From the NCBI GenBank assembly GCA_037441705.1, contig JBBIRR010000028.1:1-55009 (forward strand): 55,009 nucleotides of DNA. The letters run 5' to 3'. Source of the DNA: Ignavibacteriales bacterium. Its GTDB lineage: Bacteria; Bacteroidota; Ignavibacteria; UBA10030; UBA6906. This document shows positions 1-55,009 of the stretch, in pieces. Both the position numbers and the translations under genes were made by a program. The first letter of the stretch is position 1; every line of letters starts with the position of its first letter. The notes beneath the pieces are model-generated. The model saw nothing but the letters and a program-made list of their open reading frames with translations, did not search any database and was not told where the DNA came from.

Positions 1-85
1 CCGCGTCGAGCATCTCCAGGTCGGATTCTTCGAAGGCTTGGTAAAAGCGGGCGTTCTGCAGCAGCAGTTTGTCTTTCTTGGTCAG
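1..85 (-). CDS. Nuclear transport factor 2 / SnoaL-like family protein, 5' part only (runs off the window)
   Basis: Manual translation of the minus strand: (L)TKKDKLLLQNARFYQAFEESDLEMLDA, resembling the N-x-x-FYxAF-x-x-x-D N-terminal helix of SnoaL/NTF2 proteins. AAGGA lies upstream of a possible CTG start; the start is uncertain. Confidence 0.5.
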   Translation of the reverse strand, partial: MTKKDKLLLQNARFYQAFEESDLEMLDA

Positions 86-183
86 AGGAATATTCCTTGC
101 TATGAGAAGTTGGAAAAAATATATTCAATCAGTGCGCGAATAGCAACGCGCTTGCACCATCTTCCAACGCTTCAGGAATCGCC

Positions 184-525
184 GTGTCCCCTTTGCTGAC
201 GATCGACGTTGCGCATCCGCCGCGCCCGCCCGGTGTTGTCGAGCAAGAGTTGTTAGCCACCTGGACAACCGTTCGCAACTCATCGGTGCTGCGCGTCCTC
301 AAAGTGATTCACGGTCACGGCAGCACGGGCAAAGGCGGCGCAACGCGCGACGTGGTCCGCAACTGGGCGTTCGCCCATCGCAAACACTTCAAGGCCGTGA
401 TCGCGGGAGAGCAGTACGACCTGTTCAATCCCGATGTGCAGGAGATGCGCATGGTGGTTGGTCAGTACAACGACCCCGACCTGCATCAGGCCAATCCGGG
501 AATCACCGTGCTGTGGATTCGATGA
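184..525 (+). CDS. Stand-alone Smr/MutS2 C-terminal domain protein
   Basis: LKVIHGHGSTGKGG motif and C-terminal NPGITVLW typical of Smr domains; GTG start. Confidence 0.8.
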   Translation: MSPLLTIDVAHPPRPPGVVEQELLATWTTVRNSSVLRVLKVIHGHGSTGKGGATRDVVRNWAFAHRKHFKAVIAGEQYDLFNPDVQEMRMVVGQYNDPDLHQANPGITVLWIR

Positions 526-641
526 CATCCCGCCACCATCTCAAGACGAGAAATGCTTTGCGGCCTGCAAGTGGGTTTTGTATATTGAACCTGAACAAAA
601 GGCGTTGCGTCGTTCACTTCCACAGAATTCCCCACCTCATC

Positions 642-2846
642 ATGCGAACGATTACTCTCTGGACGCTCGTTCTGAGCGGAACACTCTCGTGGGCACAGGG
701 ACTTGATGTACGCGGCGTGGTGACCGATAGCGCGACAGGCGAGCGCATTCCGTATGCAAACATCACCGTTCGAGGAACGTCGCGCGGGGCATCCACCAAT
801 CTGAATGGGTTCTACCTCATCCCCAATCTTCCGTTCGGTACGTACGAGCTTGCGGCCAGTGCGGTCGGGTACAAAACCGAAGTGCACAGAGTCGCTGTGC
901 GCGGTCGGGAACCTCTCGTCGTTCACTTCAAGTTATCGCAGCGAACCGTGGAGTTCTCCGAAATTATCGTCGAGTCCGAGCGCGCGGTGGAGAAGCTCGA
1001 TGCCGCCAGTATCCACGTGCTGGGAGAGCAACAAATCCTCGATGTGCCTTCCGCTGGGCCGCAGGACGTGTTCCGGTCGCTGACGCTGCTGCCCGGCATC
1101 GTTTCCACATCCGATGTCAGTTCGAAGTTTTATGTTCGCGGCGGCGCAGGCGATCAGAATCTGATTCTGCTGGACGGGATGAGAATCTACAATCCCTTTC
1201 ATGCGTTCGGCGTGTACAGCGTCTTCGACCCGGACATCATCAGCTCTGCCGAAGTGATGACCGGAGCGTTTCCTGCAGGATATGGAAACCGGCTCTCCTC
1301 CGTGGTGAACCTTTCGACGCGGCAGGGGAACTCATCGCGCCTCGCCGGCCGCGCCGAAGCGAATCTTCTCAGCGGAAAGCTGTTGCTGGAAGGGCCGATC
1401 AAGGACGATAACAGTTGGCTGGTGAGCGGACGGACATCGTTGAGCGACCGTGGGCTGAAGCATTTCCTTCGCAATCCTTCGCCTGTCTCGTTCTATGACG
1501 CGTTTGTGAAGGCGACCATCGGCAGCGAAACGGGCCGCAACAGCTTCCGTGGCTTCATCAGCGGAGATGACATCACTTCACCCAATCCGCAAGAGCCTGA
1601 CCATTCCTGGCGCAGTCACGCCCTTGCCGTATCACTCTCCGGCCTTGCTTACGAACGCATTTACGTGGACGGCACAGTGTACTCAAGCAGCTTCAAGATT
1701 CGGCGGGACGCGAAGCAATCGAACGTCATCTTCCCCGCTGAGTCGCGTATCGGCGATGACGGGATGCGGATCGACCTCACGATTCACACCGAGGAAAGCG
1801 GCCTGTTCATGACGGGGTTTCAGTTCGACCTTCCCGACTATGAGTTCAAGTTCACGACCAGCGCCAACACCGAACGAACGTTTCAAAGTACCGATACGGA
1901 AATCTGGCTGTGGCTGCGCCATCAAAACGATTACGACATTCTCCACACCGACTTCGGCGTCCATCTGGATGTCGTTTCTCTCGCAAGCAAGGGGCCGAGT
2001 CTTCAGGCGCTGCAGCCGCGTGCAAGTCTGGCGCTGCGCCTTTCCGATCTGTGGCGGGCACGGGTCTCGTTCGGCGTGTACAACCAGCGCGTCATCACCA
2101 TCAGCAATGAGGACGACATCACGTCGTTGTTCGAGGCATGGATTTCCATCCACGATCCCCTCCGCCCCGAGGAGTCGCACCATTATGTCGTCGGATTGGA
2201 GGGCTTGCTCGCCGACCGCCTGAGCATTGACCTGCAGGCGTACTACAAAAACTATCCCTCGATCGTTCTCTACAATCGAGAGAAGTTTTTTCCCGAAGAC
2301 CCCGACTACATCAACGGCAAGGGGCGAGCCTACGGCGGCGAGTTGCTGACGCGTTTTGCGTCGTCGCTGCTGGACCTCTATGTTTCCTACGCCCTTGGGT
2401 GGACGCGCGTGACAACAGGCGGCTTCACGTACGCTCCGCGCTACGACCGACGCCACACCCTCAATGCGCTCGGCGTGTTTCATCCCATCAACAATCTCGA
2501 CATAGCCATCCGGTGGGAGTTTGGAAGCGGCTACCCGTTTACGCAAACCATCGGTTACTACGATCGTTTGCTGCTGAGCACGCTGGGCAGCGGTCCGTGG
2601 TACGGTGAAACGGGGCTGCCCTATTCGATTCTGGGGGAGAAGAACACGGCACGCCTGGCGGACTATTACCGTATCGATGCCAGCGTAACCTACCACTTCA
2701 CGATCGAGCCGCTCCGCTGCTCCATCGGTCTGCATGCCGCCAATCTCACTGACAGAAAGAACATTCTGTTCTACGATCGCAAGACAGGACAGAGCGTGTA
2801 CATGCTCGAGTTCTTTCCGTCCGCAACGCTTCGCGTCGAGTATTGA
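642..2846 (+). CDS. TonB-dependent receptor with N-terminal carboxypeptidase-regulatory-like domain
   Basis: Signal peptide from ATG 642; GVVTDSATGERIPYANI; plug motifs VRGGAGDQNLILLDG and GAFPAGYGNRLSSV; C-terminal aromatic residue (VEY). Confidence 0.9.
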   Translation: MRTITLWTLVLSGTLSWAQGLDVRGVVTDSATGERIPYANITVRGTSRGASTNLNGFYLIPNLPFGTYELAASAVGYKTEVHRVAVRGREPLVVHFKLSQRTVEFSEIIVESERAVEKLDAASIHVLGEQQILDVPSAGPQDVFRSLTLLPGIVSTSDVSSKFYVRGGAGDQNLILLDGMRIYNPFHAFGVYSVFDPDIISSAEVMTGAFPAGYGNRLSSVVNLSTRQGNSSRLAGRAEANLLSGKLLLEGPIKDDNSWLVSGRTSLSDRGLKHFLRNPSPVSFYDAFVKATIGSETGRNSFRGFISGDDITSPNPQEPDHSWRSHALAVSLSGLAYERIYVDGTVYSSSFKIRRDAKQSNVIFPAESRIGDDGMRIDLTIHTEESGLFMTGFQFDLPDYEFKFTTSANTERTFQSTDTEIWLWLRHQNDYDILHTDFGVHLDVVSLASKGPSLQALQPRASLALRLSDLWRARVSFGVYNQRVITISNEDDITSLFEAWISIHDPLRPEESHHYVVGLEGLLADRLSIDLQAYYKNYPSIVLYNREKFFPEDPDYINGKGRAYGGELLTRFASSLLDLYVSYALGWTRVTTGGFTYAPRYDRRHTLNALGVFHPINNLDIAIRWEFGSGYPFTQTIGYYDRLLLSTLGSGPWYGETGLPYSILGEKNTARLADYYRIDASVTYHFTIEPLRCSIGLHAANLTDRKNILFYDRKTGQSVYMLEFFPSATLRVEY

Positions 2847-2848
2847 AC

Positions 2849-3733
2849 ATGAAGGCTCGCTTCATACACATTGCGCTACTGTTCATGATGACGGCATCCG
2901 GCTGTAAGGAATCTTTTGACCCAAACGGGCCGTACACGGATCGCCTCGTCGTGTACGGCGTGTTCACATCGCAAAGCGATACGCAGTTCGTGCGTGTCTA
3001 TCGAACATTCCCGCAGCCCGGCAGCACCGTTAGCACAGACGTGCTTGACGCCAGCGTGATCGTCACGCAAGGTGCAACCACATTTTCATTCCGCGATACG
3101 ACGGTTGTAGATTCGCTGGCGGGGCCGTCGCCCGTACGGCTGAGGGCGCATGTCGCCTACGGCATGCGGCTTGAGGCGGGCCAGCGATACACGTTGACGG
3201 TTCGCTCGCCATCGGTCGGCAATGCATCGGCACACGCCACAGCACTCTATCGCGGCTCGTTGATCACAGAGACGAACGTCCGCGGCGACATCACCGTGCG
3301 TGTAACGTTAGGAGAGAATGCCCGCGCCTATATTGTGCGCATGTATCTGGACTACCGCATCCGCCCCGACACTTCAACACACCGCATTGAAATTCCCGAA
3401 CGCATCTTTCCCCCGACGGGAGAGAAAATCTATCCCCGACCCATCGCTCGTGAATTCACAAGCGTGGGTTTCACCAGCGCAGCTCTTTCTGCGATCGTGT
3501 CGGAGTTGCGGCGCCAGCATCCGGGCAACACCATCCTGCCCCTGAGAACCGTTTTCATTCTCACGCAGTTAGACGAAAGTCTCTACGCCTACTACAGCAC
3601 GGCCAATCACTTTCCGGGGTCCGGCACGATCAGACTGGATGAGCCTGATTTCACCAACATCCAGGGAGGCTTCGGCGTGTTCGGGATGCTTTCGCAAACA
3701 ACCTACCTTGCCGACACTACGGGAAGCCCGTAG
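2849..3733 (+). CDS. DUF4249-like outer-membrane lipoprotein, partner of the TonB receptor
   Basis: Lipobox TASGC; LVVYGVF near the N-terminus; C-terminal TNIQGGFGVFG typical of DUF4249; starts 2 bp after the receptor stop. Confidence 0.8.
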   Translation: MKARFIHIALLFMMTASGCKESFDPNGPYTDRLVVYGVFTSQSDTQFVRVYRTFPQPGSTVSTDVLDASVIVTQGATTFSFRDTTVVDSLAGPSPVRLRAHVAYGMRLEAGQRYTLTVRSPSVGNASAHATALYRGSLITETNVRGDITVRVTLGENARAYIVRMYLDYRIRPDTSTHRIEIPERIFPPTGEKIYPRPIAREFTSVGFTSAALSAIVSELRRQHPGNTILPLRTVFILTQLDESLYAYYSTANHFPGSGTIRLDEPDFTNIQGGFGVFGMLSQTTYLADTTGSP

Positions 3734-4091
3734 AGACGATCATCCGTTAGATGATCTCGGCCCGGATGTATCCTGACCTTTCGTTTGCTTTTCACCTACT
3801 CCCTTCCTATCTTCTGCCCGAAGCCCTCTCGACGATTCCTCATCGTACATAGGCCCTCTGAGTTTCCACCCCTCTATGCGAGGAAGCCGAAAGGACTCTG
3901 CGATCAACAACGCGAGCCGAAACGGAATCTCTCTTCCTCATTGAATCCATCACCCACCGGGTCGTGGCAATTGACACACGAATGACGAGAATCCCCGAAA
4001 GCCAAAGGTCCATCCTTTGCCAACGAGACATAGCGGAGCTCCTGCTGCAACTCCAAGGGAGAGAGGTTGAAGGTCCGCAGAAGGAAGAACA

Positions 4092-6758
4092 ATGAAGAAA
4101 CAAATACTGCGGGCTTTGCTCGTAGAACATGAGATAGACGATGTCGCGCGGATCAAGACTTTGTTGCATGAGGTGCGTGAGAAAGCAATTGAAGTCATTC
4201 ACGTCGGATCGCTTGCCGAAGCCGAGCGCTCGCTCGCGAGTGTGACACCGGACGTGATTCTCGCATCGGTGACGCTGCCGGATGCACAAGGAGTTCGGAT
4301 AGTGACTGTACTCGACGCCGCGGCACCTTCTACGCCCATCATCGCGCTGACGCAGTTACGAGACAACGGCATATCCCTCGACGTCATGCGGGCCGGCGCT
4401 CAGGATTTCCTCGTAAAGGAAGAATTGGACAGCCGACTTCTCTCCCGTTCCTTGCGCTATGCGATCGAGCGAAAGAACGTTCAGGAACAGCTCCGGCTCA
4501 GCGAGGAGCACTTCCGCTCGCTCATCGATCTTTCGCTCGATGTCATTATGGTCATCAGCGTTGATGGGAACGTCCGCTACGCGAGCCCGTCAATCAAGCA
4601 CGTCCTTGGATACGATGTAGCAACCATCGTCGGGAAGCGTCTGTTCGATCTGGTACATCCCGACGATGAGTTCCTCTTTCGCCGACCGCTGGAACAACTC
4701 GTGCGCGTACCCTTCTATATTGCACACAGCTTTGCGCGACTTGCCCGCCCCGATGGCTCATGGCGAATACTCGAGACCAATGCGCGCTATCTTTTCGAAG
4801 GCAAGGAACGCGGCAACATTGTGCTCAACCTGCGGGATGTCACGAAGCGGCATCAGGCAGAGGATGCGCTGCGTGAGAGCGAAGCGCGGTATCGGATGCT
4901 CTTCCAGGCCAATCCTCATCCGATGTGGGTGTACGATCGGGAGACGCTTGCCTTTCTCGATGTCAACGAAGCGGCCGTGGCGAAGTACGGATATACACGC
5001 GATGAATTTCTGAGCATGACGATCAAAGACATCCGTCCGCAAGAAGATATCCCGAGGCTTCTTGAGAGCGTCGGCGCGCGGCGTGAGGACCGGGAGGAAG
5101 CCGGCATCTGGCGGCATCGCACAAAAGACGGGGGGCTGATAGATGTCGAGATCATCTCGCACGCCCTCACGTACGAAGAACGGTCTGCCGTCCTCGTGTT
5201 AGCGAACGACGTCACCGAACGCCAACGAGCTGAGAAACAACTCCAGGAAAGCGAAGGCCGTTATCGTCGGTTGTTTGAGGAAGACCTTGCCGCCAATTTC
5301 AGTTCCACACCCGATGGACGTCTGCTGGCATGCAACTCAGCCTTTCTCAGGTTGTTTGGGTTCGATTCGCTGGAAGAGGCACTCAACACCAACACGTCAA
5401 CGCTGTTCATGAACATCGAGACGCGTGATGAGCTGCTGGACGAACTCCGACGCTCCAGGAAGATCGAAGGCAAGGAGCAAATTATGCGTCGTCGTGACGG
5501 CTCTCCCGTGCACGTCGTCGAAAACGTTGTCGGCCAGTTCGACTCTGAGGGCAAACTGATCGAGATGACAGGCTATCTGATGGATGACACGAAGAGGAAA
5601 CACCTCGAAGAACAGATGATCCAGATGCAGAAGATGGAAAGTCTCGGAACGCTTGCGGGCGGCATCGCACACGACTTCAACAATATTCTCGGCATCATCC
5701 TCGGACATTCGCTCATGCTGGAGTCGCAAGCGAACGATCCGAAGAAATTGGCCCAGAGCATAGACACGATCAACAAATCCGTTATGCGCGGGACCGATCT
5801 TGTGCGTCAAATCCTGACGTTTGCGCGCAAGAGCGAGGCTCTTTTCCAGCCGGTTCAGATTTATGATCTCATCGAGGAATTGGTGAAGATGTTGAAGGGA
5901 ACGTTTCCCAAGAACATCGAATTCTCGCTGCAGATGGGCGAAGGACTGCCGACCATCCTCGGCGACAGGACGCAGCTCCATCAAACGCTTCTCAACTTGT
6001 GTGTGAATGCCCGCGACGCCATGCCGAACGGAGGCACACTCACCATCCGCGCAGGTCAAGTCCATGCTGCGGCACTGCGCACGAAACTGCCCAACACGTT
6101 GGCAGGGACGTATGTTCACATTGCAATCGCTGATACGGGAACAGGCATGGACCACGCAACGCGCCAACGCATCTTCGAACCATTCTTCACTACTAAAGAC
6201 AAAGGGAAGGGAACAGGGCTGGGGTTGTCGGTCGTCTACGGCATTATGAAGAGCCACAATGGAACTATTGATGTAGAGACGGAGCCTGGCAAGGGCACAA
6301 CATTCCATCTGTACCTGCCTGTCCCCGAATTCACCTCATCCGGTCCAACCCCGGCCGTGCACAAGGAGACAGAAAACTTGGGTGGATCTGAGACAATCCT
6401 CGTTGTCGAAGACGAGCTACTGCTGCAAGAGCTTGTGAGTAGCTTGCTGCAGAAGGCGGGCTACCGCTTGTTGACAGCATCGGACGGCGAGCAGGCAGTG
6501 GAGATATTCGAACGCCACCAAGACGAGATTGCGCTGGTCGTTACCGACCTGGGCTTGCCGAAAATGTCCGGACTCGAAGTGGTGAAGAAGCTGAAAGCCA
6601 TGAAACCGAACCTGAAGGTCATCTTTGCCAGCGGCTATCTCGATCCGAGCGACAGGCCTGAGATCCTGACGATTGGCGTGCAGGAGTTCATCGAAAAGCC
6701 GTACGTGCCGAACGAGTTGTTGAGCAAGCTGCGCGCAACGCTCGACGCGGCACCGTAG
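4092..6758 (+). CDS. Hybrid sensor histidine kinase (REC-like, 3x PAS, HisKA, HATPase, REC)
   Basis: H-box GGIAHDFNN; N-box NLCVNARDAM; G1 DTGTG; F-box FEPFFTTK; G2 GTGLGL; C-terminal receiver LVVEDE...VTDLGLP...EKP; three PAS repeats. Confidence 0.95.
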   Translation: MKKQILRALLVEHEIDDVARIKTLLHEVREKAIEVIHVGSLAEAERSLASVTPDVILASVTLPDAQGVRIVTVLDAAAPSTPIIALTQLRDNGISLDVMRAGAQDFLVKEELDSRLLSRSLRYAIERKNVQEQLRLSEEHFRSLIDLSLDVIMVISVDGNVRYASPSIKHVLGYDVATIVGKRLFDLVHPDDEFLFRRPLEQLVRVPFYIAHSFARLARPDGSWRILETNARYLFEGKERGNIVLNLRDVTKRHQAEDALRESEARYRMLFQANPHPMWVYDRETLAFLDVNEAAVAKYGYTRDEFLSMTIKDIRPQEDIPRLLESVGARREDREEAGIWRHRTKDGGLIDVEIISHALTYEERSAVLVLANDVTERQRAEKQLQESEGRYRRLFEEDLAANFSSTPDGRLLACNSAFLRLFGFDSLEEALNTNTSTLFMNIETRDELLDELRRSRKIEGKEQIMRRRDGSPVHVVENVVGQFDSEGKLIEMTGYLMDDTKRKHLEEQMIQMQKMESLGTLAGGIAHDFNNILGIILGHSLMLESQANDPKKLAQSIDTINKSVMRGTDLVRQILTFARKSEALFQPVQIYDLIEELVKMLKGTFPKNIEFSLQMGEGLPTILGDRTQLHQTLLNLCVNARDAMPNGGTLTIRAGQVHAAALRTKLPNTLAGTYVHIAIADTGTGMDHATRQRIFEPFFTTKDKGKGTGLGLSVVYGIMKSHNGTIDVETEPGKGTTFHLYLPVPEFTSSGPTPAVHKETENLGGSETILVVEDELLLQELVSSLLQKAGYRLLTASDGEQAVEIFERHQDEIALVVTDLGLPKMSGLEVVKKLKAMKPNLKVIFASGYLDPSDRPEILTIGVQEFIEKPYVPNELLSKLRATLDAAP

Positions 6759-6846
6759 CATGTCCTCTCCGCAGCGATGAGGATGCGTGGGCTCCCGAAG
6801 ACGGGGTAAGGGCGAGAACAGCCCGCCGGGATTTCCATGTTCGGCC

Positions 6847-8865
6847 TTAGAAAACCCATTCAGGCGGAATCAACCTGTTCAGATGGTCTTTGAGTTGGGG
6901 CGAGAGAAGAGCCAAGCCCACCTGGTATGAGGCGTTGGTCCATCCGAAGCCTTCGCGTGTGATGTATGCGAACGTGGTTCCGACGTTTCCATACTCAGCG
7001 AACACCCGATGACTGCGTTGAACCACATCAAATTTCTCCGGAACGGTGCCGTTATAGTTCACCGCGTTCAGCGTTATCGTAAACAGCCAGCGATAGGCAA
7101 GGCGCTGGGCAATACTTGTGTAACCATAGTTTACCATCGCCTGCCAGGCGATCATCTGGTGCGGCGACCACCCGTTCGGGTAATCCCATTGGCGCGGCGG
7201 ACGATCAGTCGTGATTGGCCCTCGCGATTCTTCCGTTGACCCGACGATCCCACCGGGTTGCTCCAGCAAAGGAAGCGCATTGCGAACGAGGCTTTCTGCC
7301 TGCTCCTTCGTCGCAAGCGACGCCCACATGGGATAGAACGTCGTCGCGCTCACGTAGCCGATTTGCTCTCCTCGTTCGACATCGTAGTCGAAGAACATTC
7401 CACGTTCAGCATTCCAGAGATATGCATTGACCAGTTCTTTTCTCCGCTGCGCACGCTGCGTCCAGCTCTCCGCTTGCTCGACCGATCCATCGCCTAAAGT
7501 GAGCGTGCCGCCGAACTCGTCGCGAAGCATCGCTGCGATGTCCAGCTCCATCTTGTATAGAAGAGAATTCAGATCGACGGTGACGAGATGCGCACTTCGT
7601 CCTTCAAGTCGGTAGCTCGTGTCGTGTCCCGATTCCCTCATGCTGCGGTCGTGGACAAAGTATTCGTCAAGCTCCGGCACCTTGATTCTTCCTGCGCGGT
7701 ATTCTTGCTCAAGCCGCTGGGGCGTGAGGCCGCGATGGGCTGCAATTTTCCTGAAGATTGCATCGAAATGCCCGGGTTCGACTTCCGGCGGTACACCGTA
7801 CCCGGAGTCGAAGTACCGACTCAACCCGGTTCGAGTAAGCCTGGATGCATTCATCCACACCTCCTTGTATTCTTTGACCGCGGCCTGCAGCACTCCACGC
7901 AGCCATTGCTTTGCAGCCTGCCCCTTGGGGAGATGCTCGTACACGGCGAGTGCCATTGAAGTAAGAAAGGGTGGTTGTGAACGTGTGAGATAGTAGGTCC
8001 GGTTCGCATTCAGGATTGCGCCATAGTGAACGATCTCGTACACGTGGTTGTTGACCATCGAACGCGCCCGTTCGATCTTCCCATCCCTTAAAAGTCCAAG
8101 AACAATAAAGTAGCTGTCCCAGCCATACATTTCGTTGAAGCGTCCGCCGGGAACCACAAAGGGTTCTCCCCCTATCGAACCATCCGAAGATTCGACGAGT
8201 GACAGCGAGAGAATTCCATGGTATCCATCAAGTTTTCGAACATAGTCGGCGGTGATGTTCTTCGGCAAGACGGTCACTCTCATCTTCCAATCCGGATGCC
8301 GACGCGCAACGTTGCGGAAATAGGTTTGAGCAAGTTGATCCGAAGGCGGGACGTACACATACCGCAAGCCGTCAACGGTCGCCGTCTTCTCGTCCTGCAG
8401 GATCGAGCGAAGCCCTTTTTCATCAATGCGACGCGTAAGGCCCTCCCAATAGACTTCCCGTATCATGCGCGAGATGCGATCGACGGGTTGTTCAAAGACT
8501 CTGCCGAGAGCAAGGGCGGTCGTTTCGATGCCCGCTTCTTCGGCGAGTTTCAATTCCTGGAGGAGATTCGAAAGGTAGTATGTGCCTGCAACCTCATGCG
8601 GACGCCCATCGAGAACCGGAATCCAGAAGCGTTTGTCGCCGCGATCGGTTCCCGCAACGTGCGGATCGTTGATGGTGATTCGCAGATCATTATCGGTGTC
8701 CTCATTGCGCATGAGAGAATCGAGCGCCACTGTCACCACCACGCGGGCCCCATCGTCGTTGCCCTGATGCATCGAAATACCACCGAGGGAGACAAGTGAT
8801 ACCGCAAGGTACACAACGGCGGGCGTCACCTTGAGAAATCGAACGAAGGTCATTGGATGAGTCAT
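6847..8865 (-). CDS. Alpha,alpha-trehalase (GH37) with Nth1-like Ca-binding N-terminal motif, probably exported
   Basis: PGGRFNEMYGWDSY, YYLTRSQPPF, RESGHD, QWDYPNGW and EGFGWTN motifs; DTDNDLRITIND; hydrophobic N-terminus. Confidence 0.92.
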   Translation of the reverse strand: MTHPMTFVRFLKVTPAVVYLAVSLVSLGGISMHQGNDDGARVVVTVALDSLMRNEDTDNDLRITINDPHVAGTDRGDKRFWIPVLDGRPHEVAGTYYLSNLLQELKLAEEAGIETTALALGRVFEQPVDRISRMIREVYWEGLTRRIDEKGLRSILQDEKTATVDGLRYVYVPPSDQLAQTYFRNVARRHPDWKMRVTVLPKNITADYVRKLDGYHGILSLSLVESSDGSIGGEPFVVPGGRFNEMYGWDSYFIVLGLLRDGKIERARSMVNNHVYEIVHYGAILNANRTYYLTRSQPPFLTSMALAVYEHLPKGQAAKQWLRGVLQAAVKEYKEVWMNASRLTRTGLSRYFDSGYGVPPEVEPGHFDAIFRKIAAHRGLTPQRLEQEYRAGRIKVPELDEYFVHDRSMRESGHDTSYRLEGRSAHLVTVDLNSLLYKMELDIAAMLRDEFGGTLTLGDGSVEQAESWTQRAQRRKELVNAYLWNAERGMFFDYDVERGEQIGYVSATTFYPMWASLATKEQAESLVRNALPLLEQPGGIVGSTEESRGPITTDRPPRQWDYPNGWSPHQMIAWQAMVNYGYTSIAQRLAYRWLFTITLNAVNYNGTVPEKFDVVQRSHRVFAEYGNVGTTFAYITREGFGWTNASYQVGLALLSPQLKDHLNRLIPPEWVF

Positions 8866-8904
8866 GCTTTGTTGCGTTTACCGGAAAGCCGAACGCTGCG
8901 GAGA

Positions 8905-9240
8905 CTATTTTTCGCTTACTCGCAACGTCCGGTTGATGACGGAGATATCATATCGCTTTCCTCTGATGGAGATGTTCTTGAGCATGAGGCTCGTGACACC
9001 ATCGGGAAGCATGGGTTTATATTTTGCAACCAATCCTTCTTCCGTCAAACGTAGTCCCGTGTATCCGAATATCACCTGCTGGAGGAACGCCCCGGCCCCT
9101 GTGATGAAATTGATCGAATTGTTGGTGTGGGTTTCGGCAAGGACATTGAAGGGCGGCCGGAGAAAGCCCTTGAGAGTTTTCGTAATGGTAAGATGAAACA
9201 GACTGTCGTTCCCAAGCTCAGCGGCAATGATGGGCAGAAA
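8905..9240 (-). pseudogene. C-terminal remnant (about 111 codons) of a GH65-type glycoside hydrolase/phosphorylase
   Basis: Manual translation FLPIIAAELG...PPFNVLAETHTNNSINFITGAGAFLQQVIFGYTGLRL...YKPMLPDGVTSLMLKNISIRGKRYDI* matches the GH65 F-x-TGAG-x-FLQ-x-x-x-FGY-x-GLR motif. An in-frame TAA lies about 12 codons upstream and no start precedes the motif region. Confidence 0.75.
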
Positions 9241-9330
9241 GGCTTGTTTGTGTGACAGATGGATATGGTTTTGTTACTTCACCTCACAGATAGTTGTGGG
9301 TTCGTGATGGGTTAGCTCCTGGTACGTCGT

Positions 9331-9347
9331 GTGACAGGAAATGTCAC
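9331..9347. promoter_or_regulatory. Candidate operator palindrome GTGACA-N5-TGTCAC upstream of the GH65 remnant/trehalase
   Basis: Perfect 6-5-6 inverted repeat; a half-site GTGTGACAG recurs at about 9250. Confidence 0.35.
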
Positions 9348-9490
9348 GTTCAAATTTACCAATCCGTGCATTGCATGTCAACACACTTCTTTCGACAAGG
9401 TCAAAAGCTTCAAAAAACAAGCAGAACGAGCGCATTGCACGACGGCATTTCGTGGCGATTTCAAGATCCACTCGAAAATGGAACGCCGAG

Positions 9491-10558
9491 TTATAATGTT
9501 CGTTCTTTTGCGGCGCGTCCTTCCACCGCCGATACTCTCCTCGGGCGAAGAGAGCCGGGCTTGTACACGCGCCAGATCGAATCGGCAAAATAGCGCTTCG
9601 AATCGAAAAGGTGTTCGTACACTTCGAACCCGGTTTCCGCTGCAAGCTGTTCGATGTCGGCGACGAGGTACTTGTAGGAGTATTCGGTGTGGATCGGTTC
9701 CCAGGCTTCGAAGTGAAACCACCGTCCGATCTTCTCGATAAAGACGGATTGCTTTTCGAGGCTCACCAAATAGCTTTCCATCGCCCCGCTGAAGACATCG
9801 TACGTTCCGAAGTGCCTGAACTTCGTGATATCGAAGTTGCCGCCCAACTCACGATTGATCCGCTCTAACAAATTCAAATTGAAGTCGCGCGTCACGCCGT
9901 ACGGATCGTTGTACGCTCTGATGAGCATCTCAATATCCTTTTTCAAATCAAATCCTACCAACAGGAGATCATCATGATTGAGGGAATTCCAGAGACTGCG
10001 GAAGAAGAGAACATTCTCCGAGTGCGTGAAGTTGCCGACCGACGAGCCGAGAAACAGCACAAGGTTTCGTCTTTTGTGTCGGTGATTGAGCCACTTGATG
10101 CCGTTGCCGTACTCGGCGACGAGTCCATGCACTTCCACCGTCGGCAGATGGACATGCAGCGAATCCAACAGCCCTCGCATCGCCCCTTCGGAAATATCAA
10201 TCGGCACGTACTGAAAGTCGAGTCGGAGATTGGAAAAGCTTCCCAGCAGCGCAAGCGTTTTTGGACTGAAGCCGGCGCCAAGTTCGACAAGATTGAAGGG
10301 CTGGTCATGTTCAATGAAGCGCACGATCTCCTTCATGTGCCGCTCGATGATCTCTAACTCGCAACGCGTCGGATAGTACTCCTCCAGTTCGGTGATCTTC
10401 CGGAACAGTTCGCTGCCGCGATCATCATAAAAGTACTTTGAGGGAAGCGACTTGCGCGGCGACGTCAATCCCACCAAGACATCGAGCGCAAACTGATCCG
10501 TCTCGGTGAATGAGTCGGCAAAATCCTTCTCCCGCAAAATCTTGTACGACTGTTCCAT
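9491..10558 (-). CDS. egtD: L-histidine N-alpha-methyltransferase (hercynine synthase)
   Basis: KSLPSKYFYDDRGSELF, LEEYYPTRCE, LVELGAG, FLGSSVGNF, AYNDPYGVT and IHTEYSYKY motifs; start moved to ATG 10558 behind GGAGGAG. Confidence 0.93.
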   Translation of the reverse strand: MEQSYKILREKDFADSFTETDQFALDVLVGLTSPRKSLPSKYFYDDRGSELFRKITELEEYYPTRCELEIIERHMKEIVRFIEHDQPFNLVELGAGFSPKTLALLGSFSNLRLDFQYVPIDISEGAMRGLLDSLHVHLPTVEVHGLVAEYGNGIKWLNHRHKRRNLVLFLGSSVGNFTHSENVLFFRSLWNSLNHDDLLLVGFDLKKDIEMLIRAYNDPYGVTRDFNLNLLERINRELGGNFDITKFRHFGTYDVFSGAMESYLVSLEKQSVFIEKIGRWFHFEAWEPIHTEYSYKYLVADIEQLAAETGFEVYEHLFDSKRYFADSIWRVYKPGSLRPRRVSAVEGRAAKERTL

Positions 10559-10694
10559 TGTCTCCTCCGTCGCAGTTGTGAAGAAAGAAATTCTTTCAAA
10601 GAACACACTAACCACGGCTCTATCTCGAATCTCCCGATTCGAGTCCGGTCTTGTTTCGGTTTCAAAGCCTCGGAAGCGAAACGGGAGTTTAGCG

Positions 10695-11969
10695 CTACAG
10701 GTCTGACGCCAGGCGGAAGCCCGTGAACTGCCAGCGCTTTTCACACTGGAAGAAATTCCTGTACGTTGGCCGGATGTGCGTGCGCGGTGTCGCGCATGAG
10801 CCCCCGCGCAGCACCATCTGGTTGATCATGAACTTGCCGTTGTACTCGCCGAGGGGGCCGCGTTCCTGCTTGTAACCGGGATACGGAAGATAGGAGCTGG
10901 CCGTCCACTCCCACACATCGCCGAACATTTGCGACAGCCCCTGCGCGTTGACCCCCGGCGCTGCGCCGTACGGAACGGGGTGGTAAAACTCGCTCTCGAG
11001 GAAGTTGCCGCATGAGGCATCGGTCTTCACCATCGCGGCAGCTTTCTCCCATTCCGCTTCGGTGGGCAAACGTTTGTCAGCCCAGCGGGCGAACGCAGCG
11101 GCTTCGTAATAGCTGACGTGCGCGACCGGCTCCGTGGGTTCCAGCGGCCGCAAGCCGCCGAGCGTCATCACGTGCCATTGCCCGTCCCGCTTCTGCCAGT
11201 AGAGAGGCGCTTCCCAGTGTTCGCGCGTCAGCCAATCCCACCCGTCCGCAAGCCAGAGCAATGGATTCCGATAGCCGCCGTCGTTGATGAATTCGAGAAA
11301 CTCTCCGCAGGTCACGAGTCGGTTCATCAGAGCAAAGTCGCTCACGTACGTCTTGTGCCGAGGCATTTCGTTATCCCACGCGAAGCTCTCTCCGCTTGCC
11401 CCCATCTCGAACACACCACCCTCGACGGAGATGAAGCGAGCGCGCGGAACCTCCGCCCCCTGCGGCCGCGTCTTCGGCTCTCTGTACACCGGCATCAGCG
11501 GACTCGTCGCAAGGATGTGCTTGATATCCGTGACCAACAATTCCTGATGCTGCTGCTCATGATGCAGACCCAGTTCGATGAGCGGGGCAACTTTCTCGTG
11601 CGTCGCAGCATCAACGGACGTCATGAATTCCTTCATCCGCTCGTTCACTGCCAAACGATAGTCGTAGATGTCTCGCACCGTCGGGCGCGACAGCGTGCCG
11701 CGGATGTCTCTTCTCCACCTTTCGCCAAAACTTTGATAATAAGAGTTGAAGAGATAGAAGTACGTCTCGTTGTACGGCTTGTAGTCTTTCAGATGTTGGG
11801 TGAGAATGACTTGTTCGAAGAACCACGATGTGTGAGCGAGATGCCACTTGGGCGGACTCACATCGGGCATAGATTGGATGCAGTAGTCCTCGGTGACGAG
11901 AGGTTGGCAGAGACGTTCGGTGGTTTCTCGAACATCATCGAAGGCGGAAAGCAATGCACTGCGGTCCAT
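10695..11969 (-). CDS. egtB: Ergothioneine biosynthesis sulfoxide synthase (DinB-like + FGE-sulfatase domains), type II-like
   Basis: SPPKWHLAHTSWFFE, FNSYY, Fe-binding HHEQQHQEL, RLPTEAEWE, GDVWEWT, EYNGKFM and YRNFF...RWQFTGFRLA motifs; GGAGGT RBS. Confidence 0.93.
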   Translation of the reverse strand: MDRSALLSAFDDVRETTERLCQPLVTEDYCIQSMPDVSPPKWHLAHTSWFFEQVILTQHLKDYKPYNETYFYLFNSYYQSFGERWRRDIRGTLSRPTVRDIYDYRLAVNERMKEFMTSVDAATHEKVAPLIELGLHHEQQHQELLVTDIKHILATSPLMPVYREPKTRPQGAEVPRARFISVEGGVFEMGASGESFAWDNEMPRHKTYVSDFALMNRLVTCGEFLEFINDGGYRNPLLWLADGWDWLTREHWEAPLYWQKRDGQWHVMTLGGLRPLEPTEPVAHVSYYEAAAFARWADKRLPTEAEWEKAAAMVKTDASCGNFLESEFYHPVPYGAAPGVNAQGLSQMFGDVWEWTASSYLPYPGYKQERGPLGEYNGKFMINQMVLRGGSCATPRTHIRPTYRNFFQCEKRWQFTGFRLASDL

Positions 11970-12096
11970 CAACGTGATACCTCCTTCCGGGTGGAATGAA
12001 AGAACGGGTTGCCAGCAATGTGTACAAAAAGTATAACAAAACTATCATGAAAACGTCGCGGAAAGCACTGCCCCTCGTTGCGACAAGGCGCGGTGC

Positions 12097-13608
12097 TTAC
12101 TTCATTCGACCTTTCGTCACGAGATACGTCGCCGCGTCGCGGACGGATTGCTTTTCAAGATCCACCATCCTGTTCGCGCGGCGCATGGCTTCGTTGGTAA
12201 TTGACCCGATGAGAACTCGCAGGGCATTCACAAGCTGAGAATCTCGAGCCGCCTCGGATGAAATCAGTAAGACGGCATCATACGGAGGCAGCGCCTGTCG
12301 CGGATCGGTAAGAACACGAAGGTTGTACTCAACGATGCGCCCGTCGGTGGAGTAGGCCGAGATGACGTCAACCTGGTTTTCACGAACGGCCGAGTACATG
12401 AGTGTCGGATCGAACGTTCGCCGTCCGGCAAACTGCAGGTTGTATGTTTCCTGCAGTGAACGCCATTCGGGGCGACTGAAGAACTCGTAGTCACTTCCAA
12501 TCGTGAGCCGACGCGCATGCACGGCAAGTTCTTCCATCGAAGAAATATGCAGCCGATGCGCCGTGGATTCCGGCATGGCAAGCGCATACGTGTTTTCAAA
12601 TCCCAATCCACCCAACAACACGATGCCATATTCTCTTTCGAGGAAAGATCTGATTTGTTGCAACATCTCGTTCTTCGGCAGCAGGTCGGACCGGTGCATG
12701 ACGTTGGCCCACAGGGTGCCGGTGTAGTCCACGTAGCATTGGATGCTGTTCGCCGCGAGAGCATCGAACGCGACGGTGGATCCCAGACCGGATTTGGTTT
12801 CCACGGCGAACCCGGAGGCAGCCAATCGTTGCGAGATGAGATCGGCAAGGATGTACTGCTCGGTAAACGTCTTCGCCCCGACGATCACCGCGGGCTTCGT
12901 CGTCGCTGACTTCATCACCCACGGAAGAAACCCGGCAGCAATCAGCACAAGAAGCAATCCCGACCCAAACACAGCGAGCGACGTTCGGCGCTTTGCTGCG
13001 GCGAGTTCCAGCAATCGAATACTCTGATCGAGAACAATGGCAAGGAGAGCCGCTGCGACGCAACCCACAAGGACAGCAGTGAAGTTCTGCGTTTGCAGTC
13101 CGGCGAAGATGTAGTTGCCCAGACTCGTCGCGCCGACGGGCGTTGAGAGCGTCGCCATTCCCACCACCCACACCGCCGCGGTACGAATGCCGGCAATGAT
13201 AACCGGAAGTGCAAGCGGCAATTCGACCAGAAACAATTGCTGCCGCGCCGTCATGCCGACGCCTTTTGCCGCTTCGATCATCGTCGGCTCGATGCCGAGG
13301 ATGCCGGTCACCGTGTTTCTCAAGATCGGCAGCATGCTGTAGAGAACTAAGGCGATGAACGCAGGCAGAAAGCCGATCTGTCCGAGCAAAGGAACCATCA
13401 GCGCGAGAAGCGCGATGCCCGGCACGGTTTGCAGCACACCGGCAAACGTCAGCACCGGCCACTGAAGAGCCGCGACGCGCGCCACCAGAATCGCAAGCGG
13501 CAAGCAGATGAGAATGCTCAGCCCGAGCGCGGAAAGTGAAAGCAGCAAATGATTGCCGAGGTAATCGGGAAGCAACGAAAGTTGTTTGGCAAGCTCGGCT
13601 TCGCTCAT
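12097..13608 (-). CDS. ABC transporter, fused permease + glycine-betaine-type substrate-binding domain (OpuBC/EgtU-like)
   Basis: EAA motif EAAKGVGM; multiple TM helices; binding-domain motifs VGAKTFTEQYIL, YVDYTGT, GFENTYAL, AYSTDG, PPYDA; TGATG coupling to the upstream ATPase. Confidence 0.9.
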   Translation of the reverse strand: MSEAELAKQLSLLPDYLGNHLLLSLSALGLSILICLPLAILVARVAALQWPVLTFAGVLQTVPGIALLALMVPLLGQIGFLPAFIALVLYSMLPILRNTVTGILGIEPTMIEAAKGVGMTARQQLFLVELPLALPVIIAGIRTAAVWVVGMATLSTPVGATSLGNYIFAGLQTQNFTAVLVGCVAAALLAIVLDQSIRLLELAAAKRRTSLAVFGSGLLLVLIAAGFLPWVMKSATTKPAVIVGAKTFTEQYILADLISQRLAASGFAVETKSGLGSTVAFDALAANSIQCYVDYTGTLWANVMHRSDLLPKNEMLQQIRSFLEREYGIVLLGGLGFENTYALAMPESTAHRLHISSMEELAVHARRLTIGSDYEFFSRPEWRSLQETYNLQFAGRRTFDPTLMYSAVRENQVDVISAYSTDGRIVEYNLRVLTDPRQALPPYDAVLLISSEAARDSQLVNALRVLIGSITNEAMRRANRMVDLEKQSVRDAATYLVTKGRMK

Positions 13609-14378
13609 CAATCCGCCCTATCTGTGCGTAATGCGTGCAGCTTGTCCGCCTGACGCTGAGGTGTTGTTAGGAGTGCGGCGGCGTATGGGTGAAGAGGTGC
13701 GATCAGAAGCTCGCGTGGCGTTCCGAGAGCGACAATCCTTCCGTTCTCCATTACGGCAATGCGATCTGCCATCAGCAGTGCCTCGGTCATGTCGTGCGTT
13801 ACCAGCACGACGGTGAGGCCGAGCGTCTTCTGAATCTGGACAAATTCCGTCTGGAGGCGGTCACGATGAATGGGATCGAGCGCGCCGAACGGCTCATCCA
13901 TCAGCATGATGGAGGGTCGTGCGGCAAGTGCCCGCGCCACACCCACGCGCTGCTGCTGTCCGCCGGAGAGTTGCGCCAGCGTGCGCTGGCGAAACTCCGA
14001 CGGAACGAGCCCGACCAGGCTCAGCAGTTCATCAACCCGGTCGGCAATTTGTTTCTTCTCCCATCCCGAAAGACGAAGTACAATGCCGACGTTCTCGGCC
14101 ACCGTCATGTGCGGAAAGAGCCCGACGCCTTGAAACACATAGCCGATCGAGCGACGGAGGTCGGAAGGCTTCACACGCGTGTTCTCGACGCCATCGATGA
14201 GAATCACTCCCGAGCTTGGCTCAATGAGGCGGTTGATCATTTTCAGTGTCGTGGTCTTGCCGCAGCCGGATTCGCCGAGGAGGACGAGGAGTTCGCCGCG
14301 GGAGACGTCGAGCGAGAGGTCGTGCACGACGGGCGTGCCGCCGGAGTAGGATTTTGAGACGTGCTGGAATTGAATCAT
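13608..14378 (-). CDS. ABC transporter ATP-binding protein (OpuA/ProV-like, no CBS tail)
   Basis: Walker A GESGCGKT; signature LSGGQQQR; Walker B LMDEPFGALD; H-loop VTHD; start moved to ATG 14378. Confidence 0.93.
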   Translation of the reverse strand: MIQFQHVSKSYSGGTPVVHDLSLDVSRGELLVLLGESGCGKTTTLKMINRLIEPSSGVILIDGVENTRVKPSDLRRSIGYVFQGVGLFPHMTVAENVGIVLRLSGWEKKQIADRVDELLSLVGLVPSEFRQRTLAQLSGGQQQRVGVARALAARPSIMLMDEPFGALDPIHRDRLQTEFVQIQKTLGLTVVLVTHDMTEALLMADRIAVMENGRIVALGTPRELLIAPLHPYAAALLTTPQRQADKLHALRTDRAD

Positions 14379-14440
14379 CACCAAAGCCAATGCAAAGAAC
14401 AGACCCCCGGACGCCGAGTCCAACGTAGGAAATAATCCGC

Positions 14441-14508
14441 AGTGAGGCAAGAAGGAAGACACGTTTGCATGTCGCGCTCTTTTTGCTGTAATTTTCGGTT
14501 GCCGATGG
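14441..14508 (+). repeat. 68-bp imperfect direct repeat, copy 1 (promoter-like: TTGCAT ... TAATTT)
   Basis: 60/68 identity by manual ungapped alignment to 16905-16972. Confidence 0.9.
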
Positions 14509-14569
14509 GTGGATGCCAAGCGGGGGTGTGTTTCTACCGCTTAACCACATCAACATTTTCACAAACAAG

Positions 14570-16573
14570 ATGTATGGTGATGTTGAAGTGAAGACAACAA
14601 TATGTAGAGTCCCGTTGTTGAACCCTATCATTTTGGCAGTGATGATACTCTCCGGCCATTGCACGGTGCAAGCACAACCATATGCCGACCACCTTGTTTG
14701 GATTTGGGGTAGAAGCTTGAACACCGACAGTGGCTTGAACCAGATTCTGGAAATCTTGGATAGTGCTGCCCAGCATGGTTACAATGGGGCAGCGCTGGAG
14801 GACCGATTGGACTACTTGTCAGCGCAAGACTCTAACTATTTTCGTCGTCTTGATTCCCTCAAGAGGGCGTGCGATCGTCTCAACATTGAACTCATCCCCG
14901 CGGTTTTCAATGTAGGGTACGCTGGACGCATCTTAGCACATAATCGCAATCTTGCAGAAGGCTTCCCTGTTCGAAATGCACCATTTCGTGTGCAAGGCAT
15001 TCAGGCGGTACACGTCCCCGATACATCAGTGCGGGTTTTCAATGGGGGCTTTGAACGGTTCAACGGAAACACCTTGGAGGGCTTCCAACTCCAGGAACAA
15101 CCTGGTATTGTAAGCTTTGTAGATACCCTCGTTCGACATGGCGGCAGAGCATCACTCCGCATGGAACATTTCATGCCACCGTACGGTCACGGACGCATCA
15201 TGCAAGAGATCACTCTGCTCGCGCGTCGTTGCTACCGGGTGAGCATCTGGCTAAAAACTGATGGTCTCCTACCCCAGGATAATTTCTCCGTCATGGCATT
15301 TGCAACGGAAAACGATCGCGAGATTGCAAAGCGCGTTTTTCAAGTCCAGCACACGAGAGATTGGTTCAAGCTCACAATGTTATTCAATAGCCTGGCATCT
15401 CAGCGCGTGAAATTGTACACAGGAGTATGGGGTGCAACTGCGGGGAGATTTTGGATAGATGATTGGGTGATTGAAGAAATCGGACCGCTCAATGTGTTGC
15501 ATCGTCCGGGAACGCCGGTGACTGTAACAAACCATGATAGCTCGATAATCTACACTGAAGGAGTTGACTACGCACCGCTTGTGGATTCAAGCTTCAGCAA
15601 CGAAAATGTTGACCGCCCTCCAGCTACACTGCACATATTGCCCGGAAGTCGCATTATGAACGGTCAATTGCTTCGGGTGAACTGGTTTCACTCCCAAGTT
15701 ATTTATGGAGGACAAATCACGGCTTGTATGGGTGAACCCGAACTATACAATATCTTTAACGATGAAGCGAGGCGGCTCTGGGATCGGTTGCATCCACGAC
15801 GCGTATTCCTCTTCATGGATGAAATTCGCATGGGTGGGTCATGCGATGCCTGTCGTCACAGAAATATGGCACAACTCTTAGGCGAGTGCATCACGCGGCA
15901 AGTGCAAGCGTTTCGGATGCACGATTCACTGATACAATGTTACATCTGGTCCGACATGCTCGATTCAAATCATAACGCCATTCCCAACTACGAACTGGTG
16001 GAAGGAGACTTCACGGGGTCTTGGAATTATGTGCCCACCGACTTAGTGATCGCCGTCTGGGGAAGGGAACCGCGTGAAAATAGCATGCAGTTCTTTGCCC
16101 GGAATAATTTTCAAATTCTGGTGGCGTGCTATTATGACGCTGATAACCTGAATGATGTCATCGGCTGGATTCAACTTGCCCAGCGGACGCCTCGTGTGCG
16201 AGGTTTCATGTATACCACGTGGCGCCCGAGGTACGATTTTCTTGCCGCATTTGGTAATCTGGTGTGGGGGACGACTTTTGTTGATGGAGAAAAAGAGAAG
16301 AATGTACCCTTGCACTTTGATCTTCATCAGAACTACCCCAACCCATTCAACCCAAACACAACGATCAGTTTCACAATTCCAGACTCCGAGTTTGTTACAC
16401 TTAAAGTGTATGATTTGCTGGGACGAGAAGTTGCAACGCTTGTCAGTGAATCCTTAACTGCAGGAAGTTACTCGTATAAGTTTGAAGCAAGTAATCTTAC
16501 CAGCGGAGTTTATTTCTACAGAATTCAGGCTGGCAAATATACCGAAGTAAAGAAAATGATTTTAACAAAATGA
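14570..16573 (+). CDS. Secreted putative glycoside hydrolase (GH20-like barrel with CBM-like insert) with T9SS type A sorting domain
   Basis: Signal peptide ending VQA|QP; NGGFE CBM4/9-like start; MDEIRMGG and IWSDML barrel motifs; C-terminal QNYPNPFNP...LKVYDLLGREVATLV...SGVYFYRI...KKMIL. Start could be 14513, 14570 or GTG 14588. Visibly more A+T-rich than neighbours. Confidence 0.75.
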   Translation: MYGDVEVKTTICRVPLLNPIILAVMILSGHCTVQAQPYADHLVWIWGRSLNTDSGLNQILEILDSAAQHGYNGAALEDRLDYLSAQDSNYFRRLDSLKRACDRLNIELIPAVFNVGYAGRILAHNRNLAEGFPVRNAPFRVQGIQAVHVPDTSVRVFNGGFERFNGNTLEGFQLQEQPGIVSFVDTLVRHGGRASLRMEHFMPPYGHGRIMQEITLLARRCYRVSIWLKTDGLLPQDNFSVMAFATENDREIAKRVFQVQHTRDWFKLTMLFNSLASQRVKLYTGVWGATAGRFWIDDWVIEEIGPLNVLHRPGTPVTVTNHDSSIIYTEGVDYAPLVDSSFSNENVDRPPATLHILPGSRIMNGQLLRVNWFHSQVIYGGQITACMGEPELYNIFNDEARRLWDRLHPRRVFLFMDEIRMGGSCDACRHRNMAQLLGECITRQVQAFRMHDSLIQCYIWSDMLDSNHNAIPNYELVEGDFTGSWNYVPTDLVIAVWGREPRENSMQFFARNNFQILVACYYDADNLNDVIGWIQLAQRTPRVRGFMYTTWRPRYDFLAAFGNLVWGTTFVDGEKEKNVPLHFDLHQNYPNPFNPNTTISFTIPDSEFVTLKVYDLLGREVATLVSESLTAGSYSYKFEASNLTSGVYFYRIQAGKYTEVKKMILTK

Positions 16574-16583
16574 ATTATAGTCA

Positions 16584-16630
16584 TAGAGACGGGCGTGTTT
16601 TGGTTTACGCAGTATATGGCCTCGTCTCTA
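16584..16630. repeat. Degenerate REP-like inverted repeat (TAGAGACG ... CGTCTCTA)
   Basis: Inverted arms at 16584-16591 and 16623-16630; a further partial GTCTCTACA at about 16665; resembles GTAG-family REPs. Confidence 0.45.
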
Positions 16631-16697
16631 CAATCACAAAGTTTCCCATTCATCATAGCGAGGAGTCTCTACAAATCATAGCCTTAAGGCAATTTGC

Positions 16698-16904
16698 TTA
16701 GTCACTCAAGAGAAAATGATCGTGGTGATGAATTAACGGGAGGGGATTTTCTTTCTTCTGCAGCTTTGGTCTCACGCGCTCCACTTCTCGCCACACGCGT
16801 AACAGCATGTCACCCCAGATTTTTTCAATCTCCTCTTCGGTATACCCGCGACGAAACAACTCTTTCGTTACGTTCAGCGTCCGGCGGCGTCGCTCCAGCC
16901 GTCG
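16698..16904 (-). pseudogene. Frameshifted 3' remnant of a membrane dipeptidase (peptidase M19)
   Basis: DGWSDAA [1-nt frameshift] TLNVTKELFRRGYTEEEIEKIWGDMLLRVWREVE matches the M19 C-terminus; the fragment starts at the edge of repeat copy 2. Confidence 0.75.
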
Positions 16905-16972
16905 AGTGAGGCAAGAAGAAACACACGTTTGCATCTCACGCTCCTTTTGCTGTAATTTTCCTGTGCCGATGG
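16905..16972 (+). repeat. 68-bp imperfect direct repeat, copy 2 (likely promoter region of the BatA/vWA gene)
   Basis: 60/68 identity to 14441-14508; ends 67 bp before ATG 17040. Confidence 0.9.
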
Positions 16973-17039
16973 TAAGCTCACTCCCACACAAGGCGACACG
17001 GAAGCTGTTAGGTCTTCACGAAGGGCGTTCTGAAGCTGC

Positions 17040-19217
17040 ATGACATTTCTGAATCCACTGTTGCTGTTCGGTCTCTTCGCCGCCGCAATCCCGATTATCA
17101 TTCATCTTCTGACGCTCCGCAAGCTGAAAACGGTCGAGTTCAGCACGCTGCAGTTTTTGAAGGAGCTTCAGAAGACGAAAATGCGACGGGTGAAAATCCG
17201 TCAGTGGCTGCTGCTCGCTTTGCGGACGCTGTTGGTGATTGCCACCGTGCTGGCCTTCTCACGACCGGCGCTGCGCGGATCGCTGGCAGGCTTCGGCATA
17301 GGCACCACGACACATGCCCGCACCACCATCGTGATCCTGCTCGACGATTCGCCCAGCATGTCCGTACGCAATGAGCGCGGGATGCTGTTCACGCAAGCAA
17401 AGGACTTTGCCCAACAGATTCTCGGTCTCGTGCAGGAAGGGGACGAAGCATACGTCCTTCCCTTCTCGCATCTCAGGCATGCAGCCGCGTTCGCCCCTTC
17501 GCATGATGCTGCGTCGCTGAAGAAGATGCTGACACAACTCTCCCCTTCGTATGAATCCGTTCCCTTGCGTGAGGTGCTGGGCGTTGCAGCAAAAATTCTC
17601 GCCGAATCGAAGAATGTGAACCGGGAACTCTACCTTCTTACGGACGCACAGGCTTCGCAACTTCAGCAGCCCAGAGCCGATACGACCGATCTGTTCGACG
17701 ATCACGTGAAACTCTTTCTTGCCGATGTGCAGCGCGGAAGCACATCCGCTCCGCAGAATGCGGGCATCACGAATGCTTCTGTCACGTCGAAGATTATCAC
17801 GCTTCACAAGCCAGTCACTCTGCAGGCCACGATACACAATGCAGGGCCCGCCCTGTTGCGCAACGCGGTGCTGAGTGTCTATCTCGACGGCGCACGTGTG
17901 TCGCAGCACTCACTCGATGTAGCGCCGGGGGGTACCGTCTCGCCGACGCTTTCGGTGACCCCAAAACGACCCGGCCTCCTCACCGGCTACCTGCAGATCG
18001 AAGATGATGCACTTGAAGCAGACAACAAGCGTTGGTTTACATTGAACGTCCCGAAGACAATCGTCGTTCTGTGCACCGGGGCTTCGTCGGCGGCAACACG
18101 GATTGCAACGCTCGCACTCACACTGGACGCCGACTCGGCGGGCACGGGACTTTTTTCGGTTGATGAGATACCGGAAACTCAACTCTCCTCGCGCGATTTG
18201 AGCCGATACGATCTTCTGCTGTTCTCCAACGTGCAGGATTTTTCGACGGGCGAGGCCGAACGCATCGAGCAGTTCGTGAGCGCAGGCGGCGGGGTTCTCA
18301 TGTTTCCGGGCAACGAGATGAACATCGCCAACTACAATGCAGTTCTGTTTGCCCGCCTCGGGATTCCCCAGGCCCGCTACGCGCCACCAACGCTCGAGCG
18401 TGGTCACGACGAGAGTTTTCTGTCATTCAGCAAGATTGAGTTCGACCATCCCCTCTTTACCGGATTGTTCGACCGACCAATTGCGAAGGGAGTGAAGCCC
18501 AGCATTGAGTCACCAAGAATTTTCACGACGCTTGTTCCGGGCGTTGGGACAAAAGGAAACTCGATTATCACACTTTCCGACGGCACAAGTTTCCTGACGG
18601 AATATGAGCACGGCGAGGGCAAGATCCTTCTCTTCTCGGTCGAAGCCGGCACCACATGGTCGGATTTTCCGCTCAAGGGGATTTTCGTTCCGCTGTTGTA
18701 TCGCTCGGGTCAGTACCTCGCACAGGGCGCACCCAGCCCTTCGGTTACTGTGGGCGAAGAGATGCGCGTGAATATCCGCCTCAAACAGCGCAGCGATCGC
18801 GATCGGTTTGTGCTTCGCTCGCCTTCGGGCGTGGATGAACGCGTTGTGCCGCAGTTTGCTTCCAGTTCGGGTGCCGCAACGTTCAGCTCGACGAGCCTGA
18901 CCGAGCCGGGCATCTACGAACTTCGACGCGGACCCTCTTCACACGAAAGCGATCTCCTAACGGCAATCGCCGTAAACATCTCAGCGGATGAAACGGACTT
19001 GCGCCATGCCGATACACAAGAACTCGAAACCTTTTTTGCCACGGTCGGCCTCTCCCCCAATCAAGTTCGTCCTATCACCCCGGGAGAGAATCTCGAAACG
19101 GCGGTGATGGAATCCCGTTTCGGCATCGAGCTGTGGAAGTTCTTCATACTCCTGGCACTGGCGTGCGCCGTTGCTGAAATGGCTATCGGCCGTGAGTCCA
19201 AAGCAGCAACGATGTGA
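17040..19217 (+). CDS. BatA N-terminal double-TM + vWA domain membrane protein (Ig-like and GATase-like domains)
   Basis: MTFLNPLLLFGL...PIIIHL...F.S...FL...AFSRP; MIDAS-like DDSPSM and LLTDAQ; WSDFPL; C-terminal ELWKFF..LAL...E helix. Confidence 0.85.
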   Translation: MTFLNPLLLFGLFAAAIPIIIHLLTLRKLKTVEFSTLQFLKELQKTKMRRVKIRQWLLLALRTLLVIATVLAFSRPALRGSLAGFGIGTTTHARTTIVILLDDSPSMSVRNERGMLFTQAKDFAQQILGLVQEGDEAYVLPFSHLRHAAAFAPSHDAASLKKMLTQLSPSYESVPLREVLGVAAKILAESKNVNRELYLLTDAQASQLQQPRADTTDLFDDHVKLFLADVQRGSTSAPQNAGITNASVTSKIITLHKPVTLQATIHNAGPALLRNAVLSVYLDGARVSQHSLDVAPGGTVSPTLSVTPKRPGLLTGYLQIEDDALEADNKRWFTLNVPKTIVVLCTGASSAATRIATLALTLDADSAGTGLFSVDEIPETQLSSRDLSRYDLLLFSNVQDFSTGEAERIEQFVSAGGGVLMFPGNEMNIANYNAVLFARLGIPQARYAPPTLERGHDESFLSFSKIEFDHPLFTGLFDRPIAKGVKPSIESPRIFTTLVPGVGTKGNSIITLSDGTSFLTEYEHGEGKILLFSVEAGTTWSDFPLKGIFVPLLYRSGQYLAQGAPSPSVTVGEEMRVNIRLKQRSDRDRFVLRSPSGVDERVVPQFASSSGAATFSSTSLTEPGIYELRRGPSSHESDLLTAIAVNISADETDLRHADTQELETFFATVGLSPNQVRPITPGENLETAVMESRFGIELWKFFILLALACAVAEMAIGRESKAATM

Positions 19218-19221
19218 AACG

Positions 19222-20601
19222 ATGAACGAAGATCGAAAACGACAGCGCCTGCATTCAATAGAAACCAACAGGAACGAACGGGCACTTCTGGTGGGTCTTG
19301 CCTCGCGCGCCATTGCCAGCACACTCCGCGAGAGCGAGCTGACGGCCAACTATGGCCTTGCATCGGACCGCAGCGCGAGGGCGAACGCCTTACGGCGACG
19401 CGTCTCGGAGTACCTTGAAGAGTTGGCGCTCCTGGCCGAGTCCGCAGGCGCGGAAGTCGTTGGCACAATCATTCAAGAGCGCGAGAGCATCGACCCGGCG
19501 TTCTTTATCGGCAGCGGCAAGGCGGAAGAGCTTGCAGCGCGTGTCGAGCAGGAGCAGATCGATCTGGTGATCTTCGACGACGACCTCTCGCCTGTGCAGG
19601 TGCGCAACCTGGAACGCCTGATCAAGTGCAAGATTCTTGATCGCAGCGGGTTGATTCTCGATATCTTTGCGTCGCGTGCACGGACGAGCGAAGCCAAAAC
19701 GCAGGTGGAGCTTGCCCAACTCCAGTACATGCTGCCGCGCCTGACGCGGCAGTGGACACACCTTTCGAAGCAGTTCGGCGGCATCGGCACCAAAGGGCCC
19801 GGCGAGACGCAGATCGAAACCGATCGCCGCGCCATCCGTGCCCGCATCACCCATTTGCGCGAGAAGTTGAAGCACATAGCTCGTGAACGGGCCGAGCAGC
19901 GCAAGGGCAGGGAGAAGTTTCCGCGCGTTGCGTTGGTGGGCTACACAAACGCAGGCAAGTCCACGCTGCTCAACTGGTTCACCGGCGCAAGGGTGTTGGT
20001 CGAAGACAAGCTCTTCGCCACACTTGATGCAACGGTGCGCCTGGTGGAGCTTTCTCCTGCACACAAGATTCTGCTCTCCGATACGGTCGGGTTCATTCGC
20101 AAACTGCCGCACCATCTCGTGGCGTCATTCAAGAGCACGCTTGAAGAAGTGGTGGAGGCAGACATTCTGCTCCACGTCGTGGATGTGAGCCATCCGCTGT
20201 TCGAGGAGCAGATTGAAGTGGTGAAGGAAACACTCGAAGAGCTGCACGCGCACGACAAGCCGACCATCTTCGTCTTTAATAAGATTGATAGGTTGGAGGA
20301 TCGAAGCATTGTTGGCTCACTCTCGAAGCGCTATCCCAACTCCGTGTTCATCTCCGCGCGGCGCAGCATAAACATGGCCGCGCTGCAGCAAAAGATAATC
20401 GAGCTCCTGGACACCAACATCTCCGAACAGACCATCACGTTCAGTCAGTCAGACTACCAGATCATCTCCCAGATTCATGAGATGGCGGAAATCCTCGACA
20501 AGACGTATGATGGAGATGCGATCAAAATCCGTTTCCGCATGCACACGCATCATGCGGATAGGCTCAAGAAAGTTCTCGCGAAGAGATCGTCCACAGCTTG
20601 A
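19222..20601 (+). CDS. hflX: Ribosome-splitting GTPase HflX
   Basis: ILDIFASRA, GPGETQIETDRR, G1 GYTNAGKST, LFATLD, DTVGFI, NKID, SA motifs; start moved to ATG 19222. Confidence 0.97.
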   Translation: MNEDRKRQRLHSIETNRNERALLVGLASRAIASTLRESELTANYGLASDRSARANALRRRVSEYLEELALLAESAGAEVVGTIIQERESIDPAFFIGSGKAEELAARVEQEQIDLVIFDDDLSPVQVRNLERLIKCKILDRSGLILDIFASRARTSEAKTQVELAQLQYMLPRLTRQWTHLSKQFGGIGTKGPGETQIETDRRAIRARITHLREKLKHIARERAEQRKGREKFPRVALVGYTNAGKSTLLNWFTGARVLVEDKLFATLDATVRLVELSPAHKILLSDTVGFIRKLPHHLVASFKSTLEEVVEADILLHVVDVSHPLFEEQIEVVKETLEELHAHDKPTIFVFNKIDRLEDRSIVGSLSKRYPNSVFISARRSINMAALQQKIIELLDTNISEQTITFSQSDYQIISQIHEMAEILDKTYDGDAIKIRFRMHTHHADRLKKVLAKRSSTA

Positions 20602-20692
20602 CATTGGTTGTTGCCTTCGGTACCTTGGAGCGGAATGCTCCAACGCTCATCTGTCGGTTCTTCTTTTCAAGCACTCAAGCTCGGAGGGCGCC

Positions 20693-21943
20693 ATGAAAAC
20701 TCTCGTGGTAGTGTCCGCTCTGCTCCTTCTCATTCCAACGTCGAATCGTCTCGCCGCGCAAGGTGAGGCTGCCGTTCCCGTGCTCCTCATACATCCATCG
20801 CCGGAGGCCAACGGATGGGGCAATATCGCTACCGCCGTCGTCTCCGACAACCCTGTTGCCACGATTGCCAACCCGGGACAGCTCGGCATGTTCAGTCTCG
20901 ACGGAATCGTGTCCGCATCCATGTATAGTCCGAAAACCAAGTGGTTCCCAGAATCAGGCATACCCGATCTGACGTACGATGTTTGGGCAGTCAACGGAGG
21001 GTACGATCTGACTCGAATCCTTGATTTGCCCTTCCGCCTCGGCATCGGAGCCGGGTACTCGCGAGTATATCTCAACCTCGGTGAGTTCACCACAACAAAC
21101 TCCGTGAGTGTGTTCAATCCATTCGAGAAGTCTGAACAGTTCTCACTCGGATTTGGGATCGACTACTTTCTGAAGGTAGGTGTGGGATGGAATTTCAAAC
21201 GCGTCGTTTCGCGCGCTGCCTTGATAAATAACTCGCTTGTTGAAGCTAAACCTTCAGCCACCGATTTCGGACTGCTTGTGCAAGCTCCGCTCTTTGACAT
21301 TCTCGAAAGAGCCGGTCAGGAACCCATCTACCTTTTTGAAGATGTGCAGCCGCTCTTTCGCCTCACGTTTGGTTACGCACGCAGCAATCTCGGCGATAGG
21401 CCGGTCGATTATGGCGACTACACTGCCGATCCCTTGCCCCGCAATGCAACGATCGGACTGAGCGCTGAAATAGGGTTGACAACGGACGTGAACGGGACGG
21501 CCTGGAAGATGCTGACGTTCACGCTTGCACGCGAGGCGGAAGACTTGCTCGTGGTCCGCACATCGGGAGGCGGATACGAGTTTCAGTCGGGATTGGGAGA
21601 CATTTCCTTCTTCAGGCACGTTGTGCGTGGGAAGATCGGCGACCAGGATCGGGTCAAACTTCACAAAGGATGGCAGCTCAACATCGGCGAGTTCATCTAC
21701 ATACGCAGCGGTTCCTTCTCCGAATCGCCCAACTTCGGTAACCGGAATTATACAACGAGCGGCTTCGGCATTCGCCTGAGCGGATTTTTCAAAACGATCG
21801 AAGCGGTTCATCCCGCAGCGCTGGAAGACGACGTTCTTGCGTTCATCTTCCATCACTTTGACTTTGTGTACGATCATGCCGAGTACACTCATTCGGTGTT
21901 TGGGGGAACAAAGTTCAACGCGTTGAGTGTGGTGATTCGATAG
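20693..21943 (+). CDS. PorV/PorQ-like outer-membrane beta-barrel protein
   Basis: Signal peptide followed by GEAAVPVLLIHPSPEANGWG...NPGQLG, resembling the PorV N-terminus; DPLPRN; GGAGG RBS. Confidence 0.65.
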   Translation: MKTLVVVSALLLLIPTSNRLAAQGEAAVPVLLIHPSPEANGWGNIATAVVSDNPVATIANPGQLGMFSLDGIVSASMYSPKTKWFPESGIPDLTYDVWAVNGGYDLTRILDLPFRLGIGAGYSRVYLNLGEFTTTNSVSVFNPFEKSEQFSLGFGIDYFLKVGVGWNFKRVVSRAALINNSLVEAKPSATDFGLLVQAPLFDILERAGQEPIYLFEDVQPLFRLTFGYARSNLGDRPVDYGDYTADPLPRNATIGLSAEIGLTTDVNGTAWKMLTFTLAREAEDLLVVRTSGGGYEFQSGLGDISFFRHVVRGKIGDQDRVKLHKGWQLNIGEFIYIRSGSFSESPNFGNRNYTTSGFGIRLSGFFKTIEAVHPAALEDDVLAFIFHHFDFVYDHAEYTHSVFGGTKFNALSVVIR

Positions 21944-21972
21944 ACGGTCACTCTTCGTTCGGAATCCAAAGC

Positions 21973-22004
21973 AAGGGCGTTCAATTGAACGCCCTTCTTT
22001 TTTT
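21973..22004 (+). terminator. Rho-independent terminator
   Basis: Perfect inverted repeat AAGGGCGTTCAA/TTGAACGCCCTT followed by C and 7 T, 30 bp after the stop. Confidence 0.85.
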
Positions 22005-22051
22005 GGCTATCTTGGATTTGTTTCTGTCCACAACCGATAGAATTGAAGCTC

Positions 22052-22828
22052 ATGCTCAGCATAGCCATCGAAGCTGCGAAAGAAGCAGGAAAATTCCTCA
22101 AATACAACGTCGGTAAAGTCAAGAACATCGAGATGAAGCAGGGGGAAGAGCGGAATCTTGTTTCGGAGATCGACAAGGGTTCGGAAGAACGCATCATCAC
22201 GATCATCCGGCGACACTTTCCGACGCATGCGATCCTCGCCGAAGAAAGCGGCGCAAGCACAACATCATCCGATTACATGTGGGTGATCGACCCGCTGGAC
22301 GGCACGACGAACTTTCTTCACGGCGTTCCCATCTTTTGCGTCACGATCGCCGTCGCATACAAAGGCGAGCTTGTCGCCGGCGTCGTGTACGATCCCAATC
22401 TCGACGAACTCTTCACAGCCGAAAAAGGTTCGGGCGCGTATCTCAACGGGCGGCGCCTCACCGTCTCATCCACATCCAAACTCATCAACAGCCTGCTCGT
22501 GACCGGCTTCCCATACGACATCGCACAGAACCCCGAAAACGCCATCGGGCATTTCGTGAACTTCCTTGTCGAGGCACAGGGGATACGACGACTCGGTTCG
22601 GCCGCGCTCGATCTTTCGTACGTTGCGGCGGGCCGCTTCGACGGCTTCTGGGAGGTGAATCTCAATCCGTGGGACATGGCGGCGGGCATGTTGTTCGTGC
22701 GCGAAGCAGGCGGGCGTGTCACGGACTTTGCCGGTGCGGAGTCAACCATCTACAAAAAACAAGTCCTGGCTTCCAACGGCATCATTCACGATGCCATGCT
22801 GCAAGTGCTGCGCAAGGGATTTGTGTAG
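22052..22828 (+). CDS. suhB: Inositol-1-monophosphatase
   Basis: AEES, WVIDPLDGTTNF, RRLGSAALDL and WDMAAG motifs. Confidence 0.93.
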   Translation: MLSIAIEAAKEAGKFLKYNVGKVKNIEMKQGEERNLVSEIDKGSEERIITIIRRHFPTHAILAEESGASTTSSDYMWVIDPLDGTTNFLHGVPIFCVTIAVAYKGELVAGVVYDPNLDELFTAEKGSGAYLNGRRLTVSSTSKLINSLLVTGFPYDIAQNPENAIGHFVNFLVEAQGIRRLGSAALDLSYVAAGRFDGFWEVNLNPWDMAAGMLFVREAGGRVTDFAGAESTIYKKQVLASNGIIHDAMLQVLRKGFV

Positions 22829-22874
22829 TCGGCTCTCGGGGCCGGCTCGCATCCCATGAATGAACGTCTTTGCG

Positions 22875-23069
22875 TCAGTTCAGAGCGGAGACTTTCGCCT
22901 TCTCGAGTTTTCCGAGTATCACCTGGAGGGTTTCGGCTTTCTTTTTTAGAGCTTGACGAAAGTCGTAATCTGAGGTATCGGCTATCTCCATGCGCAGCTC
23001 GGTGAGGTATTCTTTGATGACCTCTTCGAGAACGGTCATCTCATCCTGTGTGAATCCACTGTTCATCAT
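22875..23069 (-). CDS. Small helical hypothetical protein (64 aa)
   Basis: Strong AAAGGAG RBS before MMNSGF; amphipathic helical pattern LEEVIKEYLTELRMEIADT..DFRQALK. Confidence 0.75.
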   Translation of the reverse strand: MMNSGFTQDEMTVLEEVIKEYLTELRMEIADTSDYDFRQALKKKAETLQVILGKLEKAKVSALN

Positions 23070-23095
23070 GGTCTCCTTTCTCTCCCCTCGTTGCG

Positions 23096-23533
23096 CTAAA
23101 ACTTCTTGATCATATCCAACAAAAGGAACACAAACATCACGGTGAAGACCAGCCCAAAGATCGACGCGATGCCGGCAAGCACGAACCGTTCTTTCGTCTT
23201 TTGCCAATCGATGGGACGCTGAGGGTGTGTCTTCACCACCATATCTCCCACAACAGTAGTCTGGCACGCCAGCCGGAGGTTCTTGTCCACCTTGCGAGCA
23301 ATGAGCAGGTTGCCTACCAGGGTTGCCTCTTCATCCTGTCCGCGCGGACCCGCGCCCTTGCCGTCCACCACCTCCACTGCGCACGTGCCGCAAAAGTTGT
23401 GGCCGCGGCAGTTGGTCAGCACATCAAGACCCTTGTAGGGTGTGACATGAATGTCCAGCATAAACCTGCGGAGGTTGGTTCCGGGTTCGACTTCGAAAGA
23501 ACGATGCTCGTTGTGGAAGGTAACAACCGGCAT
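23096..23533 (-). CDS. [2Fe-2S] ferredoxin with C-terminal transmembrane helix
   Basis: C-x5-C-x2-C (CRGHNFCGTC) ... RLACQ; hydrophobic tail FVLAGIASIFGLVFTVMFVFLLL. Confidence 0.85.
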   Translation of the reverse strand: MPVVTFHNEHRSFEVEPGTNLRRFMLDIHVTPYKGLDVLTNCRGHNFCGTCAVEVVDGKGAGPRGQDEEATLVGNLLIARKVDKNLRLACQTTVVGDMVVKTHPQRPIDWQKTKERFVLAGIASIFGLVFTVMFVFLLLDMIKKF

Positions 23534-23557
23534 TGCGAGAACTCCTGAGCTGATGAT

Positions 23558-24013
23558 TTAGCGGGCATATTTCTTTTCCATGCCGGCAGGGACATGGAAC
23601 ATGTAGGTATTGAGGAACTCGATCTTGTCGTCTTTTTCGGTGATGTCCACCTGCAGCAAGTCGCGCAGCGAGATCACGCCGAGCAGCGTGTCGCCTTCAA
23701 CCACGGGGAGATGACGGCAGTTTGCCTGCTTCATCTTTCTCAAACAGTCCTCGTAAGTTTCATCTGATTGTGCGACCACAAGATTCGTCGTCATGACGTC
23801 CGCTACACGCGTCGTCTCGGGAGAGAGCCGTTTGGCGATGACACGGTTGATGACGTCGCGCTCGGAAAAAATCCCGACGAGTCGCCTGCCGTCCATCACA
23901 GGCACGGCACCGATGTTATTCTGTGCCATGTAGACTGCCGCTTCTTGCACCGTTGCGTTTTGTTCCACGGCAAAAAGCGAGCGGTTCTCCAAGAGCTGTT
24001 TTATGGAGGTCAT
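23558..24013 (-). CDS. CBS domain pair protein
   Basis: IGAVPV...GIFSERD and RHLPVV...GVISLRD; AAGGAG RBS. Confidence 0.92.
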   Translation of the reverse strand: MTSIKQLLENRSLFAVEQNATVQEAAVYMAQNNIGAVPVMDGRRLVGIFSERDVINRVIAKRLSPETTRVADVMTTNLVVAQSDETYEDCLRKMKQANCRHLPVVEGDTLLGVISLRDLLQVDITEKDDKIEFLNTYMFHVPAGMEKKYAR

Positions 24014-24140
24014 GACTGCTCCTTACATAGTTCAGGTGGTGCGGAACAACGTGCTGCTTGTTTGGAATTGCATTGAGGATTACCCCTCCCCTCTCGCTCG
24101 GTGGAGCGGCGGGGTGTTCCTGTGGTGGTGTGCCGACATG

Positions 24141-24169
24141 AAAATAGGTGAGTTTTCGTTGAATGTCAA
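24141..24169 (-). promoter_or_regulatory. Sigma70-type promoter for the CBS-ferredoxin operon
   Basis: TTGACA-17 bp-TATTTT on the minus strand. Confidence 0.65.
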
Positions 24170-24193
24170 TACAGCAAACGATAAAGATCGCGT

Positions 24194-25507
24194 TCATCGC
24201 TCCAGGAAAACCTTCACCGAGTCCGTCCCGAGCCGGGCTTGCAGCCACCGCTCGATCTTGTCTCGCTGCGCCGTCGTGCGAGAGAGGCGCTCGCTGGCCA
24301 ACACGACGACAAATGCCTGGCGGGACGCCGTCGTATCTTTCTCATCAAAGAACATCCCGCGCGAGATCGAACACGAACGTATCTCAGGAAACAACGGTTG
24401 CAGTTCGGCCAGGATTTGCTTTCCCATCATTGCACTCTGCCGGAGGCTATCCTCGCGCAGCTGCGCAGCGTGCAGCAGTGACTTGAGTCTGTTGATCTCC
24501 GCCTTGAAGGTCTCGGTTTGCGAGAGTTCCTTGCTGACATCCCCAATGGTGAATCCCTGTTGAAACGAGAGCGTGAGATCGTTGAGGGTAAAATCGGATG
24601 CCCTCTGCACGATCTCCTGCTTCTGTTCATTGGAGAGCGTCCTGCCGCCGTAGATAAGCTTGATCTCGCGCTTGGCGGGATCGACTTCGTGCTTGAGCAG
24701 ATATGCGCCCTCGACAATCGTGACACTGTTGACGAACCGGGCTGCGTTTCTGAGAAACTCGTCCTTCTTCACCAACCGGTAGCCGAAGAAGATGCTGGGC
24801 ACGATGGTGAGGAACACGATTCCCGTTGCCCACCGGTTTGCGAGAACTTTGTGGCGCTCATCGGCCTGTTTATGCACAGGAACGCGCAGGAGCCGCGTCG
24901 TCACCAGCGTAGCGACGGCAATGAAAACCGAATTGATGGTGAAGAGATAGAGCGCGCCGAAGAAGAACTCGCCGTTGAGCGTCGCCAGGCCGTAGCCTGC
25001 GGTGCACAGCGGCGGCATGAGGGCCGTGGCAATGGCAACACCTGCGATCACCGTGCCCTTGTACTTGCTGGTGATCGCAACAATGCCGGCAAGTCCGCCG
25101 AACAAAGCAATCAGCACATCATAAAAACTCGGGCTTGTCCGCGCCAGCAACTCGGAGTGTGCTTCGCTGAGAGGGGTGATGGCGAAGTACGCGGCAGAGG
25201 CAAGCAGGCTGGCTCCAATGGCAAACGTGTAGTTCGCGACAGCTTTTCTGAACAGCACAAAGTCGTACGTTGCAGCGCTGTAGCCCATGCCGATGATCGG
25301 GCCCATCAGCGGCGAGATCAGCATCGCTCCGATAATGACGGCCGTCGAATTGACGTTCAGGCCGACGGACGCAATGAAGATGGCAAAGATGAGAATCCAG
25401 AGATTCGTGCCGCGGAAGAAAATTCCCTTCTCCACCGTTTGGTGGATGGTCTCAAAATCTTCCCGTTCATGCTTCAACTGGAACCGATCAAGCATTCGTT
25501 CGATCAT
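24194..25507 (-). CDS. DUF389 / TIGR00341 family membrane protein
   Basis: GLNVNSTAVIIGAMLISPLMGPI, ELLART and GVAIATALMPPLC motifs. Confidence 0.9.
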   Translation of the reverse strand: MIERMLDRFQLKHEREDFETIHQTVEKGIFFRGTNLWILIFAIFIASVGLNVNSTAVIIGAMLISPLMGPIIGMGYSAATYDFVLFRKAVANYTFAIGASLLASAAYFAITPLSEAHSELLARTSPSFYDVLIALFGGLAGIVAITSKYKGTVIAGVAIATALMPPLCTAGYGLATLNGEFFFGALYLFTINSVFIAVATLVTTRLLRVPVHKQADERHKVLANRWATGIVFLTIVPSIFFGYRLVKKDEFLRNAARFVNSVTIVEGAYLLKHEVDPAKREIKLIYGGRTLSNEQKQEIVQRASDFTLNDLTLSFQQGFTIGDVSKELSQTETFKAEINRLKSLLHAAQLREDSLRQSAMMGKQILAELQPLFPEIRSCSISRGMFFDEKDTTASRQAFVVVLASERLSRTTAQRDKIERWLQARLGTDSVKVFLER

Positions 25508-26844
25508 AGGTGTTGCGACTCCCAGGGCGTGACACCGTGTTCATCAATGTACGAGTGAATCGTCGGAAGGCGGGCCGGCTTTGTTGATCCGATGTGGATG
25601 CAGGAACGAAGTGCCTGTGCTGCCCGTTCCGCCACCTCGGTCCGGTCGGTGTAGATGGTAGCAAGCAGTTCACCTTTCGCCACCGGCTCGCCGATTTTTT
25701 TTGTAAGAATGATACCCGCCTTCGGATCAATGCTCTCTTCAATCCTTACTCTGCCGGCGCCCAGCTCGATCGCAAGCAAACCGATCTGCATCGTTGCATA
25801 GCCCGTCACGTATCCTGCCGCTTCGCTCGGGACGGCGATGACATGCTGCGCCACCGGATATCGTTCGGGATGATCGAGTGCAACGGGGTCGCCGCCCTGC
25901 CGTTTCACCACCTCGCGGAACTTCTCGTACGCCTTCCCCGAAGCAATGGCGTCGCGGCATCGTTCAATCCCCTCCGCAAGCGACGAAGCCTTCTTCCCAA
26001 GCCACAGCATGGCGCCGCCGAGAACATACGTCACCTCCATCAGATCGGGCACATGTTTTCCCTTCAAACACTCAACAGACTCAACCACTTCGAGCCAGTT
26101 GCCGATCGCGTATCCTAACGGCTGGTTCATGTCGGTGATGAACCCGATCGTTTTTTTCCCCATGCTGTCGCCGATGGAGACAAGGGCATCGGCAAGCTCC
26201 ACCGCGTCTTCATATTTTTGCATGAACGCGCCATTGCCTGTTTTCACATCCAGGACAAGCGCATCAATTCCTTCCGCAAGCTTCTTGCTCATAATGGAGC
26301 CTGCGATCAGAGGAATAGACTCGACGGTCGCGGTAACGTCGCGCAGAGCGTACATGCGCTTGTCAGCCGGAGCAATCTCGTTCGTCTGACCGATGAGCAC
26401 CAGGCCCGTTTCGGCAATCACGCGTTTGTACTCCTCGATGTCGAGATCGGTGCGAAAGCCCGGAATGGATTCGAGCTTGTCGAGCGTCCCGCCGGTGTGT
26501 CCCAAACCGCGCCCGCTGATCATCGGGACGGGCACGCCGCACGCGGCAACCATCGGCGCGAGGATGAGCGAGACCTTGTCCCCAACGCCGCCGGTCGAGT
26601 GTTTGTCCACTTTCACGCCGGGAATGTCGGAGAGATCGACGATGACGCCGGAATGCAGCATCACGTCGGTGAACGCTGCGCGCTCGTCGGCCGTCATCCC
26701 CCGGAAAAAGACGGCCATCAGAAAGGCCGCCATCTGGTAATCAGGGATCTCCTGACGGACGAATGCCGAGATGAACGCATGCATCTCGTCGCGCGTCAGC
26801 ATCGCGCCATCGCGCTTCTTGCGAATCACTTCGACCGGTGTCAT
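25504..26844 (-). CDS. pdp: Pyrimidine-nucleoside (thymidine) phosphorylase
   Basis: DKHSTGGVGDK, SGRGLGHTGGTLDKLES, YALRDVT and SIMSKK motifs; start moved to ATG 26844. Confidence 0.95.
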   Translation of the reverse strand: MTPVEVIRKKRDGAMLTRDEMHAFISAFVRQEIPDYQMAAFLMAVFFRGMTADERAAFTDVMLHSGVIVDLSDIPGVKVDKHSTGGVGDKVSLILAPMVAACGVPVPMISGRGLGHTGGTLDKLESIPGFRTDLDIEEYKRVIAETGLVLIGQTNEIAPADKRMYALRDVTATVESIPLIAGSIMSKKLAEGIDALVLDVKTGNGAFMQKYEDAVELADALVSIGDSMGKKTIGFITDMNQPLGYAIGNWLEVVESVECLKGKHVPDLMEVTYVLGGAMLWLGKKASSLAEGIERCRDAIASGKAYEKFREVVKRQGGDPVALDHPERYPVAQHVIAVPSEAAGYVTGYATMQIGLLAIELGAGRVRIEESIDPKAGIILTKKIGEPVAKGELLATIYTDRTEVAERAAQALRSCIHIGSTKPARLPTIHSYIDEHGVTPWESQHL

Positions 26845-26872
26845 CGAAACACGAGTGTGGTATTCGACATCG

Positions 26873-27517
26873 TTACTCAACAATCGAAAGCAGTTGGGGA
26901 AAGCTATCAATCATGAAGTCCGGCTGGAACGCCTTCAGTTGGTCGGCGCTGAATGAGCCGTACGTCACCGCGCAGGTGGCAATGCCGGCGTTACGACCTG
27001 CAAGCACGTCATAGTCGGTATCTCCCACGATGATCGTCTCGTCTCGCTGCCATTGCTGATCGGCAAGAATCGTATTGACGATGGCAGGATCGGGCTTGTA
27101 AGGAAGGTTGTCGCTTCCTTGCAGTTGTACAAAAAAGTGGGTGATGCCGAAGTGATCGGTTGCACGCTTGATGCCCGGCCCCTTTTTCGTGGAGGCAACG
27201 GCGAGCCTCTTGCCGTGTGCGCAAAGAATTTCGAGTGTCTCCCGCACACCGGGAAACAGGCGCGCCGTGGTGAGCGAACGAGGCCGGTAGTAGTCGGCAT
27301 ACATCTGCGCGGCTTCGGGAATCCTGTCGTGCAGTTGATCCGGCAGCAGCGCGGCAAACGTTTCTTCCAACGGCCTGCCGATGTAGGAGAAGAGATCCTC
27401 CGGGGCGTACCTCGTCACCCCCAACTGCTGAAGCACCCACACCTGTGCCGCCGCAATGTCGTGCTTCGAGTCGGTAATCGTTCCGTCGAAATCGAATATG
27501 AGATTCCTGTATGACAT
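26873..27517 (-). CDS. HAD-IA hydrolase (phosphoglycolate phosphatase / PpaX-like)
   Basis: FDFDGT, KPDP and VGDT..D motifs. Confidence 0.9.
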   Translation of the reverse strand: MSYRNLIFDFDGTITDSKHDIAAAQVWVLQQLGVTRYAPEDLFSYIGRPLEETFAALLPDQLHDRIPEAAQMYADYYRPRSLTTARLFPGVRETLEILCAHGKRLAVASTKKGPGIKRATDHFGITHFFVQLQGSDNLPYKPDPAIVNTILADQQWQRDETIIVGDTDYDVLAGRNAGIATCAVTYGSFSADQLKAFQPDFMIDSFPQLLSIVE

Positions 27518-27607
27518 CTTCTGAAAGGCGCGGTTAGCTCGTTGACTCGAGACTTTGTCGAGTAGAAACTGTGAGCGTGACCTACTCGAACTCTACAAAC
27601 TCATACC

Positions 27608-27784
27608 TCACACCTCCACCTTCACCACAAATCGGCGGTGGCATTGATTGCACTCCAACTCCATGGTCATCCAGTTGTTGCGTTCGTAGTAGGAGATTTC
27701 CGCAAGCTCGCCTCCGCAGGAGTTCATGATGCAGGACTTGACGTCGAGGCGGTATGTTCGTCCGGATGGATGTTGTTCACTCAT
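27608..27784 (-). CDS. 58-aa putative zinc-ribbon protein (below the ORF-track cutoff)
   Basis: MSEQHPSGRTYRLDVKSCIMNSCGGELAEISYYERNNWMTMELECNQCHRRFVVKVEV*; C-x4-C ... C-x2-C; GAGGAGG RBS; start overlaps the NUDIX stop. Confidence 0.75.
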   Translation of the reverse strand: MSEQHPSGRTYRLDVKSCIMNSCGGELAEISYYERNNWMTMELECNQCHRRFVVKVEV

Positions 27785-28331
27785 GTTTCTGCCTCCTCAA
27801 GTATTCAGCGGCAAGCAGCACGCCGACGATGGTCTTGCTGTCTTTCAGCTCCCCGTTCACGGCCAGCGCGATTGCTTCGGTAAGCGGCATCGTATGAACC
27901 GTCATGGAAAACTCTCCTTCTTCGCGTCGGTGGCCGTCGGGCGACGGTTGTAATCCGGTGCCAAGAAAAATGTGCAGCTCCTCATCGCAAAAGCCGGGCG
28001 TGGTGTAGATGGACGTCAGCTTGGTGAGATGCGCTGCTCGCCATCCCGTTTCTTCTTCTAACTCACGCTGCGCGGCCTCGGCCGGATCTTCGCCGGGACT
28101 CAACTTGCCCGCGGGCAGCTCGAGAATGCGTTTGCCGAACGGATAGCGCAGTTGCTGTACCATCATCACGTTCCCATCGTCCATAAGCGGAACGACTACC
28201 GCTCCGCCCGGATGATGCGCGATCTCTCGCACCCCGCGCTTACCCGATGGGTACTCGACCTCATCCACAATCAGGTCGAACACCTTGCCCCGGTAGAGCA
28301 CATCCCGCTTCAGCCGCTTCAGTTCCATCAT
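27777..28331 (-). CDS. NUDIX hydrolase (ADP-ribose pyrophosphatase-like)
   Basis: Nudix box GKLSPGEDPAEAAQRELEEETG; Q.RYP, TPG and DSKT motifs. Confidence 0.9.
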   Translation of the reverse strand: MMELKRLKRDVLYRGKVFDLIVDEVEYPSGKRGVREIAHHPGGAVVVPLMDDGNVMMVQQLRYPFGKRILELPAGKLSPGEDPAEAAQRELEEETGWRAAHLTKLTSIYTTPGFCDEELHIFLGTGLQPSPDGHRREEGEFSMTVHTMPLTEAIALAVNGELKDSKTIVGVLLAAEYLRRQKHE

Positions 28332-29410
28332 GCCGATGCTTTCATGTGAACGACGCGTTGCGGGAACGGGATTTCGATCCCCTTCTCTGCAAACGTCGTG
28401 TAGACTTGTTCGCGCAAGTCACACTCGGCCTTGAAGCGCTTCATGAAATCCGACGCCCGCGCGACCAGCGTGAACTCGATCGCCGAATCATTCATGGCCG
28501 TGAAGAACACTTCCGGCGGAGGGTCCGGCACAAGATCGGGATGGCTCGAGGCGAGAGCCAGAAGAATGGAGCGGACTTCCGACGGATCTTCTCCGTACGC
28601 AACAGCGACTTTGAGCATGACCCGCATCTGGTTGTGCGGGTAGGCATAGTTGATGATGCGCCCCTTCACCAGGTCACTGTTGGGAACGATAAGAAGATTG
28701 TTATCGAAATTCAGGATACGTGTGGAGCGCAGGCCGATCTGCTGCACGTCGCCGACCTGACCTGAAGGCAGCTCAATCCGATCGCCGACGCGGAACGGAC
28801 GATCCACCAACAACACGAAGCCCGCAATCATGTTGGCCAGCGTATCCTGCGCGGCGAGAGCAACTGCCAGCGACCCCACGCCCAATGATACCAACAGACT
28901 GCCGATGTTGACGCCGAAATGATCAAGAATGATCATGATCGCCACCATGCCGATGACGAGGTTCATGATCTTGGTTGTGAGGGGACCGAGGGTGAGTCTC
29001 AACTGCGCACTGGCACCGTCGCTCAGTCTTTCCAGATACCACGTGATGAAGACGTGAACGATCCCCAACACGATCTTCAGCATGAGAAGAACTACTGCGA
29101 TGTAGAGGATTGCATCGGCGTAGTCCAAGATCTGTTGAGCCGTAACGTCCCCAGCAGTTAGTCCTTTGCGGATTTCTCGCACGGCGATGTGCAGCCCGGT
29201 CACCACCATGAGCCAGCGGACATTCTTCCGGACGACTTCGATAATCAAGTCATCCAGCTTCGTCTCCGTTCGTGCAAGAATTTTTCCTCCGATCCATGCC
29301 AGCAATCGCTTGACGGGACCGGAAAGAAAGAAGAATGCAGCGACAATGATCGCCGCAATGACAAGGTGATACATCATCCGATCTTGAACGACGTGTTGGA
29401 GCCACTCCAT
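28328..29410 (-). CDS. Small-conductance mechanosensitive channel (MscS family)
   Basis: ALAAQDTLANMIAG, PFRVGDRI, IGLRST, VPNS and GIEIPFPQR motifs. Confidence 0.93.
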   Translation of the reverse strand: MEWLQHVVQDRMMYHLVIAAIIVAAFFFLSGPVKRLLAWIGGKILARTETKLDDLIIEVVRKNVRWLMVVTGLHIAVREIRKGLTAGDVTAQQILDYADAILYIAVVLLMLKIVLGIVHVFITWYLERLSDGASAQLRLTLGPLTTKIMNLVIGMVAIMIILDHFGVNIGSLLVSLGVGSLAVALAAQDTLANMIAGFVLLVDRPFRVGDRIELPSGQVGDVQQIGLRSTRILNFDNNLLIVPNSDLVKGRIINYAYPHNQMRVMLKVAVAYGEDPSEVRSILLALASSHPDLVPDPPPEVFFTAMNDSAIEFTLVARASDFMKRFKAECDLREQVYTTFAEKGIEIPFPQRVVHMKASA

Positions 29411-29430
29411 AAGTTGAATACCGAAAGGTT

Positions 29431-30021
29431 CTACAGATTTCCTCGACTGCCCGGCTTCGTCACCGGTACGCCGCGTTTGCACAGCGGACAATCATCCGGC
29501 GGGTACGTTACCACATCCATGTGGAGCGCGGCGACGTACTGCCCGCCTTCATCCAGGTCGAACGCTGCCTTGCCGCCGCTGCGATCAACGATGCAGCCAA
29601 CGCCCGCGACCTTTCCGCCATGCGAGCGGACAATCGCGATCACTTCGTTCACCGAGCCGCCGGTGGTGATGACATCCTCACACACGAGCACGCGCTCACC
29701 CTTGTGAATCTCGAACCCGCGCCGCAACAGCATGACGCCATCTTTGCGTTCGGTAAACATCGAGCGGACGCCGAGCTGGCGGCCCACCTCCTGCCCCACC
29801 ACAATCCCCCCAAGCGCCGGCGCTACAACTGCATCGAGGCGAGCGTCGCGGAACCGCGCCGCAAGCACACCGCACAGTTTCTCCGCATGATGCGGGTATT
29901 GCAGGACCTTCGCACATTGAAAGTAGTTCGGGCTGTGCAGCCCCGAGGTGAGCTGGAAGTGCCCTTCCAGCAATGCACCGGTCTCGCGAAAAACAGCAAG
30001 GACGTGATTGGAATCCATCAT
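29431..30021 (-). CDS. pyrE: Orotate phosphoribosyltransferase
   Basis: GHFQLTSGLHS; PRPP motif LVCEDVITTGGS; CPLC...KPGSR tail. Confidence 0.95.
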   Translation of the reverse strand: MMDSNHVLAVFRETGALLEGHFQLTSGLHSPNYFQCAKVLQYPHHAEKLCGVLAARFRDARLDAVVAPALGGIVVGQEVGRQLGVRSMFTERKDGVMLLRRGFEIHKGERVLVCEDVITTGGSVNEVIAIVRSHGGKVAGVGCIVDRSGGKAAFDLDEGGQYVAALHMDVVTYPPDDCPLCKRGVPVTKPGSRGNL

Positions 30022-30022
30022 C

Positions 30023-30667
30023 TCAAAATTTGTATTGTACACCGGCACGGCCGTGAAGCAGCAATCCCACCGCCGGATCGTGGTGAACGTACGTCGCCTT
30101 CACTTCCAGCAGGAGACTGAAGTGGTAATCGAGCGCGTACGAGCCTCCGGCGGCAACACCGAGCGTGAGGCGGGTTCTTCCACCAACATTGTAATACGTA
30201 TAGCGCACGCCGGCAATCACCTCACGGTAGATCGCCTGGGTGATGAACTCCGCGCCGATTTGTCCTTTGATATAGGGTCGCAACCTCGACGCGGGCATCG
30301 GCGAGTACGCGCCATCCAGAAAGACATTGCCCAGAAACAGATTCACTTTTGTCTGGAGGGGAACGCCGGGCCATCGCTGGTTGAATGCCGCCTCATCGAA
30401 ATAGAGCACGGACAGGTCGCCGCCTGCGCCGAGAGAGAACAGCGGACTGAGATGCACGCGGAACTCTGCCGCACCGCCCGGTCCGTTCAGCCAAAACTCC
30501 CGCAGCCGATCATGACCCTGTGGATTGGTGATGCCGAACATGACGGCGACAGACGTGCGCTGCACCTGCCGTACGCGTCGTAGATCAGGGCGCTGTGCAA
30601 ATGAAATGTCCTGAAGCAAGAAGAACAGAAGAACGATCGTCAGGTTCGGTACGCGTCGCAGCAGCAT
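30023..30667 (-). CDS. Outer-membrane beta-barrel protein
   Basis: Signal peptide; alternating beta strands; RPYIKGQIG; C-terminal GVQYKF. Confidence 0.75.
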   Translation of the reverse strand: MLLRRVPNLTIVLLFFLLQDISFAQRPDLRRVRQVQRTSVAVMFGITNPQGHDRLREFWLNGPGGAAEFRVHLSPLFSLGAGGDLSVLYFDEAAFNQRWPGVPLQTKVNLFLGNVFLDGAYSPMPASRLRPYIKGQIGAEFITQAIYREVIAGVRYTYYNVGGRTRLTLGVAAGGSYALDYHFSLLLEVKATYVHHDPAVGLLLHGRAGVQYKF

Positions 30668-30827
30668 GAATGTGTTTCAGAGTTCTTTCGGTCATGGGGC
30701 AACGTTTCGGTGAGTCAATATACGAAGGATGGGGGAGTGATTGCAAACAAGACGGCGTCTGCGTGTGTTTGTTTTGTGGTGGATTTTTTTCTATGTTAGC
30801 GCTGGTTTCACAACTGCGAGTCTCCGC

Positions 30828-32057
30828 ATGAGCACAAACAGCGAGATCCTCGAAACAACTCAATCGTACGTCTCTTCGCTGCTGAACGGTAAGCTTCCCC
30901 CGTGGGCCGTGTATCACACGCTGCAGCACACGGAAGAGACGGTTGCTGCCGCGCGAGAGATTGGCGAGGGCAGCAAGCTCGGCAAGAGCGACATGGAAAT
31001 CGTCCTGCTTGCCGCATGGTTCCACGATGCAGGCTACATCGACACTGCCGACGGGCATGAAGAACGCAGTGCCGAAATAGCGGAGGAGTTTCTGAAGAAG
31101 CATGCCTACGCGCCTGAGAAAATCCAACAGGTGGTTGCCTGCATCCGGGCCACCAAAGTCCCCCAAAAGCCTGCAACCGCGCTGGAACAAGTGCTGTGCG
31201 ACGCGGATATGATTCATCTCGGCAAAAAGCGCTTCTTCGAGCGAAGCGATCTCCTGCGCATGGAAATCGAACTGCGCACCGGCAAGCCGTTCACGGAAGT
31301 CGAATGGCTGCAGAAGAGCGTGGAGTTCACCTCATCGAGCGGATTCTTTACAGAGTATGCTCGCGCCGAGTTTGCTGCGCGCCGCGAGAAAAACCTGCTT
31401 GCTCTGCAGGAACGCCTGCGCGAGGCCCTCGAGCGCTCAGGGCAACAAAAATCAAAACAACAGAAGGCACAGGAAAAAGCCGCTCTCAAGGAAGAGAAAG
31501 AAAAACGTCCGGAGCGCGGCATCGAGACGATGTTCCGTGTCGTCCCGAAGAATCACCTCGATCTGAGCTCCCTCGCCGACCAGAAGGCCAACATTATGAT
31601 CAGCACGAACGCCATCATCATCTCCATCGTGTTCGGCCTTTTGCTCAGCAAGCTCGACACCCATCCGTTCCTGATCATCCCTACCATCATCCTTCTCGCC
31701 GTCTGTCTCACGGCCATGATCTTTGCGATTCTTGCGACGCGGCCCACCATTACCCACGGCACCTTCACGCGTGAAGACATCGAGCAGAAGCGTGCAAACC
31801 TCCTCTTCTTCGGCAACTTCTACAATTCCCGCCTGGAAGATTTTGAGTGGGGCATGAAAGAAATGATGAACGACAGGGAGTACCTCTACGGCAGTATGAT
31901 CAGAGACCTGTACTATCTGGGGAGAGTCCTCGGCAGGAAGTACCGCATGCTGCGGATCTGCTATACCATCTTCATGTACGGACTGGTTGTTTCCGTCCTC
32001 GCCTTTCTCATCGCGCTGCTGACGGCGCCGGCGCCTACACCTTTGCCCCCACAATAG
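30828..32057 (+). CDS. HD-domain phosphohydrolase fused to Pycsar-effector-like (DUF5706) membrane domain
   Basis: YHTLQHT, WFHDAG and LCDADM (HD); ERGIETMFR, ADQKANIMIS, LLFFGNF, GRVLGRKY and three hydrophobic helices (DUF5706); start moved to ATG 30828. Confidence 0.85.
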   Translation: MSTNSEILETTQSYVSSLLNGKLPPWAVYHTLQHTEETVAAAREIGEGSKLGKSDMEIVLLAAWFHDAGYIDTADGHEERSAEIAEEFLKKHAYAPEKIQQVVACIRATKVPQKPATALEQVLCDADMIHLGKKRFFERSDLLRMEIELRTGKPFTEVEWLQKSVEFTSSSGFFTEYARAEFAARREKNLLALQERLREALERSGQQKSKQQKAQEKAALKEEKEKRPERGIETMFRVVPKNHLDLSSLADQKANIMISTNAIIISIVFGLLLSKLDTHPFLIIPTIILLAVCLTAMIFAILATRPTITHGTFTREDIEQKRANLLFFGNFYNSRLEDFEWGMKEMMNDREYLYGSMIRDLYYLGRVLGRKYRMLRICYTIFMYGLVVSVLAFLIALLTAPAPTPLPPQ

Positions 32058-32072
32058 TCCTTCACACACAGG

Positions 32073-33317
32073 GTGAACATCCCGCTCGTCACACTGCTCG
32101 GCGTGCTGATCCTGATTGCAGTCCGTCAGATCGGAAGCGTCCGTGTTCAGATCTGGCACGCCATGGCATTAGGGGCAGCCGTGGTGCTTCTGACCGGGCA
32201 GATTCCATTTTCAGCGGCGCTCGATGCTATTGACTGGGATGTAATGCTGTTCTTGTTCGGGATGTTTGTTGTCGGTCAGGGATTGGAGGAAAGCGGATAT
32301 CTCGCGCATATTTCGTATAAGTTTTTCAAACGCGCACGCACACGGGATGCCCTGTTAGGAATGATTCTGCTCGGCGCAGGAATGACATCCGCCCTGCTCA
32401 TGAACGATACGCTGGCCATCGTCGGCACGCCGGTGGTCCTGTTGCTCGCACGCAAGCATGAGATGTCGCCGCGACTTCTTCTTCTGGCGCTTGCCTTTGG
32501 CGTTACCACCGTCAGCGTCATGAGCCCGATCGGTAATCCTCAGAACCTACTCATTGCCCTGCACGGCCGCCTGACGAATCCCTTCCTGACTTTTCTGAAT
32601 TATCTTCTCGTTCCTACGCTCGTGAGCCTGGCTCTCACGTTCCTTGTGCTCAAGAAGATGTATCCCGATGATTTCCATGAGGCCGAGCTGCGTCACTCGC
32701 AAGAGCCCATTCGCAACCACGAGCTTGCCGTTCTCTCGCGCCTTGCGCTGCATATCGTGCTGGTTCTTGTCGTTGCCCGGATTCTGTTGTCCGCCTTCTC
32801 GATCACAGTCAATCTTCATCTCACGCACATTGCCGTTGCCGGATCGCTACCGATTCTGATAGGAAGCCAGAAGCGCTTCCGAATTCTGCGACATCTGGAC
32901 TGGCAGACGCTGACTTTTTTTGCCGCAATGTTCGTGCTGATGCGAAGCGTGTGGGACAGCGGCTTCTTTCAGCGACTCATCGCGGAAACGAATGCCCCGT
33001 TGACGACGGTCGAGATGGTTCTTGCCGTCAGTGTTGTGTTGAGCCAGTTCATCTCGAATGTCCCCCTCGTCGCCCTCTACCTGCCCGTCCTTCAGCACAC
33101 GGGGGTTGACACCAACGCGTTGATGGCTCTCGCTGCGGGCAGCACCATCGCCGGCAACATGTTCATCCTCGGCGCGGCAAGCAATGTCATCATCATTCAA
33201 AATGCGGAAAACCGCGCGAAGCAGACGCTCACCTTTGGGGAGTTTGCAAAGGTGGGTGTGCCCGTGACCGTGCTGCAGGCCGTCGTGTACTGGGTGTTCC
33301 TGCGGTTGCTGTCGTGA
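32073..33317 (+). CDS. ArsB/NhaD/SLC13 family anion permease
   Basis: SALLMNDT, SPIGNPQN, SQFISNVP and STIAGN...GAASNVI motifs; GTG start. Confidence 0.88.
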   Translation: MNIPLVTLLGVLILIAVRQIGSVRVQIWHAMALGAAVVLLTGQIPFSAALDAIDWDVMLFLFGMFVVGQGLEESGYLAHISYKFFKRARTRDALLGMILLGAGMTSALLMNDTLAIVGTPVVLLLARKHEMSPRLLLLALAFGVTTVSVMSPIGNPQNLLIALHGRLTNPFLTFLNYLLVPTLVSLALTFLVLKKMYPDDFHEAELRHSQEPIRNHELAVLSRLALHIVLVLVVARILLSAFSITVNLHLTHIAVAGSLPILIGSQKRFRILRHLDWQTLTFFAAMFVLMRSVWDSGFFQRLIAETNAPLTTVEMVLAVSVVLSQFISNVPLVALYLPVLQHTGVDTNALMALAAGSTIAGNMFILGAASNVIIIQNAENRAKQTLTFGEFAKVGVPVTVLQAVVYWVFLRLLS

Positions 33318-33410
33318 GGAAATGTTTCTCGATGGACGAATCGAAACCCGCGGAACATTCTTGAACACTACCTCCGACTTGCGTAGCTTATTGACGAAGC
33401 GAGGCATCAA

Positions 33411-34094
33411 ATGTTCAGAGTGTTTTGCTTGCTTGTCGTCGCCTCTTCGATCCTCACGGCGCAATCACGCGAGGACGAGCGAGAGGAGATGGTGCAGGCA
33501 CAGATTGCTGCACGCGGCATTACCGACGAGGCAACGCTGCGCGCAATGCGTACCGTGCCTCGACACCTGTTCGTACCACCCGCCTGGTCGGACGCCGCGT
33601 ACGCCGACCGACCCCTCCCTATCGGGTACGGCCAGACCATCTCCCAACCTTACATCGTTGCCTACATGACGGAGTTGGTAAAGCCCCGACGCGGCCAGCG
33701 CGTTCTCGAAATCGGCACCGGTTCCGGTTACCAGGCTGCCGTGTTAGCGGAAATTGTGGATAGCGTCTTCACGATCGAGATTATCACCGAACTGGCGAAC
33801 GAAGCTGACGCCCGCCTCAAGAACTTGGGCTGCAAGAACATTCTCGTCCGCAACGCTGATGGGTATTACGGGTGGGAAGAAAAAGCACCGTTCGACGCCA
33901 TCGTCGTGACGGCTGCAGCCGAGCACATTCCGCCCCCGCTCATTCGGCAGCTGAAGGACGGCGGCGTGATGGTGATCCCGGTCGGCACGCCGTTTCTGGT
34001 TCAGATGCTGACGCTTGTGGAGAAGCGCGGCGAGAGTGTTACGACGCGCAGCCTCATTCCTGTTCGCTTTGTGCCGCTCACACGCGGCAAATAG
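33411..34094 (+). CDS. pcm: Protein-L-isoaspartate O-methyltransferase with N-terminal signal-like segment
   Basis: VPRHLFVP, GQTISQPY, LEIGTGSGYQAA, APFDAIVVTAA, QLKDGG and VRFVPL motifs. Confidence 0.95.
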   Translation: MFRVFCLLVVASSILTAQSREDEREEMVQAQIAARGITDEATLRAMRTVPRHLFVPPAWSDAAYADRPLPIGYGQTISQPYIVAYMTELVKPRRGQRVLEIGTGSGYQAAVLAEIVDSVFTIEIITELANEADARLKNLGCKNILVRNADGYYGWEEKAPFDAIVVTAAAEHIPPPLIRQLKDGGVMVIPVGTPFLVQMLTLVEKRGESVTTRSLIPVRFVPLTRGK

Positions 34095-34107
34095 CCCGGC
34101 CGGCCAC

Positions 34108-36492
34108 ATGACGAGAATGCTTGTCTCTCTTGCTTTGCTCTCCTGCGCACTCGTTGCCTTCCAGCTTGTGTTGATGCAGTCGCTTTCAATCGTGCAGTGG
34201 TACCACTTTGCCTACATGGTTATTTCGGTTGCCCTGCTCGGGTTCGGCGCAAGCGGAACACTGCTCAGTCTTGCACGCGACCGCTTCTTGAAACGTGCCG
34301 ACGTTCTCGTTCCCCTGTTGATGATTGCCAGCGGAATGACCATGACGCTTTCGCTTCCCCTCTCGCAATACAACTTTATCCGATTCGATTCCTATTTGTT
34401 GTTTGTGGAAGGAAAGCAGGTTCTGCGGCTCGTCTTCACGTACCTCCTGTTCTTTTTCCCGTTTGTGCTGGGCGCACTGGCCACAGCGCTTCTGTTCCTT
34501 CAACATACCATCGTGATCGGAAGAGTGTACGCAGCGAACTTAGTCGGTTCAGCGGCAGGCGGAGGTGTTGCGTTGGGATTGATGTGGCTCGTTCCTGTTC
34601 ACCACATGCCGGCCGTGACTGGCTTCATGGCAATTAGTGCCGGTGTTCTTCTCATCACGCAGACTCATCGGCGAAGCCTCCTTGCGGTCGCAGCAGTCGG
34701 CGGTGTGCTCGCTCTCGTTTTCGTTCTTCTTCCTTCCCCCCTTCACCCATCCGAATACAAAAGCCTCTCCCGCACACTCACATTACCGGAGGCGAAGGTT
34801 ACGTACGAACGAAGCAGCCCGTACGGGTTGGTGCACGTGGTTTCGTCTCCGGCTCTGCGCTATGCGCCCGGGCTGAGTCTCTCCTTCAAAGGAACAGTAC
34901 CTTCGGAGAAAGTCGTGTTTAACAACGGCGATTGGTTTGGCCCGATTGTCGGATACCGAAGCGATGATTCGCTGCACGTGGCGGACTACTCCACGTTCGT
35001 CTTGCCCTACGTTCTGGACCAACGCCGCCGCGTGTTAGTGCTGCAAGCCCGGACGGGACTCTTCGCTGCTCAGGCGTTGCTGCGCGGCGCTGAACACGTC
35101 ACAGTTGTGGAGCCGCATCGGGAGGTGCTGGAACTCCTCCGGCATGAGTTCGCGCATGAGTCGGACTCGTTGCTTTTCCATCCTGCCATCAACGTGCACG
35201 CGCTTGAACCTCGTTCGTTTCTGAAGGCCGATACGTCGCGCTTCGATCTCATCGTGCTTCCCACATTGGATGCGTTTGGAGGAACAAGCGGCATGTACGC
35301 GCTGCAGGAGCAGTACCTGCTGACGAGGGAGGCATTCCGAGAAATGTGGGATCGGCTGACGCCCAACGGCGTTCTGACGATCACGTCCTGGATGGACCAG
35401 CCTGCACGGAACCCGCTGCGCGCTCTGGCAACGATCGCCGATATGCTTGCCGATGCCGGCGTCGTGAATCCGAAAATGCATATTGCTGCCATCCGGAGTT
35501 GGGGTACCGTCACCTTCGCCGTCAAGCGCAGTCCCGTGACGCAGGAGGAAAGCAACCGTGTGCTCGACTTCTGCCGACGAATGCAGTTCGATCCATTGTT
35601 GCTTCCCCATCTCCAGAACGATGATCGGAACAAACACAACGTATTGTACGATCCGTCATTCCTCAGTTTGGTGGATGGACTCCTCGGGCCTCAGCGTGAG
35701 GCAGTGATCGCATCGTATGCGTTCCGCATCAACGCGCCGACGGACAATCAGCCGTACTTCTCGCAATTCCTTCGCTGGTCGAGCATCCCGAAGCTCTACG
35801 ACTCATTCGGGCAGCACGCGCTACCGTTTGTCGAGTTAGGCTCGTTCCTTATTGCGCTGACCCTTGTGCAGATACTGGTATTGGCGATCGTTCTCATCCT
35901 TCTTCCGTTAGCGAAGAAGAAGATCGCCGGACCCGGAAGTGGAAGCCTGCTTCTGTACTTTGCCGCACTTGGCTTGGGTTATATGTTTGTGGAGATGGTG
36001 TTGATTCAGCGGTTTGTTCTGTATCTTGGCCAGCCGCTGTACGCCGCTGCCGCTGCCATCGGTGCAATGCTGATGTTTTCCGGAGCAGGCAGCGCGCGCT
36101 CTTCACGATTCACGTCACAAGCATCTCTGGTCCGGCGCAAAGCGCTCGTCATCGCAATCCTCGTTTTGGTATACGCCGCATTCCTCGACTCTGCAATCCA
36201 TCGCACGATCACGCTTGCTCTGCCATGGAGATTTCTGCTTGCCGGGCTGATGGTGGCTCCTCTTGCCTTCATGATGGGCATGCCCTTCCCGCTCGGCGTG
36301 CGAGTCTTCGGGGACATTCATCCAAATGCAGTGGCGTGGGGGTGGGGCATAAACTGCTGCGCATCCGTCATCGCCGCACCGCTGGCAACGTTGATTGCAA
36401 GCGAGACAGGGTTCGCCTTGGTGTTGGTGATCGCGGCCGGATTGTATCTTGCTGCCGCGCTAAGCACCATCCTCCTGGCGAACAGAATGTGA
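34108..36492 (+). CDS. Polytopic membrane protein with central spermidine-synthase-like methyltransferase fold
   Basis: YHFAYMVISVALLGFGASG, YAANLVGS, EQYLLTREAF, PTDNQPYF, GLGYMFVE, MGMPFP and WGINCCASV motifs. Confidence 0.8.
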   Translation: MTRMLVSLALLSCALVAFQLVLMQSLSIVQWYHFAYMVISVALLGFGASGTLLSLARDRFLKRADVLVPLLMIASGMTMTLSLPLSQYNFIRFDSYLLFVEGKQVLRLVFTYLLFFFPFVLGALATALLFLQHTIVIGRVYAANLVGSAAGGGVALGLMWLVPVHHMPAVTGFMAISAGVLLITQTHRRSLLAVAAVGGVLALVFVLLPSPLHPSEYKSLSRTLTLPEAKVTYERSSPYGLVHVVSSPALRYAPGLSLSFKGTVPSEKVVFNNGDWFGPIVGYRSDDSLHVADYSTFVLPYVLDQRRRVLVLQARTGLFAAQALLRGAEHVTVVEPHREVLELLRHEFAHESDSLLFHPAINVHALEPRSFLKADTSRFDLIVLPTLDAFGGTSGMYALQEQYLLTREAFREMWDRLTPNGVLTITSWMDQPARNPLRALATIADMLADAGVVNPKMHIAAIRSWGTVTFAVKRSPVTQEESNRVLDFCRRMQFDPLLLPHLQNDDRNKHNVLYDPSFLSLVDGLLGPQREAVIASYAFRINAPTDNQPYFSQFLRWSSIPKLYDSFGQHALPFVELGSFLIALTLVQILVLAIVLILLPLAKKKIAGPGSGSLLLYFAALGLGYMFVEMVLIQRFVLYLGQPLYAAAAAIGAMLMFSGAGSARSSRFTSQASLVRRKALVIAILVLVYAAFLDSAIHRTITLALPWRFLLAGLMVAPLAFMMGMPFPLGVRVFGDIHPNAVAWGWGINCCASVIAAPLATLIASETGFALVLVIAAGLYLAAALSTILLANRM

Positions 36493-36551
36493 TGGAAGAA
36501 GGATGACGCCCTCGGGCGTGAACGGCCGGCTCGATGGCACCAACTGACGAG

Positions 36552-38285
36552 TTAGTGCGTCGAATCCTCCTGCTGAATGAGATAGCGCTTGATTTTCTGC
36601 GTGGTGGTCTTCTCGAACTCCTTTTCGCGAATTTCCACCTTCTTGATTTGCTGGTGACCCAGCAGATGCGTATTGAGTTTGCGAATTTCCTCGTTGAGTA
36701 TTTTCTCAATCAGGTCGGTCGTCACCTCGACCTTGTGTTTCTGCGCATATTCGATGAACGCCTCGGCGTTCGGAACAATCATGACGCGAATCTCTTCGTC
36801 GTTCTTTTCGTTCCGTGCGCCGTAAATGACCGACTCCAACACGAACGGGATCTTGTTCACCTTGTCTTCGAGTTCTTCGGGATAAACGTTCTCGCCGTTG
36901 CGCGCAACAATCACGTTCTTCTTTCTGCCATTGATGTGCAGAAACCCGTCGCTGTCGAAATAGCCGATGTCGCCGGTGTAGAACCACCCATCGCGCAGGA
37001 CTTCTCTCGTTGCGGCCTCGTTCTTGTAGTACCCGAGCATGATGGAGGGGCCGCGCGCAATAATCTCGCCGTGTCCGTTGGCATCGGGATTTGCAATTCT
37101 GATTTCAACGCTCGGGAGCGGCAAGCCGGCGGCTTCATCTTTGAAGTTGAACTCCCGATTCACGGTCAGAATCGGCGACGTTTCGGTAAGACCGTATCCC
37201 TGAATGATCTTGAAGCCGAACGAGCGCATCCCCTTCATCACCTGCGGGTCGGGCGCCGCGCCGCCGGCAATGAACAGGCGGATGGCACCGCCGAACGTTT
37301 CGTGCAGCTCGGAAAAGATTTTCCGCCGCGCGCCCTCGACACCGAATGCCTCCAGCCACCCCCCGAGCGTTTTCAACGAAGGGACGAGCGCCTTCGTCAG
37401 CTTCCTCTCCTCGATCGCCACCGTGATGCGCCGATACATCTTGTCGTACATCAGCGGCACGCCGAGAAAAATGGTGGGCCGGGCGCGCTGCATGTCCTCA
37501 AGGATGGTTTTGAGACTGCGCGCATAATGCACCGAGGCACCGGCATAGAGCGGACAGAGGAATCCGCATGTCCCCTCGTACGTGTGATGCATCGGCAGAA
37601 CCGACAGGAAGCGATCCTCGGGACCCAGGTTGATCATCTTCCGCATATCCATCAGGTTCGTGCAGAGATTCTTCTGCGACATCATGACACCTTTGGCGCG
37701 CCCCATCGAGCCCGACGTGAAGACGATGACGGCAACCTCCTCCGGATTCGTTCGGGCGAACGATGCCTTTGCTCCATCTGTTCTCGCCTTGTTCATCATT
37801 TCCACCATCGAATGGACACCATCCTCTTTGCGCGGAAGGTCCATGTCAATCAGATGCTGAAGCGCCTTGATGGAGTGCTTGAACTCGATGAACATATCGC
37901 GGAACGGTTCGGAGAAGACCGCCGCTTTCGCATCCGAGACGTGCAGGATGTTGACGATGTCGTTCTCCTTCAGGTTCTTGTCAATCGGAACTGCGACGAA
38001 GTTGAACGTCACGCAGGCAAGATGGGTGATGGCCCATTGGACGCGATTTTCACCGATGAAAGCGATGTGGTCCCGTTCTTTCAATCCCAATTTCTTGAGC
38101 GCCGTGCCGAAGGCAAGAACATGATCGTACAACTCACGGTAGGTTACTCGCCCAATCGGCGTTGGGTTCAAGTCTTCCAGCGCGAGCTTGTTCGGGAATT
38201 TTTCTACCGAACGGGTCAGCATCTCCGCGATCGTGGAGATGTACTCAACGTCGTAGTAGGGATAGTTTTCTCTCATTGTCTTCAT
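36552..38285 (-). CDS. Long-chain fatty acid-CoA ligase (AMP-binding)
   Basis: FTSGSMGRAKGVM, GYGLTETSP, GWFYTGDIG and GRKKNVIV motifs; start moved to ATG 38285. Confidence 0.9.
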   Translation of the reverse strand: MKTMRENYPYYDVEYISTIAEMLTRSVEKFPNKLALEDLNPTPIGRVTYRELYDHVLAFGTALKKLGLKERDHIAFIGENRVQWAITHLACVTFNFVAVPIDKNLKENDIVNILHVSDAKAAVFSEPFRDMFIEFKHSIKALQHLIDMDLPRKEDGVHSMVEMMNKARTDGAKASFARTNPEEVAVIVFTSGSMGRAKGVMMSQKNLCTNLMDMRKMINLGPEDRFLSVLPMHHTYEGTCGFLCPLYAGASVHYARSLKTILEDMQRARPTIFLGVPLMYDKMYRRITVAIEERKLTKALVPSLKTLGGWLEAFGVEGARRKIFSELHETFGGAIRLFIAGGAAPDPQVMKGMRSFGFKIIQGYGLTETSPILTVNREFNFKDEAAGLPLPSVEIRIANPDANGHGEIIARGPSIMLGYYKNEAATREVLRDGWFYTGDIGYFDSDGFLHINGRKKNVIVARNGENVYPEELEDKVNKIPFVLESVIYGARNEKNDEEIRVMIVPNAEAFIEYAQKHKVEVTTDLIEKILNEEIRKLNTHLLGHQQIKKVEIREKEFEKTTTQKIKRYLIQQEDSTH

Positions 38286-38314
38286 GGCTGTTTGAGGGGA
38301 TGATGCATGAAACG

Positions 38315-39685
38315 TCAATCGGGATTTATTGGTACGTTCGTGTTGACATCCATCGGGCTTCGTGTGTTCTCGTCGCCGTGCGGAGGCCGTTTCTTCCAAA
38401 AATAATAGACGGGAACACCCAGCGCAAGAAACGCGAGTCCGGCAGCGGCCTGCTGCGGTTTTTCCACAAACGTGTTGATGACAAACCAGACGGCAACAAC
38501 AAGAAAGATCAACGGCGTCGCGGGATAGCCGAAGGTTTTGTAGGGGCGCGCAGCGTCCGGCATCTTTCGTCGGAAGACAAAAATGCTGGCGGCGGTCAAC
38601 CCGAAGAAAATCCAATCCGTGAACACAACGTAGGAGATGAGTTCGTTGAACGTCCCCCAGAACAGAATCAGCACGCATGCCCACGCCGATTGCATCATGA
38701 TGGCGAGCGCCGGCGTATAGAAGCGCGGATGCACCTTCGCGACGCTGCGGAAGAATACACCGTCCTGCGCCATCGCAAAGTAGATGCGTGGAGCCGTGAG
38801 CGTGTAGATTCCCGCCGTGCCGAACGTGGAAATAAAAATCGCAAGCGAGATAATCGTGCCGCCGGTGGGTCCTAACACAACGCCGATGGCATCGGCCGCC
38901 ACGCGCTGGGAAGTTCCCATGGCCTGAGGTGAAAGAAGGAACAGGTACGCGAGGTTCGTGAGAATGTACACAGCCGTGACAATCAGCGCACCGGTTACCA
39001 TGGCAAAGGGAACCGTCCGCTGCGGTTCCTTCGCTTCTGCCGCCGCAAATGATGCGTGCTGCCACCCGCCGAACGACCACATAACGCCGACCATCGCAAC
39101 GGCAAGTGCGCCGCCGAGATTGTCGGGCAGCATCGCTGTCGCGGAAAATTGTGTGGCACTGCTCACGCTCGATCCCCATCCTACCGCAATCAGTAGAGCG
39201 ATCCCTGCTAACTTCAGCAGGGTGAAGACATCGGAGAAAATTCCCCCAACCTTCACGCCGATCACATTCACAGCCGTCAGAAACACCAGCCCGATGATTG
39301 CGGCGATTGTAGTACCCGGTGGACTGAGAGGCACGAAGTAGCCCAGGTAGGTCGCAAACGCGACGCTGAGCGCTGCAACGCCTCCGGTGTTCACCACCAA
39401 CAAGTACGCCCAGCCGTAGAGAAAACCCCAGAGACCTCCGTATGCTCGACTCAGATACACGTACACCCCGCCCGCTCCCGGCAGCATGCCGCCCAGCTCG
39501 GCGAAGGTCAACGCGCCGGCGATGGCTGTTACCCCGCCGAGTACCCACACGCCGAGAATGAGCCAGGGCGTTTCCAACTGTTGCGCGATGAGAGATGGCG
39601 TCAAGAAAATTCCCGAGCCGATGGTTGACCCGACCGCAATCATCGTCAGATCAAAGCGCGTCAGTGCTTGCTTCAGTTGAGGCAT
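38315..39685 (-). CDS. APC-family amino acid permease (LAT/SteT-like)
   Basis: GSTIGSGIF, FAELG..PGAGGVY, WSFGGW, E.KEPQR and RPYKTFGYP motifs. Confidence 0.92.
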   Translation of the reverse strand: MPQLKQALTRFDLTMIAVGSTIGSGIFLTPSLIAQQLETPWLILGVWVLGGVTAIAGALTFAELGGMLPGAGGVYVYLSRAYGGLWGFLYGWAYLLVVNTGGVAALSVAFATYLGYFVPLSPPGTTIAAIIGLVFLTAVNVIGVKVGGIFSDVFTLLKLAGIALLIAVGWGSSVSSATQFSATAMLPDNLGGALAVAMVGVMWSFGGWQHASFAAAEAKEPQRTVPFAMVTGALIVTAVYILTNLAYLFLLSPQAMGTSQRVAADAIGVVLGPTGGTIISLAIFISTFGTAGIYTLTAPRIYFAMAQDGVFFRSVAKVHPRFYTPALAIMMQSAWACVLILFWGTFNELISYVVFTDWIFFGLTAASIFVFRRKMPDAARPYKTFGYPATPLIFLVVAVWFVINTFVEKPQQAAAGLAFLALGVPVYYFWKKRPPHGDENTRSPMDVNTNVPINPD

Positions 39686-39713
39686 ACGCTGCGACGAACG
39701 AATGTATGATGGC

Positions 39714-40565
39714 CTAAGGACTGAGAGGATCGAATTCGGCTACGCGCATAAGAAAGGTTCGCAGAGCCTTGTCCCAATACTGCCAGGTATGCTTGCCCGG
39801 GGTCTCATGGTACTCGTAGAGAATGCCTCCGGCGCGCAGCTTTTCAACCAAGCGACGATTCGTCTCAACAATGCGCGCCAGTTGATCGTCCTTACCGGTG
39901 GCAATGTAGAAGTACGGCAGTGATGCCGGTGCAGCCTTCTCGGCCAGCACGGTCAAATCGTTGCCTGTCCAATGCTCGCTGCGTCCTGTCCCGAATGCAC
40001 GGGCAAGGCTCTCGGAGATTTCCTTGTTGTCCGACCGCGAGCCTGCCGGCACATACAATGCCCCGCTAAACGAGCCGACGAAGATGAAGCGATCGGGATA
40101 TTTCATGCCGAACTTGAGCGCGCCATAGCCGCCCATCGAAAGCCCCGCAATCACGCGGCCGTGACGCGTGGCGAGCGTCCGGTACTTTTGGTCCACGTAC
40201 GGAATCAGTTCATCAATGATGTACTGCTCGTATTTCAGCGTGCCGTCCGGCGTGTTGGTGTACCAGCTATTGCGAGCATCAGGACAGACGAACAGAAAGC
40301 GATACGCCGCCGCATAGCGCACGAGACCCGTACGGTGAACCCAGTCGAAGCGCGTGCCGCCGAAACCATGAAGCAAATAAACCGTCGGGTGCCGCTCATC
40401 CGTGCGGTAGTAGTCTTTGGGCAGGACAACGAGGAAGCGCATCGTCGCATTGACGCTGGCGGAGCGGAGGCTGTCCTCCAGAACACTAACGCTGTCCTGA
40501 GAAAAAATCGGCCGGCAATAGGCAACAGCGAAAATCCACAGAACGACGGCACGCGTACGCATCAT
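39714..40565 (-). CDS. Exported alpha/beta-hydrolase esterase (tributyrin esterase/FrmB-like)
   Basis: Signal peptide; YLLHG; nucleophile GLSMGG; D and H(TW) triad candidates. Confidence 0.88.
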   Translation of the reverse strand: MMRTRAVVLWIFAVAYCRPIFSQDSVSVLEDSLRSASVNATMRFLVVLPKDYYRTDERHPTVYLLHGFGGTRFDWVHRTGLVRYAAAYRFLFVCPDARNSWYTNTPDGTLKYEQYIIDELIPYVDQKYRTLATRHGRVIAGLSMGGYGALKFGMKYPDRFIFVGSFSGALYVPAGSRSDNKEISESLARAFGTGRSEHWTGNDLTVLAEKAAPASLPYFYIATGKDDQLARIVETNRRLVEKLRAGGILYEYHETPGKHTWQYWDKALRTFLMRVAEFDPLSP

Positions 40566-40577
40566 GATTCCCCGGTT

Positions 40578-41222
40578 TCACACGGACTTAACGCACAGGA
40601 GCGCGGCCGCTTGCGAAGGATGCCGGCGCGTGTACACATAGTGGGAGAATGCCGAAAGCATACCGGACAGCCACGCAGGCCTCAGCCGATGCTGATGCTG
40701 CTCGCCGCGCAGCGCTTTCCATCCATGCATGCCGATCACGGTAAAGCCCAGCGCCTGCATCTCATCCGCCGTCCATCCCGAAAGATGTTCCTGCAAATCT
40801 CCCCGATGACTTTGCTGTGGAAGAAACCCGTTGGGCGTGAACAGAAGAATTTTTCTTGACGCAATCCGTTCCATGCTCGACATCAGTTTTCGTCCATCGT
40901 CTTTTGAGAGGTGTTCGATCAGATCGAGAGCTACACAGCAGTCGAATTGCTTCGGCGAAAAGTACCGGTCGAGTTCTGTTGCGTTACACAGCACAAACTC
41001 GTCGTGCGTGTGGTGTGCCCGTGCCTGCTCTAACAGCGGCTCATAGCCATCCACACCAACGGTGTACTCGAACCCGAGATGGCGGACGGGCGAGTCGCCT
41101 CCGCATCCGATGTCGAGACAGGTGCGGCAATCCTTCAGCTGATTCCTCATCGTGTTGAGATAGGAGAAGTGAAGGAGCCGTGGGAACGTGATCGTGAACA
41201 GCGCTGACGAAGATGTGGGCAT
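40578..41222 (-). CDS. Class I SAM-dependent methyltransferase
   Basis: LDIGCGG, FDCCVALDLIEHL, TPNGF and HLSGW motifs; start could be 41222 or a later Met (MRNQL). Confidence 0.85.
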   Translation of the reverse strand: MPTSSSALFTITFPRLLHFSYLNTMRNQLKDCRTCLDIGCGGDSPVRHLGFEYTVGVDGYEPLLEQARAHHTHDEFVLCNATELDRYFSPKQFDCCVALDLIEHLSKDDGRKLMSSMERIASRKILLFTPNGFLPQQSHRGDLQEHLSGWTADEMQALGFTVIGMHGWKALRGEQHQHRLRPAWLSGMLSAFSHYVYTRRHPSQAAALLCVKSV

Positions 41223-41295
41223 GGAGCGGGATACGGGAATCGAACCCGTTTTTCAAGCTTGGGAAGCTCGCGTTGAACCAATCAACTAATCCCGC
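41222..41295 (-). tRNA. tRNA-Gly (anticodon CCC), encoded CCA
   Basis: Cloverleaf: acceptor GCGGGAT/ATCCCGC, D-stem GTTG/CAAC, anticodon arm CGAGC-TTCCCAA-GCTTG, T-arm ACGGG-TTCGATT-CCCGT, discriminator U + CCA; 74 nt. Confidence 0.95.
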
Positions 41296-41310
41296 ACAAA
41301 CTTCATCTCA

Positions 41311-41339
41311 AATATACGCCATTCGCACGGGACTTGCAA
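41311..41339 (-). promoter_or_regulatory. Sigma70-type promoter of tRNA-Gly
   Basis: TTGCAA-17 bp-TATATT, 15 bp upstream of the tRNA 5' end. Confidence 0.65.
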
Positions 41340-41424
41340 TCCGGCGCGGAGGTTTGCTTCTGCTCTCAGGCTTCTGTAGATTGTCACTGCGCTGACAGTT
41401 CCATATCTAACGGATTTTACCCCG

Positions 41425-41826
41425 ATGCATGAGACACTCCCTTCCGCTGAGCCGAGAAAGAAAAAATTCCGCTGGAAGCTCTGGCTTTCGCTTACCCTGC
41501 TTACGCCTGTTGTGCTGCTCGCTCTCTATACCTGGTTTGTCTTGACGTGGAGCTATTCCACGGGCGAGAGGGCGGGCTATGTTCAGAAACTTTCCAAGAA
41601 AGGCTTCATCGCCAAGACCTGGGAAGGCGAACTGGCAATGGTCTCGATGCCCGGCACGCTCCCCGAAATTTTCCACTTTACCGTCCCGAGCGACGAAGTT
41701 GCCGCCGAGATCAACGCCTCGCTCGGCAAGCGGGTACGCCTGCACTACGAGCAGCACATCGGCGTGCCGCTGAAGGTGTTCGGTGAGAGCGAATACTTCG
41801 TCACCAAGGTAGAGGTTGTTGAGTAG
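41425..41826 (+). CDS. Conserved hypothetical single-TM membrane-anchored protein
   Basis: N-terminal TM helix then YSTGERAGYVQKLSKKG..KTWEGEL...FHFTV...LHYEQ...GESEYFV, a recurrent family of unknown function. Confidence 0.75.
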   Translation: MHETLPSAEPRKKKFRWKLWLSLTLLTPVVLLALYTWFVLTWSYSTGERAGYVQKLSKKGFIAKTWEGELAMVSMPGTLPEIFHFTVPSDEVAAEINASLGKRVRLHYEQHIGVPLKVFGESEYFVTKVEVVE

Positions 41827-41853
41827 CTCCTTGCGACGCAGCATTCCCGAATC

Positions 41854-42981
41854 ATGAGCAAGCACTTTTTCATCACCGGTGGAACGGGTTTGGTGGGGAA
41901 GAATCTGATCCCGCGCCTGCTGAAGAAATTTCCTGGTTCGACCATCACGCTTCTTGTGCGCGGCGAAGACGAAGCAGAAGCGAGCGAGCGGACGCGCACG
42001 ATTGCGCATGAAATTGCCGACGAGTTTGGTATCCCCGACGCGCCGCAGCGCCTGGACGGCATGCTCGGAGACGTTGCACTCGACCATTGCGGCCTCAGTC
42101 CCGACCAGCGTGAGCGCCTCATCGCCGAAACCACACACATCATCCACGGCGCGGCAACCATTCGATTCGATCATCCGATTGATGAAGCGCGCGCCATCAA
42201 CTGCGGCGGCACACGCCGTATGCTGGCGCTTGCCCACCTGTGTGCCGAGCGCGGCAAGCTCGAACGCTTCGTGTACATCGGCAGCTCTTCGGTTTCCGGG
42301 CGCCGCAGCGGCCACATCTACGAGCATGAGTTGGAAATGGGGCAGACGTTCTTCAACACCTACGAGCAATCCAAGAACGAATCCGAGCGCATCGTACGCA
42401 ACAATTTCGACCGCCTGCCGTGCACCGTCTTTCGCCCCAGCATCATCATCGGCGATTCGCGTACGGGCAAGACAAGTTCGTTCAACGTCATCTACATACC
42501 GCTGCGTCTGGTGCACAAGGGATTGCTGCGCTACGTCCCCGGCACACCCGACACGCTGATGGATCTCGTTCCCATTGATTGGGTGGATGATGCCATGGTA
42601 CACATCATGGCGAAAGAGGAATCGGTGGGAAAGGTCTTTCACATCACCGCGGGGCCGAAGCGCGCCGCGCGATTGGATGAAGTCGTCGTTGCCGCCGTGA
42701 ACTACTTCGACAAACACTCGCCGCTGAAACATCCCCGCACGATGGAGTTCATCACCAAAGAGGAATACGAACGACGCCGCGCCGCAATGCGAGGACGTGA
42801 GGATGCTCTCATGTCCCAGCTGGACACGCTGCTTCCCTACGTCACCGTCAACCGTCTCTTCGATTCGACGAATGCAGATGCGCTCTTAGAGGGAAGTGGT
42901 ATCGTGTTTCCGCTGTTCAAGGATTACTCCGACAGGATTTTTGAGTACTGCCTGAAGACGAATTGGGGCAAGACGGTGTAG
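41854..42981 (+). CDS. Extended SDR, fatty acyl-CoA/thioester reductase-like (NAD_binding_4)
   Basis: TGGTGLVG, IHGAA, catalytic YEQSK, RPSIIIGDSRTG and DLVPID motifs. Confidence 0.85.
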   Translation: MSKHFFITGGTGLVGKNLIPRLLKKFPGSTITLLVRGEDEAEASERTRTIAHEIADEFGIPDAPQRLDGMLGDVALDHCGLSPDQRERLIAETTHIIHGAATIRFDHPIDEARAINCGGTRRMLALAHLCAERGKLERFVYIGSSSVSGRRSGHIYEHELEMGQTFFNTYEQSKNESERIVRNNFDRLPCTVFRPSIIIGDSRTGKTSSFNVIYIPLRLVHKGLLRYVPGTPDTLMDLVPIDWVDDAMVHIMAKEESVGKVFHITAGPKRAARLDEVVVAAVNYFDKHSPLKHPRTMEFITKEEYERRRAAMRGREDALMSQLDTLLPYVTVNRLFDSTNADALLEGSGIVFPLFKDYSDRIFEYCLKTNWGKTV

Positions 42982-42992
42982 GCCGCCTCGGG

Positions 42993-43502
42993 TCAGATTC
43001 TCCCCTTCTTCCACTTCTCCCATTCACTCCGAAGGATGATCTGTTTCGAATCAACAGCGCGGTCGATGGCAAGAACGCCGTTGATGTGATCAATCTCGTG
43101 CTGCAGCAATTCCGAAAGGGGACCGATGGCTCGGAGCTTCTTCCGCTCCCCATCTTCGGTGCGGTAGGAGACTTCGATTGCCTGATGACGTCTCACCTTC
43201 ACCACCAGATCGGGAAAGCTGAAGCAATCATCCCACAACGTGAAGGTCCGTCTGCTGCGTTTGACGATGACGGGATTGATAAGCGCCTGCGGTTGGTCAA
43301 CATGAATGAAAATGACGCGCCGCGTCGTGCCGATCTGCGGCGCGGCGATGCCCCGCCCGAACCCGTTGCGCTGCTTGAAGTCGTACAGCGTGTCGCGCAA
43401 ATCCTCAATCAGGGAACGGAGGGCCGGCGTTCCGAAGTGTTCCACGCGTCGGCATTTCACGCGCAGCGTCGGATTTCCGAGTAACAGAATCGGCCTGATC
43501 AT
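42993..43502 (-). CDS. def: Peptide deformylase (variant motif 2)
   Basis: GIAAPQIG, INPVI, DDCFS (canonical EGCLS) and QHEIDHING motifs. Confidence 0.9.
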   Translation of the reverse strand: MIRPILLLGNPTLRVKCRRVEHFGTPALRSLIEDLRDTLYDFKQRNGFGRGIAAPQIGTTRRVIFIHVDQPQALINPVIVKRSRRTFTLWDDCFSFPDLVVKVRRHQAIEVSYRTEDGERKKLRAIGPLSELLQHEIDHINGVLAIDRAVDSKQIILRSEWEKWKKGRI

Positions 43503-43515
43503 GCGTCGCCTCGTG

Positions 43516-44316
43516 TTAGAATCCTTCCGCTCTCATCACTCTTCCCAACTTCTGACCGAGAAATCTCTCCCCCACTTCGGTGAACTTTGCCGGTACGTCG
43601 CTGACGAAGAATTGAAGATGAGGTTTGAGAGACGATGGGTTGCGCAGCTTCCGCTCCTCGAGGATGCGTTCGACTTCGGCCGCCGCTGCTTCACCCGAGT
43701 CAATCAGGTGCACGTTGCCGTCAACGACTTTCTTGATAACGTCCTTCAGCAGCGGGTAATGCGTGCAACCGAGGATGAGGCAATCAATCTTTTCTATCTT
43801 CAACGGAAACAGATACTCCTTCGCAATCATCTCCGTGGCTTTGTGATGCGTCCATCCTTCCTCGGCAAGAGGAACGAACAACGGGCATGCCTGCGAGAAC
43901 ACTTTCACGTCGGGATCGAGTTGGCGGAGGGCATTGCTATACGCCTGACTGCCGATGGTGGCGATCGTACCGATGACTCCGATGCGCTTCCTTTTCGATA
44001 CGGCCACTGCTGCCGCCGCCCCCGGAAGAATCACACCTACCACCGGAACGTTGGCGCGCTTCATCACCACATCCAGCGCAACGCCCGAGACGGTGTTGCA
44101 CGCTATGACGATCATCTTGACATTCTTGGAGAGAAGGAAATCCGTATCCTCGGCCGCATATTCGCGAATCACGCGCGGCGACTTGGGTCCGTAGGGCACA
44201 CGCGCCGTATCGCCGAAGTACACGATGTTTTCATGCGGGAGGCGCTGCGTGAGGGCATGGACGACGGTCAGTCCGCCGATGCCGCTATCGAACACGCCGA
44301 TCGGTCTGGAGTTCAT
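43516..44316 (-). CDS. murI: Glutamate racemase
   Basis: FDSGIGGLTV, PYGPK, IACNT and LGCTHYP motifs. Confidence 0.97.
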   Translation of the reverse strand: MNSRPIGVFDSGIGGLTVVHALTQRLPHENIVYFGDTARVPYGPKSPRVIREYAAEDTDFLLSKNVKMIVIACNTVSGVALDVVMKRANVPVVGVILPGAAAAVAVSKRKRIGVIGTIATIGSQAYSNALRQLDPDVKVFSQACPLFVPLAEEGWTHHKATEMIAKEYLFPLKIEKIDCLILGCTHYPLLKDVIKKVVDGNVHLIDSGEAAAAEVERILEERKLRNPSSLKPHLQFFVSDVPAKFTEVGERFLGQKLGRVMRAEGF

Positions 44317-46961
44317 GGACTTGCGGCAAGCTCCTGCTCGGACACCTGTTTGATAGTGTGAAGAAGCTCGAGCCGAATTTCCTCGCGCCGGGCAGGCTCG
44401 GTAATGCGGTTGCCGTTGCGATCGAGGACGTAGAATGCATCGAGGATGCCGTCCACCCGCGTGGCGATCTTCGCGAAATAGATGTCGAGACCCAGCTTGG
44501 ACATGGCTTCGGTGATTCTGTACAGAAAGCCGAGCGCATCCGGTGCGTAGACGTCAATAATCGTGTAGCGCGGATGCTCTTCGAACTGCACATCCGTGCG
44601 GATGTTGGGGTTGTCGGGGCGCTTCGGCCGTCGCTTCCATTTCCGGCGGTGCGCCGCGAAGAGATGTTCGATATCCAACTTCCCTTCCATCACATCATTC
44701 AGATCACGAGCAATCTTCTGACACACACTTTCACGCAGCTCGGCCTTGGTTGCGGCATCGCTCACCCGAAACCGGTCAATGATGACGCCGTCCTCGCGTG
44801 TGAAGATATTGGCGTCGAAGATGTTTGCATCGTTGGCGGCAAGAACCGCGCAGAACTTGGAGAGGGCAAACGGTGCATCGTCGGCAATGACGGTGATTTC
44901 GGTGTACCCGCCCTGGTGCGAAAAGATCGTGGACACCGTTTCTGCCGTCTCGCTGTGGTGAATATGCTGCGCAATTTCCTCGTCGTTGAACAGGGCAACA
45001 TAGGCGTCGCTCTGGATGCCGTTGAGATGCTGGTGGATGCGTTCCCGTTCCAGCCTCTCGCTGAGGCGGTTGACAAGAACTTCCTTCGCTCGCTCGTGGC
45101 GCGCCTGTTTGAAGCGCTCGATTTGCTCGCCCTTCAAGTTGCGGTGCAGCACTTCCGCCGTAAGCTGGTACAACTCCTGCAAGAGTGAGGACTTCCACTC
45201 CGTCCACACACTCGTGTTCACCGCCGAAAGATCGGCGTAGGTGAGAAGGTAGAGATAGTCAAGCTGTTCGGGGCGTTCGAACTTTGCAGCAAACTCTCTG
45301 ATCGTTGCCGGATCATGGATATTGCGGCGAAAGGCGACCTGTTCCATTACCAGGTGATGACGAATGAGGAAGGCAACATCGGGAACGATGTCGCTCATGC
45401 CGAGACGATCGAGCATGGCATTCGCCACAGCAACGCCCGTGACTTCATGATCTGCCACGCCGAGCGGCTTTGCGATGTCGTGCAGGAGGATGGCCATATA
45501 CAGCACGTCCTTGCGCCGGAGGTTGCGAAACACGTCTCGCATCACCCCCTGTCGTTCGCGCAAGCGTTCGGCATTGGCCAGGGCGATCAGCGTGTGCTCA
45601 TCCGCGGTGAAGTAGTGATACACGTTGTGTTGAAAGAACGCGACGAGGTCGCCCCATTCCGGAAGATACGCCGCCAGCACATTCAGCTCATTCATGTCGT
45701 GCAATGTTGCGGCAACGCGGCGGGAGTGTATAATCCGGCGGAACATCAGCGCAAGCTCCGGCGAGCGGCGCTGCTCGTCATCGAACACGTCAAGGCTTTC
45801 GGCAATCACCCGTCGGAGCCGCGCATGCAGGTCCAGCTCGTACTCGGCGCAGAGCATGAACGCTTCGAGGATGTCGCGCGCCTGAGCAAACCGCTCCACA
45901 TGCGGGGCAATGGTGAGCGTCCCATCGACACGAGAGAATGTGTCCGTCAGGCGTTCGGCGCGGGAACTGAAGTGCCGTACCGGCTCGATCACTTCCTGGA
46001 AACGATGCGAGAGGTTCTGATAGAGGCGATGCAGAATGCGGGCATGCAGGTAATACTCACGCATGAAGACTTCTACAGAATGCAACTCGGCTTTGCGGCC
46101 AAATCCCAGGCCCTCCGCAACCTCACGCTGCAGCGCGTATTCCAATCCATCGCTGGCCACCTCGCGGCGGAAGTGCATTTCGTGCCGTGTGCGGAGAAGG
46201 AACTGCAGTGCCCGCTCGACGGCCGCGTGTTCGTGTTCGTCTATGATGCCGTGACGGGTCAATTCGACGAGGAACGCTGCCAGCGCCGCCTTGCCGCTCT
46301 CGAGCGGGAAGAGGTAATCCGGATCGTTGCCGCGATAGAGCCAGAAGAGTGCGTGAAGATCGCGCAAGCCCCCGGCGCTCTTCTTGATGTTCGGCTCCAA
46401 CAGCTTCACCGAGTTGCCAAAGCGTTCATGCCGCGCGCGCGCTTCCTCGAACACTCCTTCGATGAACCAGCGATCGGTTCCTTTCGCCACCTGCCGACGC
46501 ATCTCTGCGGCAAAGGCTTTTGCCAGTTCCTCGTTTCCGCAGACGAACCGACTCTCCAGCAGCGATGCCCACGATTCGATCGCCTTGCCTTGCTGCGCCA
46601 GCGCCTCTTTCACCGTGCGGACGCTGTGCCCGACGTTCAAGCCTGCATCCCACAGGACGTGCAGAACCTGCTTCGCCAACCCCTCCGCGACTTCTTTTCC
46701 TTCTCCATCATCTGCAAGAATCATCACGTCAACATCCGATCGGGGACAAAGTTCTGCGCGACCGTATCCTCCGAGGGCAAGCACGGCGATGCGGTGGCTC
46801 TGCGCAGCTACCGACTCGTAGGCGCGATGAACTGCTTCGTCCATCATCGCGGTGAGGGCAGCACACGTTGCCAGTCCTTGCGCGCCCGATGTATGTACGG
46901 CAGCGATTGCGGTTCGCCGAGAAGAGATGAATTCTTTGAGAGAGATCGTGGATTCGTGCAT
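44313..46961 (-). CDS. glnD: [Protein-PII] uridylyltransferase / uridylyl-removing enzyme
   Basis: ALGGYGR..L.PRSDVD, EPNIKKSAGGLRD, HD domain YHYFTADEH...LLHDIAK, two C-terminal ACT domains; start moved to ATG 46961. Confidence 0.96.
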   Translation of the reverse strand: MHESTISLKEFISSRRTAIAAVHTSGAQGLATCAALTAMMDEAVHRAYESVAAQSHRIAVLALGGYGRAELCPRSDVDVMILADDGEGKEVAEGLAKQVLHVLWDAGLNVGHSVRTVKEALAQQGKAIESWASLLESRFVCGNEELAKAFAAEMRRQVAKGTDRWFIEGVFEEARARHERFGNSVKLLEPNIKKSAGGLRDLHALFWLYRGNDPDYLFPLESGKAALAAFLVELTRHGIIDEHEHAAVERALQFLLRTRHEMHFRREVASDGLEYALQREVAEGLGFGRKAELHSVEVFMREYYLHARILHRLYQNLSHRFQEVIEPVRHFSSRAERLTDTFSRVDGTLTIAPHVERFAQARDILEAFMLCAEYELDLHARLRRVIAESLDVFDDEQRRSPELALMFRRIIHSRRVAATLHDMNELNVLAAYLPEWGDLVAFFQHNVYHYFTADEHTLIALANAERLRERQGVMRDVFRNLRRKDVLYMAILLHDIAKPLGVADHEVTGVAVANAMLDRLGMSDIVPDVAFLIRHHLVMEQVAFRRNIHDPATIREFAAKFERPEQLDYLYLLTYADLSAVNTSVWTEWKSSLLQELYQLTAEVLHRNLKGEQIERFKQARHERAKEVLVNRLSERLERERIHQHLNGIQSDAYVALFNDEEIAQHIHHSETAETVSTIFSHQGGYTEITVIADDAPFALSKFCAVLAANDANIFDANIFTREDGVIIDRFRVSDAATKAELRESVCQKIARDLNDVMEGKLDIEHLFAAHRRKWKRRPKRPDNPNIRTDVQFEEHPRYTIIDVYAPDALGFLYRITEAMSKLGLDIYFAKIATRVDGILDAFYVLDRNGNRITEPARREEIRLELLHTIKQVSEQELAASP

Positions 46962-47021
46962 GTGTGAATATACTGAGAGAGGAGGGAAATTCAAAAGCGG
47001 CGGCGCAACGAAGGACCCGCC

Positions 47022-49085
47022 TCAGTCCAATCCCATCCGCTTCACGAGAGAGACAAACCGCGGATGGAAGCGAATGCCGTCGAACGCCGGGTCCACCTTC
47101 ACCATCACCATCGAGCCATCATGCTCGGCGAATGCCTTTTCGAGCCACGCCAAGGCTTCATCGTTCTCGCCCAACCCTACTGCAACAACAGCCCGCCAGT
47201 ATGGCGGCACATACCGCTCCGCTGATATCTCATCGAGAATCTCCACCATCATCAACGCATCTTCCTTCCTTCCCGCGCGTGCGTAAGCATTTCCGAGTGC
47301 GGCAATGGGCACAGGATGGCGCAGCGCAGCAAGACTCATCCCCGCGGTGACATGCTGAAACGCAGCAATGGCTTCCCTGTACATTCCTTTCTGAACGAAT
47401 GCGCCTCCGAGCGGAATGTTGGCCACCACAAATGTCGGATCCATCTCTACCGTTTTCGTAAACTGACGAATGGCCTCGTCGTATCTTCGTGCAAAGTACA
47501 ATGTCAGACCGACGTCGGCATTGATCACCGGCGAAAGCGGGTCGAGATCAAGCGCCTCTTGCCGTACGTCCGTCGCCTGCCGAAACCGTCCCATAACCGT
47601 CAGCAGGTACGCATACCAGCTTCGCGCGGTGGCGTAGTTGGGGTTGAGGTCCATCGCCTGCCGTAACTCCCGTTCGGCCGTTGGCCAATCCCAATCATAA
47701 TTCATGATGGCAAAGCCGAGCGACGCGTGGGCTTCGGCAAGCGTACTATCGAGCAATATGGCTTTCGTTGCGGCTGCCTTCGCCTCCGGATACGTTTGTT
47801 GAGGGGGATCGAGATTGTAATTGCCGAGGATTGTATAGGAATCTGCAAGACCGGCATAGGCAAGCGCGTAGGTGGAATCGCGCGCGATGGCTTCTTTGAA
47901 ATGCTGAATTCCTCGGTTCAGCTTGTCAGGAAGACGCTTGTTCCAGTAATACCGACCCTTCAAGTACAGATCGTACGCTTCGAGATTCTCGGTGGGTTTT
48001 CGTTCGAGACGATCTTTTTCCGTGGGTGAGATGGTCGCTTCGAGGGCTTTTGCGATTTTGATCGCAACATCCGTCTGGATAGCAAAGATGTGTGTCAGCA
48101 CACCGTCGTACTGTTCCGTCCAGAGATGTTGGTCATTGCTTGTGTTGATCAACTGAGCCAGAATCCGAACCCGATTGCCCACTTTGCGGACACTTCCTTC
48201 GAGGACGCTGGCAACATGTAGCTCTTCTCCGATCTCGCGTACACTTTTCTGACGATTCTTGTACTGCATGATCGAGGTTCGCGAGGTGACCCGCAGCGCG
48301 CGAATCTTCGAGAGCTGTCCGATCACCTCATCAGTCATACCATCGCTAAAGTACTCGCCTTCATTGTCGCCGCTGATGTTTTTGAAAGGCAGCACGGCGA
48401 TCGAATTGCTCTCGGTTGGCCCGCGAACAAACGGAACAAGCACAAGGGCGGCGACAGCAATCCCCATTCCGAGTGCAAGCCCTGCGTACACGGGTCGTTT
48501 CTTTTGTTTGAGAAAGAACGAGAGACGCTCGGCACGTGCCGAACTCTTGCGCTCCCATGGCATGACCACGCGGTAGATGCCGACGGGAAGCTGGATGTTC
48601 TTCAGCTCGCCTCTCCCTAGGCGGACCAGCGACAGCTCGATCTTGTTTTCGATCTGACGAGCAAGATCTTCCGACAGACAGATGCCCCCTGTCGGTGCGA
48701 AGGGCTCAATCCGCGCGGCAATGTTGACGCCATCGCCATGCACATGCTTGCGCCGATGGACAACATCGCCGACATGCAAACCAATCCGGAGAAGAATGTG
48801 ACGTGCCGCTGCGGTCCGGAGATTTCGTTCATGCAGCCGCGTCTGAATCTCAACGGCACACCGCACCGCATGCAGGGCACTTGCAAACTCGACAAAGAAG
48901 GCGTCGCCCGCCGTTTCAATTTCCTTCCCACCAAATTGAGGAAAGAGGGGTCGCAGAATGCGTTTTTGTTCCTCGAGCAACTCCAGCGCAAGCGCTTCGT
49001 CCTTCTGCGCTAACGCACTGTAGCCAACCATGTCCGTGAACATGATGGCGGCAAGTCGGCGGACGTCTCGTGCGCTGTCAGACAT
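47022..49085 (-). CDS. Class III nucleotide cyclase - TM - TolB-like - TPR protein (paralog 1)
   Basis: AIMFTDMVGYS, IETAGD, RIGLHVGDV, HVHGDGVNIAAR; TM helix; SIAVLPF.N...YFSDG; TPR repeats. Confidence 0.9.
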   Translation of the reverse strand: MSDSARDVRRLAAIMFTDMVGYSALAQKDEALALELLEEQKRILRPLFPQFGGKEIETAGDAFFVEFASALHAVRCAVEIQTRLHERNLRTAAARHILLRIGLHVGDVVHRRKHVHGDGVNIAARIEPFAPTGGICLSEDLARQIENKIELSLVRLGRGELKNIQLPVGIYRVVMPWERKSSARAERLSFFLKQKKRPVYAGLALGMGIAVAALVLVPFVRGPTESNSIAVLPFKNISGDNEGEYFSDGMTDEVIGQLSKIRALRVTSRTSIMQYKNRQKSVREIGEELHVASVLEGSVRKVGNRVRILAQLINTSNDQHLWTEQYDGVLTHIFAIQTDVAIKIAKALEATISPTEKDRLERKPTENLEAYDLYLKGRYYWNKRLPDKLNRGIQHFKEAIARDSTYALAYAGLADSYTILGNYNLDPPQQTYPEAKAAATKAILLDSTLAEAHASLGFAIMNYDWDWPTAERELRQAMDLNPNYATARSWYAYLLTVMGRFRQATDVRQEALDLDPLSPVINADVGLTLYFARRYDEAIRQFTKTVEMDPTFVVANIPLGGAFVQKGMYREAIAAFQHVTAGMSLAALRHPVPIAALGNAYARAGRKEDALMMVEILDEISAERYVPPYWRAVVAVGLGENDEALAWLEKAFAEHDGSMVMVKVDPAFDGIRFHPRFVSLVKRMGLD

Positions 49086-49103
49086 ACCTTTTGTCTTGTA
49101 TGA

Positions 49104-51197
49104 TCATCTGCCGCGGTTCCCTTCGCTGGCGAGCGACGCATCGCTCAACCCCATACGATTCAGGAGTGAAGTAAATCTCTTGTCCGAACGAAGCGGGTCG
49201 AAGACCGGATCGGCTTTCAGAAACACCATCGAAGCGTCGCGATCGGTATACGCACGTTCGAGCCACTTCAGCGCTTCATCGGAATTACCCATGCCCATGG
49301 CGACGACGGCTCGGGAGTAGGGCGAGACATACCGGTTGGTTGTTGCAAGCCGATCAAGTTTCTGCACGGTTTGCAAGGCCTCGGTCGGTCGGCCGGCAAC
49401 GGCGTAGGCATGGGCAAGGGCCGCCAGCGGAAGCGCCTGTCGAAGGGGCGTACCTGATGCAACTTGCTGCAACACGTCAATGGCTTCCGTGTACATCTGC
49501 TTCTGGAGGTATGCGGCGCTCAACGGAATGCGCGCCAGCAGGACCATCGAATCGAGTTGCAACGCTTTCTTGAATTCCGCAATCGCCTCGTCGTACTTGC
49601 GCGAGAAGTAAAGAATGAGACCGCCTTCGCTGTTGACGGTCGGTGAAAGAGGATCGAGCCGGACGGCCTGTCGGTGCACGGTGTGGGCCTCGTCGTAGCG
49701 GCCCAGCACCGTCAGCAGATAGGCGTACGATACCCACGCCGGTGCATAGCTGGGATTGATTTGAATGGCGCGCTCAAGCTCGCGCTGCGCCGTCGCCCAA
49801 TCCCAATCGTAGTTGAGCGCAGCAAGTCCCAGCAACGCGCGAGCCTCGGCGAGCGTGCTGTCGAGCGTCAACGCCTTCTGCGCAGCTTCCTTCACGAGCG
49901 GATAGGTCTCGCGCGGAGAGAGAATGTTCATGTCTTCCAGCCGCGCGTAGGATTCCGCCAGCCCGGTATAGGCAAGTGCAAAGGTCGAGTCGAGGGCGAT
50001 GGCTTGCTTGAAGAACTCGATGCCCTTCTGCACATCTTCCGGCAGACGTTGATTCCAGAAGTAGCGCCCTTTCAGATACAGATCGTAAGCTGCGCGATCG
50101 GCTGTTGGCTGCCGCGCCAATCTGGCTTGCTCTTCGGAGGAGATGTTCGCTTCCAGCGACGTGGCAATTTTTTTTGCAATATCGGATTGAAACGCGAAGA
50201 TATCCGTCATAACGCCGTCGTACTGTTCGGTCCAGAGATGGCGGTCATCGGCGGCGTCGATCAGTTGCACGAGGATGCGCACGCGAAGAGAGTCACGTCG
50301 CACGCTGCCTTCCAGGATATGAGCCACCCGCAGCTCGTTGGCAATCTCGCCCACGTTCTTCGGCTTGTTCTTGTACTGCATGATGGAGGTTCGTGAGGTC
50401 ACACGAAGGGCATGCAGTTTCGACAACTGTCCGATCACTTCCTCCGTAAGCCCGTCCGCAAAGTATTCGGACTCGCCGGCAGGAGAGAGATTTTTGAAGG
50501 GAAGGACGGCAATGGAGTTAGGCTCGGGCGGCGCATGCAGGAGTGATGGCACGACGAGCAAGGCAAGAACGAAGATCACGACGATTGCCAGCGTACTATA
50601 CGCTCTTCGTCTTGCCCGCCGGAGCAGAAACCGAACCCGGTCGATCGCAGCAGCGGTTCTGGTTTCCCATGGGAGTACGATGCGAAAGATGCGCACCGGC
50701 AGACTGATGTTCTTCAACTCCCCCTTGCCGAGCTTGGCCAACGGCAGGCCGAGTTTGTTTTCGATCTGGCGCGCAACATCTTCCGACACACATATACCGC
50801 CCGGTCGGGCACAAGGCTCGATGCGAGCTGCGATGTTCACGCCATCTCCGTGCACGTGCCTGTCGAGATGAACAACATCGCCAAGATGAAGTCCTATCCG
50901 AAGCAGGATGCGTCGTTCGGGCGAGACCTCGGCGTTTCGTTCACGAAGGAGTTTCTGAATCTCCACGGCACATCGCGCAGCATCGAGGGCGCTGGCAAAC
51001 TCCACAAAGAAGGAATCGCCCGCGGTTTCGATCTCCTCGCCGTTGAACTGTGGGAAGAGCGGCCGCAGCAATCGCCGGTGTTCCTCCAGAAGGTCAAGCG
51101 CAAGCGTTTCATCCGTCTGCGCGAGAGCGCTATAGCCAACCATGTCGGTGAACATGATGGCGGCAAGCTTGCGAGCGCGGGAAGCTTCTTCCATCAT
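49104..51197 (-). CDS. Class III nucleotide cyclase - TM - TolB-like - TPR protein (paralog 2)
   Basis: Same architecture and motifs as paralog 1 (AIMFTDMVGYS, IETAGD, HVHGDGVNIAAR); start moved to about 51197. Confidence 0.9.
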   Translation of the reverse strand: MMEEASRARKLAAIMFTDMVGYSALAQTDETLALDLLEEHRRLLRPLFPQFNGEEIETAGDSFFVEFASALDAARCAVEIQKLLRERNAEVSPERRILLRIGLHLGDVVHLDRHVHGDGVNIAARIEPCARPGGICVSEDVARQIENKLGLPLAKLGKGELKNISLPVRIFRIVLPWETRTAAAIDRVRFLLRRARRRAYSTLAIVVIFVLALLVVPSLLHAPPEPNSIAVLPFKNLSPAGESEYFADGLTEEVIGQLSKLHALRVTSRTSIMQYKNKPKNVGEIANELRVAHILEGSVRRDSLRVRILVQLIDAADDRHLWTEQYDGVMTDIFAFQSDIAKKIATSLEANISSEEQARLARQPTADRAAYDLYLKGRYFWNQRLPEDVQKGIEFFKQAIALDSTFALAYTGLAESYARLEDMNILSPRETYPLVKEAAQKALTLDSTLAEARALLGLAALNYDWDWATAQRELERAIQINPSYAPAWVSYAYLLTVLGRYDEAHTVHRQAVRLDPLSPTVNSEGGLILYFSRKYDEAIAEFKKALQLDSMVLLARIPLSAAYLQKQMYTEAIDVLQQVASGTPLRQALPLAALAHAYAVAGRPTEALQTVQKLDRLATTNRYVSPYSRAVVAMGMGNSDEALKWLERAYTDRDASMVFLKADPVFDPLRSDKRFTSLLNRMGLSDASLASEGNRGR

Positions 51198-51275
51198 GAG
51201 TACATCTCCCGTTACAGTGACGACAATTGCGTGGTGCACTCCGGCGTTCTCACCGCCGACGGGGTGGGAACATCT

Positions 51276-52565
51276 TCAGGGAGAGTGCTTGTACACTCTT
51301 CCATCTTTCATCACGAACGACACATGTTCAAGAACGGAGATATCATCAAGCGGATTGCCTTTGACGGCAACGATATCGGCAAAGGCACCGGGCGTAATTT
51401 CGCCAATCAGGCCCTTCATGTCAAGCAGCTCCGCTGCCACGGTGGTTGCCGATTTGATGGCCTGCATGGGACTCATCCCCCATTTCACCATGTATGAAAA
51501 CTCCTTGGCTTGATTTTCCGTCCATGCGAAGCCGCCTGCATCGGTCCCGAACGCTATTTTCACACCCGCTTTAACAGCTTTGCTGAAGGTGATGGGCAGG
51601 ATGTCGTTGAAGGCTTTGTTCATGGGATTGCCGGCAGCAGCTCGCCCTTCTGCAACCCAGATGTTGACGTAGATGGTCGGACACCAGTACACTCCCTTCT
51701 GGACCAACAGGCGGATGCACTCGTCATCCATCGCGAAGCCGTGTTCGATGGATGCGGCGCCGGCGTTGACCGCGTAGATCACTCCGTCGCGCGTCACGGC
51801 ATGAGCGGCAAACCGCTTGCGGGAGATGCGCGTCTCTTCGGCGATGGCGTTGATTTCTTCGTGCGAGAAGTTCGGAATGCTGCGGAAGGTTCCGTCAGGA
51901 AGGCGGTAGTAGCCGCGGTCGGCGTAGATTTTTATCCAGTCGGCGCCGTAGGAAAGCTGTTCTCGAACGGCACGGCGCGCTTCATCGGGGCCGGTAATTT
52001 CCTGCACGCCTTTGGGCATACGCAGTTCCCATGCGTACGCACGATTGCTGAGCAGGTAGTGTCCCGTCGTGTTGATGGCGCGCGTGGAAACAAACAGCCG
52101 CGGCCCTTCGATGATACCGTTGTTGATGGCTTTCTTCAGATCAACGTCCGCGTACATCGCGCCTTCGCTTTCCACATCACGCAGCGTTGTGAAGCCGTTC
52201 AGCAGCGCCGTTCTGCATGCGGCGGCGCCGCGCAAGGTTCGGTACGGAAGGGACTCCTTCAAGATCTGCTCGGCGTAATCCTCCTCGGTGATGTCTCCCT
52301 GCAGCAAGACATGCGTGTGGCAGTCGATGAGTCCGGGGAGAACCGTCGCATCGGACAGATCAATCACCTTCGCTCCGTCGGGAATCTGAACGCGCTGCCC
52401 GACCTGCCGAATGATGTTGCCTTCGATCAGCACAACGGCGTTGTCTATCGGCTTGTCGGATTTTCCGTCAATGAGTCTGCCGCAGGTGATGGCAGTAATG
52501 TGCTGCTGTCCCCATGCAATGGAAAGACCAAGCAGGCTCAGCAGGCTCAAGCAAAAGAGTTTCAT
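51276..52565 (-). CDS. Exported amidohydrolase (Xaa-Pro dipeptidase/prolidase-like subgroup)
   Basis: Signal peptide; PGLIDCHTH, GFTTLRD, GADWIK, AAHA, SIEHG and FGTDAG motifs. Confidence 0.9.
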   Translation of the reverse strand: MKLFCLSLLSLLGLSIAWGQQHITAITCGRLIDGKSDKPIDNAVVLIEGNIIRQVGQRVQIPDGAKVIDLSDATVLPGLIDCHTHVLLQGDITEEDYAEQILKESLPYRTLRGAAACRTALLNGFTTLRDVESEGAMYADVDLKKAINNGIIEGPRLFVSTRAINTTGHYLLSNRAYAWELRMPKGVQEITGPDEARRAVREQLSYGADWIKIYADRGYYRLPDGTFRSIPNFSHEEINAIAEETRISRKRFAAHAVTRDGVIYAVNAGAASIEHGFAMDDECIRLLVQKGVYWCPTIYVNIWVAEGRAAAGNPMNKAFNDILPITFSKAVKAGVKIAFGTDAGGFAWTENQAKEFSYMVKWGMSPMQAIKSATTVAAELLDMKGLIGEITPGAFADIVAVKGNPLDDISVLEHVSFVMKDGRVYKHSP

Positions 52566-52612
52566 GGCAATTCCTCATCAAAAAAATCAACAAAACACAG
52601 GATACCGAGGAT

Positions 52613-54829
52613 TCAGTTCGCCGCCCTCGTGACATCTGCCGTTATGGCGTCAAGCAATCGAGCAACATCATCGAGAACTTTCCCGGCACGCACAATTTCT
52701 TGTTCGGCTTCCTTCCACTTCTTCTGTTCAATCGCTTCGCGCACACCCGGAATGGTTTTTACTCCGTAGCCCGTGTACAGTCCCGGAGCGTAAATGAGAT
52801 GCTTGAACCACGGCCGGTTCGGCAAGCCAGCATCGTCTGTGAGATATCGCTCGCTCCGGATGAGATTCTTGTTAATCAACGCAGTCTTCGATGTCGTAGA
52901 AGAGCGGGCCTGGTCGAGCGCCTCTTTCAATCGCTTCGCCGACTCGGTCAGATGTGCCGAGCCGTTCTCCAGCGGGGCAAAGTTGAGAAACGGCGGCACG
53001 GGCTCTTTTGCCGGTGGCAACGTTGGACGGCGAGGATCCGAAGTTGCGGCAAACACGCCGTCATCGAGCTGACGGTTGCGTTCGATGATCTCGTCCCGCT
53101 TCTCCTGCGATAGCTTCTTCAGCTCATCAACATATTGAGCAAACGTGGCTGCCTGTCGTGTGAACTCGAACGGCAAAAGCTCGGCATCGGCGACACGCAT
53201 CACCGCGGTACCGGCAGTTTGTGCGAGCGCCCTGCCGTAGAGGAAGCTCGTGTCTGAAAACGTCGTGTACCAGTAATAATCATCATAGATGGAATGATAG
53301 ATTCCATCGCGGTCTTCGCCGCCGAAACCGAGGTTGAGCGACGCGATGCCGAGATGTTCGAGAAACGGCGTATAGTCGGAGCCGGAGCCGAGGGCATCAA
53401 TCTTCATGGTGGAGGAGCTGCGAAGCTCGGCGCGGACTTCGCGCGCCGCGTTCTTGATGCGCAAGAGGTGCAGCCGCTTCCACACGGAAAGGTTTGTTTC
53501 GGGATCGGTGATTTCCTTTGCAACCTCGTTGATGAACTGCTCCAGCGAGTGCGAACCACCCATGGAAAGATAGCCTCGTCCGTTGGAGTCGGAGTTGATG
53601 TACAGGACGGCCTTGGAGCGAAGCTCGTCTGCGTGCGCCTCCACCCATTCCGTCGAACCGAGCAGACCCTGTTCCTCGCCGTCCCACGCGCAGAACACGA
53701 TCGTTCGCTTCGGCCGCCAGCCCTGCTTCAGCAGCATGCCCATCGCCCGCGCCTCTTCAAGCATAGGCGCGAGACCCGAGATCGGGTCCTCCGCCCCATT
53801 CACCCACGCATCATGATGATTGCCGCGAATGACCCACTCATCGGGATAGGCCGAGCCTTTGAGTCGCGCAACGACGTTGTGAATCTTCACCAAATCCCAA
53901 TTGCACTTCACCTTCAAATGTACTCTTGCGGGCCCAGGTCCGACCTTGTAGGTGAGGGGCAGCGCGCCGCGCCAGCTTTCGGGTACGACCGGACCTCCAA
54001 GCGCCTCAAGCAGCGGCTTTGCGTCTGCATACGAGATGGGAAGCGTCGGGATTTTGGTGAACGTCTGAACGTCGGCGAGCGCCAGGCGCTTTGCCTGCGG
54101 CGTTGCCGGAACGCCCGGCGTTAGCGGGTCGCCGGAGTGGATGGGCATGTCCATCACGCTGCCGCGCTGCACACCGAACTCCGGACGAAACGGCCCCTTG
54201 GGAAAGACATCGCCCTGATAATAGCCGTCATTCTTCGGATCGGAGTAGATAAGGCAGCCCACCGCGCCGTACTCGGCCGCCACCTTTGGTTTGATGCCGC
54301 GCCACGAAGCACCGTACCGCGCAATCACGATGCACCCCTGAACGGAAACGCCCATCCGCTCGAGCTGCTCATAGTCTTCGGGGATGCCGTAGTTCACGTA
54401 GACAAGCGGAGCCGTCACCTCACCGTCTATCGAGAAGGCGTTGTACGTCGGCAGGTGTTCATCCTGCAATTGTGAGTACGGATCTTCCGCAAGCGGCGGC
54501 TCACGCAGCGACGCGACGAATCGTGTCGGCGCGACCAGCTCCAGCACTCGCTCCTTCGGAGTTGGAAACAGCACATCGAACGACTCGATCGTCGCCTCCC
54601 ATCCCCACTCTTTGAAGCGTGCGAGCATCCATTCGGCATTCTGCTTTCCGTACGCGGAGCCGATATGATGCGGCCGGGCCGAGAGCAGCTTCATGTATTC
54701 ACGAATGCGGCCAGGCTCGGGAATCGCGCGGAATTTCTCCTCCCAAACCCTTCCTTCGGGTTGAGCCGTTGTCCAATAAAGAGGTATGATGAGAAAGAAG
54801 AGGACAAAACGAATACTGGGCGATGCCAT
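52613..54829 (-). CDS. M28 glutamate carboxypeptidase II-like peptidase (PA + TfR dimerisation domains), exported
   Basis: Signal peptide; VYVNYG, GNHHDAW..GAEDP, WDGEEQGLLGSTEW, GSGSDY, YHSIYD and RPWFKHLIYAPG motifs. Confidence 0.92.
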   Translation of the reverse strand: MASPSIRFVLFFLIIPLYWTTAQPEGRVWEEKFRAIPEPGRIREYMKLLSARPHHIGSAYGKQNAEWMLARFKEWGWEATIESFDVLFPTPKERVLELVAPTRFVASLREPPLAEDPYSQLQDEHLPTYNAFSIDGEVTAPLVYVNYGIPEDYEQLERMGVSVQGCIVIARYGASWRGIKPKVAAEYGAVGCLIYSDPKNDGYYQGDVFPKGPFRPEFGVQRGSVMDMPIHSGDPLTPGVPATPQAKRLALADVQTFTKIPTLPISYADAKPLLEALGGPVVPESWRGALPLTYKVGPGPARVHLKVKCNWDLVKIHNVVARLKGSAYPDEWVIRGNHHDAWVNGAEDPISGLAPMLEEARAMGMLLKQGWRPKRTIVFCAWDGEEQGLLGSTEWVEAHADELRSKAVLYINSDSNGRGYLSMGGSHSLEQFINEVAKEITDPETNLSVWKRLHLLRIKNAAREVRAELRSSSTMKIDALGSGSDYTPFLEHLGIASLNLGFGGEDRDGIYHSIYDDYYWYTTFSDTSFLYGRALAQTAGTAVMRVADAELLPFEFTRQAATFAQYVDELKKLSQEKRDEIIERNRQLDDGVFAATSDPRRPTLPPAKEPVPPFLNFAPLENGSAHLTESAKRLKEALDQARSSTTSKTALINKNLIRSERYLTDDAGLPNRPWFKHLIYAPGLYTGYGVKTIPGVREAIEQKKWKEAEQEIVRAGKVLDDVARLLDAITADVTRAAN

Positions 54830-55009
54830 AGAGTTTCGGACCGTGATATGAAATGCTGTGGGTGTTTTGAAGTTGGATGAATATCGGCAGAACGCTTCTC
54901 ACAATCAACTCACCGCAAGAGAAAAGAAGCAATCTTGCTTGTTCCTCCGCTTCAAACCCATTATCTTCCATCGATATTCCGAATCTCGAACTCTCAGGTC
55001 CTCATCATG

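Follow-up and report, generated by a model that had tools for sequence, protein, structure and literature searches.

Two tandem genes, P0001 and P0002, encode class III nucleotidyl cyclase-domain receptors with a Glu/His pair at the base-specifying positions, in place of the Lys/Asp of adenylate cyclases. The genes lie in the window analyzed here, a stretch of 55,009 nucleotides of an Ignavibacteriales bacterium (contig JBBIRR010000028.1, assembly GCA_037441705.1), and their class is established by Pfam profile, catalytic residues, and modeled fold. We regard both proteins as candidate GTP-preferring receptor cyclases making 3′,5′-cGMP, a reading to which we give about an even chance. It draws directly on the domains, the topology signal, the mapping of residues, and conservation and covariation across relatives.

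The two genes are separated by 18 bp (P0002 stop to P0001 start), and their products are 60% identical (413/687 residues). The locus also contains genes for an amidohydrolase, an M28 peptidase, a glnD-like protein, and murI, with 27 bp between the end of P0001 and the glnD-like gene. Translation of P0002 was taken to begin at the ATG at 51197, which GGGAGA precedes by about 7 nt; the GTG at 51239 could serve instead. Both proteins match PF00211 (50.6 and 54.1 bits; cut-off, 21.9) as well as TPR families (Table 1). In each, hydrophobicity has a single peak at residues 202 to 220, flanked N-terminally by basic residues, which bears out the proposal of the first-pass annotation that the TPR part lies outside the cell. 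The juxtamembrane 181 amino acids of P0001 match no Pfam family significantly (a weak FlgO hit, E = 0.065, ranks first); the label "TolB-like" is the JGI name used for this region in homologs.

Table 1. Features of the tandem cyclase genes; positions are those of the 55,009-nucleotide window.
Feature	Position	Strand	Remarks
P0001, downstream paralog	47022-49085	-	687 aa; cyclase, TM helix, TolB-like, TPR
P0001 class III cyclase domain, aa 8-178	48552-49064	-	
P0001 D18, metal Asp	49032-49034	-	
P0001 Glu57 codon, first base-specifying position	48915-48917	-	Lys in adenylate cyclases
P0001 D61, metal Asp	48903-48905	-	
P0001 His114 codon, second base-specifying position	48744-48746	-	Asp in adenylate cyclases
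P0001 N121, transition-state Asn	48723-48725	-	
P0001 R125, transition-state Arg	48711-48713	-	
P0001 transmembrane helix, aa 202-220	48426-48482	-	KQKKR on N-terminal side
P0001 extracytoplasmic TolB-like region and TPR repeats	47025-48425	-	
P0002, upstream paralog	49104-51197	-	697 aa; cyclase, TM helix, TolB-like, TPR
P0002 class III cyclase domain, aa 8-178	50664-51176	-	carries D18, E57, D61, H114, N121, R125
P0002 D18, metal Asp	51144-51146	-	
P0002 Glu57 codon, first base-specifying position	51027-51029	-	Lys in adenylate cyclases
P0002 D61, metal Asp	51015-51017	-	
P0002 His114 codon, second base-specifying position	50856-50858	-	Asp in adenylate cyclases
P0002 N121, transition-state Asn	50835-50837	-	
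P0002 R125, transition-state Arg	50823-50825	-	
P0002 transmembrane helix, aa 202-220	50538-50594	-	RRARRR on N-terminal side
P0002 extracytoplasmic part	49107-50537	-	juxtamembrane TolB-like, TPR repeats, TPR end-of-group domain

The catalytic machinery of both proteins is predicted to be intact, as had been supposed from the letters alone. D18 and D61 align with their counterparts in PDB 3mr7 and Ma1120, and N121 and R125 sit in the string VNIAAR. An AlphaFold2 model of P0001 residues 1 to 190 (mean pLDDT, 90.6) retrieved 3mr7 as its best Foldseek match (E = 3.6e-17), followed by Rv1900c, Ma1120, Cya2, and sGC; TM scores were 0.83 to 0.93 against 3mr7 and 0.78 to 0.93 against Ma1120.

The base-specifying positions were assigned from phmmer alignments. 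The strings MFTDMVGY, IETAGD, and HVHGDGVNIAARIE are common to both proteins, and every motif quoted in the first-pass annotation was located in the two paralogs. The 3mr7 strings VKTTGD and DIFGDAVNVAARLE align with IETAGD and HVHGDGVNIAARIE (E = 2.2e-29). The three columns that distinguish wild-type Ma1120 from its KDA-to-EGY mutant are precisely those of E57, H114, and A124; E57 is aligned to K101 of the wild type and to the Glu of the mutant. These alignments, which might have placed Lys and Asp at the specificity sites, gave Glu57 and His114, in agreement with the pair originally read there. Both proteins thus lack the ATP-selective signature (Lys at site 1, Asp or Thr at site 2) and have the guanylate-type features of Glu at site 1 and a residue other than Asp, here His, at site 2. 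The third specificity position, the Ala of KDA, is A124 in both.

A survey of homologs for the E/H pair found that it recurs outside this locus. In 260 aligned domains from relatives, the pairs were K/D in 109, E/H in 55, E/N in 48, other E/x in 25 (Glu/Lys in 3 of the 260), E/D in none, and K/non-D in 2; Glu occupied site 1 in 128, for the most part combined with a site-2 His or Asn. Lys/Asp, named beforehand as the norm of the wider cyclase-TolB-like-TPR family, also prevailed in a representative, unbiased set (102 of 155 domains). In the list of closest relatives, E/H or E/N is the rule (74 of 107 aligned domains). Because Glu at site 1 recurs in 128 of the 260 domains and never with Asp, the pair is not a chance occurrence. 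The absence of Glu/Asp from these 128 cases points to a newly selected pocket rather than to drift. When Glu-type domains (n = 126) were compared with K/D domains (n = 109), strong differences were confined to positions 57, 64 (Leu to Phe), and 114, with partial differences at 59, 113, 116, and 124; Phe64 was present in 120 of 127 Glu-type proteins. Conservation in the Glu-type relatives was 98% for D18, 98 to 99% for the metal Asps, 98 to 99% for N121 and R125, and 100% for R100, and D61, N121, R125, and K162 were all kept in 124 of 128 domains.

On our best explanation, each gene product would be a single-pass membrane receptor whose outside TolB-like and TPR module senses a signal and controls the cytoplasmic N-terminal class III cyclase domain. 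Of this model, dimer formation, substrate, product, and signal are what we infer. The cyclase domain would most likely act as a homodimer whose interface holds two active sites, judging from the family. The Lys/Asp pair that reads adenine N1 and N6 would here be changed to Glu/His: the N1-H and 2-amino groups of guanine can hydrogen-bond to Glu, and guanine O6 can accept a hydrogen bond from His (Asn in many relatives); from such base-reading chemistry, GTP preference and a 3′,5′-cGMP product would follow as the most likely outcome. The literature is in line with this role of Glu. Glu at site 1 is described as making the main guanine-specific bond, with site 2 variable among guanylate cyclases (PMC7384201) and occupied by residues that include C, S, T, H, A, and G (PMC4215837). 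In Ma1120, K101E raised guanylate activity and lowered adenylate activity, and a K101E/D157H variant was constructed, for which Table 3 of that paper has no kinetics (PMC4215837). The cGMP-making PucC cyclase has Glu/Lys at the base-reading positions in a model (bioRxiv 10.64898/2026.08.12.744502).

Several known systems resemble the pair in part. Lys/Asp cyclase-TM-TolB-like-TPR receptors share its domain family and architecture, and 3mr7, the cyclase domain of a Silicibacter pomeroyi protein from structural genomics, is of the same family and is the best match in both sequence and fold; cyclase domains are 35 to 66% identical to those of the window proteins (median, 58%). The Lys/Asp relatives have Leu64 and Phe/Tyr116, whereas P0001 and P0002 combine Glu/His with Phe64 and His116. 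Ma1120 of Mycobacterium avium (PDB 4wp8 and 5d0g) shares the short class III catalytic domain (E = 6e-14), and its KDA-to-EGY mutant shows the effect of Glu at site 1 in a similar scaffold (PMC4215837). Unlike the window proteins, it is a soluble, natural Lys/Asp adenylate cyclase with Ala164 in place of the transition-state Asn, and its engineered variants as described in PMC4215837 are not GTP-selective. In Synechocystis Cya2 (Glu/Gly), Chlamydomonas CYG12, animal sGC, and fungal RhGC (Glu/Cys), site 1 is likewise Glu and site 2 is something other than Asp; all are among the sequence or fold matches, albeit distant in sequence (E = 7e-8 to 0.005). These established guanylate cyclases differ in having Cys or Gly rather than His at site 2 and other regulatory domains, and the position of Ala124 is Tyr in Cya2. 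The first-pass statement that an E/H pair occurs in Dictyostelium GCA held in part: PMC4215837 states that a Dictyostelium discoideum guanylate cyclase has His at site 2, and thus the same Glu/His pair, but does not name the enzyme in that statement; the comparison is with that statement, and the enzyme is eukaryotic with an unrelated architecture. Xanthomonas campestris XC_0250 likewise couples an N-terminal class III cyclase to a TPR region and made cGMP, not cAMP, in vitro, but it has Ala150 at site 2, Leu/Ala in place of the transition-state Asn/Arg, and a linked gene for a cGMP-binding partner, XC_0249 (PMC3770947), of a kind not seen at this locus. PucC and PycC are class III-like cyclases that match the window proteins weakly (27 bits) and, unlike these membrane receptors, are soluble defense enzymes adjoining TIR or TM effectors.

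The main rival, which we consider possible though rather doubtful, is that Glu/His loosens base selection and that the proteins are dual-specificity or mainly adenylate cyclases, making cAMP with or without cGMP. The nearest folds are those of the short-arm cyclases Rv1900c and Ma1120, a group with loose base selection. Rv0386 (Gln/Asn) and Rv1900c (Asn/Asp), both related mycobacterial enzymes with odd pairs, are nonetheless adenylate cyclases. A124 is Ala as in adenylate cyclases, compared with Tyr in Cya2. In Ma1120, the nearest enzyme that has been characterized, engineered variants with Glu and a residue other than Asp acquired guanylate activity yet for the most part still favored ATP: according to Table 3 of PMC4215837, kcat/Km remained higher with ATP than with GTP when Glu was combined with Cys, Gly, or Thr, whereas the triple mutant is even-handed between the two. 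In the same study, however, K101E alone lowered the kcat for ATP from 216 to 13.4 per second, about 16-fold. The natural Glu-type proteins, moreover, carry coupled changes that the mutants lack (Phe64 and positions 59, 113, and 116), a Glu/Asp pair is missing from all 128 Glu-type cases, and the genome already encodes a Lys/Thr cyclase.

The other alternatives are improbable to different degrees. The first-pass annotation suggested a heterodimer, and an obligate one would fit the tandem arrangement, the degree of identity between the paralogs, and the two copies found on one short contig of one relative (G023 C99). It is unlikely to be needed, because both proteins carry every catalytic residue, without the complementary degeneration that forces heterodimers, and relatives G009, G010, and G021 have a single match each; the suggestion was not upheld. 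Whether the proteins form a heterodimer is independent of the question of substrate. Slightly less probable still is a cyclase for another nucleotide (UTP, CTP, or ITP) or one with a noncanonical product. A Glu combined with a hydrogen-bond donor could also suit N3-H and O4 of uracil, or hypoxanthine, and PADLOC reports the weak PycC match; that match is far below those to PF00211 (50 to 54 bits) and 3mr7 (106 bits), pyrimidine cyclases as described in PMC11224242 have other residue sets (Y50/D94/R97 or F100/R142/Q144), and they adjoin an effector gene, where here there are an amidohydrolase and a glnD-like gene. Membership in Pycsar or Pucsar was rejected, given the low PycC score and no adjacent TIR or TM effector gene. 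Least probable is that the cyclase domain has become a scaffold in catalytically silent sensors, against which stands the near-complete retention of D18, D61, N121, R125, and K162 among Glu-type domains.

The GTP-preferring reading bears on a wider group of proteins. The Glu type is found mainly in metagenome-assembled genomes of Bacteroidota and Ignavibacteria, often fused to a Ser/Thr kinase, and accounts for 36 of the best 80 species-representative loci, again mostly from these two groups. A single origin was rejected (AU test, p = 0.0044). Only 3 independent Glu/Lys contrasts fall on supported branches, so a test of coupling is underpowered. We tentatively propose, at somewhat less than even confidence, that this family of receptor cyclases has switched repeatedly between two coupled pockets, Lys/Asp/Leu64 and Glu/(His, Asn, Arg, and others)/Phe64, and that the Glu state represents widespread, undescribed membrane receptor guanylate cyclases of Bacteroidota, Ignavibacteria, and Calditrichota, often kinase-fused, with one extracellular sensor driving both cGMP synthesis and protein phosphorylation. 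In a bolder variant, the product of the Glu state might be neither cGMP nor cAMP but another nucleotide. In the literature searched, bacterial receptor cyclases of the Glu/His or Glu/Asn kind are not described, and no paper combines "Ignavibacteri" and "guanylate cyclase"; an earlier description elsewhere is possible.

A scan for cNMP-binding effectors, proposed in the first-pass annotation, found seven proteins with cNMP-binding domains in the genome, but none convincingly tracks the Glu-type cyclases across 41 relatives' genomes, nine of which carry such cyclases (G000, G005, G009, G010, G011, G013, G015, G021, and G023). The genome also encodes a third cyclase, a canonical CHASE2 protein with a Lys/Thr pair. 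At the position of CRP Ser128, the CRP-type paralogs L006 and L008 carry Glu, a feature shared with the cGMP-binding XC_0249; L008 lacks the phosphate-cassette Arg. As cGMP effectors these two are possible leads only. Relatives of L006 (at least 52% identity, or fragments) occur in 3/9 Glu-type genomes versus 8/32 others, and a CNB-GAF histidine kinase occurs in 37/41. A cNMP-gated channel is present in 5/9 Glu-type genomes versus 5/32 others, or 5/9 versus 5/16 within the same family, where kin are not independent. Neighborhoods of up to 19 kb around Glu-type genes comprised ten loci of eight relatives and 107 open reading frames; a Pfam scan of the 46 nearest the cyclase genes, from nine loci, detected no conserved cNMP-binding, phosphodiesterase, or effector neighbor. 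The only recurring neighbors were Ser/Thr kinase-TPR paralogs (two loci) and UbiD/UbiX/UbiA genes (two loci).

Cyclic GMP is a messenger rarely documented in bacteria, and characterized bacterial guanylate cyclases are few. In the introduction of PMC4215837, cAMP-making enzymes are described as abundant and putative prokaryotic guanylyl cyclases as few. Mutagenesis of Ma1120, Rv1625c, and CyaG left open which residues the specificity switch needs (PMC4215837). The Glu-type receptor cyclases are a variant within a known class III family, and their synthesis of cGMP is put forward from sequence. The family offers a natural series of nearly alike Lys/Asp and Glu/x enzymes, with cyclase domains at most about 66% identical and three strong differences, which could reveal the extra residues, such as position 64, behind a working switch. 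If the proteins make cAMP after all, Glu at site 1 would be no predictor of guanylate cyclases in the short-arm subclass. If they make cGMP, receptor-type cGMP signaling would be present across a large set of bacteria from soil and groundwater.

P0001 and P0002, the downstream and upstream receptor cyclase paralogs, are separated by 18 bp, and a terminator search between them returned no convincing candidate. Together they occupy the interval flagged in the first-pass annotation, and they are identical at 413 of 687 positions, with four alignment gaps, all C-terminal. The two genes share their strand with the M28 peptidase, amidohydrolase, glnD-like, murI, and def genes; the peptidase has an architecture of the glutamate carboxypeptidase II type. 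Between the end of P0001 and the start of the glnD-like gene lie 27 bp. This arrangement is probably no more than local gene order, because cyclase-glnD linkage was absent from the nine relatives' loci scanned for cyclase neighbors.

Genes of the tandem receptor cyclase locus
Feature	Position	Strand	Length	Remarks
M28 peptidase	52613-54829	-	738 aa	PA and transferrin-receptor-like dimerisation domains
Amidohydrolase	51276-52565	-	429 aa	Apparent N-terminal signal-like sequence
P0002	49104-51197	-	697 aa	Receptor cyclase ORF
P0001	47022-49085	-	687 aa	Receptor cyclase ORF
glnD-like gene	44313-46994	-	893 aa	GlnD_UR_UTase, HD, and ACT domains
Glutamate racemase (murI)	43516-44316	-		Downstream of glnD-like gene
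Peptide deformylase (def)	42993-43502	-		After murI

Both proteins belong to the class III cyclase family and show all of its tested features. The cyclase domain (PF00211) is N-terminal in each (50.6 and 54.1 bits; Pfam cut-off, 21.9), and residues 202-220 form the sole hydrophobic peak, with a basic run immediately N-terminal. The juxtamembrane region, which gave no significant family in the Pfam scan, is TolB-like by the JGI naming of homologs, and the C-terminal part comprises TPR repeats followed by the NCBIfam TPR end-of-group domain. By the positive-inside rule, the cyclase would be cytoplasmic and the TolB-like/TPR part outward-facing. An AlphaFold2 model of residues 1-190 was confident (pLDDT 90.6); its top structural matches were 3mr7 (a Silicibacter pomeroyi cyclase domain), Rv1900c, and Ma1120 (a Mycobacterium avium adenylate cyclase), with Cya2, sGC, and CYG12 lower in the list.

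Base-specifying and catalytic residues were mapped by sequence alignment to 3mr7 and Ma1120. The alignment to 3mr7, the best-matching solved relative (E = 2.2e-29), sets its VKTTGD and DIFGDAVNVAARLE, gap-free, opposite IETAGD and HVHGDGVNIAARIE of the query. The columns at which wild-type Ma1120 differs from its engineered KDA-to-EGY mutant are exactly Glu57, His114, and Ala124 of the query; PMC4215837 identifies them as the two base-specifying positions and the Tyr position of Cya2. Glu57 and His114 are, by these alignments, assigned to the base-specifying positions (sites 1 and 2, which are Lys and Asp in adenylate cyclases). The metal and transition-state positions are filled by D18, D61, N121, and R125 in each paralog, in agreement with the first-pass annotation, which had described both as looking active. 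Both proteins lack the adenylate-type residues and carry the sequence features of guanylate cyclases.

We then compared the site 1/site 2 pair across relatives, using the best 120 of 7904 matches from a full-length search (8000 candidates scored) and the best 150 of 2438 matches (E ≤ 1e-30) from a cyclase-domain search of 50%-identity representatives. The 269 proteins among the matches listed, aligned to the query domain, yielded 260 domains, with pairs K/D (109), E/H (55), E/N (48), E/R (7), E/Y (5), E/Q (5), E/S (4), E/K (3), K/E (2), E/G (1), and others (21); E/D occurred in none of these 260. The first-pass annotation had held that the family normally carries K/D. Among the matches listed, this stands for the wider family (K/D in 102 of 155 domains of the unbiased representative set; Glu at site 1 in 41), whereas the nearest relatives depart from it, with E/H or E/N in 74 of 107 aligned domains.

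Column by column, 126 Glu-type and 109 K/D domains showed little difference outside three positions: Lys gives way to Glu at 57, Leu to Phe at 64, and Asp to His or Asn at 114. Partial shifts were seen at 59, 113, 116, and 124. Position 64 (codon 48894-48896 in P0001) was the strongest covarying site outside the classical pair: Phe64 accompanied Glu57 in 120 of 127 domains, and Leu or Met accompanied Lys57 in 110 of 111. D61, N121, R125, and K162 are retained in 124 of 128 Glu-type domains. Such a conservation pattern would be expected of a remodeled base pocket that still works and is unlike decay. A catalytically silent domain is very improbable.

Trees were computed without the trait columns. 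The FastTree topology (258 rows) required at least 14 Glu/Lys changes, and an IQ-TREE quick tree (82 rows) required 10. In the FastTree topology, a single group held most of the Glu-type rows and was nested among K/D ones; its 151 rows comprised 120 Glu, 18 Lys, and 13 other. A single Glu clade was rejected (AU test, p = 0.0044; log-likelihood difference, 100.6). Site 114 changed together with site 57 in an average of 2.9 of the only 3 independent contrasts on supported branches. Given so few contrasts, a group defined by trait, and an alignment of about 180 columns, these trees suggest but do not establish that sites 57 and 114 may have switched repeatedly and together.

The genome itself (3.83 Mb, 92 contigs) encodes three class III cyclases: P0001, P0002, and a CHASE2 cyclase in which the pair is Lys/Thr. 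Of 41 related genomes, 21 had a cyclase-domain match and 9, all within the same family, had the Glu type, a patchy distribution. The best 80 loci of species-representative genomes, all metagenome-assembled with taxon labels as deposited, comprised 36 E/x (Bacteroidota, 20; Ignavibacteriota, 10; Calditrichota, 2; Betaproteobacteria, 2; Nitrospirota, 1; unplaced, 1), 35 K/D (Verrucomicrobiota, 25), 8 D/x, and 1 G/N. N-terminal extensions of at least 250 aa were found in 23 of 128 Glu-type versus 2 of 109 K/D domains and were Ser/Thr kinase domains in the cases checked. At four relatives' loci (L042, 2276-4973; L043, 3423-8097; L045, 1707-4658; L048, 8701-11805), a Ser/Thr kinase-TPR protein adjoins a Glu-type cyclase, or the kinase is fused to the N-terminus of the cyclase receptor; the fusion proteins have 983 and 1034 aa, and in L042 one kinase gene is split across ORFs of 160 and 142 aa. 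In relative G013 (L044, 402-3425), the gene directly upstream of the Glu-type one encodes a cyclase of 1007 aa that also bears NB-ARC and TPR domains; its site 1 is Asp, its site 2 is Gly, and its transition-state Asn is replaced by His. ORFs of relatives G019, G034, and G012 (L026, L028, and L030) form a second, more distant group: these short cyclases of 307-318 aa, at 37-41% identity, likewise have Glu at site 1, with Lys or Val at site 2.

A scan for cNMP effectors, which the first-pass annotation had proposed, detected cNMP-binding proteins in the genome (G000), none of which could be connected with the cyclase genes. L006 (contig C52, about 13511-14200) and L008 (C52, about 5305-5988) are CRP-type paralogs, 71% identical, with Phe-Glu at Escherichia coli CRP Thr127-Ser128; L008 is without the phosphate-cassette Arg. 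Glu at the Ser128 spot reads guanine in the cGMP-binding XC_0249 (PMC3770947). The distribution of L006/L008 does not track Glu-type cyclases across the 41 related genomes. L005 (contig C11, 38418-39653), a cNMP-gated ion channel combining Ion_trans with a cNMP-binding domain, was detected in 10 of the 41, namely 5 of 9 with Glu-type cyclases versus 5 of 32 without; the trend is weak, and relatedness of the genomes could account for it.

The chance that P0001 and P0002 prefer GTP is estimated as about even. GTP is favored because the invariant Glu and variable partner match the guanylate cyclase pattern described in PMC7384201: when RhGC binds GTP, the principal guanine-specific bond in the structure comes from the site 1 Glu, and site 2 shows little conservation across guanylate cyclases. 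It is also favored because nearly all site 2 partners (His, Asn, Arg, Tyr, Gln, Ser, Lys) could serve as hydrogen-bond donors toward a carbonyl, for example guanine O6. We further counted for GTP the cGMP receptor XC_0249, in which the same Glu-plus-Asn logic reads guanine (PMC3770947); the Glu/Lys modeled at the base positions of the cGMP-making PucC cyclase (bioRxiv 10.64898/2026.08.12.744502); and a Dictyostelium guanylate cyclase reported with His at site 2 (PMC4215837).

Confidence in a GTP preference is lowered because searches of relatives' neighboring ORFs, the organism's own cNMP-binding proteins, and co-occurrences across the 41 genomes connected no effector with the cyclase genes. 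Odd pairs also occur in related short-arm enzymes that act as adenylate cyclases, which likewise counts against it. Dual or mainly adenylate activity is possible, if somewhat doubtful: in PMC4215837, Ma1120 with Glu plus Cys, Gly, or Thr gained guanylate activity with ATP still preferred, and an even-handed Ma1120 required Tyr where the window proteins have Ala124. Use of another nucleotide is quite improbable. Obligate pairing of P0001 with P0002 is unlikely, because both paralogs carry a complete catalytic residue set and some relatives yielded a single match.

The closest known systems to this candidate guanylate-type pair are the Lys/Asp receptors, whose architecture is the same, and 3mr7; Ma1120 and its mutants; Cya2, CYG12, sGC, and RhGC; PucC; and XC_0250, a bacterial cyclase-TPR guanylate cyclase whose own transition-state pair is degenerate and whose own receptor gene is linked. 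We found no description of the Glu-type receptor family in the literature searched, which did not extend to the Ryu et al. 2015 survey of bacterial guanylate cyclases. The guanylate-type reading of this family is a well-supported, testable prediction and would be no surprise in kind.
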